From NCBI GenBank assembly GCA_965205605.1, contig CBDBHE010000002.1, forward strand, positions 107,944-171,943: a DNA stretch of 64,000 bases, in the 5' to 3' direction. This DNA comes from Spirochaetota bacterium (lineage in GTDB: Bacteria; Spirochaetota; UBA12135; COTS27; CBDBHE01). The first letter of the stretch is position 1; every line of letters starts with the position of its first letter. This document shows, piece by piece, positions 1-64,000 of the stretch. A program made the position numbers and the translations under genes. Under the pieces are notes generated by a model, which worked only from the letters and a program-made list of their open reading frames with translations, ran no database searches and was not told where the DNA came from.

Positions 1-744
1 TTTATTAACACCAATAATGGTTCCAATAAAAATACCTTTTGGGTATTTATCACTATAACCAGATGTTACAATCGACTTTTTTTCTAAATTTTCTAACTTG
101 ATATCAATATAGTCAATAATTGTTTTATCTTTTATAGGCGATTGTCCTTTCATAAGCCCAATATCTCTAGTTTCGTCAATAATAACACTAACATGACAAC
201 GATGATCTAAAATCGTTAAAATTTTACTTGAATGAGGCCCTATGTTATAAATATAACCCACTAAACCACTCATTTCTTTATTAAAACCAATAACAGGCAT
301 GTTGACTTTTATTCCATCATTGCTTCCTTTATTGATAATAATGGTATTGAAGAGATTTTGAGGGTCTTTGGAAATAATGTTAGCTGGAATAATTTCTTTT
401 TTTTTGGTGTAACTTAAATTGTTTAAAATATTCTTAATATTTTGATTTTCTTTTTTTAAAACTAATTTTAATTGTTCATTCATATTTTTGTAATGTAAGA
501 GTTGTTTTTGTGTTTCAATAAGTTCAAATTGAAACTTTTCGGCTTTTTCAAATTTTTGATTTAAATATAAAGTTTTTTCTAAAATTTTTATTGAATAGGT
601 TTGAAATGGAAGAATTGTAATATGGTATATTTTTTTGATATAATGATCACCGCTTAAATAAGTGATATTTAAAACTAAAATAATAACAGTAATAGTAATG
701 GAAGTAAAAACTAACTTCCTATATCTCTTATAAGTTGAACTCAT
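1..744 (-). CDS. mreC: Rod shape-determining protein MreC (3' end runs off the window)
   Basis: Not in the ORF track because it is truncated. My minus-strand translation from ATG 744 gives an N-terminal TM segment, a coiled coil and IVTSGYSDKYPKGIFIG. It lies directly downstream of mreB. Confidence 0.9.
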   Translation of the reverse strand, partial: MSSTYKRYRKLVFTSITITVIILVLNITYLSGDHYIKKIYHITILPFQTYSIKILEKTLYLNQKFEKAEKFQFELIETQKQLLHYKNMNEQLKLVLKKENQNIKNILNNLSYTKKKEIIPANIISKDPQNLFNTIIINKGSNDGIKVNMPVIGFNKEMSGLVGYIYNIGPHSSKILTILDHRCHVSVIIDETRDIGLMKGQSPIKDKTIIDYIDIKLENLEKKSIVTSGYSDKYPKGIFIGTIIGVNK

Positions 745-1756
745 TTAGCTTATTTTTTGATTTGTAGTTTTTTAAATAAATGCTGGCACCTTTAACTACA
801 CAACTTAAGGGGTCTTCTGCTGTAATGACAGGAGTGCCGACTTGATGACTTAGCAAATGTTTAAACCCTTTCATTAAAGCCCCTCCTCCAGAAAGAACGA
901 TTCCTCTTTCCATAATATCAGCTGCAAGTTCAGGAGGAGTTTTATCTAAAACCATTTTTATTTCTGAAATAATAACTTCAATGGCCTCATCTACAAATTC
1001 TTTTGTTTCTGACTTAGAAACCTTTTGGACTCTTGGAAGCCCTGTAATGCTGTCTCTACCTCTAATATCATAGCTTTCTCTAGATTTCACATTCCAAACA
1101 TCTAAAAAATTAATTTTAATGTCTTCAGCAGTTCTTTCTCCAATAATTAAGTTGTAGTTTCGTTTCATAAAGTTAACAATTGATCGATCAACCCCATCTC
1201 CCCCAATACGAATACTGCTTTCAATAACGATATCCCCTAGTGAAATAATAGCAATTTCAGTTGTTCCCCCACCAATATCAATAATCATATTTCCAGCTGG
1301 ATCATCTATTGGCATGTTAGCTCCAATGGCGGCAGCTAGGGGTTCTTCAATGATAAACACCTCCCTAGCTCCTGCTTGTTCGCAAGATTCTTGCACAGCC
1401 CTTCTTTCAACTGGGGTGATACTAGAAGGGACTCCAATGGCGATTCGAGGTTTAAAAAGGCTTTTTTTTTTTGAAACTTTAGAAATAAAATGACGAATCA
1501 TTTTCTCTACCATTTCAAAATCTGCAATGACTCCATCTTTCATGGGTCTAATTGCTGTTATTTTTCCAGGTGTTTTTCCTAGCATCTTTTTAGCTTCTTT
1601 TCCGACAGCTAAAATTTTATTCGTTGCTTTTTGTATAGCAACCACACTGGGTTCTCTTAAAATGACCCCTTCACCTTCTATATAAATTAGAGTGTTAGCG
1701 GTGCCTAAATCAATGGCAAAATCTTTTGTAAAGACACTAAATAATTTCCCAAACAT
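728..1756 (-). CDS. mreB: Rod shape-determining protein MreB
   Basis: IDLGTANT, RPMKDGVIADF, DIGGGTTE and LSGGGAL actin-like motifs. Confidence 0.97.
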   Translation of the reverse strand: MFGKLFSVFTKDFAIDLGTANTLIYIEGEGVILREPSVVAIQKATNKILAVGKEAKKMLGKTPGKITAIRPMKDGVIADFEMVEKMIRHFISKVSKKKSLFKPRIAIGVPSSITPVERRAVQESCEQAGAREVFIIEEPLAAAIGANMPIDDPAGNMIIDIGGGTTEIAIISLGDIVIESSIRIGGDGVDRSIVNFMKRNYNLIIGERTAEDIKINFLDVWNVKSRESYDIRGRDSITGLPRVQKVSKSETKEFVDEAIEVIISEIKMVLDKTPPELAADIMERGIVLSGGGALMKGFKHLLSHQVGTPVITAEDPLSCVVKGASIYLKNYKSKNKLNEFNL

Positions 1757-1800
1757 ATATTAATTTCAATATTTGATATCTTTATGATTTTAAAGAGTCA

Positions 1801-2619
1801 TTATTGTAAAGAAGAAAAATCTTCATTATTTCCCATAGTGATTTGTTTTTCTCTTTGCTCGTTCTTAATAGAAAGATAACTCTTAACAAATTTACTTTTT
1901 TCTTTAAGCCCTAATTTTTTATAGAGTAAATTTACAAGTACGTCTCCAGCTTCTTGTATTTCTTTAGAATAATCTTTATTATAAACAATTGTTTCTAATA
2001 TTTTTTTAGCTTCTAAAATCTCCCCATTATGAATCATGCATTTGGCTATGCGGATACTCCATTTATCGTTATTTGGATAATGCTTTGATATTTTTAAAGC
2101 AATTTCTTGTGCTTTTTTAATATCATTATTATGGAGATTAATTTGATAAATAATTTCATAAACATTAAGATCGATTTTATTAACTTTATTAAGATATTTT
2201 CTTAAGTATTGATTAGCTAAGTAATAATAATTTTCATTTAAATTAAAATAACTTTTTCCTATTTCTTTGTAAATTTTTTTTTTCACAAAAAAAGAATGAT
2301 TAATTAAATAATTACAAATTCTTATAATTTCAACTTTATTATTTAAGCTTTTTTTTCTTTCTTCTTTTTTTAATAATAAGGATAAATAAGAATATAAGAT
2401 TTTTTTTTTATTTCCATATATTGAAAATTGTCTTTTAAGATTTTTTTGTGTTCCTTCTAATTTTCCTGATTCTAGTAAAATTTGATTATAATCTAAGTCA
2501 TTTGAATACTTAGAAAAGGAAATAATTTTGTAAATAATAAAAGGAAAGAAAATAAAAAATAAAATTATGTAAATAATAACCTGTAAACTAATTTTCTTTC
2601 TAACGGTAATGCGTTCCAT
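1801..2619 (-). CDS. Membrane-anchored TPR-like hypothetical protein
   Basis: N-terminal hydrophobic segment followed by helical TPR-like repeats (IGKSYF, IAKCMIHNGEILEAKKIL). Confidence 0.55.
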   Translation of the reverse strand: MERITVRKKISLQVIIYIILFFIFFPFIIYKIISFSKYSNDLDYNQILLESGKLEGTQKNLKRQFSIYGNKKKILYSYLSLLLKKEERKKSLNNKVEIIRICNYLINHSFFVKKKIYKEIGKSYFNLNENYYYLANQYLRKYLNKVNKIDLNVYEIIYQINLHNNDIKKAQEIALKISKHYPNNDKWSIRIAKCMIHNGEILEAKKILETIVYNKDYSKEIQEAGDVLVNLLYKKLGLKEKSKFVKSYLSIKNEQREKQITMGNNEDFSSLQ

Positions 2620-2662
2620 TTACTTAAAACTCAATATGGCAATTCCAAGATAAATTATAGCA

Positions 2663-3838
2663 TTATATATAATAAGATTTCAATGGAGGAAGCCCATTGA
2701 AATTAATCGAACTATACGAATCAGTATAAGCCCCAGAAGATAAAATGTAAATAAAATCACCTATTTTTAAATTTTTAGGGAGTTTATATAGATGCTTTTC
2801 ATATAAAATGTCCATACTATCACAAGTGGGTCCTGCTAGAGTATATTTTTGATAAGAGTTACTTGTTTTAGAGGTCCAAATTGGATATTTAATGGATTCA
2901 TTTAATGTTTCTATGAGTCCATTAAAAAGGCCAACATCTAAATAAAGCCAATTTTTTTTTTTGTTTTTTTGAGTTTTTAGAATAATTTCACTAATAATAA
3001 TACCAGTATTGCCCACAATTGCTCTACCAGGTTCAATAAAAATTTCAGGCAGATCATTTCCAAAATTCTTATGTAAATAAAATTTGATGTTTTTTAAGTA
3101 TTTTTCTATAGGTTTGTTTACTTCGAGGTATTCACTTGGAAAGCCTCCTCCCAAATTAATTGCTTTAAGGTTTATATTTTTTTTTCTTAAAGCATTAAAT
3201 AAACGGTAACAACTAAGTATCGATTTTTTCCATTGATTAATTTTGTTTTGTTGACTCCCTACATGAAAAGAAAGGCCATAAGCAATAAGATTTTTTTGTT
3301 TACACCCAAGGATTAATTGGTAAATTCTTTTTGGTGAAGTCCCAAATTTTTTAGAAAGAGGCCAGTCAGAGCCTTTACATTTTGTATAAAGTCTAAAAAA
3401 AATTTTAGAACCAGGGGCTCCATTTGAGATTTTGTTTAATTCTTCTATCGAATCACAAGTGAAAAATCGAATGCCTTTAGAAAAGGCTTTTTTAATATCG
3501 ATTTCTTTTTTGATGGTATTGCCATAACTGATCTTATTAGGCTTTACTCCTAATTTTAAAACTTTTTCAAGCTCATAAATAGAAGCAACATCAAAATTTG
3601 AATCTAAATCTTTTAATACTTTTAACACTTCATTTGCTGGATTGGCCTTCACTGAATAAAAAACAGTGCTATTTTCAAAAATAGTATTTTTAATTTTTTT
3701 ATATTGAGTTTTTATTTCTTCTAAATTAATCACTAAAAAAGGCGTTTTCTTTCCTTTAATAAAAGATTCAAAACGCTCCCAATACCCATTTTGAACATAC
3801 TGCTCAATGATTGTTGCTGTTTTTTTAAGGCTGTTCAC
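2663..3838 (-). CDS. Type III PLP-dependent ornithine/lysine decarboxylase
   Basis: YSVKAN PLP lysine, KKFG, SFHVGSQ, NLGGGFP, EPGR and GPTCDS motifs. Confidence 0.9.
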   Translation of the reverse strand: MNSLKKTATIIEQYVQNGYWERFESFIKGKKTPFLVINLEEIKTQYKKIKNTIFENSTVFYSVKANPANEVLKVLKDLDSNFDVASIYELEKVLKLGVKPNKISYGNTIKKEIDIKKAFSKGIRFFTCDSIEELNKISNGAPGSKIFFRLYTKCKGSDWPLSKKFGTSPKRIYQLILGCKQKNLIAYGLSFHVGSQQNKINQWKKSILSCYRLFNALRKKNINLKAINLGGGFPSEYLEVNKPIEKYLKNIKFYLHKNFGNDLPEIFIEPGRAIVGNTGIIISEIILKTQKNKKKNWLYLDVGLFNGLIETLNESIKYPIWTSKTSNSYQKYTLAGPTCDSMDILYEKHLYKLPKNLKIGDFIYILSSGAYTDSYSSINFNGLPPLKSYYI

Positions 3839-3904
3839 ACAAATTTAATGGAAGAGGTTAAATAATATTAATTTTATTTCTTATTTATGAAGGTTTGTTA
3901 AATT

Positions 3905-5270
3905 TTAGTTTGTTTTTTCAGGTGTATAGTTATCAAATCTAGGGTAATTAGAATGGAAAAAGAGGTCAATATCTCCTGTTTGCCCGTGTCTATTTTTTGA
4001 AACAATAATTTGTCCAATATTAGTAAGAGTTTCATTGTCTGGTTCATAATAAGCTGGACGGTGAACAAAAAAAAACTAAATCGGCATCTTGTTCGATAGC
4101 TCCTGATTCACGAATATCGGATAAAAGAGGACGCTTATTATGACGTGCTTCGGTAGCTCTGTTAAGCTGAGTTAAAGCTACCATTGGGATGCATAGCTCT
4201 CTTGCCATTGCTTTTAATCTTCTAGAAATATTGGCGATGTGTTGTTCTCTATTAATTTTAAGGTCTGTTTGACCCATCAGTTGTAAATAGTCAATGAAAA
4301 TAATTTTCGCACCCTCTTGGACCATTTTTCTTGCTTTTGCTGATAATTCATTAATTGTAATCGATGGTGTATCGTCAATAAAAATAGGGGCTTTTGTTAA
4401 TTTTTCTCCTGCTTTGATTATTTTTTCCCAGTCAGATTCGATAAGTGTATTTTTTCGAAATTTATCCCCATTAAGTTTGGCTTCTGCACATAAAAGTCGA
4501 ACACAAATCTCTGATTTAGACATTTCTAAAGAAAAAAATCCGATAGGGATTGAATTGATCTTAGAAGAAATAGATATATTTTGAATGATACTAAGAGCAA
4601 ACGCAGTTTTTCCCATAGCAGGCCTTCCTCCAATAATGATTAAATTTTCATTATGAAATCCACCTATAATGTTATCAAGGTGACGATATCCACTTTGAAT
4701 ACCAATAACACTTCCTTTGTTTTTATAATTTTCTTCAATGACTTCTAAAGTTGAAATAAAAACATCTCTTAGTTTTTCATATTCTCTATAGTTTGATTTG
4801 GAGATGTCAAAGAGCTCTTGTTGTGATTTTTCTATAATTTCAGAAGAATTCATCTCTCCAGAAAAAATATTAATAAAGTTATTATTAAAAATATCAATAA
4901 CTTGTCTTAAAATTGATTTTTCTTTAATAATATTTGAGTAATAACTTGTATTGGTAGAAGAGGGGACAGAATCAATTAATTTAGTGATATATTCCACACC
5001 ACCTGCTTTTTGGAGAAGGTCTTTTTCTTCTAAAATATTTTTTAGAGTTAAAATATCAATAGGAGCATAGCCATTTTTTTCGCGATATTCTAAGATAGCT
5101 TTAACAATAATTTGATTTCGCTCATCATAAAAATCATCTGTTTTTAAAGAAGAAAAAATTTGATCAATGAGCTTGTTTTTAATTAAAATGGCTCCGATAC
5201 AAGCTGTTTCAGCGTCTAGATTATTAGGAAATTTTTCTTTAGAAGAGCTTTTAAGGTTGGGAATACCCAT
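3905..5270 (-). CDS. dnaB: Replicative DNA helicase DnaB (+1 frameshift near 4066-4075)
   Basis: GGRPAMGKT, IDYLQL and SDIRESGAIEQDAD motifs. The C-terminus (IVSKNRHGQTG...PRFDNY) continues in another frame after an A-run, to a stop at 3905. Confidence 0.95.
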
Positions 5271-5278
5271 TTAATTTT

Positions 5279-5734
5279 TTATGTTTCGAGTTTTGAAAGT
5301 TTGATCTTTAATTGAGTTTTGAAATCTTTGTTTAATTGAATTAGCACTGAATAGTCCCCTAAGGCTTTTAAGGGAGTTGAGATAATAATATTTTTTTTTT
5401 CTAAATTAATCTTATGTTTTTCTTTTAATTCTTTTGAAATCATTTGAGTAGTGACGGTGCCATAGATTTTACCTTCACCCCTTACTTTTACTTGAATGTC
5501 TAAGCAATCAATTTTTTTAAACCCATCAATAATTTGAGTATGTTTTTCTTTTTGCTTTATGATTTGCTTTTGAAATTCTTTTTTTTGCTTTTTTAGTATT
5601 TCCAAGCTAACTTTGCTTTTTAAAACAGCTTTTTTTTGAGGAAATAAGTAATTACGTGCATAACCATTTTTAACTTGGACAATATCCCCCGGGTTGCCAA
5701 GATTAGGCATTTCTTTAATTAAGATAACCTCCAT
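5279..5734 (-). CDS. rplI: 50S ribosomal protein L9
   Basis: MEVILIKE..LG..GDIVQVKNGYARNYLFP. Confidence 0.97.
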   Translation of the reverse strand: MEVILIKEMPNLGNPGDIVQVKNGYARNYLFPQKKAVLKSKVSLEILKKQKKEFQKQIIKQKEKHTQIIDGFKKIDCLDIQVKVRGEGKIYGTVTTQMISKELKEKHKINLEKKNIIISTPLKALGDYSVLIQLNKDFKTQLKIKLSKLET

Positions 5735-5749
5735 TCTATACTTTAAAAA

Positions 5750-6190
5750 TTAAAAAGGGACTCCATCATCATCGTTTATATTGGTGTCTGGATATTGCTC
5801 AAACTGGATATCATCTTTGTTTGAAGTACTTGTACTTGTACTTGTACTTGTGTTTGTTTTGCCTTCAGAGCGAGAACCCAAAAATTGTATATTATTAGCT
5901 ACAATTTCTACTTGACTTTTATTTTGACCTGATTTATCTTGATAACGATTTTGTTTAAGACGACCTTCAATAATTGTTTGACTTCCTTTTTTAAGGTAAT
6001 TAGAGCAATTTGTTGCTAATTTATTCCAAGTAACAATATTAAAAAAACTTACGTCTTCTTGCCCATTATTTGAAGAGCGATTATTTGCAATTGAAAATTT
6101 ACAAATAGGTGTTTGATTACTAGTGTATGAAAGCTCAGGATCTCTTGTTAAGCGACCTACTAAAATTATTTGATTAATATCCCAGGCCAT
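5750..6190 (-). CDS. ssb: Single-stranded DNA-binding protein
   Basis: NQIILVGRLTRDPEL OB fold; acidic DDDGVPF tail. Confidence 0.97.
   Translation of the reverse strand: MAWDINQIILVGRLTRDPELSYTSNQTPICKFSIANNRSSNNGQEDVSFFNIVTWNKLATNCSNYLKKGSQTIIEGRLKQNRYQDKSGQNKSQVEIVANNIQFLGSRSEGKTNTSTSTSTSTSNKDDIQFEQYPDTNINDDDGVPF
5826..5849. repeat. In-frame hexanucleotide microsatellite (GTACTT)x4 encoding the ST-repeat linker of SSB
   Basis: gtacttgtacttgtacttgtactt is directly visible. Confidence 0.9.
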
Positions 6191-6516
6191 TAACTTTTAA
6201 TTTTCTCTTTTTTCTTTAAAACTTCAAGAGCATTTTTATCTAAATAAGTAAAAAGAAACCTTAAAATAGTTTCTTGCATTTTAATTTCTTTATTGAGCTT
6301 ATTAATATGTAATCCATTGGCTTCAATATGATAATTATAATAATGCCCTTGTTTGTTTTTTTTTATTTCGTGACCAAATTCTTTTATACCCATATCGGTT
6401 TCTTTTTTGATCACAACGTTGTGTTCTTTAAATAATTCTTCTATTTTTTTTTTACTTTCTTTATAGAGAGATTCATCTTGATTATAGATAAAAAGTCCTT
6501 CGTAATCTTTATTCAT
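6190..6516 (-). CDS. rpsF: 30S ribosomal protein S6
   Basis: YE..FI start, MG.K.FGHEIKK..QGHY, ILRFL; directly upstream of ssb. Confidence 0.88.
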   Translation of the reverse strand: MNKDYEGLFIYNQDESLYKESKKKIEELFKEHNVVIKKETDMGIKEFGHEIKKNKQGHYYNYHIEANGLHINKLNKEIKMQETILRFLFTYLDKNALEVLKKKEKIKS

Positions 6517-6790
6517 AGTTTATTTTTAATTTTTACTCAATAAGTTTGTGTGCATTATAGCATTTTTCTTTAGTGTAAGCTTTTATTTTTTTAATTTATT
6601 CATTTTTTTTTTAAAAATAAAAAATTTATGATTGTTGCTAATGGTATTTATTTAAATCATATTTTTATTGATTTTTTTAAAGTAGAAATAACTTATTATG
6701 TTGCCCGATTAGTTGTTATGAAGTGTTTTTTTTATACTATTTTATATAGTATAATGGCATTTATAAATTTTTTAATTAAAAGGGAAATAA

Positions 6791-8122
6791 ATGAAAATAG
6801 CAGTTATTGGGACAGGTTATGTAGGCTTAGTAGCTGGGACTTGTTTTTCGGAGATAGGAAACGAAGTTATTTGCATTGATATTAACAAAGAAAAAATAGA
6901 TGCTTTAAATCGAATTGAAATCCCTATTTATGAGCCAGGTTTAGAAGATTTAATTAGACAAAACAAAGAAAAAAAACGGCTTTTTTTTTCAACAAAAATT
7001 GAAGAAGCTATTAAAAAATCACTCATTATTTTTATTGCTGTAGGGACACCACCGGGAGAAGATGGATCGGCTGATTTAAAACATGTGTTAAGTGTTGCAA
7101 GAACTATTGGGGAAAATCTAAATAATTATAAAGTTATTGTCAATAAGTCAACAGTCCCTATTGGGACAGGAGAGAAAGTTGAAAATTTAATTAAATCGGT
7201 TAATTCAACCCCTTTTGAAATTGTTAGTAACCCTGAGTTTTTAAAAGAAGGGACAGCTGTTAATAATTTTTTAAAACCCGATCGAGTGATTATTGGTACC
7301 AAGAGTGAGAAAGCTTGGAAATTAATGAAGCAACTATATTCTCCGTTTGTTCGTAATTTAAATCCGATTATTCGTATGGAAGTCAAAAGTGCTGAAATGA
7401 CAAAATATGCTTGTAATGCGATGCTAGCAACTCGTATTTCTTTTATGAATGAAATGGCTAATTTATGTGAATTCGTTGGAGCTAATATCTCCGATGTGCG
7501 TTTAGGTATGCAAAGTGATCCAAGAATTGGAAAAGAATTTCTTTATCCAGGCATTGGTTATGGAGGTTCTTGTTTTCCAAAGGATGTCAAAGCTATTATT
7601 TCAACAGCAAAACAGTTTGATTTAGAGTTTGGTCTTCTTAAACAAGTTGAAAACGTTAATGAAAATCAAAAAACTCTTTTAGTCAATAAAATTAAAAAAC
7701 ACTTTGGCGATAGATTAGAAGGCTTTTCTTTTGGCATATGGGGGCTTTCTTTTAAACCTAAAACAGATGATATAAGAGAAGCGCCTGCAATTGCGCTCAT
7801 TGATTCTCTGCTTTCACTTGGGGCTTCTTTAAGAGTGCATGATCCTAAGGCGACTGAGGAAGCTAAGAAAATTTTTGGTCAAAATAAAAATGTCGAATTT
7901 TTTACGGATCATTACCAGCTTTTAAAAGAAGTTGATGCTCTTATTTTATGTACCGAATGGAATGAATACAAACTAGTCGATTTCGAAAAAATGAAAACTT
8001 TAATGAAAAATCCTGTTTTGTTTGATGGAAGAAATATTTGGGTTAATGCTCCTATTGAAAATCAATTTGAGTGGTATGGGATTGGTTATGCAAAAAAACA
8101 TTCAATTAATTTTAATTATTGA
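6791..8122 (+). CDS. ugd: UDP-glucose 6-dehydrogenase
   Basis: GTGYVG, SNPEFLKEG, GYGGSCFPKD, FKPKTDDIRE. Confidence 0.96.
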   Translation: MKIAVIGTGYVGLVAGTCFSEIGNEVICIDINKEKIDALNRIEIPIYEPGLEDLIRQNKEKKRLFFSTKIEEAIKKSLIIFIAVGTPPGEDGSADLKHVLSVARTIGENLNNYKVIVNKSTVPIGTGEKVENLIKSVNSTPFEIVSNPEFLKEGTAVNNFLKPDRVIIGTKSEKAWKLMKQLYSPFVRNLNPIIRMEVKSAEMTKYACNAMLATRISFMNEMANLCEFVGANISDVRLGMQSDPRIGKEFLYPGIGYGGSCFPKDVKAIISTAKQFDLEFGLLKQVENVNENQKTLLVNKIKKHFGDRLEGFSFGIWGLSFKPKTDDIREAPAIALIDSLLSLGASLRVHDPKATEEAKKIFGQNKNVEFFTDHYQLLKEVDALILCTEWNEYKLVDFEKMKTLMKNPVLFDGRNIWVNAPIENQFEWYGIGYAKKHSINFNY

Positions 8123-9281
8123 AATTTTTTTGAAACTCAAAAATACTTTATTAGATTGGATTTCTCAACAATTAATTAATTGGTTTCAAATTAATAAAAG
8201 AGATCTTCCCTGGCGAAAAAAAAGAAATCCTTACTCTGTTTGGATTTCTGAAATTATGTTACAACAAACTCAAGTGGTAACGGTAATCCCTTATTATCTT
8301 AAGTGGATAAAATCTCTGCCTTCAATAGAATCGGTTTCAAAAGCCGATGAAGATTTCCTTCTCAAGCTTTGGCAAGGGCTTGGTTATTATTCTAGAGTGC
8401 GTAATATTCATAAAGCAGCAAAATGGATGGTTTTAAATCATCAAGGACAATTTCCAAAAGATTATCAACAGATAATCAATCTGCCAGGAATAGGAAATTA
8501 TACAGCAGGTGCGATTAGTAGTATTGCTTTTGGAAAAAGAGTAGTGTTTGTGGATGGAAATGTTGAGCGAGTTCTTGCTCGGTTTTTTGCTTTAGAAGAA
8601 CCTATTGAACAACTAAGAAGTCAAAAAATTATTTGGAATCTCGCTGAAAAATTGCTTCCTAAAAAAAATATCGATGATTTTAATGAATCTCTTATGGAGC
8701 TTGGAGCAACTTTGTGTACTCCCACTAAAGGATTTTGCACAGAGTGTCCTCTCGGTCAAAAATGCCTTGCTTTTAAGAAAAATAAAGTTAACAAGATTCC
8801 TTTTCGTCAAAAAAAAATTAAAACAATTAAAAGAACAGCTGTGAGTTTTGTGCTTTATCAAAATAACTTTGATCCACTAAAAAAAGAAACAAAGTACTTG
8901 CTTTACCGTAGAAGAAAAAATGAAATCATGGGAGGACTTTTTGAATTCCCAACAATTGATCAAGATGAATTTAAAAAAATAAATAAATTACTCTTTAAAA
9001 AAAAAGAAATTCTAGAAGATCTTTTTAAAAAAAAATATGGCTTTATGATTAAAATTAAAGACTCTTTTTTTTCTTTAAAGCATTCCTATACTAAGTATCG
9101 CGTTGATTTAGAAGTTTTTTTTGCTTTTTTTAAAGCAGATGAAAAAAATAATTATCTTTTTAATGAAATGAATTCTAATTTATGTTGGGTTAATAGGGTT
9201 GAGTTTGAGCGTTGCCCCATGAATTCTTCAGGTGCTAAAATTGCCAAAAAACTTTTTTCATTACAAAAAAAATTTAACTAA
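8022..9281 (+). CDS. mutY: A/G-specific adenine glycosylase (true start probably near 8120-8135)
   Basis: RDLPWR, WISEIMLQQTQV, GLGYYSR, LPGIGNYTA HhH motif, 4Fe-4S cysteines. Confidence 0.95.
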   Translation: MMEEIFGLMLLLKINLSGMGLVMQKNIQLILIIEIFLKLKNTLLDWISQQLINWFQINKRDLPWRKKRNPYSVWISEIMLQQTQVVTVIPYYLKWIKSLPSIESVSKADEDFLLKLWQGLGYYSRVRNIHKAAKWMVLNHQGQFPKDYQQIINLPGIGNYTAGAISSIAFGKRVVFVDGNVERVLARFFALEEPIEQLRSQKIIWNLAEKLLPKKNIDDFNESLMELGATLCTPTKGFCTECPLGQKCLAFKKNKVNKIPFRQKKIKTIKRTAVSFVLYQNNFDPLKKETKYLLYRRRKNEIMGGLFEFPTIDQDEFKKINKLLFKKKEILEDLFKKKYGFMIKIKDSFFSLKHSYTKYRVDLEVFFAFFKADEKNNYLFNEMNSNLCWVNRVEFERCPMNSSGAKIAKKLFSLQKKFN

Positions 9282-9364
9282 TCTTTTATCAATAAAACCC
9301 TCTTTTGAACCTTCTTTTTTTAATGTAATGTTATGATATTTTCATCTTTTCAAAATTAAAACCA

Positions 9365-11034
9365 TTGAAAAAATACTCTCCTTCTTTTTTTCCCAAAGTG
9401 AGTTTAGCTTTAATTGCCTTTGCAATGGGAGCAAGTGGACTTGCTTATGAATACACATTTAGTAAGTTAAGCTCGGATTTACTTGGATTTTCAGCAAAGC
9501 AGTGGGCGTTTGTCATTGCTTTAATGATGCTTTTTATGGGGATTGGTTCGGACTTACAAAAACATTTAAAAGATAAATTTCTTTTTGAAAAATTTATTTT
9601 AATGGAAATTATTCTTAGTCTTGTAGGAGGATTCGCTCCTATAATATTGCTTTATCTTTTTGGAGCACAAAGAGATTTTTTTGTTTTGTTTCAATTTCTT
9701 TTTATTGCTTTAGTAGGTTTATTAGTGGGAACGGAAATTCCTATTATGATTCGTTTGAATGCTCAGTATGAAAAAAAATTGAAAGTTAATTTAAGTGGGA
9801 TTCTTCGTATGGATTATATTGGGGGATTTTTTGGAGCTCTTTTTTGGTTATATCTTTTGATTCGTTTTAGAAATATTTCTCAAATAGGGCTTGTTTTTGG
9901 TATTTTTAATTTAATGGCGACTTTTTGGGCTTTTTATTATTTTAGGACTCTTACAAGATATACGTTTGTTTTTTTGTTGACGATTGTTTTAGTTTTAAGT
10001 ATTTGTTTTTGTTCTCTTTTTTTTATTCCTAAATGGACTCTTTTTTTTGAACAGCAGCTTTTTAGAAATCAAGTCGTTTTTTCAAAAACAACTCCCTATC
10101 AGCATATTGTGCTTACAAAGTCGTCTTCAGGAATTTTTTATTGTTATATTAATGGAAATACACAATTTTCTAGTTTTGATGAACACATCTATCATGAAAT
10201 GTTGGTACACCCAGCGATGTTAGCTGCTAAAAGCCATGCGAATATTTTGATTTTAGGGGGAGGAGATGGGCTGGCTTTAAGAGAAATTTTAAAGTATAAA
10301 ACTGTTGAAAAAGTTACTTTAGTTGATATTGATCCTCAAATGACGGAGTTTGCTAGAACAAACCCTTATTTTCTTAAACTCAATCAAGGAAGTTTGAATC
10401 ATGAAAAAGTCACAATTATCTCTAATAAAGAAATTACTAATAAAGAAAAAACAGCTTTTTATCTCCCCGATAGACGCTCGAGACCGATTGGTTTAGAAAA
10501 AAAAATGGGGGAAGTTTTTTTAATTCATATGGATGCGGCGGCTTACATTGATCAAGTAAAAGATTTTTATGATGTTATTATTTTGGATTTTCCTGACCCT
10601 AATCAATTGGGACTTGTGAAATTGTATTCACTTAGTTTTTATAAAAAATTACAAGAAAAATTAAGGCCTTATGGGATTATTGCTCAACAAGCCACTTCAT
10701 CTGTTTATTCTAAAGAAACTTTTTTGTGTATAGGCAGGACTCTTAAAAAAGCAGGGTTTAGTGCTAAAGGGTATCATGAAGTAGTGCCTACTTTTGGAGA
10801 CTGGGGGATTTTGGCTTGCCACTGCTAAACAAGATGCATCTGAAGAAATGATTGAGAAAAAACTTTTATCAATAAAAAAGATCCCTGTTGAGACAAAATA
10901 TTTTTTCTGCACCTGTTTTAGGGCGTTCTTTAATTTTTGGGAAAGATTTTTTTAAAACTGAAAAAGAGGGTTACAATACACTTTTAAATCATTTGATTTT
11001 TTATCTGTATCAAGAAGAAATTAAAAAATTTTAA
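9365..11034 (+). CDS. speE: Membrane-bound polyamine aminopropyltransferase (spermidine synthase with N-terminal TM domain); two apparent frameshifts near 10803-10807 and ~10900
   Basis: About 7 TM helices, then TPYQ, YHEMLVHP, LGGGDG and DFPDP. After VPTFGDWG the natural continuation lies in other frames, ending at TAA 11034. Confidence 0.85.
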
Positions 11035-11107
11035 GATTCAATTTTTAGCTAATTCGTTTAAATTTCTTTATATTTTAAATTAATTTTAATTTGCAATAGC
11101 TTATTTA

Positions 11108-11116
11108 TGTTATAAT
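11108..11116 (+). promoter_or_regulatory. Extended -10 promoter (TGnTATAAT)
   Basis: tgttataat 10 bp before the ATG at 11126, implying a near-leaderless transcript. Confidence 0.45.
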
Positions 11117-11125
11117 GAGCTCATA

Positions 11126-11998
11126 ATGCATTTGCACCCTAGCTTTCTTTTTTTATTAACAGGTTTTTTATTTATATGGACTTGTGGGACTTGCTCAAAG
11201 GCTATTAGTAATCAGCAAAAAGTAAGTCAAGGGGGGCGTCATTTTAAAACATCCCTTTCAGAAGAAGCCTCAAAAGGTCTTGATTTAGAATCTCTTGTGG
11301 GAATTGTAAAAGAAGTCAAAACAGCAGAAGAGTTTGAGTCAACTCTTAATCAACCAAATGGGATTAATAATCTTGATCTTAATGGAGATGGGAAAGTTGA
11401 TTATATTAATGTAACAGAGTATGGCAGTAAAGCCAAAGCCAGTAAAGCGTATGGATTTTCGTTAACAACAGAAGTCGAAAAAGGTGAAGTCCAAGAATTA
11501 GCTACTGTTGAAATGACGAGTTCTGGAAATCAAGTGGATGTTCAAGTGGGAGGAAATGAACAGATTTATGGGAGAGGTTCTTATTATAATTCGTATTTTC
11601 CTGTTAGTTCTTTTTTACTGTGGTCTTATTTGTTAACACCACATCCTTTTTATGCCTCTCCTTGGGGATATGGTTATTATCCGGGTTCTTATTATCCGTA
11701 TTCGCGTGTGCCTTACGGGGCTTATTCTTCAAGAACAGAGCAGTATAAAAGAAATACAGGGGTGCAAAAAACATCTTCGTTAAAAAATACAGGTCTTAAT
11801 AATCCCAATAGAGGTAAAAGAGCCGATTCTGGGATTAGAAGAAGTCTTAAAAATCCAACGACTTCTCAAAAAAGTTTTCAAAGTAGGAATGTTAATCGAC
11901 GTGCCTCTAGTGGAGGTTTTGGGAGACGCTCTAGTTCGTTTAGAAGTGCTAGGGGTATTAATTCTTCATCGAGAAGTTTCGGTGGATTTGGGAAGTAA
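11126..11998 (+). CDS. Exported/lipoprotein with DxDxDG Ca-binding loop, Tyr/Pro-rich segment and RS/GGFG low-complexity tail (YjfM/DUF1190-like role)
   Basis: Hydrophobic N-terminus with Cys, DLNGDGKVDY, YGYYPGSYYPY, SSGGFGRRSS...FGGFGK. Confidence 0.6.
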   Translation: MHLHPSFLFLLTGFLFIWTCGTCSKAISNQQKVSQGGRHFKTSLSEEASKGLDLESLVGIVKEVKTAEEFESTLNQPNGINNLDLNGDGKVDYINVTEYGSKAKASKAYGFSLTTEVEKGEVQELATVEMTSSGNQVDVQVGGNEQIYGRGSYYNSYFPVSSFLLWSYLLTPHPFYASPWGYGYYPGSYYPYSRVPYGAYSSRTEQYKRNTGVQKTSSLKNTGLNNPNRGKRADSGIRRSLKNPTTSQKSFQSRNVNRRASSGGFGRRSSSFRSARGINSSSRSFGGFGK

Positions 11999-12003
11999 TT
12001 TTA

Positions 12004-12903
12004 TTGATGTTTGAATTATTAAAAAACACCATTATTCAAGATTATTTGGTTTTTGATGTTGCGTTTGAGTATATTCACTGGGAATCTTTAATTTTTGTTT
12101 TAGAGGCTTTTGTTTTACTTTATTTAGGCAAGTTGCTCCATGGTTTTTTTTCTCCTTATAAAGCAAATGAACAACTTGTTAAGTTAGATAATAAAGCGTT
12201 TTCGGTTTCTTTTTCAGGTTACATAATGGGAATTGGTTTAATTATTTTTAGTGTGATTAAAGAAGGGGAGACTTTTTCATTATATTTTGATTTATTTGAA
12301 GTTGCTTTTTGGAGTTTTGTTGGGATTTTACTTCTTAATTTATCAAGATTTATTAATGATCGATTGATTCTTTACAAATTTGATAATGTTAAAGAGATTT
12401 TAAAAGATAAAAATATTGGTACAGGAGCTGTTCAATTTGGAAGCTATTTTGGTTCGGCGATTGTTTTAAGTGCCTTGATTTCTCAACCAGCAAGTGATCC
12501 TTTTTTAATAGATGTTTTTAATACGATTATTTATTTTTTTATCACGCAACTCTTTTTTGTTTTATTTGGTTTTATTTATCAAAAAATAACAGTTTATGAT
12601 TTTCATGAAGAAATTGAAAGAGATAACGCAGCAGCAGGAGTTAGTTTTGGCTTAACCCTTGTGGCTATAGGCATTGTCATAGCGCATCCTTTAAAGAGTA
12701 GTTATGGTATTGTTTCTTTTTTCATTTGGTTTGTTAATGGAGTAGTTCTTTTAGCTTTATCACGTTTTTTAATTGATAAAGTAATGATTAGAGGGGTATC
12801 CTTAGAGGATGAAATTAAAAATGACCAAAATTGGGGTGTTGCTCTTTTAGAAGGTGGGATTGCGATTACGGTTGCTTTTATACTGCAGGCTTCTTTTACG
12901 TAA
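12004..12903 (+). CDS. DUF350 domain membrane protein (tandem domains)
   Basis: Repeated 'EI..DN.A.G' motifs (EQLVKLDNKA, EILKDKNIGTG, EEIERDNAAAG, EIKNDQNWGVA) between TM helices. Confidence 0.8.
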   Translation: MMFELLKNTIIQDYLVFDVAFEYIHWESLIFVLEAFVLLYLGKLLHGFFSPYKANEQLVKLDNKAFSVSFSGYIMGIGLIIFSVIKEGETFSLYFDLFEVAFWSFVGILLLNLSRFINDRLILYKFDNVKEILKDKNIGTGAVQFGSYFGSAIVLSALISQPASDPFLIDVFNTIIYFFITQLFFVLFGFIYQKITVYDFHEEIERDNAAAGVSFGLTLVAIGIVIAHPLKSSYGIVSFFIWFVNGVVLLALSRFLIDKVMIRGVSLEDEIKNDQNWGVALLEGGIAITVAFILQASFT

Positions 12904-12966
12904 TAAATAGTATTATCAAAAATTGATATATAAATAAGAGTGTAATTAAAAATTAATTTTAATTTT

Positions 12967-13758
12967 ATGGCTTTTTTTCTTGATACTAATCAAAAAAAGC
13001 AATTCGCTGGAATTTTTTTATTAGAAAAAATTATTAATGAAAAAAAAGCTTTTGATATTTTTTTAGAGAACAATGATAAAGATTTAGAGCCCGTTTTTGA
13101 GTACCTCATGATGCATTCGTATATAAAAATTAAAAATGAGAAATTTTACATAGAAACAGAAAAAGGAAACGATTTACTTAAAAAATTTGCACTTCGTTAT
13201 AGAGATTTTCTAAGATTTTTTGATATTTATAATGCAGTGGATTTAGCAGAAGGTGCTTTTGCTTTTGAGTCTTACTTTGACTTTGAAGTAGATCAACAGT
13301 GGCAGATTTTTTTACAAGATCAAAGATGGGAGGATCTTAGAATTGCTGTTGCTGTTTTTAAAAAAATTAATCCAATTGAAATTGTTTTTATGAGTTTTAT
13401 TCGAGAAAAGCGTTTTGGATTTACAGAGAAGTCTGGATGGCAATTTGATCTTCTTTTAGGTTCGGTTTGGGAAGAAATTTTAGATATTTGTAATACCGCT
13501 TTAAAAATGGAAGAGTTAGCTTATTTTGATGAAGAAATAAAGACGAATGTTAGTGGAGAAGAGGTTATTAAAGATATTATTATCCAAGGAGCTCAGTTGA
13601 ATAAAAAACTGTTTCAAAAAGAAGGAGAGAGAGACAATCAATTAAATGGTTTTTGTGGTTCTTTAGAAGAGATTAGAGAAAATATTTTAAAAACATATGA
13701 TAATTACTTAAATCCGTATTATCTTCCTGATTATTGGAAGGGAGGAATTTTAAATTAG
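12967..13758 (+). CDS. Conserved hypothetical protein (acidic, aromatic-rich) in Psp-like operon
   Basis: 263-aa ORF co-oriented within the operon; no family recognised. Confidence 0.6.
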   Translation: MAFFLDTNQKKQFAGIFLLEKIINEKKAFDIFLENNDKDLEPVFEYLMMHSYIKIKNEKFYIETEKGNDLLKKFALRYRDFLRFFDIYNAVDLAEGAFAFESYFDFEVDQQWQIFLQDQRWEDLRIAVAVFKKINPIEIVFMSFIREKRFGFTEKSGWQFDLLLGSVWEEILDICNTALKMEELAYFDEEIKTNVSGEEVIKDIIIQGAQLNKKLFQKEGERDNQLNGFCGSLEEIRENILKTYDNYLNPYYLPDYWKGGILN

Positions 13759-13764
13759 AGGTAA

Positions 13765-14190
13765 ATGATGACAGAAAATTTTGATCAAGTGTGTGTAAGA
13801 TCTAAAAAAGAAGATGGACTTGTTGATTTTTTAAGAGAAAGAGATTTTCAAGTAGAAATATTACAAGAAGATTTATTAAAGGTTTCTAGTCCAGAAATTA
13901 TTGATGTGTATATTCACATTAAAAACCAATCACTTTTTTTTGAAATAGAAATAGGGATCATAGAAAATTTTGCTAGTGAAGAACTGTATAAAAAATTACT
14001 TGATTTAAATACAGAGATTCTTCCTGTCAGTTTGGGCTTGGATACAACTTCATCAGAGAAGCCAAGACTTGTGATTGTTGAAAGCAGAGAAATCAAAAAT
14101 TTAGATGAAAATGAGATTCTTTGTGTTTTTGAAGCTTTTGAAATTGCTTCTGCTAAAGTAGAAGTTATTTTAAGCCAGTATATTAAATAA
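13765..14190 (+). CDS. YjfI/DUF2170-like (CesT/Tir chaperone fold) protein
   Basis: Small and acidic, with LYKKLLDLNTEILPVSLG and NLDENE, immediately upstream of pspA. Confidence 0.65.
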   Translation: MMTENFDQVCVRSKKEDGLVDFLRERDFQVEILQEDLLKVSSPEIIDVYIHIKNQSLFFEIEIGIIENFASEELYKKLLDLNTEILPVSLGLDTTSSEKPRLVIVESREIKNLDENEILCVFEAFEIASAKVEVILSQYIK

Positions 14191-14204
14191 AAAAGGAGAT
14201 TTTT

Positions 14205-14885
14205 ATGGGTGTTTTTTCTCGTTTGTTGAAAGTAGGTCAAGCAAAAGCAAATCAAATTGTTGATAATTTAGAAAAACCTGAAATTATGTTAGAACAAGCA
14301 ATTTTAGATCAGGAAAAACAAATTAGGCAAGCTAAGGCTAATGTACAACAAGTCATTGCTACAGAAAGGCAAACAAAAGCTCTTTTAGATAAAGAAGGTA
14401 ATGAAAAAACTAATTGGGAAGAAAGAGCTAAAGCTGCTCTTAAGGCAAATGAAGAAACTCTTGCTACTAAAGCCCTTCAGCGTTCAGAAGAACATGAAAA
14501 AAAAATGATCGCTTTACAACCCACTTGGGAAGTACAAAGAAAAGATGTGGAAAGCTTAAAGCAAGATATCCAAAAAATGGAAAATGAACTTGCAGAATTA
14601 AAGCGAGATAAAGATATTATTGTCGCTCAATCAAAAGCAGCTGAAGTTAAAAAAACAATTTATGAAGCAAAAGCTAAAATCGGTAAAAATTCTACAGCCG
14701 ATTTAATCGCTAGAATGAAAGCGAAATCTGAAAGACAAAATTTTGAAGCTCAAGCAGCTAAAGAACTTTTAGACGTTGGAGGAGACTCTTTAGAAAAAGA
14801 CTTTGAAAAAATTGAAAGAAGTGCTACAACCAATCAATCGATTCAAAATAAATTAGAATCTATGAAAAAAGAAATTGAGGGATAA
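14205..14885 (+). CDS. pspA: PspA/IM30 family protein
   Basis: MGVFSRL amphipathic helix, EKPEIMLEQAI, WEERAKAAL...LA..AL coiled coil. Confidence 0.92.
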   Translation: MGVFSRLLKVGQAKANQIVDNLEKPEIMLEQAILDQEKQIRQAKANVQQVIATERQTKALLDKEGNEKTNWEERAKAALKANEETLATKALQRSEEHEKKMIALQPTWEVQRKDVESLKQDIQKMENELAELKRDKDIIVAQSKAAEVKKTIYEAKAKIGKNSTADLIARMKAKSERQNFEAQAAKELLDVGGDSLEKDFEKIERSATTNQSIQNKLESMKKEIEG

Positions 14886-14899
14886 TGATTCTTTTCCAA

Positions 14900-15460
14900 T
14901 TATTTTTTTTCTTCTTCTTTTTCATATTTGATATAAATAGAAACTACAATACCAGAGATAGCTCCAAACAAATGTTCTTCCCAGGAAATCCATTGATTAA
15001 TAGGTAAAATACCAGATAATAAAGTCCCTCCATATAAAAAAGTAATTAGAAGACTAATAAATATTTTTCCAAATTGTTTATGTAACCATCCTGAAATAGC
15101 AAGAAATGTAATTAACCCGTAAACAACTCCACTAATGCCAATATGAGAACCATTTCTTCCAATGATCCAAACAAAAATTCCAGTGATCAACATAATAATA
15201 AAAAAAACTTTCCAAAAAAAATCTTTATAAAAAGAAATTAAAAAAAAAGACAAAATAAACAAAGAGATCGAATTACTTAAAAGATGTGCAAAATTTCCGT
15301 GAATAAAAGGAGAAGAGAAAATACCTATTAAACCTAGTTTGGTTCGAGGAATGAGTCCATATTGTTTAAAATTAACCATTGGCAAAAGTGCGTCAATAAT
15401 GAAAATGCCCCAGATAAAAATGATCAGGTAGGTTGATTTTTTTAAATTGTTGTAAATCAT
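14900..15460 (-). CDS. Rhomboid family intramembrane serine protease
   Basis: FIHGNFAHLLSN, HIGISGVVYG, ISWEEHLFG. Confidence 0.88.
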   Translation of the reverse strand: MIYNNLKKSTYLIIFIWGIFIIDALLPMVNFKQYGLIPRTKLGLIGIFSSPFIHGNFAHLLSNSISLFILSFFLISFYKDFFWKVFFIIMLITGIFVWIIGRNGSHIGISGVVYGLITFLAISGWLHKQFGKIFISLLITFLYGGTLLSGILPINQWISWEEHLFGAISGIVVSIYIKYEKEEEKK

Positions 15461-15551
15461 ATTGGTTTCTCTTAAAATGAAAATAAATTTTTATTATTAT
15501 ATAATACGATGAATAGTTTTTATTTTTTTCAAATCAAAATAAATAAGTCTA

Positions 15552-16199
15552 ATGAAATTTTTAATGATTAATCAATTATTATTAGTTAATTTAAAAATAA
15601 AAAAAATTACTTTACTTTTTTTTCTTACCTTTTTTTTACAATTGCTTGCTATCGAAATTCGATTAAAATCACCAGAACGCGTTTATTTAAAAAAAAATCG
15701 GATTTGTGTTGATTTAGAAACCACTGATAATATTTTGTCGGATGAAATTATAGAGTATTTGACTTACGGTATCCCTGTTTACTTTAATTATTTTATTTAT
15801 TTTTATGAGAAAAAATCTTTTTTTGATAAAATTTTAGTAAAAGTAGTGATTAGAAAGAAAGTGGAATATGATATTTGGTCAAAAACTTATTTTATTCGAT
15901 GTAAAAAAATTAAAGGATACCCTAAAAAAATAAAAAATATTCATGACTTACAACAGGAAGTCGTTGCCTTAAAAGGAGTTTCAGTTATTGATCAATCTGT
16001 TTTATCAAGAAAATCTAAATATTATTTTAAAACTAAAATGGGACTTATTATTAAGCGCTCTTTTTCTCCTTTCTATCAAATTTTTTTTAGTTTTTTTTCA
16101 GTTTTTAAATATAAAACTACTTTTTTTGATAGCATTCCTTATTCTTTTAATGAATTAAAAAATTTTTCAAAAAATAAAGTGAATTTAAACAAAAAATAA
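15552..16199 (+). CDS. DUF4390-like exported protein
   Basis: Signal/TM segment, L..GIPV.F.Y and YDIWSKTY pattern. Confidence 0.55.
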   Translation: MKFLMINQLLLVNLKIKKITLLFFLTFFLQLLAIEIRLKSPERVYLKKNRICVDLETTDNILSDEIIEYLTYGIPVYFNYFIYFYEKKSFFDKILVKVVIRKKVEYDIWSKTYFIRCKKIKGYPKKIKNIHDLQQEVVALKGVSVIDQSVLSRKSKYYFKTKMGLIIKRSFSPFYQIFFSFFSVFKYKTTFFDSIPYSFNELKNFSKNKVNLNKK

Positions 16200-16209
16200 A
16201 ATTTTATTT

Positions 16210-17241
16210 TTAAACATCTCTTACACAACGAAAACTTAAGTTACAACTAGAAGAATTAGGTGTATTTGAGGCTCTCGCACCAACACGGTAGCGATAACAA
16301 TAAGATGCATGGCAAAGATACGATCCTCCTTTAATGACCTTTAAATTATTTTTTTTAATTCCTAAAGGGTTTTTTGAAGAAGAGTTTGTGTGATAATTTC
16401 GGTCCCACCAATCATAGCACCATTCCCAAACATTTCCTGCTATATTATAAAGCCCAAAACCATTAGGTTCATAACTATCGACTGGAGCGGTTACTAAAAA
16501 GCCATCTTCTTTTTTGTTTTTTAAGGGAAACTGACCTTCCCAAATATTACACATCAGTTGGTTGTTTTTTTTAAATTGATTTCCCCAAGCATAACGTTTT
16601 TGTTCCAGGTTTCCTCTGGCAGCACACTCCCATTCGGCTTCTGTAGGCAGGCGTTTTTTAGCCCACTTACAGTATCTCAGAGCATCATTATAAGAAATAT
16701 GGACTACAGGATGATTCATTCTAGTTTTTATAGTGGATTTAGGGCCTTCAGGATGGTCCCAACAAGCTCTATTAACTTTAATCCACCATTCTTGTCCAGA
16801 GACAATATTTGAATTGTTATAAGCTTCTTTCATTTGTTTTTTTGATAAAAGCATCCAGAAAACAAACGAAGACCCCAATCTTTCTGCTTCTGTTAGATAA
16901 TGAGTGGCTTTAACAAATTCACTAAATTTTTCATTACTAACAACATATTTGTCAATATAAAAGGGATTTACATATACTTTTCTAGCAGGGCCTTCCCCGT
17001 CGCTTGGGTGAGTGTATTTTTCGTTACTACCCATATAAAAAGTAGTATCTTTAATGAAGACCATTTCTTTGGTGCAACCTTTATTGATACGATGCAGTTT
17101 TTCTTTGTTGCCAATAAAATTTAATTGAGCACAGGAAGAAAAAGATAAAGCAATTGTAGAATAGCCTAAAGAAGTTAAAAATTTTCTTCTATTAATATTA
17201 TTAGTGTTAAAGAGAGGATTTTTTTTAGGAGGAAAAGGCAT
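16210..17241 (-). CDS. Formylglycine-generating enzyme (SUMF1/FGE family) with Tat-lipoprotein signal
   Basis: HPVVHIS, RLPTEAEWE, GNVWEW, KGGSYLCHASYCYRYR (both catalytic Cys); N-terminal RRKFL...FSSC. Confidence 0.92.
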   Translation of the reverse strand: MPFPPKKNPLFNTNNINRRKFLTSLGYSTIALSFSSCAQLNFIGNKEKLHRINKGCTKEMVFIKDTTFYMGSNEKYTHPSDGEGPARKVYVNPFYIDKYVVSNEKFSEFVKATHYLTEAERLGSSFVFWMLLSKKQMKEAYNNSNIVSGQEWWIKVNRACWDHPEGPKSTIKTRMNHPVVHISYNDALRYCKWAKKRLPTEAEWECAARGNLEQKRYAWGNQFKKNNQLMCNIWEGQFPLKNKKEDGFLVTAPVDSYEPNGFGLYNIAGNVWEWCYDWWDRNYHTNSSSKNPLGIKKNNLKVIKGGSYLCHASYCYRYRVGARASNTPNSSSCNLSFRCVRDV

Positions 17242-17321
17242 TTTAAAGGTATTTTAGTATAAAAAAGCACTTAAAACTTTAAAAGATAGCCATCTTTTAA
17301 AAAATAATAAAAATGATAACT

Positions 17322-19625
17322 TCAATTATTCCTTAATTCTTTAGCAGCACTAACCATATTATTTAAAGCTTCTTTTACCTCAAGCCACTGCCTTGTTTTA
17401 AGACCACAATCAGGGTTGACCCAAATGTTTTCGGCAGGAAGTACGTCAGTTGCCTTTTTTAATAAAGTGGTCATTTCTTTTAAAGAAGGGACTCGAGAAG
17501 AATGCACATCATAAACTCCAGGGCCGATTTCATTTGGGTATTTAAAATTTGCAAAAACTTTTAAAAGCTCCATTTGAGATCTAGAAGTTTCAATAGAAAT
17601 CACATCAGCATCTAAATCAGCAATCGCTTGAATAATGTCATTAAACTCTGCATAGCACATATGGGTGTGAATTTGTGTGGTGTCTTTTACATTGGTATAG
17701 CTTAATTTGAAAGCTTTCACAGACCATTTTAAGTAACTTTCCCAGTCTTCTTTCCTAAGAGGTAGGCCTTCTCTTAAAGCAGGTTCGTCAATTTGAATAA
17801 TCGTAATCCCTTCTTTTTCTAAATCAAGGACTTCATCTTTTAAAGCCAGAGCAATTTGTTTAGCTGTTTTTTCTCTTGCTTGATCATCTCGTACAAAGCT
17901 CCATTGAAGCATTGTAATGGGTCCCGTTAACATGCCTTTAATAGGGCTTTTAGTTAAAGATTGTGCAAAAGTAGACCACTTTACGGTCATTGATTTGGTT
18001 CTTGAAACATCTCCGTATAAAACAGGGGGTTTGACACATCGACTACCATAGCTTTGCACCCATCCATTTTCTGTAAAAGTATATCCTTTGAGTTGTTCTC
18101 CAAAGTATTCAACCATATCGTTTCTCTCTGCTTCTCCATGAACAAGTACATCAAGCCCAATATTCTCTTGTTCTTTGATAACATTTTTGATTTCTTGTTG
18201 CATAAATGATTCATATGCTTCTTTAGAAACTTCATTTTTTTTAAATTGTCTTCTTATTTTTCTAATTTCTTTTGTTTGAGGAAAAGACCCAATGGTGGTG
18301 GTTGGGAAAAGGGGAAGGTTGTATTTTTCTTTTTGACTTTTTTGTCTTTTAATAAAATTAGAAATTCTACCTGTTTGGTTTGCTTCATCAGAATGGAGTC
18401 TTTTTTGAACCTCTTTATTATGAATAAGATAGCTTTTTTTTCTAGATAAATTATTTTTTTTATTTTCTTCTAAATCTTCTTTAAAAGAGTTTTCTTCTTT
18501 CGCCAAAGAAGAAAGGCAGATGACTTCTTTTAATTTTTCTTCTGAAAAAGAAAGCCAATTTTTAATCTCTTTATTAATTTTATTTTCGTGTCTAAGGGTC
18601 ACAGGAGAGTGCAATAAAGAGCAAGAAGGAGCTATCATTAATTGTTCTTTTGGAATGATGCTTGCTATTTTATTAATGATGTTTAAAGAGCTTACAAAGT
18701 TATTTTTCCAAATATTTCTCCCATCAACTACTCCAATTGACAGTTTTTTATCTTTTGGAAAGTGACGGCTAATGGTTTCCAATTCTCCTAATCCACGTAC
18801 TAAATCAACATGAAAAGCGTTAACAGGTAAGGAAAAAAATGCTTCTTTATTATTTTTTAAAGGACCAAAATAATTGGCTATTAATAAGTTTGTTTGGTTT
18901 ACAGCTTGATTAAATTTTCCGTAAGTTTTTAAAAATAAGTTTTTTATTTTTTCATTTAAATTAAGAGAAAAAATTGGTTCGTCAAATTGAATCCATTCAC
19001 AGTCTAGGTTTTCTAATTTTTTAATGATTTCTAGGTACGTTTGTGTTAGTTGGTCTAAAAGCTCAAATGAATCAAAAGAAGTGTCGTTATTTTCATTTTT
19101 ACCTAAAAACAAATAAGTTAAAGGACCAATTAAAACTACTTTACTAGAAATACTTTGATTTTTAGCTTCTTTAAATTCGTCAAAAACTTTATCAGAGGCT
19201 ATTTTAAATTTTCTTTTTTGATTAAATTCGGGAAGAATATAGTGATAATTTGTATCAAACCATTTACTCATTTCAGAAGCAAAGGTTGCCTTTTTTTCTT
19301 CACCTTTTTTTGAAAACCCTCTGGCAATGGTAAACGATAAATCTAAATTAGTTTGATTTTTATCCCAAGAAAAACGAGAAGGAATATTTCCAAGAAGACA
19401 AGTCATATCAAGTACTTGATCATAAAAACTAAAATCATTAGAAGGAATAAGGCTTATTCCAATATTTTTTTGAAATGCCCAGTTTTTATTTCTAATTTCT
19501 TTACCTACTTGTTGTACTTGATCAATCGTTGTCTCTCCTTTCCAGTAGGATTCGACTATTTTTTTGATTTCTCTTTTTTCTCCTATTCTAGGGTAACCCA
19601 AGTTATGAGTAATAAATGACGCCAT
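17322..19625 (-). CDS. metE: Cobalamin-independent methionine synthase
   Basis: LGYPRIG, KWFDTNYHY, TTTIGSFPQT, HTHMCY, NPDCGLKTR. Confidence 0.98.
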   Translation of the reverse strand: MASFITHNLGYPRIGEKREIKKIVESYWKGETTIDQVQQVGKEIRNKNWAFQKNIGISLIPSNDFSFYDQVLDMTCLLGNIPSRFSWDKNQTNLDLSFTIARGFSKKGEEKKATFASEMSKWFDTNYHYILPEFNQKRKFKIASDKVFDEFKEAKNQSISSKVVLIGPLTYLFLGKNENNDTSFDSFELLDQLTQTYLEIIKKLENLDCEWIQFDEPIFSLNLNEKIKNLFLKTYGKFNQAVNQTNLLIANYFGPLKNNKEAFFSLPVNAFHVDLVRGLGELETISRHFPKDKKLSIGVVDGRNIWKNNFVSSLNIINKIASIIPKEQLMIAPSCSLLHSPVTLRHENKINKEIKNWLSFSEEKLKEVICLSSLAKEENSFKEDLEENKKNNLSRKKSYLIHNKEVQKRLHSDEANQTGRISNFIKRQKSQKEKYNLPLFPTTTIGSFPQTKEIRKIRRQFKKNEVSKEAYESFMQQEIKNVIKEQENIGLDVLVHGEAERNDMVEYFGEQLKGYTFTENGWVQSYGSRCVKPPVLYGDVSRTKSMTVKWSTFAQSLTKSPIKGMLTGPITMLQWSFVRDDQAREKTAKQIALALKDEVLDLEKEGITIIQIDEPALREGLPLRKEDWESYLKWSVKAFKLSYTNVKDTTQIHTHMCYAEFNDIIQAIADLDADVISIETSRSQMELLKVFANFKYPNEIGPGVYDVHSSRVPSLKEMTTLLKKATDVLPAENIWVNPDCGLKTRQWLEVKEALNNMVSAAKELRNN

Positions 19626-19719
19626 TTTTTTTTCCTTAAATTAATACATTATCATATAATGATACAATAATATGATTTTTTTGCTTAAAAAAACTATTTA
19701 TTTTTAGCAAGAATTTTTT

Positions 19720-19830
19720 GAGAAACAATCGTATTGCCGATTGTTTTTTGTAAGCCGCAAGTCGTTGCTTTCCTCCAAATTTGAGGGAGGTTTCGAAACT
19801 GTCTTCCTTCAACGAATGCTTTGAATGTAG
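19720..19830 (-). promoter_or_regulatory. Unassigned structured element (candidate cis-regulatory RNA plus hairpin) upstream of metE
   Basis: Nested inverted repeats tcgttg/caacga, cctcc/ggagg and gtttcgaaac, plus a perfect aaacaatcg/cgattgttt hairpin, in otherwise very AT-rich intergenic DNA. Confidence 0.4.
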
Positions 19831-20000
19831 TTTAATACTCAGAATTAGTTATAATAGTAAAGCTAGTTTTATATGACTAATAAAATAAATAAGCTTCTTA
19901 AATTTTTTGATATTATTAAGGGCTATTCACAAAAAATCTATGAAAAAGGAAAAAAATACAAGAAAAGCTCTTCTCTTTAGAAGTTGACTTGGTAATTAAA

Positions 20001-20009
20001 TGATATAAT
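20001..20009 (+). promoter_or_regulatory. Extended -10 promoter for the sulfatase gene
   Basis: tgatataat ~38 bp before the GTG start; TTGACT upstream at 19984. Confidence 0.45.
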
Positions 20010-20046
20010 ACCAAGAGGCTTAAAATATTTTTTAAATGAAGCAGCG

Positions 20047-21469
20047 GTGAAAGTATTTATTTTTTCTATTTTTTTTACTACTTATTTATTTCAAGCAGCG
20101 ATGGCAAAGCATCATCGTGAAAAAAATAACAAACCTAATATTATTGTTATCATGGCAGATGACTTTAGTTATGAATATCTAAGTCTTTATCAAGACAAAG
20201 TTGCTCGCACCCCTAATCTAGATAAAATGGGAAGAAAAGGATTGCAATTCACTGAATTTCATGTGGCTCCTTTATGCACCCCTACAAGAAACAGAATCAT
20301 GACAGGAAAAAATAATTATAAGACTTATTTAGGGTTTGGTATGCTGGACCCCTAAACAAAAAACTTTTGGCCATTATATGAAAAAACTAGGCTATAAAAC
20401 ATGCATCGCTGGAAAGTGGCAACTAGGTAGAAGTTTAAAAATGGTTAAGCAACTGGGTTTTGATTCTTATTTTTTGTGGCACTTACTTTATAAGGCCAGA
20501 GATCGTTATTTCAATTCAAAAGCCTTCTTTAAAAATGGTGTTGAGTTGGATCAAAGCAAAAATGTATTTACCCCTGATTTAATAGCTGACTATGTTATCA
20601 ATTTTATTGAAACTAATAAAGATAAGCCCTTCTTTTGTTATTACCCTATGATGCTCCCCCATAATCCCTATATTGATGTCCCTGATGGCAAACAAGCTAC
20701 CACAGAAAGTGAAAAAATTGTCGAAATGATTCAACACATTGACAAAGTTGTAGGACGTATTAATAAAAAGCTAAGGGATTTGAAAATCGATGAAAAAACA
20801 GTTGTTATGTTTTTAGGAGATAATGGGGGAGCTCGTTTTGTTCGTAAGGGAAAGGGAGCAATTAATTATTATGGGACTCACAGCCCTCTCCTTGTTTCTT
20901 GGCCAAAGACGATTAAGCCAAAAATACATTTTGATTTAATTGATGTTGCTGATATTTTACCCACCATTGTAGGTTTAGCAGGTGGTAAAATAAAAGACAC
21001 CGAAATTGATGGCAAAAGTTTTTTAGGTCTTATTGATAAAAGTAAAAAATACACAAAAAGAGAGTATCTCTATATTGATTACTTTAAAAATCAACCTTTT
21101 AGGTTTCGATTAAAAGGAGAACTTGTTTATCCTGCTCAAATGATTTATGATGGCAACTATTTTTTTGCAAAGTCTGATAAAGCCAATAAAGATAATAAAC
21201 CTATTTATTATTTGCATAAAATTAAAAAAGGTTCTTTTAACAAGAGCGCTAATTTAGCCAATCAAAATAATAAAACCATAAAAAAAGTAATGACTAAATA
21301 TAAAAAAATAATTGCTATAAAAGAAAAAGATATTCGCCATTATAATAAAAAATTAATGAAGACAGATTTTCATTATTTACCAATGTCATCCCAAAATAAT
21401 AGATTGATGAAAAAACTTATCAAATACCAACTAAAGACCAAAGCAAAGTTTCTAGTACCCCTTCCTTAA
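20047..21469 (+). CDS. Secreted Cys-type sulfatase (+1 frameshift at ~20349-20352)
   Basis: Signal peptide, PNIIVIMADD, CTPTR (CxPxR), GKWQLG, PH and GDNG motifs. The two ORFs join if one C is removed from gaccccta. Confidence 0.88.
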
Positions 21470-21479
21470 TAGTTTCAAA

Positions 21480-22643
21480 AATTGTCTTGGTGATTTTAGA
21501 GAGTGGTTTTGGAAGAATAAAAGCAAGGATTTTTTTGAAAGGACCTTTTAAAAAAAGAAAGGTTGGGGAATGGCTTCGATATAGTTGATTCCCGAGTTGA
21601 CAGGGAGAATTTTATTTGAGATAGAGAAAAGAGTTGGGGAAGTAGTTGGATGAATGATTTGAGGAAAGATAGAGGTGGTTGAAGATTCAGCGGTGCTTCT
21701 AATTACGAATATAGTTATGAATGCCTGATTGTATTCTAGTTGCTTGATTACGTACTTTGTGACCGATTAAAATTTTTAAGTTAGTACTAAAAACAACAGA
21801 GAAATTTTCAAGTCTAAAAAATTCATTTGGATAATTCTCTGTGTTATCAGGGTTAGGATTGATAAAAAGGCTTACTGAAGGTCCATTATGAATCATTTAA
21901 AATATAATGATTGGTGTTTGCTAGATGGATTTGAGAAGAAGGGTAACCTGTCCAATTTTAAGGAAAGTTAATGGAATGAAATCCGGGCGTTGTTCTTCCA
22001 AGATTAATATTTCTTTCTAAAGAATCTTGTGCTTGATTAATGTTAATAAGTTTCAGTGATCCATCAAAATAACCTCAAGTACTTTTATGGCTGCAAGGAG
22101 CAGAAATAGTAGGACTTAAAGTAGCATTTTCATAAAAATTAACTGAAAATGGATATTATTCTCCAAGGTTTTCAGTGGTTTCTGTATCATTGACGATTCA
22201 AAGAGAGATTTTCACTTTGTTCTCGATTCCCTGCTATTTGAGTGCTTGCTTGAGGAGCAAAATCGGCAAAGTTTCGATAAATTTCAAATCCAAAAGGAGT
22301 TGCTTCTGAAACAGAATATTCATTAGTCAGCATAATTGTACGACCTACTCAAAAGCCATTATAGTTGATAATTAGGACAGAAAATAGCGTTTGTATAAGG
22401 GCTTCCTTAGATTTCCAAACGACTGTTTCTCGTTTGTATTCTAGAAGAAAAATGAAGATTGGTTTTCGTGGGTATCCCTTCTTTAGAATAAAACCAATCT
22501 TCCCATTCACTTTTTAAACTATTAAAGCTATTGGAATAAAAAAAAGAAATAGAGAACAGTAAATGAGTAGGAATGCTGATTAGTAATAGTAGAAATAAAG
22601 ATTTTAGAGAACAACCTAATTTGAAGAAAAATAAAAATTTCAT
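21480..22643 (-). pseudogene. Decayed exported protein with remnant C-terminal sorting-like domain
   Basis: Signal-peptide-like start at 22643. Protein-like reading is broken by several in-frame stops and frameshifts, and it ends near TTSIFPQIIHP...SGINYIE. Confidence 0.6.
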
Positions 22644-22807
22644 CTCTTTTCAATGTTAATAAAAAAAGATGGAATTGTTTTTTTTAAGTTTTATAAATTT
22701 TTTTTTAAAAAAACAAAAATAATGTTAAAGGTTTCAAAAAAAAATCGATAATTTAAAAGACTATTAGTATAAATTATTTATTGAAATAGTTTTTTTATGG
22801 GGGGTAA

Positions 22808-24517
22808 ATGAATCGATTATTAAAATATTTTAGAAAATTTCAAAATTCTTTTAAAAAAATATCTAATACTCAAAAAATAATTGTTATAGGAACTATTTTT
22901 GTTGTTGCTATTGCTTTAGTCATTACACTTAAAACATCTGGAAAACCAGTAGTTTCTTATCTTTTCAAAAGAGCCTTAACGTCAGAAGAGCTTGGAATCA
23001 TTACCGCTGAGCTTGAACGAATGAATTATTGGTATGATACCAAAGGTGACAAATTTATCTTAGTCAAAGATGAAGAAATAGGTAGAAAAATTAGAATTAA
23101 ACTGGCTCAAGAAAACAAACTCCCTACAGGTATTAAAGGTTGGGAAATTTTTGATATGAAAAGTTGGACGACAACGGAGTTTGATCGAAATGTCAAGCTT
23201 CATCGAGCTATCGAAGGAGAAATGAGAAGGCATTTAGAAGCTTTAGAATGGATTGAAATGGCGAAAGTTTCTATTTCTTATCCCAACAAACCTACTTTAT
23301 ATACCGATAGAGAAAAAGCAGTTGGTGCAGCGGTTTCGATTTTACCTGCTGAAGGATTTCATTCTTCTTTAAAGAAAAAAAATTATATTAAAGGGATTGA
23401 AAATATTATTGTTAAAACAATTGATGGCATTAGTCGAGAGAATATTACAATTACAGATCCGAATGGAGAACAAATCAATAATTTTTCTGATGAGGATTAC
23501 GAACACACTATTAAAAGAGCTATTGAAGAAGAAAAAATTATTAGTAAAAAAAGAAAACAAATTGAAGAAAAAGTGAAGCAACATTTATCGGGAATTCTTT
23601 CAGAAGATCGGTACAAAGTGTCTGTTGATATAGAGCTTAATTTTGATAGAAAGAGTTATGATCAAAAAGAAATTTTACCGATTGTTGTTAAAAGTCGGAC
23701 TCCAGGTTTGCCTTATGATGATAGTGTGATAAAAGAAAATATTAAAGTTAGTAGTAAAAAAAGTGAAGAAAATTTTAAAGGACAGGGTTTTATTCCAGAA
23801 GGTCCTCCGGGACAAGAGCCTAATATTCCTCCTGGTTATAAAGAAAATGTTGATAAATGGAATGTTTATAACAAAAATGAAAATATCGAAAATTTTTTAA
23901 ATGGAGAAAAAAACACCAAGCACAAAAATGATGCTTATGATATTGTAAGAAAATCAGTTGCGGTGACCGTTGATGGGACTTGGAAAAAAGAAATTGATGA
24001 AAAAGGAAAGTTTATTTTTGAAAATGATCATTTTAAAAGATTGTATACTCCTTATCCAGAAAATGATCTTAAGAAATTAATCAATCTTGTACAAGCGGCG
24101 ATTAATTACAACACCAAAAGAGGGGATGCTGTTGTAGTGAGAACTGTTTCTTTTGATCGTACAAAACAATTTATTTTAGAAGATAAAAATTATATTAAAG
24201 CTAAAAATTTAAGAAGAACCATTATTTTTGGATTTATTGTTTTAATTTTGCTTTTTATTGGGTCCATTTTTTACCGATTTATTATGAATGAGCTTGCTGA
24301 AAGAAGACGTATTAAAGAAAGAGAAGCTGCTAGATTAAGGCAACTACAAAGAGAAGAAGCTCTTAGATCTTTAGAAAATCAAGCAACTGGACAAGAATAT
24401 CAGTTATCTGAAGAAGATAGACAGCGGGTAGAACTTCAAGATAGAGTTGAAAAAATTGCTTCAGAACGTCCTGAAGATGTTGCTAAAGTCATTAAGACTT
24501 GGTTAGTTGGAGATTAA
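22808..24517 (+). CDS. fliF: Flagellar MS-ring protein
   Basis: Two TM segments, GWEIFD...TTTEFDR, spirochete-type PEGPPG motif, PEDVAKVIKTWL. Confidence 0.96.
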   Translation: MNRLLKYFRKFQNSFKKISNTQKIIVIGTIFVVAIALVITLKTSGKPVVSYLFKRALTSEELGIITAELERMNYWYDTKGDKFILVKDEEIGRKIRIKLAQENKLPTGIKGWEIFDMKSWTTTEFDRNVKLHRAIEGEMRRHLEALEWIEMAKVSISYPNKPTLYTDREKAVGAAVSILPAEGFHSSLKKKNYIKGIENIIVKTIDGISRENITITDPNGEQINNFSDEDYEHTIKRAIEEEKIISKKRKQIEEKVKQHLSGILSEDRYKVSVDIELNFDRKSYDQKEILPIVVKSRTPGLPYDDSVIKENIKVSSKKSEENFKGQGFIPEGPPGQEPNIPPGYKENVDKWNVYNKNENIENFLNGEKNTKHKNDAYDIVRKSVAVTVDGTWKKEIDEKGKFIFENDHFKRLYTPYPENDLKKLINLVQAAINYNTKRGDAVVVRTVSFDRTKQFILEDKNYIKAKNLRRTIIFGFIVLILLFIGSIFYRFIMNELAERRRIKEREAARLRQLQREEALRSLENQATGQEYQLSEEDRQRVELQDRVEKIASERPEDVAKVIKTWLVGD

Positions 24518-24556
24518 TTGTTAAAAAAGTTACAATTAAAGAAAAGGATTTAGAAA

Positions 24557-25576
24557 ATGTCAACAAAAAAGGAAGTTAAAAAACTTACGGGGCGTCAAAA
24601 AGCGGCTATTTTTATTATTTGTTTGGGTTCTGATAGAGCGTCTGATGTGATGAAACATTTAAAAGATGAAGAGGTAGAATCACTTACTTTTGAAATCTCT
24701 CGCTTAAATAACGTACAACCAGATCAAAAGGATCAAATTTTAAAAGAATTTCACGAACTTATTGTTGCACAAGATTTTATTTTAAATGGGGGCATTGATT
24801 ATGCTCGAGAAGTTTTAGAGCGCTCTTTAGGGTCTCAAAAAGCAATGGACATTGTTAATCGTATGACTTCTTCGCTTCAAGTGCGGCCTTTTGATCTTAT
24901 TAGAAGAACAGATCCTCAACATTTAGTCAATTTCATCCAATCTGAGCATCCTCAAACAATCGCTTTAGTCCTTTCTTACTTAGACCCTAAAAAAGCTTCT
25001 GAAATTTTGGCCCAATTAAATGTTGATATTCAAGCTGATGTTGCCAAAAGAATTGCAAAAATGGATAGAACGACACCAGAAGTTTTACGAGAAGTGGAAA
25101 GGGTTTTAGAAAGAAAATTATCAACTCTTTCTTCAGAAGATTTTAGTTCTGCTGGGGGAATTGATGCTACAGTAGAAATTTTAAATATGGCAGATCGATC
25201 TACAGAAAAAACAATTATAGAATCTTTAGAAGAAGAAGACCCTGAACTAGCTGAAGAAATTAAAAAACGAATGTTTGTTTTTGAAGATATTGTTTTACTT
25301 GATGATAAGTCAATTCAAAAAGTATTGAGGGAAGTTGACTCTTCAGATGTGCCTAAAGCTCTTAAAGCCGTTGATGATGAAGTGAAGGATAAGCTCTTTA
25401 GAAATATGAGTAAAAGAGGAGCTCAACTTTTAAAAGAAGATATGGAGTTTATGGGTCCTATTCGTCTTCACGATGTTGAAGAAGCTCAGCAAAGAATTGT
25501 AGCAACTATTAGAAAATTAGAGGATGATGGAGAGGTGATTATTGCAAGAGCTGGTGAAGAGGAGATGATTGTTTAA
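24557..25576 (+). CDS. fliG: Flagellar motor switch protein
   Basis: LTGRQKAAI, EHPQTIAL, MFVFEDI, EEAQQRIV. Confidence 0.97.
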   Translation: MSTKKEVKKLTGRQKAAIFIICLGSDRASDVMKHLKDEEVESLTFEISRLNNVQPDQKDQILKEFHELIVAQDFILNGGIDYAREVLERSLGSQKAMDIVNRMTSSLQVRPFDLIRRTDPQHLVNFIQSEHPQTIALVLSYLDPKKASEILAQLNVDIQADVAKRIAKMDRTTPEVLREVERVLERKLSTLSSEDFSSAGGIDATVEILNMADRSTEKTIIESLEEEDPELAEEIKKRMFVFEDIVLLDDKSIQKVLREVDSSDVPKALKAVDDEVKDKLFRNMSKRGAQLLKEDMEFMGPIRLHDVEEAQQRIVATIRKLEDDGEVIIARAGEEEMIV

Positions 25577-25596
25577 CAGGGAGATAACTTTACAAA

Positions 25597-26574
25597 ATGC
25601 CTGAAAAAATTTATAAACCATCTAGTTTTAAAGAAAACAAAGAAAAATTCTTAGTTAAGACCCCTGTTTTTAGAGGAAAGAAAAAGCAAAAATCGACCTT
25701 TAGTTCATCTCAAGATGTTGCTAATAAAAATCAAGCTGGTAATAAAGATAATTTTACTGAGCTTGACAATAAAGTTGAAGAAGATGTTAATGATGAATTT
25801 GTTTATCAAGAAAAAATAAAAGAACTTGAAAATGAAAAAATAAAGATTCAAAGTGAATATAAAGAAACCATTAAAAAAGCTGAGGAAGAATCAGAAAAAA
25901 TTATTGAATTTGCTGAGATAGGGGCTTTTAAAAGAATTAAAAATGCAAATGAAGAGTTTAAGCGAATCATTGACATTGCTAATGAAGAAAGCGAAAATGT
26001 ATTAAATGCTTCTAAAGTAAAATCAGACGATATCCTTAAGGAAACTGAAGATAAGAAAGAAGAAATTATAAAAAAAGCTTACAAAGAAGGGTTTGATAAA
26101 GGCCATCAAGATAGTTTTGATAGTTATAAACCAATTCTAGAAAAAACACTCGCTAAATTAGAGCAAATCATTAGCCAAGCTATTAATAAACGCAATGAAA
26201 TTATTGAAAGTAGTGAAAAACAATTAAGTGATATTTCTATTACGATTGCTAAAAAAATTATTAAATCTATTTCTGAAAGTGATCAAAGTATCATTATTAG
26301 AAATGTAACTGAATCGATACGAAAAATCAAAGGAAAAACTCGTATTACCATTAGAGTTAATATCAATGACTTAGAGCTTATTACGCATCATAAAGATGAG
26401 TTTTACCAAATGCTAAACAATATTGAACAAGTCAATATTTTAGAAGATCCTAATATTGAAAGGGGAGGTTGTGTTATTGAAACTGATTTTGGTGAAATCG
26501 ATGCTCGAATCTCTTCTCAGTTTAATAAAATTGAATCAGCTATTAAAAGAGCACAACCAATAACAGAGCTTTAA
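25597..26574 (+). CDS. fliH: Flagellar assembly protein
   Basis: AYKEGFDKG repeat, GGCVIETDFGEIDARI; between fliG and fliI. Confidence 0.93.
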   Translation: MPEKIYKPSSFKENKEKFLVKTPVFRGKKKQKSTFSSSQDVANKNQAGNKDNFTELDNKVEEDVNDEFVYQEKIKELENEKIKIQSEYKETIKKAEEESEKIIEFAEIGAFKRIKNANEEFKRIIDIANEESENVLNASKVKSDDILKETEDKKEEIIKKAYKEGFDKGHQDSFDSYKPILEKTLAKLEQIISQAINKRNEIIESSEKQLSDISITIAKKIIKSISESDQSIIIRNVTESIRKIKGKTRITIRVNINDLELITHHKDEFYQMLNNIEQVNILEDPNIERGGCVIETDFGEIDARISSQFNKIESAIKRAQPITEL

Positions 26575-26577
26575 AAA

Positions 26578-27948
26578 ATGAGTTCATTTAATTTTGATGA
26601 TATTAATGTACTTGATAAGTATACTTCTATTCTAGAAGATATCGATCCAATAAAAACTCAAGGAGTTGTTGTTTCCGTTAAAGGGCTCTTGATTGAGTCA
26701 CTCGGCCCTATCACAAAGGTTGGAGATATTTGTGATATTATTTTAACAAATGGCAAAACTGTTTGTGCAGAAGTGATTGGTTTTAGAAATAACTATATTC
26801 AACTGATGACTATGGGTAATATGGAGGGGATTATTAATGGGAGTAGGGTTATTTCAAAGCATTCTAGTTTATCGATTCCTGTTTCTGAAGAGTTTATTGG
26901 TAGAGTTGTGAATGCTTTAGGTGAGCCAGCAGATGGTCGTTCTTTTAGGTCTCATTCTGAAAAAAGAAGTGTTTTCGCAGAATCTCCAAACTATTATGAG
27001 CGTAAGTCAATAACGGAAGTTTTGTCTGTAGGGGTACAAGCTATTGATGGTCTTTTAACAGTTGGTAAGGGACAAAGAATTGGTATTTTTTCTGGCTCGG
27101 GAGTTGGTAAATCGACTTTATTAGCAATGATAGCAAAAAATACACAAGCCGATATTAATGTAGTGGCTTTAACGGGGGAAAGAGGAAGAGAAGTTAATGA
27201 ATTTATTAAAAATGATCTTGGAGAAGAAGGGATGAAAAAAACAATTGTTGTTGTTGCCACTTCAGATCAATCTCCTCTATCTAAAGTACGCTCTGTTTAT
27301 ACAGCAACTACCATAGCAGAATACTTTAGAGATAAAGGAAAGCATGTTTTGCTAATGATTGATTCTATTACCCGTTTAGCTTTAGCTCAAAGAGAAATCG
27401 GCTCTTCTTTAGGTGAACCTCCAACAACTAGAGCTTATACGCCTTCAGTTTTTAATATTCTTCCTAAAATTACTGAAAGAGCAGGGGTTAGTGATAAAGG
27501 AAGCATTACTGCTTTTTATACAATTTTAAGTGAAGGAGATGATATCGATGAGCCCATTTCGGATTTTATGAGGGGAATTTTAGATGGGCATATTATTCTT
27601 TCTAGAAAAAAAGCCAATAAAAACCATTACCCTTCTATCGAAGTTAACCAATCTATTAGTCGCCTTTCTATTAATGTTTGTTCTGAAAAGCATTATGCCG
27701 CTATTGGAAAAATGAAAGAATATTTGTCAGCCTATGAAGAAGTAGAAGATTTAATTCAAATAGGGGCTTATACTCGAGGAAGTAATCCATCCGCTGATAT
27801 AGCCATTAGCAAAATAGACCAAATTAATCAATTTTTAAAACAATCGATTCATGAAAAACCTTCTTTTGAAGAAAGTGTCGAGCAATTATTAATTATTTTG
27901 GGAATGGAGAAAAATTCAAGTTCTCAACTAGCTTCGCTTTTTGAGTAG
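26578..27948 (+). CDS. fliI: Flagellar export ATPase
   Basis: GSGVGKS Walker A, GERGRE, DSITR, LDGHI. Confidence 0.96.
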   Translation: MSSFNFDDINVLDKYTSILEDIDPIKTQGVVVSVKGLLIESLGPITKVGDICDIILTNGKTVCAEVIGFRNNYIQLMTMGNMEGIINGSRVISKHSSLSIPVSEEFIGRVVNALGEPADGRSFRSHSEKRSVFAESPNYYERKSITEVLSVGVQAIDGLLTVGKGQRIGIFSGSGVGKSTLLAMIAKNTQADINVVALTGERGREVNEFIKNDLGEEGMKKTIVVVATSDQSPLSKVRSVYTATTIAEYFRDKGKHVLLMIDSITRLALAQREIGSSLGEPPTTRAYTPSVFNILPKITERAGVSDKGSITAFYTILSEGDDIDEPISDFMRGILDGHIILSRKKANKNHYPSIEVNQSISRLSINVCSEKHYAAIGKMKEYLSAYEEVEDLIQIGAYTRGSNPSADIAISKIDQINQFLKQSIHEKPSFEESVEQLLIILGMEKNSSSQLASLFE

Positions 27949-28043
27949 CTTTTTTACTTTATTTTTTTAAAAAAAATAAAGTTATTTTCTTTAAGAATTT
28001 TTGACGATCTTATAAGAAGAGAAACAATTATTTGGCCTAAATA

Positions 28044-30668
28044 ATGGAAAAAAAAGATTTAGATTTAGCTGGAGCAGTTATAACCAGTTTAGAGCAAGGC
28101 GAGCTTCCATCCGTTGTTACTCCTGATCTTTTAGAAAGTTTTAAAGAAAAAATACCTCAAGATAAACTTAAGGAAAGTGTTGAAAAATATATAAATCCAT
28201 CTGATGTAAAACAAGAAAAAACAGAAATTTTTGAAGATCCAGAACTTTTAAAATCTTTACATGACAAAGAACAAAAAAAGGAAACTCCTGTTGATCAAGA
28301 GCAAGCTGAAAAAAGTACTCAAGGTGAGTTTGATGATTTATTTTCGGGTATAGATGATGATTTTTCAATTGAAGATGATTCGATTCCTAAAGAACCTGCT
28401 GAACCAACAGAAACCCAAGAGATAGAAGAACCTCTAAAAGATTCGATTCCTAAAGAATCTGTTGAACCAGCAGTTCTTGAAAAAGAACTAAATTTTAATG
28501 ATTTAGAGAAAAGCTTATCTTCTTATTTAGAAGAAGATGTGGGGACTTTAGAAGAGGTAGTCTCTTCAGTTGAAAAAGATAGTGAAGCCATTAAAGCCAT
28601 TAAATCTATTTCAGAATTTGGAGACTTAAAAGATCCTTTAGATAAAGAGCTGGAGGCTCCTTTTACTGAAGAGGAAGTTGATTCAGAAGATCTTTTTCAA
28701 CCGCCTAAGCAAGAAGCTAGCAGACAAGATGATGATGATCATAAAAAAGCTTTAACTATTTTACAAGGATACACGGAGCTTAATCAAAAAATTATTTATA
28801 AATCAATTGTTGAAAGTAGCGTTAGTAAAGGTGAAATAGAAATCATTGAGAAAATGATTCTCGGTGGTACTAATGAAGAAGATGTCGTTAAAAGTCTTTT
28901 TAATTTTTTAAAAGATAAAAAAGATGCTGTTTTAATAGATACGAAGCTTCAAAGGCAAGCTTATTATAAATCAACAGGAAAAGAACTTTTAGCCACTAAT
29001 TTATTTCCTTTAATTAGAATGTTTGCTATTGGTATTGTTGTCTTGATAGGTATTTTTTTTCTTTATCAATATGCTAATAAATATATTCGAGCTAATCAGT
29101 TTTATGAGAAAGGACTTGATTTTATAGAAGAAGATGCTTATTTAGAATCTAACGATATGTATCAAAAAGCGGTTAACCTTTGGCCTAATATTGAGAAAAT
29201 AAATGAATATGCTAATAAGTATATATCTTTGGGGCGTTTTTATGATGCACAAAAAAAGTATGAAGATGCTCTTAAATTAAAACCTAATCATTATTTAACA
29301 AAACTTAATTTTGCTAAGATGTATGTGATTAAAAAAGACTACCAAATTGCTGAAGATCGATTTAAAAAAATGACTGAAAGGCACCCTAAAAAAATAAAAA
29401 TTTTAGAGGAAATGGGAGAATTGTATTTAGATTGGGGTAATGAAGATAGGTCTAAATTTAGAAATGCAGATGCAACTTACAATTTAATCATGGCAAATAA
29501 AGGGCCTCATGCCAAGTATTTTGTTAAAAAAATGCATCTGGAAGCAAAAAGAAATAATTATTTAAAAGCTAAAATTTATTATAACAATGCTTTAATTTTA
29601 GATCCTAAATTTATTAATTTGAAATCACATGGCATTTGGGTAGATTATCTTCAAAATATTTATAACAATTTTTTTGAGCCTAAAAATGCCCACCGCTCTA
29701 AATATGATCAAGAACAACTTTTTATCGTTAGAACAATTAATGAATTAACTGAAAAAATTTATCAAAAAGATCAAGATCATTTTTTAAATTATTACTATGC
29801 TGCAAGATGGAATATGTCAGTTGATTCTTTAAATAAAGCCGAGAAATTTGCTAAGAAAGGAGTAGAATTATTTGAAAAAAAAGGAGGTTTTCTTCGTTTT
29901 GATGCTTCTAAACTATACAATATATTAGGAATGACTCAATATAAAAAAAATAATATTATTGAAGCTGTTAATGCTTTTCAAACTTCTTTGGATTTAAATC
30001 CAAGTACTTCTTTACCTAATTACTATATGGGGCATATTAGTTTTCATAAATTAGGTAATTTTGAAAAAGCAAAAGAGTATTTTAATACAGCTAAATTGTA
30101 TTGGAAAGAAGAAAAAAACCATTATTATGATGAGCTTTTATATAGTTTAGGTTATGTTTATTATCAAGAAGGTCTTGATAATAAAAATTTTTCTAGTGAA
30201 AGTTATCGAGAAGCTTTTAATTATTGGCAAGAGCTTTCGGATCGATACCCTAATAATTATTTATCTTCGTATGTTTCTGGTTTGGCTTATTTGTCTTTAA
30301 AAGAGTATGATTTAGCAGAAGCTCAATTTCGAGTTACTTTTGATTTATTAAAGCGATACATTAATGTTTATAAAGAAAATGGAGGCAGTGTTGCCAAGGA
30401 AATTAAACAAAAAGTTGAAGTATTAACAGATCTTTATAATAATATTGCGATTGCTCAAATGGGTAAATCTTATCAAAATATTAGACCGGTTTATAATAGA
30501 CAAAAATCTTTAAAAAATTTAATTAATGCGATTAGCTTGAAAGATCAAATGGGACTTACAAAAGGAATCCCTATTGCAAATTATAATTTAATTAATCATT
30601 CAAAAAATACCAGTATTAACAATTTTATTATTGCTAATAATTTTTTACCTAAAGTTTTTAATAATTAA
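28044..30668 (+). CDS. flcA: Periplasmic flagellar collar protein FlcA-like (acidic N-terminus, single TM, TPRs)
   Basis: Acidic disordered N-terminus, TM helix, then A..FYEKG and many TPRs. The architecture matches spirochete FlcA and it sits next to fliI. Confidence 0.6.
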   Translation: MEKKDLDLAGAVITSLEQGELPSVVTPDLLESFKEKIPQDKLKESVEKYINPSDVKQEKTEIFEDPELLKSLHDKEQKKETPVDQEQAEKSTQGEFDDLFSGIDDDFSIEDDSIPKEPAEPTETQEIEEPLKDSIPKESVEPAVLEKELNFNDLEKSLSSYLEEDVGTLEEVVSSVEKDSEAIKAIKSISEFGDLKDPLDKELEAPFTEEEVDSEDLFQPPKQEASRQDDDDHKKALTILQGYTELNQKIIYKSIVESSVSKGEIEIIEKMILGGTNEEDVVKSLFNFLKDKKDAVLIDTKLQRQAYYKSTGKELLATNLFPLIRMFAIGIVVLIGIFFLYQYANKYIRANQFYEKGLDFIEEDAYLESNDMYQKAVNLWPNIEKINEYANKYISLGRFYDAQKKYEDALKLKPNHYLTKLNFAKMYVIKKDYQIAEDRFKKMTERHPKKIKILEEMGELYLDWGNEDRSKFRNADATYNLIMANKGPHAKYFVKKMHLEAKRNNYLKAKIYYNNALILDPKFINLKSHGIWVDYLQNIYNNFFEPKNAHRSKYDQEQLFIVRTINELTEKIYQKDQDHFLNYYYAARWNMSVDSLNKAEKFAKKGVELFEKKGGFLRFDASKLYNILGMTQYKKNNIIEAVNAFQTSLDLNPSTSLPNYYMGHISFHKLGNFEKAKEYFNTAKLYWKEEKNHYYDELLYSLGYVYYQEGLDNKNFSSESYREAFNYWQELSDRYPNNYLSSYVSGLAYLSLKEYDLAEAQFRVTFDLLKRYINVYKENGGSVAKEIKQKVEVLTDLYNNIAIAQMGKSYQNIRPVYNRQKSLKNLINAISLKDQMGLTKGIPIANYNLINHSKNTSINNFIIANNFLPKVFNN

Positions 30669-30683
30669 TGCTAATTAATTATT

Positions 30684-32390
30684 TTAGTTAATTTTTAAAA
30701 TTTTCTCTATTTTTTTAAGAGTTGAAACGTTTAGGGCTTTTTTTGCTATTTGTTTGGCTTCTTTTGTTGAAATTTTTTTAATGGCTCGTTGAATATTAAT
30801 CATTTTTTTAGGGTTAACAATGAGTTTTCTAAGTCCAATTCCAATTAAAAAAGAAAGATAATCAGTATTTTCAGTCATATTCCCACAAATAGATATTTCT
30901 ACATTATTTTTATTGGCTATAGAAACCATATGAAAGAGGCTTCTTAAAATAGCTGGATGATGGGGAATGTACAGATCAGCAACTTTTTCATTTGTACGAT
31001 CAACAGCTAAGGTGTATTGAATCAAATCATTGGCTCCTATAGAAAAAAAATCTACATATTGACATAATTCTTCCATAATATGCACCACGGAAGGGATTTC
31101 AAGCATAATGCCTATTTTGGGCGATTGGTTATATTTTATTTTTTCTTTTTTTAAATCTGAAAGACAAAGTGTAATGATTGCTTTACAAGCTAAAAATTCT
31201 TCAATTGATGAAATCAAAGGAAAAATAATATAAAGAGGGTAATCAACCCCGGCTCTTAAAATAGCTCTTATTTGTTTGATAAAAATATCTTGATATTTAA
31301 TGGTAAATCGTGATGATCTAAACCCTAAAAAAGGATTGTTTTCTTTAATGGGGTAATAAGGCAAAAATTTATCTCCACCAATATCTAAAGTCCTTATAGT
31401 AATAGGTTTATTTTTCATAGGGCCAAAAAATTTTTTATAAATATTGTATTGCTCTTCCTCTGAAGGGATTGAATTTCTAAAAATAAAAGCAAATTCACTA
31501 CGATAAAGGCCGATGCCGCTAGCTTTTAGTTTGACAGAAAGGTTAAAATCACTAATTAAATTGACACTTGTCATTAAATCAATGTTTTCTTTATTTTTTG
31601 TTTCTGTTGTTTCAAAAATTTTTTCGTTATTTTTGGATTTTGATTCTTTTCTTTGAGTTTTTTTTTCTACTGCTTTAATGATGTCTTTACTTGGTTTTAT
31701 ATAAATTTGACTGCTATTAGCTTCTATTAAAATAGGGGTTTGATTTTTTAAAAACAAAATATTTTTATCTGTTGTGATAATAGCAGGCAATTTAAGGGAT
31801 TGAATTAAGATTGAAATATGAGAAGTAGCACCTCCACCAACAATGATAATTCCTTTAATATTTTCAGAAGCTAATTTTAAAATATCTGATGGAAAAATTT
31901 CTTTGATAATAACAATTTTATTTTGATTAATTGAAAAATTTCTTTTCTTTTGAACAAGATTTTCTAAAATATGAAGTGCTACATCTTCCAAATCTTGTTT
32001 TTTTTCTTGAATCAAATAGCTTTCACTATTACCAATAGCTTCAAGATATTCTTTAACAATAGTGATAAGAGCAATAGGAGGATTAATATTTTTTTCAATT
32101 AAACCGATAACTTTTTTTTTGAAGACTTGATCTTGAAGGATTAAAAGATGGCCTTGAAAAATAATAGAAGCCGATTCAGTTAATTTTTCTTCAATATTTT
32201 TTTTGAGAGATTTTAGTTGAATTTCAGCATTTTCTAATGCTTTTAAAAAATTATTAATTGTATAGTGTTCATCATAAGTTGTGTATAAATAATGTTCTAA
32301 AGAAAGTCTTTGGTTTAAAATCAAGGCTTCACCCAAGGCGAATCCATCGGAGAGTTTTTTTCCTTTTAAAATAGTTTTATTGTTATGCAT
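30684..32390 (-). CDS. ptsI: Phosphoenolpyruvate-protein phosphotransferase (PTS enzyme I, PtsI/PtsP-like)
   Basis: GGATSH phospho-His, GIGLYRSEF, RTLDIGGDK, NPFLGFR, SIGANDL. Confidence 0.9.
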   Translation of the reverse strand: MHNNKTILKGKKLSDGFALGEALILNQRLSLEHYLYTTYDEHYTINNFLKALENAEIQLKSLKKNIEEKLTESASIIFQGHLLILQDQVFKKKVIGLIEKNINPPIALITIVKEYLEAIGNSESYLIQEKKQDLEDVALHILENLVQKKRNFSINQNKIVIIKEIFPSDILKLASENIKGIIIVGGGATSHISILIQSLKLPAIITTDKNILFLKNQTPILIEANSSQIYIKPSKDIIKAVEKKTQRKESKSKNNEKIFETTETKNKENIDLMTSVNLISDFNLSVKLKASGIGLYRSEFAFIFRNSIPSEEEQYNIYKKFFGPMKNKPITIRTLDIGGDKFLPYYPIKENNPFLGFRSSRFTIKYQDIFIKQIRAILRAGVDYPLYIIFPLISSIEEFLACKAIITLCLSDLKKEKIKYNQSPKIGIMLEIPSVVHIMEELCQYVDFFSIGANDLIQYTLAVDRTNEKVADLYIPHHPAILRSLFHMVSIANKNNVEISICGNMTENTDYLSFLIGIGLRKLIVNPKKMINIQRAIKKISTKEAKQIAKKALNVSTLKKIEKILKIN

Positions 32391-32651
32391 TTTTTTGGGT
32401 AAATTTTTTTTTTTTTCAATTGGCTTTACTTAAAATTAAAAAACATGTAAAACTTTACACTTTCTTAAAAGGGATTTTATTTACTTATTTTATAATGATA
32501 AGGTATTTAGATCACATAAAGTGAAAATGAGATTATAAAAAAAGTTTCACTTAAATTATAAAATAAAAAAATTAAAATATAGAGAATATAAATAAATTTG
32601 TTATTTTTTTTTGATAATATTTTACTTTATTTAAAATTAATTTTTTAATCG

Positions 32652-33347
32652 ATGTTAAGAGTTTCTCTTTTTACTTCTTTCTTTTATTTACTACTTTTTA
32701 TTTCTTGTACTAAAAATAGTACGTTGCGTTTTTATTTAGATATTCGTTCTGCTTACGATCAGTGGGATCTAAGTGATGTTGATCGCTTATTTGAAGTTTC
32801 TTTACAAAATAATAGAGATTTAACAGCAGCCAGTGTTTATTATTTAGGACTTTGTTTGCGTGATTTATCTTTAGGCAAAGGCACAACAAAAAGAAATCTA
32901 AAATTAAACACAAAAGAAAAAAAAACATTTATTTTAAAAATCAAAAATCATTTAAAAAGACTTTATTCTATTAATAATGATTTTAATATTCGAAATTTAT
33001 GTGTTGTGAGTATTGCTTATCATCAAGATCAAGAAACGATAGATTTTTTGAATAAAAATCTATCGTCCCATTTAGAAGAAAGCACTATCGAAGTTGCTCT
33101 TAAATCTTTAAGAGATTTTATTTTAGATAAAAAACATGATACTTCAAAAACAATTCTTTCAACTCTTAAATTAATTTCAAAAGAAAACAATGCTCTTTTC
33201 CATCAAGCTCTTTATAACCTTACTTTATACCCCCCTAATGAACAAATTGATAATGGGCTTGCAAATTACTTAAAGATTAATGAAGGGACTTACCGTAGCT
33301 TGTTTGTCAAAAAAGCTATGGATAATAGAAAAAAAGATTTACAATAA
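32652..33347 (+). CDS. Hypothetical lipoprotein (HEAT-like helical)
   Basis: Spirochetal lipobox LLFISC. Confidence 0.6.
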   Translation: MLRVSLFTSFFYLLLFISCTKNSTLRFYLDIRSAYDQWDLSDVDRLFEVSLQNNRDLTAASVYYLGLCLRDLSLGKGTTKRNLKLNTKEKKTFILKIKNHLKRLYSINNDFNIRNLCVVSIAYHQDQETIDFLNKNLSSHLEESTIEVALKSLRDFILDKKHDTSKTILSTLKLISKENNALFHQALYNLTLYPPNEQIDNGLANYLKINEGTYRSLFVKKAMDNRKKDLQ

Positions 33348-33354
33348 GTTTGTT

Positions 33355-34041
33355 ATGAAGTTTCTTTTTTTACTTTTATTTTCTTTTATGCTTGTTGCTT
33401 GTCAAACTTTTGTTGTCAAAAAAGAAATTAAAGGTGTAAAGAATATTGTATTTTTTTCTTTTGAAATGAATCATGAAGATTTTAAAAAAGAAGCGAATGT
33501 TAATTACCCTAATATTAGCTTTATTGCCCATTCTTTTTGTAAAAAGTTTGTTAAAGAATTTAATAACAATAAATTTGGGGTTAAACTTATTTTTTTAAAT
33601 GAACAAATATTTAAAAAAGCAGGGCTTGATCCAAGTAAAAAAGTAAGCTTGATCAGAGATCAAGTGAATTTTCCTTGGACTTTTAATGAAAAAAATTTTA
33701 GTCAATATGAAATAAAAGCTTTATTAAAAGCAGCTTCTTCACAAGGGTATTTAATCTTGGATTTAGAAGCCTCTGTTTGGTCTCAGCTGATGAAGGGGAG
33801 CTTGAAAATTAAGTCTGAAAAAAGTCGTTTGGTTATTAATAAATCTGTTAGAGAACAGTCGACTTATATTATTCAAGATGAGAATTCCCCTTATGTTTTT
33901 GATTTTGATAAGCTTTTTGATCAATTAGAATTGAAGGCAAATCACAAAAAAGAGATTATTAAAATTTATGATGAGATAGCAGTTAATTTAGCAAATAGAA
34001 TTAAAAAAAAAATCGAGAAAAAACTAGAAAATAAAATTTAA
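33355..34041 (+). CDS. Hypothetical lipoprotein
   Basis: ORF 33280..34041; the likely start is ATG 33355, giving MKFLFLLLFSFMLVAC with a lipobox. Confidence 0.6.
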   Translation: MKFLFLLLFSFMLVACQTFVVKKEIKGVKNIVFFSFEMNHEDFKKEANVNYPNISFIAHSFCKKFVKEFNNNKFGVKLIFLNEQIFKKAGLDPSKKVSLIRDQVNFPWTFNEKNFSQYEIKALLKAASSQGYLILDLEASVWSQLMKGSLKIKSEKSRLVINKSVREQSTYIIQDENSPYVFDFDKLFDQLELKANHKKEIIKIYDEIAVNLANRIKKKIEKKLENKI

Positions 34042-34092
34042 TTAGTTGGACTTACTAATCTTTTAAAACAATATTACAATAAGGGAAGGACG

Positions 34093-35565
34093 ATGGAAAA
34101 TTTTAATTTTAAAGAAGGTCTAACATATGATGATTTTTTAATAGAGCCATCTGACTCGAGTATTTTACCTCATGAAGTTGATTTAACAACTCAATTAACA
34201 AAAAACATTACGATTAAATTGCCTTTAATTTCAGCTCCAATGGATACCGTAACAGAATCTACTTTAGCGATTGCAATTGCTCATTTAGGAGGCATTGGGA
34301 TTATTCACAAAAATCTAAGTATTAAAGATCAAGTTAAAGAAGTCGCCATTGTCAAAAGATCTGCTAATGGATTTATTTATGATCCAGCAACACTTTCTTT
34401 AGATACTCTTTTAGGAGATGCCATAGAAATAATGAAATCTCTTTCAGTAAGTGGGTTTCCAATTATCAGTGATAAAAAAGTAGTTGGTATTTTGACTAAT
34501 CGAGATTTACATTTTGAAAGTGACTTAAAAAAATCAGTTTCTAGTTTAATGACTAAAAAAGTCATTACAGCTCCAAAAGGGACATCTCTTAAAGAAGCTA
34601 AAGAAATTATGAGAAAAAACAAAATTGAAAAATTACCTATTGTTGATGAAAAAAATGTTCTTATAGGGCTTGTTTGTATTAAAGATATATTAAGTAGTAT
34701 TAATTTTTCAGATGCAACGAAAGATAAAGAAGGACGACTGCGAGTGGGGGCTGCTTGTGGGATTTCGTCAAAAGAAAAAGAAAGAGTAAGGGCTTTAATA
34801 GAAGCTGGAATTGATTTAATTACCATTGATAGTGCTCATGGGCATCATAAAAATGTTTTAGAAATGATTAGTTGGGTTAAGAAAAAATATTCTTCGATGC
34901 AAGTGATTGGAGGGAATATTGCAACAGTAGAGGGTTGTAAAGCGATCATTGATGCCGGAGCGGATGCGGTTAAAGTAGGGGTTGGACCTGGTTCTATTTG
35001 TACGACACGTATTATTTCTGGAGTTGGTGTTCCTCAAGCAACAGCTGTTTTAAATGCAGCTTTATATGCAAAAAAAAATAAAATCCCTGTTATTGCAGAT
35101 GGGGGGATTAAATTTTCTGGAGATATTGCTAAGGCTTTGGCTTTGGGGGCTTCTTCTGTGATGTTAGGGTCTCTTTTTGCAGGGACTGAAGAGGCTCCTG
35201 GTGAAAAAATTTATCATAATGGGCGTTCGTATAAAACTTATCGAGGAATGGGAAGTATTTCTGCCATGGAATCAGGATCAGATGATCGGTATCTTTTTAG
35301 TAAAGAAGTAGGCACTAAGAATTATTCTAAAAAATTAGTCCCTGAGGGAGTTGAAGGAGCTGTTTTATTTAGAGGTGCTCTTACTGATTTAATTTTTCAG
35401 TTAAGTGGTGGACTTAGGAGTGCGATGGGTTATTGTGGAGCTAATAATCTAAAGAAACTTTCTGAGAAAGCAAAATTTATTCGCATTACGAGTTCTGGTT
35501 TAAAGGAATCTCATGTTCATAATGTAGTTGTTACAAAAGAGACTCCAAATTATATTGCAACTTAA
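34093..35565 (+). CDS. guaB: IMP dehydrogenase
   Basis: [12 protein letters not shown] pair, [17 protein letters not shown]. Confidence 0.98.
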
Positions 35566-35576
35566 AGGTTTTAAAA

Positions 35577-36461
35577 ATGCAAGGTATTTTTACAGCTCTT
35601 ATTACCCCTTTTCGTAAAAATAAAATTGATTATGACTCTTTATCAAAGCTCATCGAATTTCAAATCAAGTCTGGTATTAACGGTATCCTTCCTTGTGGCA
35701 CCACCGGTGAATCCCCTACCTTATCTACTGAAGAGCACAATGATTTGATCAAATTTGTTGTCGAAAAAGTCGCTAAACGAGTTAAAATTTTAGCAAATAC
35801 AGGTAGTAATTCTACAACAGAATCTATTTATTTTTCTCAACATGCTAAAGAAATAGGAGCTGATGCTTGTATGCTTGTTTCTCCTTATTACAACAAACCA
35901 ACTCAAGAAGGTTTGTATCAACACTTTAAAACAATTGCTAGGGAAGTAAACATAGATTTTATTATTTATAACATTCCTTCTAGAACAAGTGTTTTTATTG
36001 AAAATAAAACCTTTTTTCGTTTAAAAGAAGTAAAAAATATTATAGGAATTAAAGATGCGGTTGATGATATTAATTATACAAGTCAATTTTTAAATAATTT
36101 TCAAGATCGTTTTATTGTTTTTTCTGGTAATGACACTATGAATTATCCAATTTTTCTCTTAGGGGGTAAAGGCTCGATTTCAGTGCTTTCAAATCTTTTT
36201 CCAAAAGAAGTTGTCGCTTGTTTTAAAGCTTTTAAAGCAGGTAATATCAATTTGGCTAAAGAAATGCACTTTAAAGTTTACTCTCTTACAAAAGCTCTTT
36301 TTATAAAAACAAATCCAATCCCTGTTAAAGAAGCTTGTTATTTAGAACACTTAATCGATTCTCCAGAAATTAGACTTCCTTTGACAAGACTTGATAAAAG
36401 CGACGTTGCTTTTTTAACAAATGAAATAAAGCTTTTTAAAAAAAATTTTAATTTGTCATAA
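35577..36461 (+). CDS. dapA: 4-hydroxy-tetrahydrodipicolinate synthase
   Basis: GTTGES, PYYNKP, YNIPSRT, GIKDA. Confidence 0.96.
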   Translation: MQGIFTALITPFRKNKIDYDSLSKLIEFQIKSGINGILPCGTTGESPTLSTEEHNDLIKFVVEKVAKRVKILANTGSNSTTESIYFSQHAKEIGADACMLVSPYYNKPTQEGLYQHFKTIAREVNIDFIIYNIPSRTSVFIENKTFFRLKEVKNIIGIKDAVDDINYTSQFLNNFQDRFIVFSGNDTMNYPIFLLGGKGSISVLSNLFPKEVVACFKAFKAGNINLAKEMHFKVYSLTKALFIKTNPIPVKEACYLEHLIDSPEIRLPLTRLDKSDVAFLTNEIKLFKKNFNLS

Positions 36462-36493
36462 TTTTTTTTAACTTACTAATAAGTTTAATTTTT

Positions 36494-38216
36494 GTGAAAA
36501 GATCTCAATTTTTTATTCCAACTCTAAAAGAAATTCCTTCTGAAGCTTCATTACCTTCTCATGTTTTAATGTTGAGAGCAGGGCTTATTCGAAAGCTTTC
36601 GTCTGGTTTTTATATTTATTTACCTTTGGGTTTAAAGGTTTTAAAAAAAATTGAAAATATAATACGTCAAGAGATGGACGCAAGTGGAGCGAATGAATTT
36701 AGCTTTCCACTTGTCCTTCCAAAAGTTCTTTTGGAAAAAACAGATCGTTGGGATTTATTTAAAAAAGAACTTTTTCGCCTAAAAGATCGTGATGAAAATG
36801 ATTTCTCCCTCGCTTCCACTCAAGAAGAAGCTTTTACGATGTTGGCTAAACAAGAAATTAATTCTTATAAAGCTTTTCCTTTTAATTTTTATCAAATTCA
36901 TACCAAGTTTCGAGATGAAATTAGACCTCGTTTTGGAGTGATGAGAAGTCGAGAATTTATTATGAAAGATGCTTATTCTTTTCATCTGAGTGTTGCATGT
37001 CTTGAAAAAATGTATTCGAAAATGATTGAAGTTTATAAAAGAATTTTTAAACGATTTCAGCTCGATTTTTTAAATGTAAAAGCAGATAGTGGGGCTATGG
37101 GAGGTAGTGGATCTGAAGAGTTTGTAGTTAAAAGTGAAGTCGGAGAGGAAACTATTTTGGCTTGTTCTTCATGTGGCTATGTAGCAAATATAGAAACAGC
37201 TGAAGAGTTAATTTTTCCTATTAATAAAACAATAAACTCTCTTCTAAGTCTAGAAAAAATAGCAACTCCAAAAATTAAAACAATTAAAGAACTAAGTGAC
37301 TTTTTAAAAGTAAATCCTCATCAATTGATAAAGTCTTATGTTTGTTCTGTCAATGATGCTCAAGAAAAAAAAAATAGTGCTTATTTTGATTCGAGGAGAT
37401 TATGAAGTTAATGAGAAAAAGCTAGCGAATCTTTTTCCAAATAAAGAAATTTTATTTGCTAGTGATAAACTTATAAAAAAATTTTTCAATGCTTCCCCTG
37501 GTTATTTAGGACCTGTAAACCTATCTAAGGAAATTGAAATCATAGCAGACACAAGTATTCAGGGGTTTTCTCATGCGATTGTTGGAGCCAATGAAGAGGG
37601 ATTTCATTATAAAAATGCTTGTCTTAATAGAGATTTTTTACCGACTCGTTATGTAGATTTATATCAAGCAAGAGAAAATGGAAAATGTATTTTGTGTGAT
37701 TCAAGCCTTAAAGTGTTTAGAGGTATTGAAATAGGCCATGTCTTTAAACTAGGAAAAAAATACACTAAAGCTTTTGATTTTTCTGTTTTAGACGAAAACG
37801 GAAATCAAAAAACACCTATTATGGGTTGCTATGGGATTGGTCTTAATAGGACAGTAGCGGCTATTATTGAACAGCATCATGATAAAGATGGTATTTGTTG
37901 GCCTAAGGGTATTGCCCCATATCAGATCTGTCTTTTGAGTTTGGATATGAAAGACTCATCTATTATTAAAGCTTCAGAAAATTTGTATCAAAAGTTAAAA
38001 AAAAAATCTTATTGTGTTCTTTGGGATGATCGCTTTGAAAGACCAGGAGTAAAATTTAAAGATGCTGATCTTTTAGGGATTCCTCTTCAAATAGTTGTTG
38101 GTAAAAAAAATATCACTAAGAAAGTATTTGGGCTTAAAATAAGAAAACTAAAACAATCTTTTGAATATGAAGAAGGTGAGCTTTTAGCTCAAATAGAAAG
38201 TTATTTTAAGTCTTAA
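36494..38216 (+). CDS. proS: Proline-tRNA ligase (+1 frameshift in A-run ~37365-37374)
   Basis: KFRDEIRPRFGVMRSREF, insertion domain, GHVFKLG, MGCYGIG; split across two ORFs at an A10 run. Confidence 0.95.
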
Positions 38217-38234
38217 GGCTAAGATAGTATTTTT

Positions 38235-39503
38235 ATGAAAGAAACCAATTCTTTTTTTTTGACAAAGCAACAAGCTATCTTTTTAGAGCAACAATATCAA
38301 ACTCCTCTTTTTGTTTATGATGAAATGAGGTTAGAAGAAAATGCTAAAAAACTGCTTAGTTTTCCTAACGCTTTTGGACTAACCGTTCGCTATGCAATTA
38401 AAGCTAATAGCAATCGAAATTTAATAAAGCTTTTTGATACTTTAGGGATTTATTTTGATGCGAGCTCAGTTTATGAAGTCAAACGACTTTTGCATATTGG
38501 CATTAAAGCTGAAAAAATTTCTTTAACAACTCAAGAACTCACTCCTGGATTTGAAGTCATCATTAAAAAAGGTGTTTTTTTTCATGCTAGTTCTTTATAT
38601 CAATTAGAAACTTTTGGAAAAAAATTTCCAAACCAATCTATTGGACTTCGTTTTAATCCTGGCATTGGTTCTGGAGGGCACCATAAAACAGATGTTGGGG
38701 GGGTGGGTTCTAGTTTTGGTATTTGGCATCAAGAAATAAAGCAAGTTAAAAACCTTATTAAAAAATATGACTTAAAGGTTGGATGCGTTCATACGCATAT
38801 TGGTTCGGGGGGAGATCCTAAAATTTGGAAAAAAGCGACTAAAATTACTTTTAGAATCTTAGAAAATTTTCCACAAGCAACTTGCATGAATTTAGGAGGA
38901 GGATTTAGAGTCAAGCGAATGCCTTTTGAAAAAGAAACTAATTTAACAGAGCTGGGTCTTGAAGTAAAGAAAAGAACATTTGTCTTTTTTAAAAAAACAA
39001 AACGAAAAATTCATTTAGAAATAGAACCGGGTGCGATGTTGATTGCTAATACAGCTAATTTGCTTAGTAAGGTACAAGATAAAGTTTGCACAGGTAAAAG
39101 AGGTTATGTTTTTTTAAAGCTTAATGTAGGAATGGATAATTTTTTGAGGACTTCTCTTTATGGAGCTTTACACCCTTTTAAAGGGTTTGCTTTAAGTCAA
39201 GATAAATCGCATCAAAAAAAATCTTATCTTGTTGTTGGGCATTGTTGTGAGTCGGGAGATTTGTTTACTTCAAAAAAAGGAAAACCAAATGAATTGATGC
39301 CTCGAAAAATGGAAAAACTTGAAATTGGAGATTTGTTTTTAATTGGTGCAGTAGGGGCTTATTGTGCTTCGATGGCGGCTAAAAATTATAATTCTTTCCC
39401 GCAGCCTCCAGAATACTTAAAAAGAAAAAATGGTCAATTTAAGATCATTAAAAATCGTCAAAGTATTGAACAAATGATTCAAAATGAAAAAAAAATTTTA
39501 TAA
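38235..39503 (+). CDS. lysA: Diaminopimelate decarboxylase
   Basis: YAIKAN, HTHIGS, NLGGG, EPG, GHCCESGD, GAY..SM..NYNS; near dapA. Confidence 0.88.
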   Translation: MKETNSFFLTKQQAIFLEQQYQTPLFVYDEMRLEENAKKLLSFPNAFGLTVRYAIKANSNRNLIKLFDTLGIYFDASSVYEVKRLLHIGIKAEKISLTTQELTPGFEVIIKKGVFFHASSLYQLETFGKKFPNQSIGLRFNPGIGSGGHHKTDVGGVGSSFGIWHQEIKQVKNLIKKYDLKVGCVHTHIGSGGDPKIWKKATKITFRILENFPQATCMNLGGGFRVKRMPFEKETNLTELGLEVKKRTFVFFKKTKRKIHLEIEPGAMLIANTANLLSKVQDKVCTGKRGYVFLKLNVGMDNFLRTSLYGALHPFKGFALSQDKSHQKKSYLVVGHCCESGDLFTSKKGKPNELMPRKMEKLEIGDLFLIGAVGAYCASMAAKNYNSFPQPPEYLKRKNGQFKIIKNRQSIEQMIQNEKKIL

Positions 39504-39599
39504 GAAGGAGTTGATTTATTTTTGAAAAAAAAGTATTTTAAAAGGAAGTGAATATTTTTTAAAAACTTTATTAATATTATTATTTACTTAAATCTATTT

Positions 39600-40268
39600 A
39601 TGCGAGTTTCAATCATGTTTATTTTATTTTATATTTTATCAAAAAAAAAAATTATAAAGCAATTTATTTTAATAGGATTTTTAATGACTAGTTTATTTTC
39701 AGCGTCTGTTACAGACAAATTAGACCAACTTCCTGATGGTCTTTATGGTCAAATTGATACCTCTAAAGGAATCATTTTAGTGAAATTTTTTCATAAAGAA
39801 GCCCCACTAACGGTGGCTAATTTTATTGGTCTTGCGGAAGGAACAAAAGAATCTACACGTGGTAGAAGGGTTCGTTATTATGATGGTCTTGTTTTTCATC
39901 GAGTCATTGACAACTTTATGATTCAAGGAGGCGATCCTCAAGGCACAGGTCGAGGAGGACCGGGTTATTATTTTGAAGATGAGTTTCACCCAAAGCTGAT
40001 TCATAACAAACCTGGTATATTATCGATGGCAAATGCAGGTCCCAACACAAATGGAAGTCAATTTTTTATCACTCATGTCCCGACCCCTTGGTTAGATGGA
40101 AAGCACGCTATTTTTGGTGAAGTGGTTTTAGGAATCGAAGTTGTTAACACTATCAAACAAGGAGATTTGATTAAAACTCTGATCATTCATCGAAAAGGAA
40201 AATCGTTACGAAATTACAAAATTACTCAGGAAAAATTTGATTCTCTTAGAAAAAAACTAAGAAAATAA
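39600..40268 (+). CDS. Cyclophilin-type peptidyl-prolyl isomerase
   Basis: [38 protein letters not shown]. Confidence 0.95.
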
Positions 40269-40290
40269 TCATTTTATTTTTCTAAATTAA

Positions 40291-41049
40291 ATGATTACTT
40301 CTTTAGAAGCCGTTATGGCTTTTTTAAAACAAAGTCTTTTATTACATCCTGTTCCAGATGTCGCTATTAATGGTTTACAAGTTGAAAATAGTGGAAAAAT
40401 TAAAAAAATAGCTACAGCCGTTGATACGTCTTTAATGCTTTTAAACAAAGTTATTAAAGATAATTGTGATGCTATTCTAGTTCATCATGGTATTTTTTGG
40501 AAAAACCCTTTTCCCATAACAGGTCGTTATTATCAAATTTTAAAAAAGCTCATTGAGAACGATATTGCTTTAATTGCTTTTCATTTACCACTTGATGTCC
40601 ATCCCGTTTATGGAAACAATAGAATGCTTGTTAAACGTTTGGGGTTGAAATTTTTAAAAACCTTTGGAGATTATAAAGGGATTGAAATTTTAATAGCAGC
40701 TTTAAATGAAACAAAAGAAGGTTTGCAATCTTTTTTAAATCGCTTTTCAAAAATGATTGGTGAGCCCATTTGTGTTGTTGAGGGAGGAAAGCATCAAGTT
40801 GAAAAAATAGGTATTTGTTCTGGAGGAGGAATTTTTGGTATTGAAAAAGCTAAGGAAATAGGTTGTGATACGTACATTACAGGAGATGCCGACCATAATG
40901 CTTTCCATCTTTGTAAAGAGATTGGCATTCACCTTATTTCAGGAGGGCATTATAATACTGAAATTTGGGGAGTTAAAGAATTAGGAAAAATCTTAAAAAA
41001 AAATTTTTCTGTTCAAGTAAATTTTTACGATCTCCCAACAGGAATTTAA
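40291..41049 (+). CDS. Nif3-like dinuclear metal center protein
   Basis: NGLQV, VHHG, HLPLDVHP..GNN, GHYNTE. Confidence 0.92.
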   Translation: MITSLEAVMAFLKQSLLLHPVPDVAINGLQVENSGKIKKIATAVDTSLMLLNKVIKDNCDAILVHHGIFWKNPFPITGRYYQILKKLIENDIALIAFHLPLDVHPVYGNNRMLVKRLGLKFLKTFGDYKGIEILIAALNETKEGLQSFLNRFSKMIGEPICVVEGGKHQVEKIGICSGGGIFGIEKAKEIGCDTYITGDADHNAFHLCKEIGIHLISGGHYNTEIWGVKELGKILKKNFSVQVNFYDLPTGI

Positions 41050-41071
41050 CTCTTTTTAGTTTAATGTAAAA

Positions 41072-42625
41072 ATGGATGTTTTAATTATTGGTTCTGGTTT
41101 GGCGGGACTTTCGGCAGCTGCAATGGCAGCTGCAAAAGGTGAGCAAGTTACTCTTGTCACTAAACAATCTTTTTTATTAGATTCTGCTTCTTTCTTGGCA
41201 CAAGGGGGGATTGTTTATAGAGGCAAAGGAGATTCCCCTACGCTTTTGTTAAATGATATACAAAAAGCCGCTCAAGGACTGACTCTTGAAAAAACAGCAA
41301 AATGGATTAGTAATCAAGGTATTGATATTATTGAAGATTTTTTAATTAATACAGTTAAAGTCCCTTTTAATAAACAACAAGATCAACTCGCTCTTACAGG
41401 CGAAGCCGCTCATAGTAAAAAAAGAATCCTTTATGCAAAAGATCATACAGGAAAAATCATTATTGAAAGTATTGAAAAATATTTAAGCCATCTTTCTAAT
41501 GTTTCTATTTTTACAAATTACATGACCATCGAATTAATTACAATCCCTCATCATTCTATAGATCCTATGAGTGTTTATGAAAAAACACGTTGTTTGGGCA
41601 CGTATGTGATGGATATCAAAAATAGGCAAATTAAAAAAATTTTTGCAGATAAAATAATTTTGGCTACGGGGGGTATTGGAAAAATTTATGAGCATTCAAC
41701 CAACCCTTCTTTTGCTTCAGGAGATGGTGTCGCCTTAGGGTATCGTGCTGGAGCTAGAATCGTTAATATGGAATTTACCCAATTTCACCCAACAACTTTA
41801 GCCATTGAAAAAGCTAATCATTTTCTTCTTTCTGAAGCAATTCGAGGAGAAGGAGGAGTTATTGTTAATCAAAAAAATGAGGATATTATTAAAAAATATG
41901 ATTCTAGAGGATCGTTGGCTCCAAGAGATGTCGTTTCAAGATATATTGTAAAAGAGCTCATCAAAACAGGTGAAAACTGTTTGTATCTTAGTTTGAAAAA
42001 CTGTAAAGAGATTGATATCAAAAAAAGATTCCCTTCTATTTATCAAAAATGTTTGCAACATAAAATCGATATTACTAAAGAAAAAATCCCTATTACTCCT
42101 GCTTTCCATTTTTCTTGTGGAGGTATTTTAACAGATATGAATGCTAAAACAACCGTTAAAAACTTATTTGCTATTGGAGAAACCGCTTGCACAGGTCTTC
42201 ATGGAGCCAATCGATTGGCTTCGATGTCTTTACTAGAGTGCGTTGCTTTCGCTAAACAAGCCGTTGAATGTAATGCTAAAAAAAAAGTTTATAAACAATT
42301 TGAAAATAGTATCTCTGATTGGAAAAAACCACTTAAAAATAAAGAAGTTGATATTGTTTGGATTCGTCAAAAATGGAAAACAATTCGTTCTATTATGTGG
42401 AATTATGTGGGTATTGTAAGAAAACATTCTTATTTAGTTAGAGCTTTAGAAGAACTTACTTATCATAGTAATCTTATTGATAATTTTTATAGAGAGTATC
42501 GATTGACTAAAAACCTTGTTGAACTTAGAAATGGAGTTCAAACAGCAATTTTAGTGACTAATAGTGCTATTAAAAATCCTATTTCTAGAGGGTGTCATTA
42601 TCTTCAAGAAGAAAGCAAAAAATAA
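41072..42625 (+). CDS. nadB: L-aspartate oxidase
   Basis: GSGLAG, AQGGI, QFHPT, SEAIRGEG, LAPRDVV, LHGANRLAS, SRGCHY. Confidence 0.93.
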   Translation: MDVLIIGSGLAGLSAAAMAAAKGEQVTLVTKQSFLLDSASFLAQGGIVYRGKGDSPTLLLNDIQKAAQGLTLEKTAKWISNQGIDIIEDFLINTVKVPFNKQQDQLALTGEAAHSKKRILYAKDHTGKIIIESIEKYLSHLSNVSIFTNYMTIELITIPHHSIDPMSVYEKTRCLGTYVMDIKNRQIKKIFADKIILATGGIGKIYEHSTNPSFASGDGVALGYRAGARIVNMEFTQFHPTTLAIEKANHFLLSEAIRGEGGVIVNQKNEDIIKKYDSRGSLAPRDVVSRYIVKELIKTGENCLYLSLKNCKEIDIKKRFPSIYQKCLQHKIDITKEKIPITPAFHFSCGGILTDMNAKTTVKNLFAIGETACTGLHGANRLASMSLLECVAFAKQAVECNAKKKVYKQFENSISDWKKPLKNKEVDIVWIRQKWKTIRSIMWNYVGIVRKHSYLVRALEELTYHSNLIDNFYREYRLTKNLVELRNGVQTAILVTNSAIKNPISRGCHYLQEESKK

Positions 42626-42633
42626 TTTTTTAA

Positions 42634-45627
42634 ATGTTGAAAATTCCTTTTTTTATTTTTTTATTCTTTTGTTTTTCTCTTTTTTCAAAGTCTTTAGAAA
42701 AAACAAATTTATCAGAAGAGCCAATTCTTTTATCTAATTTGCCACCTGATGAAACGATAAAAAAAAAACGTAGTCAAAATCTCATTATTCCCTTTGAAAG
42801 CTTAGAAAATCTTTCAAAAGGAGGTTTTTATATTATCAATGATTTGGATATTAAATCAAAAAAAGAATGGTCTTTTAATTTTAGAGAACTTGTCATTAAT
42901 ATGGTCAAGCAAACTAACCAAGGAGTTCTTAAAAATTTAGCAAATTCTTTAAGTCTTTCTTATTCTAATGATACAGATCTCCTTGCTCTTCAATCAAAAA
43001 TTTTAAACCATCTTGAAGCTTCTGATTCTTCTAAAAAAGAAAGTATTCAAAAGAAAAAAATTTTTCCAAATATTCCCAACTCGGGCATTATTTTAAAGAA
43101 TGCCGATATTTTAGAAAGCTATGGAGAAAAAGTAGAAAACTCTGAAGAAAAAATTATTAAATTATTTGGTAATATAGAAATTTTTTTTCAAGAATCTACT
43201 ATTTATGCTAACCAAGCTATTTTAAATACCTCTTCTAAACAAATTTTTTTTCAAGACCAAGTTTTTTTACATGCTAATCAAATAAATGCTCATGCAGATC
43301 GCTTGATTTTAGATATTGAAAAAAAGACGGGGTTTGCTCTTAAGATTAAAGGAAATATAGATAGTAATTATTACACAGGTGAACTTTTGAAAATTAATAG
43401 TGATGCTCATGTCACTGTTGAAAAAGCTGCCATTACATTTACTTCTAACAAAAATCCTGAATATGTAATTACGGCCGATAGTTTTGACTACTTTGGAAAT
43501 CAAAATATGATTTTAGAAAATATCATTATGTATGTTCATAATCAACCTTTTTTTTATTTTCCGTTTTTTATGCAAGATCCTTTTGGGACAGGTGTTGAGA
43601 TGTATTTTGGAAATACTCGTAGAGAAGGTTATTACTTGTTAATGAGTTTGTCTTTAAAAATTCCTCTGTTCAAGCAGTTGGATTTGGAATTTAATACTTA
43701 TGAAAAAATAGGGACTTACTTTAGAATTAAAAATTCAAATGACTTCTTATGGAGTTATTATGAACTCGATTTTGCTTTTTCAAGATATCTTTTTAATGAA
43801 AATATCCCCTCTGCTACTCTTTTAAGATATACCTTCCATACAACTGATAGGTTAGATCAAGATGTCCGCTATCGTTATAAAATAAATTATAACCATAAAT
43901 TATCTTTACAAGATCCAGACCAGTCTCTTTTGAAAAATACTCTTTATTGGGATATTAATTATAGTTCTGACCCTTTTTTTACTTCTGATTTGGAGAGAAA
44001 TTTACCTAAACTTGATTTATTTGATTTAATTGGCTCTTCTACACAAGAAGGTTTTTATGTGAATACTCCTTATAATAGAAGGCGTTATTTAGTAGAGTAT
44101 CATATTGGTATAAAGCAATTTGGGTTTCAACTAAGAAATCAATGGGAATATGCTAATAGAGAAAATAAATCTGTTTTAGATAAAGCGTCTTATGAAAGAT
44201 GGGATAACGCTTTGGACTATGTGGTTTTACCTTATATGAAATTTACTTATCAAGATACAATTGACCCTGTTCCAAGTGATGATGAAAAGAGAAAAAGAGG
44301 TTTTGGTTATCTAAATCTTAATTATAATCTATCAGCAGATGTTTCTATTAGAGAATATTATGAAAGAGTGCTTCCTTATAATTTTGAAAGAAATGAAAAT
44401 GATTTTAATTTTTTAGGGGCTTTGTCTAGAAGATGGCTTTGGAATACACAAGGAGATGCTTTTCCTATTTTTGATTTTCAATATTTTTCTACTTTTCAAT
44501 TTAATTATAAAAAAAAATGGGGAGGTGAAGAATTAGGAGAGGTTTATATTAATCAAAATAAAGATAACACTTATTATCAAGTGGCGTTTAATCAAGAAGC
44601 TGTCTTTAATTTCCCAACAACAAAAATAAAGAAAAAATGGCATAAAAGTTATGAAATTGACTCTATGTTCCCGACTCTTAATTTCAAATTTAACCACCGT
44701 ATTAAAAAAAGAAGTGTTCTTAAAAATAAAGAAGTCCTTGATTTTAATTTTAGTGAATTTGCAGATCATAATTTTAGAGCTTCTAGTACAGTGGTTTGGC
44801 CTTGGTATGGTTTGTTTTTAATTCCTTATTTAAATGGTTCTCATATAGGAAATGTGACTTTGAATTACAATTTGATTCCTGATCTTCAAGATTCTACTTT
44901 TTCAGATTTTTTTAATGAAAGTCGTTTTATTAATATTAATGGTAGTTGGGTTTATCGAGGAGCTTACCGAAATCTTTGGGTTTATTCTTCAGAGTTACTT
45001 GTTGATTTTTATGACGAAAAAGAAAGCAAAGTTTATACTCAAATAACGCAAAATTCTTTTTCAACTACTTTTAAATTTGAAGATTTTTTTAAAGAAATGA
45101 AAGACTTTTTACTTTTAGATCAATTACACGCTACTTATACTTGGAATTATTACTTTGAAAATATTAATTACCTTTTAGATACGATGACCTTTCAATGGTT
45201 GTTTCGATTTAATGTGGTAAAATATTGGCAATTTGATGTGGCTTTTAATAGTTTAAATAATCAAGCGTTTCTTTATTTTAAAGAAAAATCAAATGAATTT
45301 GGCGTCAATCAAGTCAATTTTTTTCAAGATATTGCTGCTTCACTTGGATTTTTAGGTTCCGATCAATTAAAAAGTAGTCTTTTTAAAATTCAGCGAATTA
45401 ATTTTTCATTGGTTCATGACTTGGAAAGTTGGTATGTGAGGTTAGATTATTCTGTTTATCCGGTTGTGTTGCCCTCTCAATCAGGGGCTTTAAAAGGCTT
45501 TTATTTTGATCAAAAAATTTCTTTTGAAATCAATTTTAAACCAGAACATTATCCTAATAAACAAAATTCTCAATTATTTAGTCCTTGGAATAGAGATGTT
45601 AGGCCATCTGTTTTTGAAAATTTTTAA
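42634..45627 (+). CDS. LPS-assembly protein LptD-like outer membrane protein
   Basis: Signal peptide, beta-jellyroll segment (GNIEIFF...YAN), PFFYFPFF, long aromatic beta-strand-rich C-terminal half with HDL..W. Confidence 0.65.
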   Translation: MLKIPFFIFLFFCFSLFSKSLEKTNLSEEPILLSNLPPDETIKKKRSQNLIIPFESLENLSKGGFYIINDLDIKSKKEWSFNFRELVINMVKQTNQGVLKNLANSLSLSYSNDTDLLALQSKILNHLEASDSSKKESIQKKKIFPNIPNSGIILKNADILESYGEKVENSEEKIIKLFGNIEIFFQESTIYANQAILNTSSKQIFFQDQVFLHANQINAHADRLILDIEKKTGFALKIKGNIDSNYYTGELLKINSDAHVTVEKAAITFTSNKNPEYVITADSFDYFGNQNMILENIIMYVHNQPFFYFPFFMQDPFGTGVEMYFGNTRREGYYLLMSLSLKIPLFKQLDLEFNTYEKIGTYFRIKNSNDFLWSYYELDFAFSRYLFNENIPSATLLRYTFHTTDRLDQDVRYRYKINYNHKLSLQDPDQSLLKNTLYWDINYSSDPFFTSDLERNLPKLDLFDLIGSSTQEGFYVNTPYNRRRYLVEYHIGIKQFGFQLRNQWEYANRENKSVLDKASYERWDNALDYVVLPYMKFTYQDTIDPVPSDDEKRKRGFGYLNLNYNLSADVSIREYYERVLPYNFERNENDFNFLGALSRRWLWNTQGDAFPIFDFQYFSTFQFNYKKKWGGEELGEVYINQNKDNTYYQVAFNQEAVFNFPTTKIKKKWHKSYEIDSMFPTLNFKFNHRIKKRSVLKNKEVLDFNFSEFADHNFRASSTVVWPWYGLFLIPYLNGSHIGNVTLNYNLIPDLQDSTFSDFFNESRFININGSWVYRGAYRNLWVYSSELLVDFYDEKESKVYTQITQNSFSTTFKFEDFFKEMKDFLLLDQLHATYTWNYYFENINYLLDTMTFQWLFRFNVVKYWQFDVAFNSLNNQAFLYFKEKSNEFGVNQVNFFQDIAASLGFLGSDQLKSSLFKIQRINFSLVHDLESWYVRLDYSVYPVVLPSQSGALKGFYFDQKISFEINFKPEHYPNKQNSQLFSPWNRDVRPSVFENF

Positions 45628-45650
45628 TGAGTTGGTTATAATAAAAACTA

Positions 45651-46585
45651 ATGAAACGAATTTTGATTTCAGGTGGAGCTGGTTTTATTGGTTCTAATTT
45701 GTGTCTTCAACTTTTAAAAGCAGGTCATGAAGTTATTGTCCTTGACAATTTTTTGACTTCTCGTAAAAAAAATATTCTCTCTTTCTATGAATATCCTCTT
45801 TTTGAATTAATAAGACATGACCTAATAAATCCTATTATGATTGAGGTTGATGAAATTTATCATTTAGCTTGTCCTGCTTCTCCTATTCACTATCAAAAAA
45901 ACCCTATTAAAACCATTAAAACAAATATTTTAGGCACGATGAATATGTTGGGTTTAGCCAGACGTATTCAGGCAAAAATTTTATTTGCCTCTACTTCAGA
46001 AATTTATGGAGACCCTATAGAGCATCCTCAAAAAGAATCTTACTGGGGAAATGTCAATCCTATTGGATGGCGTTCTTGTTATGATGAAGGTAAACGAGTC
46101 GCTGAATCTTTATGTTTCAACTATCACTACTCTAATAAAATTGAAGTTAAAATCCCACGTATTTTTAATACGTATGGTCCTTGTATGAATTCTTTTGATG
46201 GACGAGTGATTAGCAATTTTATTATTCAAGCACTTAAAAACGAATCGATCCATCTTTATGGAGATGGCTCTCAAACAAGATCCTTTTTGTTATGTTGATG
46301 ATCTTGTACGTGCTTTAATCAGTATGATGGGACATAAAGATATTTTGCTCGGTCCTATTAATTTGGGTAACCCTGAAGAATATTCTATTAAACAAATTGC
46401 TTCTAAAGTCACTCAGATGACAGAAAGTTCTTCTAAAATAGTTTGTAAGGAATCACTTCCAGATGATCCTAAAAGGCGTTGCCCTGATATTAGTTTGGCA
46501 ATTGAAAAGCTTAATTGGAAACCAAAAATTTTTTTGGAAGAGGGGTCTTAGAAAAACAATCGATTATTTTAAAAAAAATATTTAA
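45651..46585 (+). CDS. UDP-glucuronic acid decarboxylase (frameshifts at ~46284-46288 and ~46542-46545)
   Basis: [45 protein letters not shown] and EEGLRKTI are restored by removing single bases. Confidence 0.92.
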
Positions 46586-46683
46586 CTAGTTTTTGAAATG
46601 TTTTTATATTATTCTTTCTTAAAGAGTCTATACTATAATTAAAAAAACTTTCAAATGATAAATATAGCTTAAGGGTAGGTTTT

Positions 46684-47856
46684 ATGAGTGATGATGTTTT
46701 ATTTCAAATAAAAGAAAAATCTTTAGACACAGGTTTAAGAGGGGTTCCAGTTGGCCATTGTCCTACAAGTCAAGTAGACCCTCAAAAAGGACTGACCTAT
46801 CGAGGTTATCCGATTATGAATTTGGCTTATAAAGATCCAGAAGAAATTATTTATTTGCTGCTCCATAGCCATTTGCCAAATGTTAATGAGCTTAAATCTT
46901 TTAAAAAAAAACTAGTTGCTTTGGTTGGTTTACACGATGGAGTTTTTGAGCATATCAAGTCATTGCCCAAAAAAGCTCATCCTATGAAATGTTTTATTTC
47001 TTCGCTTAATGCAATCGGAATGTATCATGCTAAAGGAAATTATGAAGAAGATGGACTTTTTGCAATTGCTAATTTGCCGAGTATGGTAGCTGCTTTGTTT
47101 CGTGTTCATTTGGGGTGGGGTGATGTTATTGAAAGTAAAGCTGATTTGGGTTATATTGAAAATTTCGTGCATATGTTAAAGCCACCTAAGGAAAATAAAA
47201 ATTTAATTGATTTGCTCAGAGTTTTTGAAATTTTACATTTTGATCATGGAGGAGGAAACCTTTCTACTTTTGTTGGTAAAGCAATTGCTTCTGCTCAGGC
47301 TGATATTTATGAATCCTTAATAGGAGCTATGGCAGGATTAGCAGGTCCTTTACATGGAAAAGCAAATCAAGAGTGTCTTTTGTTTTTAAAAGAAGCTTTG
47401 GGAGTTATAAAAAATCCAAATGATAAAAATAAAATTCAAAATTTTTTAGAAGATATTTGGGCTCAAGGAAAAAAAGTTTATGGCTTCGGTCATGCGGTGT
47501 TACGAGTAGAAGATCCTAGAGCAACGATACAATATCAATTAGGTGAAAAAATAGCTTCTAATGATCCTATTTATATTTTAGCTAAAAATTTGAGAGAAAT
47601 AGCCTCTGTCTTTTTAAGTAAACAAAAAAAAGTATCTAATCCGTATCCTAATGTAGATGCAGTCTCAGGATCCTTGCTTAATGCTTGTGGTCTTACCGAT
47701 AGTTCTTATTATACAGTTTTTTTTGGAATGTCTAGATGTGTAGGGATTATTATTCAAATCATTTACGAAAGAACAATAGCAAGGCAAGGCAAGGGCACTC
47801 CTATTGTAAGACCAAAATATCTTTATAATGGCCCCCAATTAAATAATAATTCTTAA
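46684..47856 (+). CDS. gltA: Citrate synthase
   Basis: GLRG, DHGGGNLST, GPLHGKAN, GFGHAVLR..DPR, YPNVD. Confidence 0.92.
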   Translation: MSDDVLFQIKEKSLDTGLRGVPVGHCPTSQVDPQKGLTYRGYPIMNLAYKDPEEIIYLLLHSHLPNVNELKSFKKKLVALVGLHDGVFEHIKSLPKKAHPMKCFISSLNAIGMYHAKGNYEEDGLFAIANLPSMVAALFRVHLGWGDVIESKADLGYIENFVHMLKPPKENKNLIDLLRVFEILHFDHGGGNLSTFVGKAIASAQADIYESLIGAMAGLAGPLHGKANQECLLFLKEALGVIKNPNDKNKIQNFLEDIWAQGKKVYGFGHAVLRVEDPRATIQYQLGEKIASNDPIYILAKNLREIASVFLSKQKKVSNPYPNVDAVSGSLLNACGLTDSSYYTVFFGMSRCVGIIIQIIYERTIARQGKGTPIVRPKYLYNGPQLNNNS

Positions 47857-48207
47857 TCTAAAAACAACTTATTTTTGATTTTAATCGATTTTTGTAAATT
47901 CTTTTTTTTGCGATAAAAATTCTTTTTATCGATTAAGAGAAACCCTTTGTTTTTTTTAAAAAAAGTTTAAAAATATTAAAAATCCTGTGGACAGACAACA
48001 TTAGAAATGATAACCTATGTTTACTTTTTGTTTGAAAATTCTAATGTTTTTTTAAAAAAAATAAAGAATTTTTTAAATTTAATCAAATCTTTTCTCTTGA
48101 TTGATTAAAAGATTTTTAACAAGTTTTTTTGATTTTGTGGGAGAAAATTAAAAATTTTCTTTTATTGTAATTATTAAAATTTAAAAGGTGGGTTTCTTAA
48201 AGCTTTA

Positions 48208-49297
48208 GTGTCTTCTAAAAAAAAAATCTTAATCGGTAATCGTACTTTCATTTTAGATCAACAAAAAGCAGAAAAAGCTTTTGAGGCTAAGAAAATTATA
48301 AATGGAAAAAAAACAATTACTTTTAATTTACTTCCTTTAAAGTATCCTTGGGCATATGATCTTTATAAAAAAATGAAAGCTAATCATTGGGAACCAGAAG
48401 ATATTCCAATGAATAGAGATATTGAACAGTGGCGTGGTAATGCTATCAGTGATGTTGAAAGATGGATTGTTAAAATAGGGGTTGGTTATTTCTCTGCAGC
48501 AGAGGGGATTGTAGGAGATAATGTTATTCACGTTGTAAGAGAGCTCGTAACTGCTCCAGAATTAAAACTTGTTTTAGGTCGCCATGCTCACGAAGAAAAT
48601 GTTCATTGCAGATTCTCTTTTGTACATGATCTCATCACTTGGCATTAATCCTCACGAAGCTGAAGCCATGTTTGAAGATATCGCTTCCATTGTTAAAAAA
48701 AATGAATTTGTTATGAAAACTTCCCAACAACTTAGAAGAGATTTAGACCTCACTGTTTTAGAAAATAAAAAACTTTTTGCAAAAAATCTTTTTGTTTTTG
48801 GTCAATGTATGGAAGGGACTCAATTTTATGGGCTTTTCGGTATGATTTTAGGTCTTTATCGTCAAAATAAATTCCCAGGAATTGGTCAAATGTTTCGGTA
48901 TACTTTAAGGGATGAGTCTAACCATATCGCTTTATTTAGAGATCTTTTCAATTACCTTGTTGAAGAAAACCCTGAAATCTGGACAAACGACTTTAAACAA
49001 GAATTAACTGATTTAATGTTAGAGGCAATTAAATATGAAAAAGAATTTATTACTGATTGTTTGCCTGTCAATGCAATTGGTCTTGTTGTAGAAGATTTCC
49101 ATCTTTACATTGATTATATTGCAGATAGAAGGCTTGAAAGTGTTAATTTAAAATCAATCCAAGGCAAAATGACAAATCCTTTTCCTTGGCTTGCTGAAAT
49201 GATGGATATTCAAAAAGAACAAAACTTTTTTGAAGGGAGAGTAACAGAGTATCAAAAATCATCTTCTTTAATTATGGATCATGATGATGAATTATGA
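48208..49297 (+). CDS. nrdB: Ribonucleotide reductase beta subunit, class Ic-like (+1 frameshift at ~48606)
   Basis: HWEPE, FSAAEG, EENVH(A)DSL, MEG..FY, RDESNH, NFFEGRVTEY across two ORFs. Confidence 0.92.
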
Positions 49298-49334
49298 TTT
49301 TTTTAAAATTTAAAATTAGGGAGAAATTTTAGAA

Positions 49335-52300
49335 GTGCATGAACAAAGTAAGGTTTTAAAAAGGGATATAGCTTTAAAAAAGTATATTTCTAGTAGAAAT
49401 GGAGACAAATCAAAGTATCAATGGCATGAAATTTTTACTCAAAATAATACCTCTACTTTAGAAGTTAAAGATTCTTTAATTAAAATTATTCAATACGATC
49501 TTGAAGATGATTATAATTCTTATAAAATAGCTGAGAAAGTTGGTAGGGCTCTTACCAATCTTTATATGTCTCTTTCAAAAAATGAAAATGAGATTTTTAC
49601 TGAAAAAAACAAAGCCTTTGTTTACAAAGTTGTTAAAAAAGTATCTAGTACAATCTCTGAAATGAAGGAGGAGTATCTTAAAAACAATAAAAGTAAAGAA
49701 GGTGTTTCTTTTAGATTAAATATTAAAGATTTAAATTATCTTATAGAAAAGACCCTCGTTGATCTTAATGCTTATGATATTGCAACTAGTTTTCTTTTAG
49801 AACAATCTTTTGAAAAAAAAGAACAAGAAGAATCTCTTAAAGGTAAGGTAAGAGTTATTAGAAGAAACAATCAAATTGTGCCTTGGAATTCTGCCAAAAT
49901 TGAAGTGGCAGTTAGAAAAGCTTTTTTAAGCTTAGAGAAAAATTCTTCACCAGCCGTTGCAATTGTGGAGGCTGTTTGTAAATTTGTTGAGTCTGCAAAA
50001 ATAAAATATATTCATATAGAAGAAATACAAGATTTGGTTCAAGAAGAAATCATGAAAGCCGGTCACTTTAAAGTAGCAGAAAACTACATTATTTATAGAA
50101 CCCAAAGAAACTTTCATCGTGATTTAGAAAAAAAAGACAAGCAAGATTCACCTTCTAAAAAAAGCGCTTCTCAACTTAATTTGGTTTTGATTATTAAGGA
50201 AAATCAAAGTTCTTTTATGTGGGATGGGGAAGATTTGAAAAAACGAATCTCATACGCCATGATGGGGCTTGATTTGTGTTTGAATTTTGAAGAAATAGAA
50301 ATAGAGCTACGGAGATCTATTTTTAATGGGATTACAGAAAAGGATATAAAAAAAACCATTGTTTTAAACGCCAAAGCCTTGATTGAAAAAGATGCTGACT
50401 TTTCTCTTTTTAGTGGTAGAATCTTACTTTCTTATATTTATGAAGAAGTTCTTAATTGGGATATCGTTAGAAATGGAATTGGAAAATTAAAACAATTTCA
50501 TGAAAAATTTTTCAAAAAATACCTTTTAAAAGGAATCGAAATTGGCATTTTAGATGAAAACCTTCTTTCATATAAACTTGAAAAACTGAGTAAAATGTTA
50601 GATCCTACCTCAGATATGGACTTTGATTATTTAGGCATCCAAACCCTTTATGATCGATATCTACTTGTTGATAAAACAAAAAAACAACATAGACGAATTG
50701 AAACCCCTCAAATTTTTTGGATGCGTGTTGCCATGGGGATTTTTCTCAACGAAGAAAAGAAAAAAGAAGATTTTGTTATTGAGCTTTATTCTCTTTATAA
50801 ATCAAGGCTTTTTTGTTCTTCCACACCCACCCTTTTTAACTCAGGGACAAAGCATTCTCAATTATCTTCTTGCTACTTATATTGGGTTGATGATTCTATT
50901 GAAGGAATTATGCAAAGAGGAATTGCAGAAAATGCTTATCTTTCAAAATGGGCTGGTGGGCTTGGTGGTAGTTGGACATCGGTTAGAGGGGTTGGTTCTT
51001 ATATTAATGGGACTAATGGAGAAAGTCAGGGAGTGATTCCTTTTTTAAAGCTTCATAATGATCAGCTTGTTGCTGTTAATCAAGGAGGAAAAAGAAAGGG
51101 TTCTGGCTGTGTTTATTTAGAAATTTGGCATAATGATTTAATGGAATTTTTAGAACTTAGAAGAAATACTGGTGATGATAGAAGGCGAACTCATGATATG
51201 AATACAGCAAATTGGATACCAGATTTATTTATGAAACGTCTTGAACTTAGAAAAAATTGGACTTTGTTTCGTTCTAATGAAGTTCTTGATTTGCATCATA
51301 TTTATGGAGAAAAATTTGAAAAACGTTATGTGGAATATGAAAAAAAAGCAGAAAAAGGGCTTATCTATAGCAAAGTAATGCCCGCTATCGAAATCTGGAA
51401 AAAAATATTACAAATGCTTTTTGAGACAGGACATCCTTGGATTACCTTTAAAGATGCTTGTAATATCAGAAACCCACAAAGTCATAAAGGGGTGATTCAT
51501 AGTTCTAATTTATGTACCGAAATTACCTTAAATACAGGTAAAGATGAAACAGCTGTTTGTAATCTTGGTTCGATTGTTATTGACAACCATTTAGATGAAT
51601 TTGGAAATATTGAGCATAAAAAACTTAAAGAAACAATTAGTATTGCTATTAGGGCTCTTGATAATATTATTGATATTAATTTTTATCCTACTAAACCAGC
51701 TAAAAATTCTAATGAAAGACATCGACCTATTGGTTTAGGTGCTATGGGGCTTCAGAATGCTCTTTATAAAAAAAATATTTCCTTTGCTTCTAAAGAAGCA
51801 ATTGAATTTAATGATGAATTTTTTGAATCGCTTTGTTATTATGCGTATGAAGCTTCAAGTGAATTAGCTAAAGAAAAAGGAGCTTACTCCTCATATAAGG
51901 GTTCAAAATGGTCTAAAGGGCTGCTCCCTTTAGATACAGCTAAAATTTTAGAAGAAAAAAGGCAAATTTCAATAGGAATTCCTCTTGAAAAAATCAAAAT
52001 GAATTGGGATAATCTTAAAGAAAAAATTAAAAAACATGGAATGAGAAATAGTAATGTAGTTGCCATTGCACCAACAGCAACCATCTCTAACATTATGAAA
52101 ACAACTCCTTGTATTGAACCCACTTATAAAAATCTTTTTGTCAAAAGCAATCTTAGTGGAGATTTTATTGTTTTAAACTCTTATTTAGTAAAAGATTTAA
52201 AAAAAATAGGTTTGTGGAATCAAGAAATGATTGATAATTTAAAGTATTTTGATGGAGAATTAGAAGATATTGATATTATTCCAGAAAAAATTAAAAATAA

Positions 52301-52607
52301 ATATGTCACTTCTTTTTTAATAGACTACAATTTTATTATTGATGCTGCTGCTAGAAGACAAAAATGGATTGATCAATCTCAATCTTTAAATCTTTGGTTA
52401 AAGCATCCTAGTATTAAAATCATGTCTCATATGTATCGAGCGGCATGGAAAAAAGGAATTAAAACAACTTATTATTTACGGACTTTAGGAGCCTCTAATA
52501 TTGAAAAAGCAACGATTGCACTTAAAACTCAAAGAGAAGGGGAAGAAAAAGAAGCGAATAAAAATGTTTGTTCTTTAGATGATGATCCTTGTGAAGTTTG
52601 TCAATAA
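49335..52607 (+). CDS. nrdA: Ribonucleotide reductase alpha subunit with N-terminal extension and ATP cones
   Basis: VIRRN...KI ATP cone, TPTLFNSG, SSCYL, SNLCTEI, APTATIS, KTTYY, C-terminal CEVC. Confidence 0.96.
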   Translation: MHEQSKVLKRDIALKKYISSRNGDKSKYQWHEIFTQNNTSTLEVKDSLIKIIQYDLEDDYNSYKIAEKVGRALTNLYMSLSKNENEIFTEKNKAFVYKVVKKVSSTISEMKEEYLKNNKSKEGVSFRLNIKDLNYLIEKTLVDLNAYDIATSFLLEQSFEKKEQEESLKGKVRVIRRNNQIVPWNSAKIEVAVRKAFLSLEKNSSPAVAIVEAVCKFVESAKIKYIHIEEIQDLVQEEIMKAGHFKVAENYIIYRTQRNFHRDLEKKDKQDSPSKKSASQLNLVLIIKENQSSFMWDGEDLKKRISYAMMGLDLCLNFEEIEIELRRSIFNGITEKDIKKTIVLNAKALIEKDADFSLFSGRILLSYIYEEVLNWDIVRNGIGKLKQFHEKFFKKYLLKGIEIGILDENLLSYKLEKLSKMLDPTSDMDFDYLGIQTLYDRYLLVDKTKKQHRRIETPQIFWMRVAMGIFLNEEKKKEDFVIELYSLYKSRLFCSSTPTLFNSGTKHSQLSSCYLYWVDDSIEGIMQRGIAENAYLSKWAGGLGGSWTSVRGVGSYINGTNGESQGVIPFLKLHNDQLVAVNQGGKRKGSGCVYLEIWHNDLMEFLELRRNTGDDRRRTHDMNTANWIPDLFMKRLELRKNWTLFRSNEVLDLHHIYGEKFEKRYVEYEKKAEKGLIYSKVMPAIEIWKKILQMLFETGHPWITFKDACNIRNPQSHKGVIHSSNLCTEITLNTGKDETAVCNLGSIVIDNHLDEFGNIEHKKLKETISIAIRALDNIIDINFYPTKPAKNSNERHRPIGLGAMGLQNALYKKNISFASKEAIEFNDEFFESLCYYAYEASSELAKEKGAYSSYKGSKWSKGLLPLDTAKILEEKRQISIGIPLEKIKMNWDNLKEKIKKHGMRNSNVVAIAPTATISNIMKTTPCIEPTYKNLFVKSNLSGDFIVLNSYLVKDLKKIGLWNQEMIDNLKYFDGELEDIDIIPEKIKNKYVTSFLIDYNFIIDAAARRQKWIDQSQSLNLWLKHPSIKIMSHMYRAAWKKGIKTTYYLRTLGASNIEKATIALKTQREGEEKEANKNVCSLDDDPCEVCQ

Positions 52608-52628
52608 ACACAATTAGTTTTAAAAAAA

Positions 52629-52702
52629 TAGGACTGAGAGGAGTCGAACCTCCGACACATGGTTTAGGAAACCACTGCTCTATCCAACTGAGCTACAGCC
52701 CC
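52629..52702 (-). tRNA. tRNA-Arg(CCT)
   Basis: Reverse complement GGGGCTG TAGCTCAGTTGGATAGAGC..gtggt-TTCCTAA-accat..GGTTCGACTCC..CAGTCCT A; CCA not encoded. Confidence 0.93.
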
Positions 52703-52919
52703 AATAGCCAATAATTTTACTCTTTTTTTTTAAAAAATAAAAAAAAAAATGAAATTTTAACTGTTTTTTTAGATAATTAGAATTATACTACTTAAAATAT
52801 CTTTGTGTAATTTATGGAAATAATAAATTTTTCGTTTAACTCTTATGAAGTTTGTTTGTTTTTGTAATCGTTTTCATAAATTAGATTTATTTTTTAAAAA
52901 AGAAGGCAGGTAGTAACTA

Positions 52920-55900
52920 ATGAGGAAAAAATTAAAAATTAAGAGTTTATTAATAAAAAAATCGTATTTTTTTAAAATTTTACTTAAAACAATATTTTTA
53001 ACAAAATTAACAAAAATAGCATTGATTATTTTTGGTATGTTACTTTTAAGTTATGCAGCAGTGACACCACTTGCACAAGGAGTTTTTGAAGCAGAATTAA
53101 CAAATTTACTACCAGCAAGGAATGTTGTTATTAGGAGTTACTTAAAAGGGACTGATTTTGTTCCTGGTCAAGACTGGACTTATAGGGAAATTGGGGATGG
53201 TTTTAATCCTCACCAAAATCTTATTGAAAAGAGTGGTGCGACTCCTATTGTTCAGACTACTTTTGGGCCTAGGCTAGATGGGACTCAGTATTTTGAAGTC
53301 ATGCCTAGCTTAAATAGTGGTACATTGGATAGTCTTGGTATTCCTAGTACTGATGCTGATGTTAATAGCTATCGACTTTTAGGGTCTTCTACTGTTGGCG
53401 ATGATACTGATGATATTGATGTTAATGATATTGAACACACGACTTTAATGCATTTTTATTATGAAGGGGGGAGTGTTATTATTTCTGTATTAAACTCAGG
53501 TGGTGGTCGTCTTACATATGCGGATCACTTTGGACGTAATATAAGTAATAATGATAGGGGATACGCGGGGCTTCAAAAGAAAGAAAATGATAGAGCTCCT
53601 GCAACGAGTTTTACTATAGCTTCTACTTGGCTTGAAGATATTAGTTCTTTGATTAGCACTGGAAGGATAAGAGGGAGTTTAGTGCTAGAGGCAGGTAACT
53701 TTTATACCCTTTGTATTGTAAAAAAGTTCCCTCATACGACTGCTTTTTTGATTAAGACTACTAATGAAAATACGTCGAAGGATGAAGGAGGTGCTCCGTT
53801 CCCTGAGGGTGTTTATGGTCTTTATAACAGAGATGGGTCAGATAACCCCTGGAGATTTAGGGATGCTTTAAGAAATGTTACAGGTCTTGGGGGGCCAGGT
53901 TATCAACAGGTTGGGGATAATTTTAAAGGAATTATTTACCAAGTTTTGAGTTTGAAAGGTGCTTATACTTTGGAGGAACTTGGACAAATTGACTCTTATA
54001 TAAAAGAAAATCAGTATGGAAAGATCACAAGTATTTTTTCTAATAATGCAGCAGGTTCGATTGCTACTATAAGAGGAGAGAGGTTTGGTGCTTCGAGTGC
54101 TATAGGTCGTAATGTTTTATTTGATTCGAGAAAAATTACAGCGGAAACTTGGTCTGATACAGAAGTGTCATTTAGAATCCCAAATGACGCTCAAGTAGGA
54201 ATCCACAAAATTAGCGTACAAACTTCTTTTGCTGCGGGGAGTGAAATCGATTTTACAGTAGCTCCACAACCAGCATCACTTGGTGAAGAGATTCTTGAAG
54301 GAGAATTAACAAGTTTACTATCAGGAAGAAGTGTTGTTATTAGGAGTTACTTAAAAGGGACTGATTTTGTTCCTGGTCAAAACTGGCCTTATAGGGAAAC
54401 TGGGGATGGTTTTAATCCTTACCAAAGACTTATTGAAAAGAGTGGTACGACTCCTATTGCTCAGACTACTTTTGGTCCTAGGCTAGATGGGACTCAGTAT
54501 TTTGAAGTCACTCCTAGCCTTAACACTAATAGATTGGATAGTCTTGGTATTCCTAGTACTGATGCTGATGTTGATAGCTATCGACTTTTAGGGTCTTCTG
54601 CTAGCGGCGATTATAATGATATTCAACACACGACTTTAATGCATTTTTATTATGAAGGGGGAAGTGTTATTCTTTCTGTATTAGACTCAGGTGGTGGTCG
54701 TCTTACATATGCGGATCACTTTGGGCAAACTGGCCTAAGTACTTTTGATGGGGGATACGCAGGGCTTCAAAAGAAAGAAAATGATAGAGCTCCTGCAACG
54801 AGTTTTACTATAGCTTCTACTCGGGTTGAAAATATTTCTGGTTCGCGTTACAGTGGAAGGATAAGAGGGGGTTTAGTGCTAGAGGCAGGTAACTTTTATA
54901 CCCTTTGTATTGTAAAAAAGTTCCCTCATACGACTGCTTTTTTGATTAAAACTACTAATGCAGCAAATATAGCGACAGTGGAAGGTAATCCTCCGTTCCC
55001 TGAGGGTGTTTATGGTCTTTATAACACCGATACCGGCTGGAGATTTAGGAGTGCTTTAAACAATATTATAGGTCTTGGGGGGCCAGGTTATCAACAGCTT
55101 GGGGATAATTTTAAAGGAATTATTTACCAAGTTTTGAGTTTGAAAGGTGCTTATACTTTGGAGGAACTTGGACAAATTGACTCTTATATAAAAGAAAATC
55201 AATATTCAAAGATCACAAATATTTTTTCTGATGGAGGTGGTGATCCGCTTCCAAGTTCGATTGCTACTATAAGAGGAGAGAGGTTTGGTGCTTCGAGTGC
55301 TATAGGTCGTAATGTTTTATTTGATTCGAGAAAAATTACAGCGGAAACTTGGTCTGATACAGAAGTGTCATTTAGAATCCCAAGTGATGCTCAAGCAGGA
55401 ACGCACAAAGTTAGTGTAGAAACTTCTTTTGCTCCGGGGAATGAAATCGATTTTACAGTAGTTCCACAACCAGCATCACTTGGTGAAAATACTTTTAAAA
55501 CAGAATTAGAAAATTTACTACCAGGAAGAAGTAATGTTGTTATTAGGAATTACTTAAAAGGGACTGATTTTGTTCTTGGTCAAAATTGGCCTTATAGGGA
55601 AACTGGGGATGGTTTTAATCCTCACCAAAGACTTATTGAAAGGAGTGGTGCGACTCCTATTGCTCAGACTACTTTTGGGCCTAGGCTAGATGGGACTCAG
55701 TATTTTGAAGTTATTCCTAGCTTAAATAGTGGTAGATTGAATAGTCTTGGTATTCCTATAAATAATGATGTTGATAGCTATCGACTTTTAGGGTCTTCTG
55801 CTAGCGGTGTTAATAATATTGAACACACGACTTTAATGCATTTTTATTATGAAGGGGGGAGTGTTATTCTTTCTGTATTAGACTCAGGTGGTGGTCGTCT

Positions 55901-58900
55901 TACATATGCGGATCACTTTGGGCAAACTGGCGGAAATGCTCCAACTCAGTTTGATAGGGGATACGCAGGGCTTCAAAAGAAAGAAAATGATAGAGCTCCT
56001 GCAACGAGTTTTACTATAGCTACTGCTACGAATGACAATTTTGGTTCGATTTACAGTGGAAAGATAAGAGGGAGTTTAGTGCTAGAGGCAGGTAACTTTT
56101 ATACCCTTTGTATTGTAAAAAAAGTCCCTCATACGACTGCTTTTTTGATTAAAACTACTAATGCAGCAAATATAGCGACAGTGGAAGGTAATCCTCCGTT
56201 CCCTGAGGGTGTTTATGGTCTTTATAATTTCGATAACGGCAACTGGAGATTTTCGGATGCTTTAAGAAATGTTACAGGTCTTGGGGGGCCAGGTTATCAA
56301 CAGGTTGGGGATAATTTTAAAGGAATTATTTACCAAGTTTTGAGTTTGAAAGGTGCTTATACTTTGGAGGAACTTGGACAAATTGACTCTTATATAAAAG
56401 AAAATCAATATTCAAAGATCACAAGTATTTTTTCTGATGGAGGTACTCATCCACTTTCTGCTTCTAATGCAGGTTCGGTTGCTACTATAAGAGGAGAGAG
56501 GTTTGGTGCTTCGAGTGCTATAGGTCGTAATGTTTTATTTGATTCGAGAAAAATTACAGCGGAAACTTGGTCTGATACAGAAGTGTCATTTAGAATCCCA
56601 AGTGATGCTCAAGCAGGAACGCACAAAGTTAGTGTAGAAACTTCTTTTGCTCCGGGGAATGAAATCGATTTTACAGTAGTTCCACAACCAGCATCACTTG
56701 GTGAAAATACTTTTAAAACAGAATTAGAAAATTTACTACCAGGAAGAAGTAATGTTGTTATTAGGAATTACTTAAAAGGGACTGATTTTGTTCTTGGTCA
56801 AAATTGGCCTTATAGGGAAACTGGGGATGGTTTTAATCCTCACCAAAGACTTATTGAAAGGAGTGGTGCGACTCCTATTGCTCAGACTACTTTTGGGCCT
56901 AGGCTAGATGGGACTCAGTATTTTGAAGTTATTCCTAGCTTAAATAGTGGTAGATTGAATAGTCTTGGTATTCCTATAAATAATGATGTTGATAGCTATC
57001 GACTTTTAGGGTCTTCTGCTAGCGGTGTTAATAATATTGAACACACGACTTTAATGCATTTTTATTATGAAGGGGGGAGTGTTATTCTTTCTGTATTAGA
57101 CTCAGGTGGTGGTCGTCTTACATATGCGGATCACTTTGGGCAAACTGGCGGAAATGCTCCAACTCAGTTTGATAGGGGATACGCAGGGCTTCAAAAGAAA
57201 GAAAATGATAGAGCTCCTGCAACGAGTTTTACTATAGCTACTGCTACGAGTGACAATTTTGGTTCGATTTACAGTGGAAAGATAAGAGGGAGTTTAGTGC
57301 TAGAGGCAGGTAACTTTTATACCCTTTGTATTGTAAAAAAAGTCCCTCATACGACTGCTTTTTTGATTAAAACTACTAATGCAGCAAATATAGCGACAGT
57401 GGAAGGTAATCCTCCGTTCCCTGAGGGTGTTTATGGTCTTTATAATTTCGATAACGGCAACTGGAGATTTTCGGATGCTTTAAGAAATGTTACAGGTCTT
57501 GGGGGGCCAGGTTATCAACAGGTTGGGGATAATTTTAAAGGAATTATTTACCAAGTTTTGAGTTTGAAAGGTGCTTATACTTTGGAGGAACTTGGACAAA
57601 TTGACTCTTATATAAAAGAAAATCAATATTCAAAGATCACAAGTATTTTTTCTGATGGAGGTACTCATCCACTTTCTGCTTCTAATGCAGGTTCGGTTGC
57701 TACTATAAGAGGAGAGAGGTTTGGTGCTTCGAGTGCTATAGGTCGTAATGTTTTATTTGATTCGAGAAAAATTACAGCGGAAACTTGGTCTGATACAGAA
57801 GTGTTATTTAGAATCCCAAGTGATGCTCAAGCAGGAACGCACAAAGTTAGTGTAGAAACTTCTTTTGCTCCGGGGAATGAAATCGATTTTACAGTAATTG
57901 TTACTACTCCACCTCCACCTCCTCCACCCCCACCTCTAGAATCACCATCACTTGGTGAAGAGATTCTTGAAGGAGAATTAACAAATTTACTACCAGGAAG
58001 GAATGTTGTTATTAGGAATTACTTAAAAGGGACTGATTTTGTTCCTGGTCGAAACTGGCCTTATAGGGAAACTGGGGATGGTTTTAATCCTCACCAAAGA
58101 CTTATTGAAAGGAGTGGTGCGACTCCTATTGCTCAGACTACTTTTGGGCCTAGGCTAGATGGGACTCAGTATTTTGAAGTCATGCCTAGCCTCAGGACTA
58201 ATGAATTGGATAGTCTTGGTATTCCTAGTACTGATGCTGATGTTAATAGCTATCGACTTTTAGGGTCTTCTGCTGGCGATGTTAATGATATTGAACACAC
58301 GACTTTAATGCATTTTTACTATGAAGGGGGGAGTGTTATTCTTTCTGTATTAGACTCAGGTGGTGGTCGTCTTACATATGCGGATCACTTTGGGCAAACT
58401 GGCCTAAGTGATTTTGATGGGGGATACGCAGGGCTTCAAAAGAAAGAAAATGATAGAGCTCCTGCAACGAGTTTTACTATAGCTTCTACTTGGCTTGAAG
58501 ATATTAGTCCTTCGACTAACAGTGGAAAGATAAGAGGGAGTTTAGTGCTAGAGGCAGGTAACTTTTATACCCTTTGTATTGTAAAAAAGATCCCTCATAC
58601 GACTGCTTTTTTGATTAAAACTACTAATGCAAATAATGGTCTTGATAACAACGATACAGATCCAAACGCCCAGGGATTTAGGGATGCTTTAAGAAATGTT
58701 ACAGGTCTTGGGGGGCCAGGTTATCAACAGATTGGGGATAATTTTAAAGGAATTATTTACCAAGTTTTGAGTTTGAAAGGTATTTATACTCCGGAGGAAC
58801 TTGAACAAATTGACTCTTATATAAAAGAAAATCAGTATGGAAAGATTACAAGTATTTTTTCTGATGGAGGTGGTGATCCGCTTATTTCTTCTAATAATGC

Positions 58901-59889
58901 AGGTTCGGTTGCTACTATAAGAGGAGAGAGGTTTGGTGCTTCGAGTGCTATAGGTCGTAATGTTTTATTTGATTCGAGAAAAATTACAGCGGAAACTTGG
59001 TCTGATACAGAAGTGTCATTTAGAATCCCAAATGACGCTCAAGTAGGAATCCACAAAATTAGCGTAGAAACTTCTTTTGCTCCGGGGAATGAAATCGATT
59101 TTACAGTAGTTCCATTTTCATTTGAGCTTCCACCAGGTAACCACCCTAGTGATGGTCTCGAAGGGCTCCCTGCAGCAACTGCAGATACTTTTAAATTGGG
59201 TGTTTCAAAAGGTATTGTAGTTTATAAAAATACTTTAAAGGATGAAAACTCTTTTATTTCTAGAAAAGGTTTTGTCAGAGTAACCCTTGATGGAACATCA
59301 CTTACTAAAACTGATACAATTAGAATTTTAGATGGTTCTAGACTTGTTTATGTACCTATTATTGAAAGAGTAGTGGGAAATTTAAATGATTTTGAAAATA
59401 ATAGAAATTATCATAAAGTTATTTTTAGAATTTATGAAAATAATTTAAAGGATTTTGCTGAAGGGGCTTATGATATTTCTTATCAAAGTTCTTTATCTAG
59501 AGAAACCATTCTTTATAAAAATGGTTTTTTTGTCGTTGATCAAAAAGGTGAGGGCGGTCAAAATAACAAAATTTCTTTTTTAAATGAATTGGTAGCACCA
59601 AGAGATGTTTTCTATAATTTAAAAAAAAATGCTAAACTCTACACGGTACCAATTGCACTTAAAGAAATATCTGTAGCAGAGACTACTGTTTGGATTGTTG
59701 ATATTAATGGTAAAAAACTTGCTAAAGTTCTTGAGACGACCCTATATGAAGGTATCAATAACCTTGAAATTGACTTTATTAATAATATGAAAGGAAAAAG
59801 GAGGTTATTTAGGGATTAACTTTCTTTTTATAGAAGCTTTAACAGATTTAGGACGTATTACTTCTTATACTCCAATTGTTCTTCATTAA
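52920..59889 (+). CDS. Giant exported repeat protein: 5 x (LamG/ConA-like jellyroll + IPT/TIG) and a C-terminal sorting-like domain (probable +1 frameshift near 59795-59799)
   Basis: N-terminal signal/TM. Each unit ends with FKGIIYQVLSLKGAYTLEELGQIDSYI (LamG-like tail) then ITSI..GS.ATIRGERFG..VLF..WSDTEVSFRIP (IPT/TIG). The ORF-track stop is 59819, but the likely natural end is GGYLGINFLFIEAL...PIVLH* at 59889. Confidence 0.85.
53085..59110 (+). repeat. Five tandem ~1.2-kb intragenic repeats
   Basis: Anchor ttaaaagggactgatttt at 53142, 54351, 55554, 56772 and 58023 (periods 1209, 1203, 1218, 1251 bp; all multiples of 3). Confidence 0.97.
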
Positions 59890-59923
59890 ATTAAAAAAAA
59901 CACAAATTGCATCTTGTGATAAT

Positions 59924-60704
59924 TTAAGTATTAGTTTGATTTAAGAAGTTTGGAATTTTTTTTAAATCTATCCAAGTTTCTTTTTTAAGTAAAGGATTAA
60001 TTGTTATTTCTTTTGGGTGGTGAGTGAAAACAATGGGTGTTTTTCTGTATGATAATATCTTTCCTCTTATTGTATTAAATTTAATTTCTTCTTCTTTTAT
60101 TGAAAACAAAAAACGATAAGTTATTTGACCAAATGCAATAATAAATTTTATTTTTGAATATTTAATTTCTTCTTCTAAATAATTTTTACAAACTTCCACA
60201 TCGCTTAAGTCATACGGAAGCTCTGTTGTAGAGGCACACTTTATAGCTGTTGTTATGTAACAGTCTTCATATTTAATATTCAGTGCTTTTAGTATTTTTT
60301 TTAATAAAATTCCATTTTTATCGGAAAAACAAAAACCTTGAATTTGATCATAAAAACTTGCTTGATCAGAGATAATCATAATATTTTTATTTTCATTACT
60401 TCCAAAATTTACAAAATTCTTTCTTTTTAAACATAAAAAGCATTTTTCGCATTTTTTTACTTTCTCTCTTAAAATATCAATTTTTGTTTTTTTTTCTTCA
60501 CTATCACTAGACAATATATTTTTTCTTACTTCAATTTTTTTTTATCATTGCTTCTTTATTATTGTAAGAATAATAGATCTTTTTATAAAAAGAAGAAACT
60601 GGGCTTAATAAATTTTTGATGAAAAGGGTTTCATTTAAGTAATAATGAATTTTTTTATAAATTAAATAATCTTTCTTAGGGATAATTAGCTTGTTATTTG
60701 TCAT
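59924..60704 (-). CDS. Uracil-DNA glycosylase family 4-like protein (degenerate motifs; probable frameshift in T-run ~60535-60543)
   Basis: CEKCFLC, IKC and VEVC Fe-S cysteines, THHP. An upstream ORF from ATG 60704 joins the 59924..60514 ORF if one base is removed. Confidence 0.75.
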
Positions 60705-61350
60705 AATTAATTTCTATTGCAAGGCTTAGTGTTAAATAAGAGTATGTTTCAAAAAAATGAAAATTAAACATCTGGTAAAAATTAATATTTAAAAAAGTAT
60801 TTTTATTCAGTTTAAATCCATATTTAATACCAGGTGAAAAAAAATAAGTAAATTTGTTTTCATAGTTTGCTTTTAAAATAATATTGCTTCCATTCTCTTT
60901 ACTTATTTTTCTAAAAATCTGTTTAATTAAAAAGCCTGAAGAAAGAACTAAAGAAAATTTATTTTTGTTGTAGGGTTTTTGATGAAATGTCATTAAAAAA
61001 CCAATAGGTATTTGAGTCTCTTCTAAAGAATTGATTTTATTATCTTGAGCTGATTCTTTGCTTTCTAAATATAACCCTCTTTTGAAATAACCTAGTAGAA
61101 TCCCTATCGAATTTTTAGGTTGATAAAGATAATGACTTGAAAATAAAAAATTATAATTAGGTAAATTTATAACGTCTTCATACACAATATCATTATTTTG
61201 ATCTATTTTATTTTTAATAATAGAAGTGAAAGAAAGACCGGTTTCAATTTCCCCTATATAAGAAGGGATAGAATAAGTGTTTTTAGAGGTAAAAAAAAAA
61301 ATTAAATAAAATACCTTTAGAAAAAAATAAAATTTAATTTTTTTTTGCAA
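60694..61350 (-). CDS. Outer-membrane beta-barrel-like hypothetical protein
   Basis: Signal peptide, alternating aromatic beta-strands, terminal LSLAIEINY strand. Confidence 0.5.
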   Translation of the reverse strand: MQKKIKFYFFLKVFYLIFFFTSKNTYSIPSYIGEIETGLSFTSIIKNKIDQNNDIVYEDVINLPNYNFLFSSHYLYQPKNSIGILLGYFKRGLYLESKESAQDNKINSLEETQIPIGFLMTFHQKPYNKNKFSLVLSSGFLIKQIFRKISKENGSNIILKANYENKFTYFFSPGIKYGFKLNKNTFLNINFYQMFNFHFFETYSYLTLSLAIEINYDK

Positions 61351-62416
61351 ATTTCTTTAAAAACTTTGTGAATTCTTCAATACCTTGTTTTGGAAAAGCA
61401 TTATAAATTGAAGCTCTAATACCTCCAACAGAACGGTGCCCTTTTAGACCTAAAAAATTAGCTTGTTCTGCTTTTTTTAGAAAAACACTTGTTAATGTTT
61501 TATTTGGAAGAGTGAATGTAATATTCATCATGGATCGATCTTCCTTATTAGCAGTGGGATGATAAATATGAGAATATTGATCTAAAGTATCATAAATAGC
61601 TTGTGATTTTTGTTTGTTTTGTTCTTCTATTTTTTTAATACCACCTAAATCTTTAATCCATTCCAAAACATAACTCATAACATAAATAGCAAAAACAGGA
61701 GGGGTGTTGAAACAACTTTGGTTTTTGCTAGCAACTTTATATGAATACATGGAAGGGATGTCTTCACGACATTTGCTTAATATGTTCTTTTTGATCCCAA
61801 GAATAGCGACTCCAGCGGGTCCTAAATTTTTTTGGGCACCAGCAAAAAAGATGTCGAATGAAGACATTTTTACTTTTCTAGATAAAATATCGGATGAAAA
61901 ATCACCAATTAAAGGGGATTTAACTTTTGGAAATTGGTGCCATTGAGTGCCAAAAATTGTATTATTAGAGCAAATGTAAGTATATAAAGCATTTTTTACT
62001 ATATTAAGATCTTTCGTTTTTGGTATAAAAGAAAAATTTTTTTTCTCAGAAGAAGCAGCAATATTTACTTTTCCAAAAAATTTAGCTTCTTTTATAGCTT
62101 TTTTAACCCAAGTGCCTGTTTCAATATAGTTGGCGACTTGGTTTTTTGATGTAAATAAATTCATAGGGATTTGAGCAAACATTGCTGAAGCTCCTCCGTG
62201 TAGGAAAAGAATGTCATATTGATTTTTTAAATCAAGTAGTGCAATAAAATCTTTTTTACAGTTTTCAAATATTTTTTTTACAAGGTTGGAACGATGGGAG
62301 ATTTCAATAATAGAATATCCTTTTTTTTGATAGTTAAGGAATTCTTTTTGGATTTTTTTAAGAACCTTTTCAGGAAGTGTTGCTGGACCAGGAGAGAAAT
62401 TATAAATTCGATTCAT
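61334..62416 (-). CDS. serC: Phosphoserine aminotransferase
   Basis: YNFSPGPA, SHRS, CSNNTIFG, AGAQKNLGP, NTPP, GHRSVGGIRASIYNA. Confidence 0.97.
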   Translation of the reverse strand: MNRIYNFSPGPATLPEKVLKKIQKEFLNYQKKGYSIIEISHRSNLVKKIFENCKKDFIALLDLKNQYDILFLHGGASAMFAQIPMNLFTSKNQVANYIETGTWVKKAIKEAKFFGKVNIAASSEKKNFSFIPKTKDLNIVKNALYTYICSNNTIFGTQWHQFPKVKSPLIGDFSSDILSRKVKMSSFDIFFAGAQKNLGPAGVAILGIKKNILSKCREDIPSMYSYKVASKNQSCFNTPPVFAIYVMSYVLEWIKDLGGIKKIEEQNKQKSQAIYDTLDQYSHIYHPTANKEDRSMMNITFTLPNKTLTSVFLKKAEQANFLGLKGHRSVGGIRASIYNAFPKQGIEEFTKFLKKFAKKN

Positions 62417-62447
62417 AAGATAGAAATTCTAAAAAATTTATTATTAA

Positions 62448-62485
62448 TAAGCAATTTTATCGTAAATAAGCAATTTTATCGTAAA
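62448..62485. repeat. Perfect 19-bp tandem duplication (taagcaattttatcgtaaa)x2 in a divergent promoter region
   Basis: Directly visible at 62448-62466 and 62467-62485. Confidence 0.85.
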
Positions 62486-62596
62486 AAATTCATTTTTTAT
62501 ATTTTTTTTTAAAAAATAAGTCCATTTAGTTGATTTAATTGAAACTATGAGTATAATTTTTTTAGTTAAAACGTTTACATAACAAAGGGGTAAAAA

Positions 62597-64000
62597 ATGC
62601 TATTAAAGAAAAATTTGAAAAAACATTATATTTTTTGCTTAATTTTAATTCTTTTTATTAAACTAGAGCCTTTGTTTTCTCAAGAAGTTTCGGATAGCAA
62701 ATTAACTACTTTAATAGGGAAAGATGTTGTTATTAGAAGTTATTTAAAAGGGGGTGATTTTGTTTCTGGTCAAACTTGGGATTATAATAAAACAGGCGAT
62801 GGTTTTTTGCCTGCTAGAGGTCTTGTTGAAAAGAGTGGTGCGGTTCCTATCACTCAAACTTCTCTGGGGCCTAGACTAGATGGGACTCAGTATCTTTCAA
62901 TTAGAGAGACCTTTGTTGGTCTTAGTGGGGCTACTGCTGATGCTCATCGACTTTTAATTCGCAGAACTATTTCACCTGAGTCTGATACTGAATACACGAT
63001 TTTAGTGCATTTTTATTATGAAGGGGGGGGTATTATTTTTTCTACATTACGAGAAGAAATAGGACTTGATTCATATTCGGACCTAATTTCTTCAGACTCA
63101 CTTAATAGTGAGGCATATTCGGGGTTTCAAAAGAGAGCAGGAGGAGGAGGAAATTTTATTACAGTTCCTCTTAGGGATGTAAACCCAAGAGGATCAATAG
63201 CGCTAGAGACAGATACCTTATATACTCTTTGTCTTGTAAAAAAACACCCTACAATAGATGTTTTTTTGATTAAAAGTACTAATGAAAGTACTTTGCATTA
63301 TAGGGATCCTTATTCTACATGGAGGTTTGGACCTATAATTTCAAATATAACAGGTCTTGGAGGGCCAGGTTACCAAGATATTGGGGAAAATTTCAAAGGG
63401 GTTATTTACCAAGTTTTGAGTTTGAAAGGTGTTTATACTGTGGGTGAACTTGAACAAATTGACTCTTATATAAAAGAAAATCAGTATTCAAAGATCACAA
63501 GTATTTTTTCTGATGGAGGAGGTAACCCAATTGTTGCTTCTAATGCAGGTTCGCTTGTTGTTATAAAAGGACGGAATTTTGGTGTTGAAAGGGATGTGGG
63601 TCGTAGTGTTTTACTTGGTTCGAGAGAAGTTGTAGCGGAAGCTTGGTCTGATACAGAAGTGTCATTTAGAATCCCAGTTGACACTCAAGTAGGAATTTTT
63701 AATGTTAATGTAAAAACTTCTTTTGTTGAAGGAACTCCGATAGCTTTTAAAGTAGCTAATACAAGAATTTATTTACCTTTACCTAATTCTTCTGAAGAAT
63801 TTATTAATGATGAAACATTGGTTTTTCCAAGAGCCATTAGGCCTTCAAAAGACTTGAATTCCGGTATAGGTCGTACTTATTTAAAAATAGACGAACTTAA
63901 GAAAGGAGAGAAGGTTACAGCGGTTGTTTATAATGATAGGGGTAAAGAGATAAAAATTCTTTTGAATAATGAAGAATTTCTATTTGGTACTTCTACAATT
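62597..64000 (+). CDS. Single-unit paralog of the giant LamG-like/IPT repeat protein (3' end runs off the window)
   Basis: Missing from the ORF track because it has no stop. My translation: MLLKKNLKKHYIFCLILILF signal, VVIRSYLKG, GPRLDGTQY, HFYYEGG, GLGGPGYQ, FKGVIYQVLSLKG, WSDTEVSFRIP; open for 468 codons. Confidence 0.9.
   Translation, partial: MLLKKNLKKHYIFCLILILFIKLEPLFSQEVSDSKLTTLIGKDVVIRSYLKGGDFVSGQTWDYNKTGDGFLPARGLVEKSGAVPITQTSLGPRLDGTQYLSIRETFVGLSGATADAHRLLIRRTISPESDTEYTILVHFYYEGGGIIFSTLREEIGLDSYSDLISSDSLNSEAYSGFQKRAGGGGNFITVPLRDVNPRGSIALETDTLYTLCLVKKHPTIDVFLIKSTNESTLHYRDPYSTWRFGPIISNITGLGGPGYQDIGENFKGVIYQVLSLKGVYTVGELEQIDSYIKENQYSKITSIFSDGGGNPIVASNAGSLVVIKGRNFGVERDVGRSVLLGSREVVAEAWSDTEVSFRIPVDTQVGIFNVNVKTSFVEGTPIAFKVANTRIYLPLPNSSEEFINDETLVFPRAIRPSKDLNSGIGRTYLKIDELKKGEKVTAVVYNDRGKEIKILLNNEEFLFGTSTI

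Follow-up and report, generated by a model that had tools for sequence, protein, structure and literature searches.

Variable loci described in spirochetes include Borrelia vlsE with its silent cassettes, tprK of Treponema pallidum, and TvpA, a DGR target of Treponema denticola. The hallmarks of DGR targets are a reverse transcriptase together with a template repeat, and substitutions that are adenine-specific. Tandem arrays of highly similar domains are found in the Periscope Proteins and their kin (SasG/Aap, Rib, Sgo_0707 SHIRT, Esp and CdrA). In the account by Whelan et al. (2021; PMC8201768), adjacent SHIRT domains are 82-100% identical, intragenic recombination is proposed as the driver, and the repeats are described as a stalk, itself inert, at the tip of which a distinct binding domain is held out at the N-terminus, while the C-terminus carries a wall anchor. 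The fungal HNWD genes (het-d, het-e, het-r) are involved in WD-repeat allorecognition and, according to Chevanne et al. (2010; PMC2873952), encode eukaryotic cytoplasmic STAND/NLR proteins whose 42-aa WD repeats jointly form one propeller, and whose instability was measured by means of mutant collections.

The window analysed here, a stretch of 64,000 nt whose positions are used throughout, carries the gene of a giant protein, P0001, made up of five in-register units, and the beginning of a paralog, P0002. The features of the locus are the following:

52628..52703, minus strand: tRNA-Arg(CCT), 216 nt upstream of the P0001 start codon, given as context only
52920..59819, plus strand: coding sequence of P0001, 2299 aa, stop included
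52920..53078, plus strand: N-terminal leader (aa 1-53), with a basic stretch, the hydrophobic segment IALIIFGMLLLSYAAV and then PLAQG
53079..54287, plus strand: unit 1 (aa 54-456); N-domain 53106-54017, TIG 54018-54263
54288..55487, plus strand: unit 2 (aa 457-856); N-domain 54315-55205, TIG 55206-55463
55488..56705, plus strand: unit 3 (aa 857-1262); N-domain 55515-56411, TIG 56412-56681
56706..57959, plus strand: unit 4 (aa 1263-1680), a near-copy of unit 3
57907..57936, plus strand: 15-nt tandem repeat CTCCACCCCCACCTC, two copies, which codes for the poly-Pro linker separating unit 4 from unit 5
57960..59114, plus strand: unit 5 (aa 1681-2065), with a 15-codon deletion in variable window V5
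59115..59816, plus strand: C-terminal domain of 234 aa, without detectable relatives
62597..64000, plus strand: paralog P0002, comprising a leader, one module and the start of the C-terminal part

P0001 is best read as a variant within a kind already described, that of surface proteins with tandem repeats of high identity. Like the spirochete proteins vlsE, tprK and TvpA, it would be an exported protein with variation in discrete windows on a constant framework, but no silent cassette array was found in the 8 contigs of the genome (as opposed to vlsE), nor a reverse transcriptase, template repeat or A-specific pattern (as opposed to TvpA), and its variants are neighbours within a single expressed polypeptide. 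As in the Periscope Proteins, folded domains are arranged in a tandem array (89.6-99.5% nt and 81-99% aa identity) of a protein predicted to be exported. A difference in repeat number between samples is hinted at by one contig of a public run, described below. Unlike in those proteins, the first unit directly follows the leader with no distinct head, the putative binding domain with its variable windows is inside the repeated module itself, and no sorting domain or known anchor is matched by the last 234 aa. With HNWD (PMC2873952) P0001 has in common the logic of a scaffold that is homogenised while its variable positions are shuffled, but it is a bacterial, predicted secreted protein of autonomous, two-domain, 400-aa modules.

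The gene had been placed at 52920-59889 by the original prediction, the start of which agrees with that of the ORF, whereas the stop codon is at 59819, so that its end overshot by 70 nt. No stop interrupts this frame, whereas the two remaining forward frames contain 139 and 294. Overall GC (0.37-0.39) is raised with respect to the 29% GC genome because G, T, P and R abound among the amino acids, while GC3 (0.21-0.22) equals the genome mean of 0.222, indicating native codon usage. Horizontal transfer and GC-biased conversion were discarded as causes of the raised GC, since GC3 is that of the genome. Scans for promoters, terminators and inverted repeats gave A/T-rich matches only. The leader would be a Sec signal peptide or anchor without a lipobox Cys after it, and the leader of P0002, which ends in PLFSQ, resembles it. 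Neither the translation of P0001 nor comparison with Pfam, NCBIfam and PHROGs revealed a lipobox, a sorting domain or a known anchor, and therefore the protein, presumably located at the cell surface, could be periplasmic or released. The C-terminal 234 aa gave nothing significant against the same three collections (one Pfam line, E=0.13), had no homologue among longer proteins and are unlike the partial C-terminus of P0002.

The five units of about 400 aa, whose framework DNA had been described as near-identical over long stretches, are direct repeats spaced 1188-1254 nt. Their pairwise identity is 89.6-93.1% (nt) and 81-88% (aa), apart from the pair of units 3 and 4, in which it reaches 99.5% and 98.8%, respectively. 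The longest exact runs are of 568 and 566 nt between units 3 and 4, 263 nt between units 2 and 3, and 153-158 nt in three other pairs. The body of unit 4 differs from that of unit 3 by 2 substitutions, N190S (inside V4) and S379L (in TIG), and unit 4 ends with a poly-proline linker, IVTTPPPPPPPPPLESPS, that is absent from the other units.

Each module consists of an orphan N-domain of about 300 aa followed by a Pfam IPT/TIG domain. The latter, which had also been proposed, is found as five stretches, one per unit, matching PF01833 (E=8.6e-29; 99.8 bits against a gathering cut-off of 20.9), with the best stretch of unit 1 at aa 369-438. In addition, the TIG part of the AlphaFold2 model is all-beta, with a pLDDT of 70-86. 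The LamG/ConA-like fold that the original prediction read from the tail of the preceding domain is a lead only: it is favoured by look-alikes from a language model and by one weak profile alignment, and HMM searches gave no match. Three N-domains compared to Pfam matched no family at E<=10, and PF13385 (LamG_3; gathering score 27.6 bits) had 0 matches at E<=10 in the whole genome; a LamG_3 match is present in 30 of 61 sampled genomes of the phylum, counting this one, which is without match. The LamG_3 model has 151 positions, and the N-domain of P0001, of about 300, is about twice as long. When a five-row N-domain profile was aligned with 29 LamG_3 domains of the phylum by hhalign, a score of 17.8 was obtained (P=0.05, probability 1%), with the confident alignment confined to the last 27-29 columns. 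The motif F-x-G-x-I-x-x-V...T-x-x-E-[IL] at the C-terminus of the N-domain aligns to the LamG_3 profile, and an extended alignment of low confidence is colinear with the conserved strands of LamG_3 (FDG..Y.., ..T...W.., W.H.a). A regular expression of the motif with fixed spacing matches 4 of the 29 LamG_3 members and thus is not diagnostic. An ORF on contig C7 that also matched it is unrelated. Among ESM-Atlas look-alikes of the N-domain, LamG_3 was present in 5 of 30 matches and, in a second search, in 26 of 30 named matches. AlphaFold2 models from 5-row alignments (unit 2 and the paralog N-domain; model pLDDT 38.5 and 29.4) gave the N-domain a pLDDT of 23-40 in both cases. A LamG-like fold is suggested by these leads, and the N-domain may bind a ligand such as a glycan. 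As a candidate for a lectin-like family that is either new or extremely divergent, it merits a structure.

A profile search of 1.84 billion representative proteins rendered 261 matches, and among the 150 listed, self apart, all were due to TIG (positions about 300-405), with no N-domain relative among them. Word-indexed searches at near and shorter protein lengths returned P0001 alone or nothing, and its 90% cluster has 1 member. An N-domain match was found in 0 of 40 relatives, and a single marginal one, at chance level (E=0.0086), in 400 other genomes of the phylum; a pattern search of a collection of genome contigs gave 72 matches, with 0 confirmed. There was nothing in PHROGs, and nothing below E=0.35 in a PDB sequence search. 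In the main texts of the literature, no account of this architecture and nothing on a hypervariable adhesin with LamG plus TIG was found, nor, among the matches listed, any joining LamG with a spirochete.

Variation had been described as concentrated in fixed windows of the unit, with in-frame indels. All of the loop strings quoted in that description are present in the translation of P0001: TVGDDTDDIDVND, ASGDYND, ASGVNN and AGDVND after YFEV or LLGSS; RNISNNDR, QTGLSTFDG, QTGGNAPTQFDR and QTGLSDFDG after YADHFG; and STWLEDISSLIST, STRVENISGSRYS, TATNDNFGSIYS and STWLEDISPSTNS after SFTIA. Every indel between units keeps the frame. The seven indel-bearing windows (V1 to V7), which coincide with indels of P0002, are given below with the number of non-synonymous (N) and synonymous (S) events:

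54510..54626, plus strand: V1 and V2 of unit 2 (after YFEV; after LLGSS)
53301-53366, 55713-55775, 56931-56993 and 58182-58247, plus strand: V1 of the other units; V1 events, 16 N to 5 S
53391-53435, 55800-55823, 57018-57041 and 58272-58295, plus strand: V2 of the other units; V2 events, 7 N to 2 S, 8 gap columns; unit 1 has an insert of 6 codons that arose as a GAT-rich duplication of local sequence
54726..54752, plus strand: V3 of unit 2 (after YADHFG); 12 N to 1 S, 4 gap columns
53535-53558, 55923-55958, 57141-57176 and 58395-58421, plus strand: V3 of the other units
54816..54860, plus strand: V4 of unit 2 (after SFTIA); 25 N to 0 S
53622-53666, 56022-56063, 57240-57281 and 58485-58529, plus strand: V4 of the other units
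54960..55070, plus strand: V5 and V6 of unit 2 (after IKTTN; after GLYN)
53766-53816, 56163-56216, 57381-57434 and 58629-58637, plus strand: V5 of the other units; V5 events, 11 N to 3 S, 16 gap columns
53823-53882, 56223-56276, 57441-57494 and 58644-58703, plus strand: V6 of the other units; V6 events, 27 N to 7 S
55230..55262, plus strand: V7 of unit 2 (after ITSIFS), which is loop 1 of the TIG domain and falls within the stretch matched by Pfam TIG; V7 events, 15 N to 3 S, with 11 gap columns
54042-54062, 56436-56480, 57654-57698 and 58863-58910, plus strand: V7 of the other units

Only four distinct versions exist of each window, because units 3 and 4 are almost identical. The 205 minimal nucleotide events, counted in 10-codon bins, are clustered (index of dispersion 3.84; chi2 153.6, df 40, p=3e-15), and their density reaches 0.81 per column in segments no more than 3 columns away from a paralog indel, versus 0.34 elsewhere (p=2.7e-10). 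The windows are probably indel-tolerant segments corresponding to surface loops, which would be exposed.

The claim of a homogenised, recombining scaffold is sustained by incompatible site patterns and a Hudson-Kaplan Rm of 11, which implies at least 11 recombination events among modules. The 29 informative sites among units 1, 2, 3 and 5 support three incompatible groupings (18, 7 and 4 sites), and the patterns are clustered along the unit, with 11 switches out of 28, a value as low as which appeared in 313 of 10,000 permutations. Units 1 and 5 have the V4 variant in common, as well as TIG variants, whereas the V1 and V3 variants of unit 5 are those of unit 2. Synonymous changes have a density of 0.072 per site in the framework, compared with 0.273 for the variable windows (Fisher p=2e-5). 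P0002, located 3 kb downstream of P0001 and truncated by the end of contig C2, has a module with 46-52% aa identity to the units and shorter loops. It has exact runs of 30-42 nt in common with the array, and nt identity between them is 89-96% over columns 286-330 as against 37-59% in the neighbouring loops. Many framework residues are invariant across all units and the paralog.

Between units, 168 N to 37 S events were counted (n=205; neutral expectation 75.2% N, p=0.013), which are distributed as 81, 76 and 48 over the three codon positions, and the NG86 omega is 1.3-1.7. The P0001 family evolves with dN/dS about 1 or above, since comparison of the units to P0002 also gives an omega of 0.9-1.2 at dS 0.34-0.42. 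In 13 other paralog pairs of the genome, omega is 0.22-0.60 (e.g., 0.42 at dS 0.13 for a GH95 pair), save for one 96%-identical PL8 pair at 1.15. A raised dN/dS is expected for very young duplicates. Framework changes are mostly non-synonymous, as had been noted, although at 41 N to 14 S they look neutral (p=0.88). The postulated excess of dN/dS in the loops is seen in the windows picked post hoc (125 N to 22 S, p=0.0026) but vanishes when loops are defined via paralog indels, that is, apart from the inter-unit differences (72 N to 17 S inside versus 82 N to 18 S outside); within these loops, N does not significantly exceed the neutral expectation (p=0.13).

The explanation that we hold to be on the whole probable, with ample room for doubt, is that P0001, restricted to its lineage and exported via Sec, is a multivalent binding protein shaped by duplication and conversion. 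Each module would consist of a beta-rich domain of about 300 aa, most likely a much-elaborated LamG/ConA-like jelly roll, and an IPT/TIG spacer. The array would have arisen by recent tandem duplication, the copy relating units 3 and 4 being very recent, and unequal crossing-over and short-tract gene conversion, among modules and with the downstream paralog, would maintain their likeness and homogenise most of the module. The same conversion process would carry loop variants between modules, so that each module has its own variant combination, while differences and in-frame indels would accumulate in indel-tolerant segments, probably surface loops. Duplication together with gene conversion, under selection that is either relaxed or diversifying, is our best reading of its evolution, and the module-to-module differences may confer some selective benefit. 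P0001 variation is made of genome-encoded differences between modules, and no sign of a specialised enzymatic or cassette-switching apparatus was seen. P0001 probably binds a ligand, a glycan. If the modules bind ligands, then the binding domain itself has been multiplied, rather than a passive stalk, and is homogenised by recombination with differing loops; in this way an uncultured spirochete with a small genome, which also encodes host-glycan-degrading enzymes, would attain adhesion that is multivalent and multi-specific by simple genetic means.

It can also be the case, although we consider it unlikely, that the pattern is a neutral by-product of a recently amplified gene under relaxed constraint, in which the windows are change-tolerant segments and ends of conversion tracts with no functional meaning. 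The framework N:S ratio equal to the neutral expectation, the similar ratios inside and outside the independently defined loops, and the omega near 1 of young duplicates such as the PL8 pair would fit this possibility. A 6.9-kb frame that stays open in a 29% GC genome despite the stops in the other frames, the preservation of frame in all seven indel-bearing windows, a paralog that at a dS of about 0.4 is intact to the contig end, and the invariant framework residues argue against it.

Quite unlikely, in our view, is a self-contained combinatorial diversifier, in which modules and paralog would act as mutual donors and a limited set of loop cassettes would be reshuffled by short-tract gene conversion on an orphan, lectin-like scaffold, with different cells or strains displaying different specificities or epitopes. 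If true, it would be a bacterial extracellular counterpart of fungal HNWD, built on a domain family without known relatives. The evidence so far indicates fast, recombining evolution, which is common for exported repeat proteins, and no new mechanism.

The antibody-like, dedicated diversification or antigenic variation system put forward in the original prediction, whose loop cassettes would be actively and often exchanged or mutated as in vls, tprK, pilE or DGR systems so as to alter receptor specificity or escape immunity, is very unlikely. The loop variants common to non-adjacent units, the Rm of 11, and the N excess in the post-hoc windows, extreme in V4, are compatible with such a system. 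Moreover, a 408-nt contig of public run X2 links position 56633 (unit 3-type TIG) to 59064 (tail of unit 5) in register, omitting 2430 nt, exactly two units; with a depth of 5 and a shared stretch of 51 nt, it may represent a genuine allele, shorter or recombinant, or else a path through that stretch. A second contig departs from the assembly at 57341-57342, and the two hint at population-level variants, but they are single contigs with depths of 5-10 and possible graph paths across repeats. Furthermore, RVT_1 was not found in the 91%-complete genome, and 50 of the 205 variable sites have A as their majority base, which is no over-representation with respect to its 28.9% of bases. In the 8 contigs of the draft, outside of which unassembled copies may exist, tblastn with a unit detected the five units and one intact paralog only. 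No recombinase adjoins the gene, and the upstream inverted repeats are A/T-rich low-complexity sequences, none of them a convincing invertible promoter. The four variants per window and the lack of a loop-specific N excess under the independent definition also speak against a dedicated system.

Finally, it is highly improbable that the assembly chained five modules out of the strain variants of a gene having just one or two, or that the duplication of units 3 and 4 is spurious: the genome is a metagenome-derived draft with a contig end inside the paralog, the public-run contigs over the array are pieces of 30-400 nt of which none spans it, and 26 of the 49 pieces of run X1 fit two places, but the frame is continuous across all four junctions, these junctions differ (PQPASLGE linkers versus the unique poly-Pro linker, and unit 5 passing into the unique C-terminal domain), 45 of the 49 pieces agree with the assembly at 99% identity or more, and the resolution of two 1.2-kb copies with exact runs of 566-568 nt suggests that long reads are behind it. 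Unit number and order rest on this one metagenome assembly, to which three public runs were compared as contigs only, with pieces that leave parts of the array uncovered.

Regarding the organism, the draft genome (8 contigs, 1.69 Mb, 91% complete) encodes three FlaA proteins and an FlcA-like protein, in agreement with its attribution to a spirochete. In line with the host association that had been proposed, a host-glycan setting is plausible in view of the duplicated genes of PL8 lyase and GH95 fucosidase and the 1.69-Mb genome size, and this is probably an animal-associated, uncultured spirochete. The neighbours of its FliI in sequence comparisons, all 80 loci, are 49-56% identical and spread over many phyla, which makes them of no use for taxonomy, and its NrdA is 45-46% identical to those of relatives of the same order.

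The giant secreted protein is encoded in a single open frame of 6.9 kb in which no stop occurs, as against 139 and 294 stops in the other two forward frames. Its five units lie in register directly after the leader:

52920-59819, + strand: giant open reading frame, 2299 aa
start of the protein, + strand: leader of 53 aa, with a basic stretch, then a hydrophobic segment, then PLAQG
aa 54-456, 457-856, 857-1262, 1263-1680 and 1681-2065, + strand: units 1 to 5
after unit 5, + strand: unique C-terminal part of 234 aa

Pairwise identity among the units is 89.6-93.1% in DNA and 81-88% in protein, with the exception of units 3 and 4, which are 99.5% (DNA) and 98.8% (protein) identical, match exactly over stretches of 568 and 566 nt and differ in their bodies by only two substitutions, unit 4 being the only one to carry a poly-proline linker. 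All of the indels among units preserve the frame, and every peptide string quoted in the original prediction was found in the translation. The GC3 of the gene equals the genome mean, so that its raised GC is due to the abundance of Gly, Thr, Pro and Arg in the protein, and a foreign origin as the source of that GC is ruled out.

Across the five units, 205 minimal nucleotide events were counted. Their distribution in 10-codon bins is strongly over-dispersed (index 3.84, chi2 153.6, df 40, p=3e-15), and 147 of them fall in eight windows that make up 120 of the 403 codon columns of the unit alignment:

N-terminal linker
V1, after YFEV
V2, after LLGSS
V3, after YADHFG
V4, after SFTIA
V5, after IKTTN
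V6, after GLYN
V7, in the TIG domain, of which it is the first loop; it lies within the Pfam match and not in a linker

The same picture was obtained when loops were defined independently, as columns at most 3 from an indel in a 46-52% identical paralog that lies 3 kb downstream, with 0.81 events per column in these loops compared with 0.34 elsewhere (p=2.7e-10). Unit alignment and event counts therefore confirm that near-identical units vary in fixed windows, as had been noticed from the sequence.

The units have a mosaic make-up. Units 1, 2, 3 and 5 yield 29 informative sites, which favour three groupings that are incompatible with one another (18, 7 and 4 sites). No fewer than 11 recombination events are required, and the site patterns are run-like along the unit, with 11 switches out of 28 possible, as few being found in 313 of 10,000 permutations. 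Loop variants move along with the recombination tracts; unit 5, for instance, has V1 and V3 as in unit 2, and V4 and the TIG variants as in unit 1. Synonymous density per site is 0.273 in the variable windows and 0.072 in the framework (3.8-fold, p=2e-5), which implies that of the two the framework was homogenised the more recently, and the contrast between them is not solely one of amino-acid constraint. Between the paralog and the array, columns 286-330 share exact runs of 30-42 nt and 89-96% nucleotide identity, as against 37-59% in the adjoining loops.

With regard to selection, 168 non-synonymous and 37 synonymous events were found over all units, where the mutation spectrum found here predicts 75.2% non-synonymous (p=0.013). 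Codon positions 1, 2 and 3 have 81, 76 and 48 events, so that the third varies least. NG86 omega is 1.3-1.7 among units and ca. 0.9-1.2 between units and paralog, at dS 0.34-0.42. In 13 other paralog pairs of the genome used as controls, omega is 0.22-0.60, save for one PL8 polysaccharide-lyase pair at 1.15 (C6:17506-20040 of the source genome and C7, ca. 105.8 kb; 96% protein identity); the GH95 alpha-fucosidase control pair (C4:50776-53847 and C6, ca. 103.5 kb; 89% protein identity) has 0.42 at dS 0.13. The non-synonymous excess expected in the loops was significant in post-hoc windows (125 non-synonymous vs 22 synonymous, p=0.0026; 67 vs 6 away from gaps, p=0.0003; 25 vs 0 in V4), a test that is biased because the windows were picked on amino-acid variability. 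It did not appear in the paralog-defined loops, where the ratio is 72:17 inside and 82:18 outside and the excess is not significant (p=0.13). The framework fits neutrality (41 vs 14, p=0.88). The family may fairly be said to evolve fast across the whole module, under relaxed or diversifying selection; positive selection specific to the loops is a suggestion only.

The dedicated diversification mechanism that had been proposed found no support: the 91%-complete genome contains no reverse transcriptase, the variable sites show no adenine bias, no further unit-like sequences are present in the 8 contigs, and no recombinase occurs among the neighbours of the gene (nrdB, nrdA, tRNA-Arg, a UDG-family gene, an unknown gene and an aminotransferase); upstream of the giant gene itself only A/T-rich inverted repeats were found. 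Neither for DGR targets nor for cassette-based antigenic variation did the gene show the defining features that were tested. The earlier interpretation is supported in part.

It could be argued that the array is an artefact in which strains were chained during assembly. Public run X1, consulted as assembled contigs, supplied 49 pieces, of which 45 match the array at 99% identity or more. The pieces measure 30-400 nt, 26 of them can be placed at two positions, and the array is not covered from end to end by any, so that unit number and order depend on the assembly as deposited. One contig, from a second sample, passes from a unit-3-type TIG into the tail of unit 5 with exactly two units left out, and another contig departs from the assembly at 57341-57342; each could be a true variant or a graph path running across repeats. 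The array reads through in one frame, its junctions differ from each other and its C-terminal domain is unique, all of which speaks against chaining. Summed contig depth was highest in all three runs (18.7, 39.1 and 16.4) in the bin 57813-58045, which holds the poly-Pro-coding CTCCACCCCCACCTC repeat and where short 31-nt contigs reach a depth of up to 120; this suggests that the low-complexity word is common to other organisms in the samples.

The predicted IPT/TIG domain was recovered five times by Pfam (99.8 bits), and its part of the AlphaFold2 model has a pLDDT of 70-86. The ca. 300 aa preceding it, the N-domain, have no Pfam family even at E<=10, no NCBIfam or PHROGs match, and nothing below E=0.35 among PDB sequences; PF13385 has no match anywhere in the genome. 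When 1.84 billion representative proteins were searched with the profile, 261 matches came up, and among the 150 listed all except the protein itself align to the TIG only, with no relative of the N-domain. This domain is absent from all 40 relatives examined, its sole match across 400 other genomes of the phylum is at chance level (E=0.0086), word-indexed searches, run at near lengths and at shorter ones, gave nothing beyond the giant protein itself, and the 90% cluster of this protein has one member. The architecture rests on an orphan domain, and the literature searched holds no description of this architecture. The proposal that the N-domain is LamG-like may be taken as a lead only. Laminin_G_3 clusters are found in 5 of 30 ESM-Atlas hits of unit 2 and in 26 of 30 named hits of the paralog (scores 0.96-0.97), and in hhalign against 29 LamG_3 domains of the phylum the C-terminal motif FKGIIYQV...YTLEEL aligns to F.G.iDev.iyn.a.s..Ei, though with weak statistics (P=0.05, probability 1%), and with a low-confidence extension colinear with the conserved LamG_3 strands. 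AlphaFold2 models of the N-domain had a pLDDT of 23-40 in two runs.

Periscope Proteins (PMC8201768), surface proteins with high-identity tandem domains, are the closest in anatomy. They have a separate head, which the giant protein lacks; it also differs from them in having no known anchor and in carrying the putative binding domain within the repeated module. The closest evolutionary logic is that of the fungal HNWD WD-repeat genes (PMC2873952), with a homogenised scaffold and reshuffled variable positions.

The source genome is a 1.69-Mb draft in 8 contigs with ca. 29% GC, and no other genome among those examined belongs to its family. Its assignment to the spirochetes is borne out by FlaA, which is encoded three times, and by an FlcA-like protein. 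The PL8 and GH95 pairs are recent duplicates on different contigs and would fit, indirectly, a host-glycan niche. Features of the surroundings are:

22808-24517: fliF, flagellar cluster
26578-27948: fliI, same cluster
28044-30668: FlcA-like gene, same cluster
52628-52703, - strand: tRNA-Arg(CCT), directly between nrdA and the giant gene
ca. 52722-52750: T9-10 and A11 runs, intergenic, upstream of the giant gene start codon
62446-62485: 19-nt tandem repeat, 2.1 copies, upstream of the paralog
62597-64000, + strand: single-module paralog that has a leader of its own and loops that are much shorter, truncated by the end of contig C2

The dS of the paralog to the array is ca. 0.4, and other paralog pairs of like protein identity in the genome have dS >1. 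Neither of two open reading frames, of 997 aa (42634-45627, +) and 218 aa (60694-61350, -), matches a Pfam or NCBIfam family. The ribonucleotide reductase small subunit appears to be split into two overlapping reading frames (48208-48648 and 48584-49297, +), the second covering only positions 100-274 of the 281 of the Pfam profile, which may reflect a frameshift. Compared with the NrdA of four genomes of the same order, the NrdA here (49335-52607, +) has only 45-46% identity, in alignments starting only from residues ca. 160-208 onward, and this low identity and partial alignment indicate an isolated lineage.
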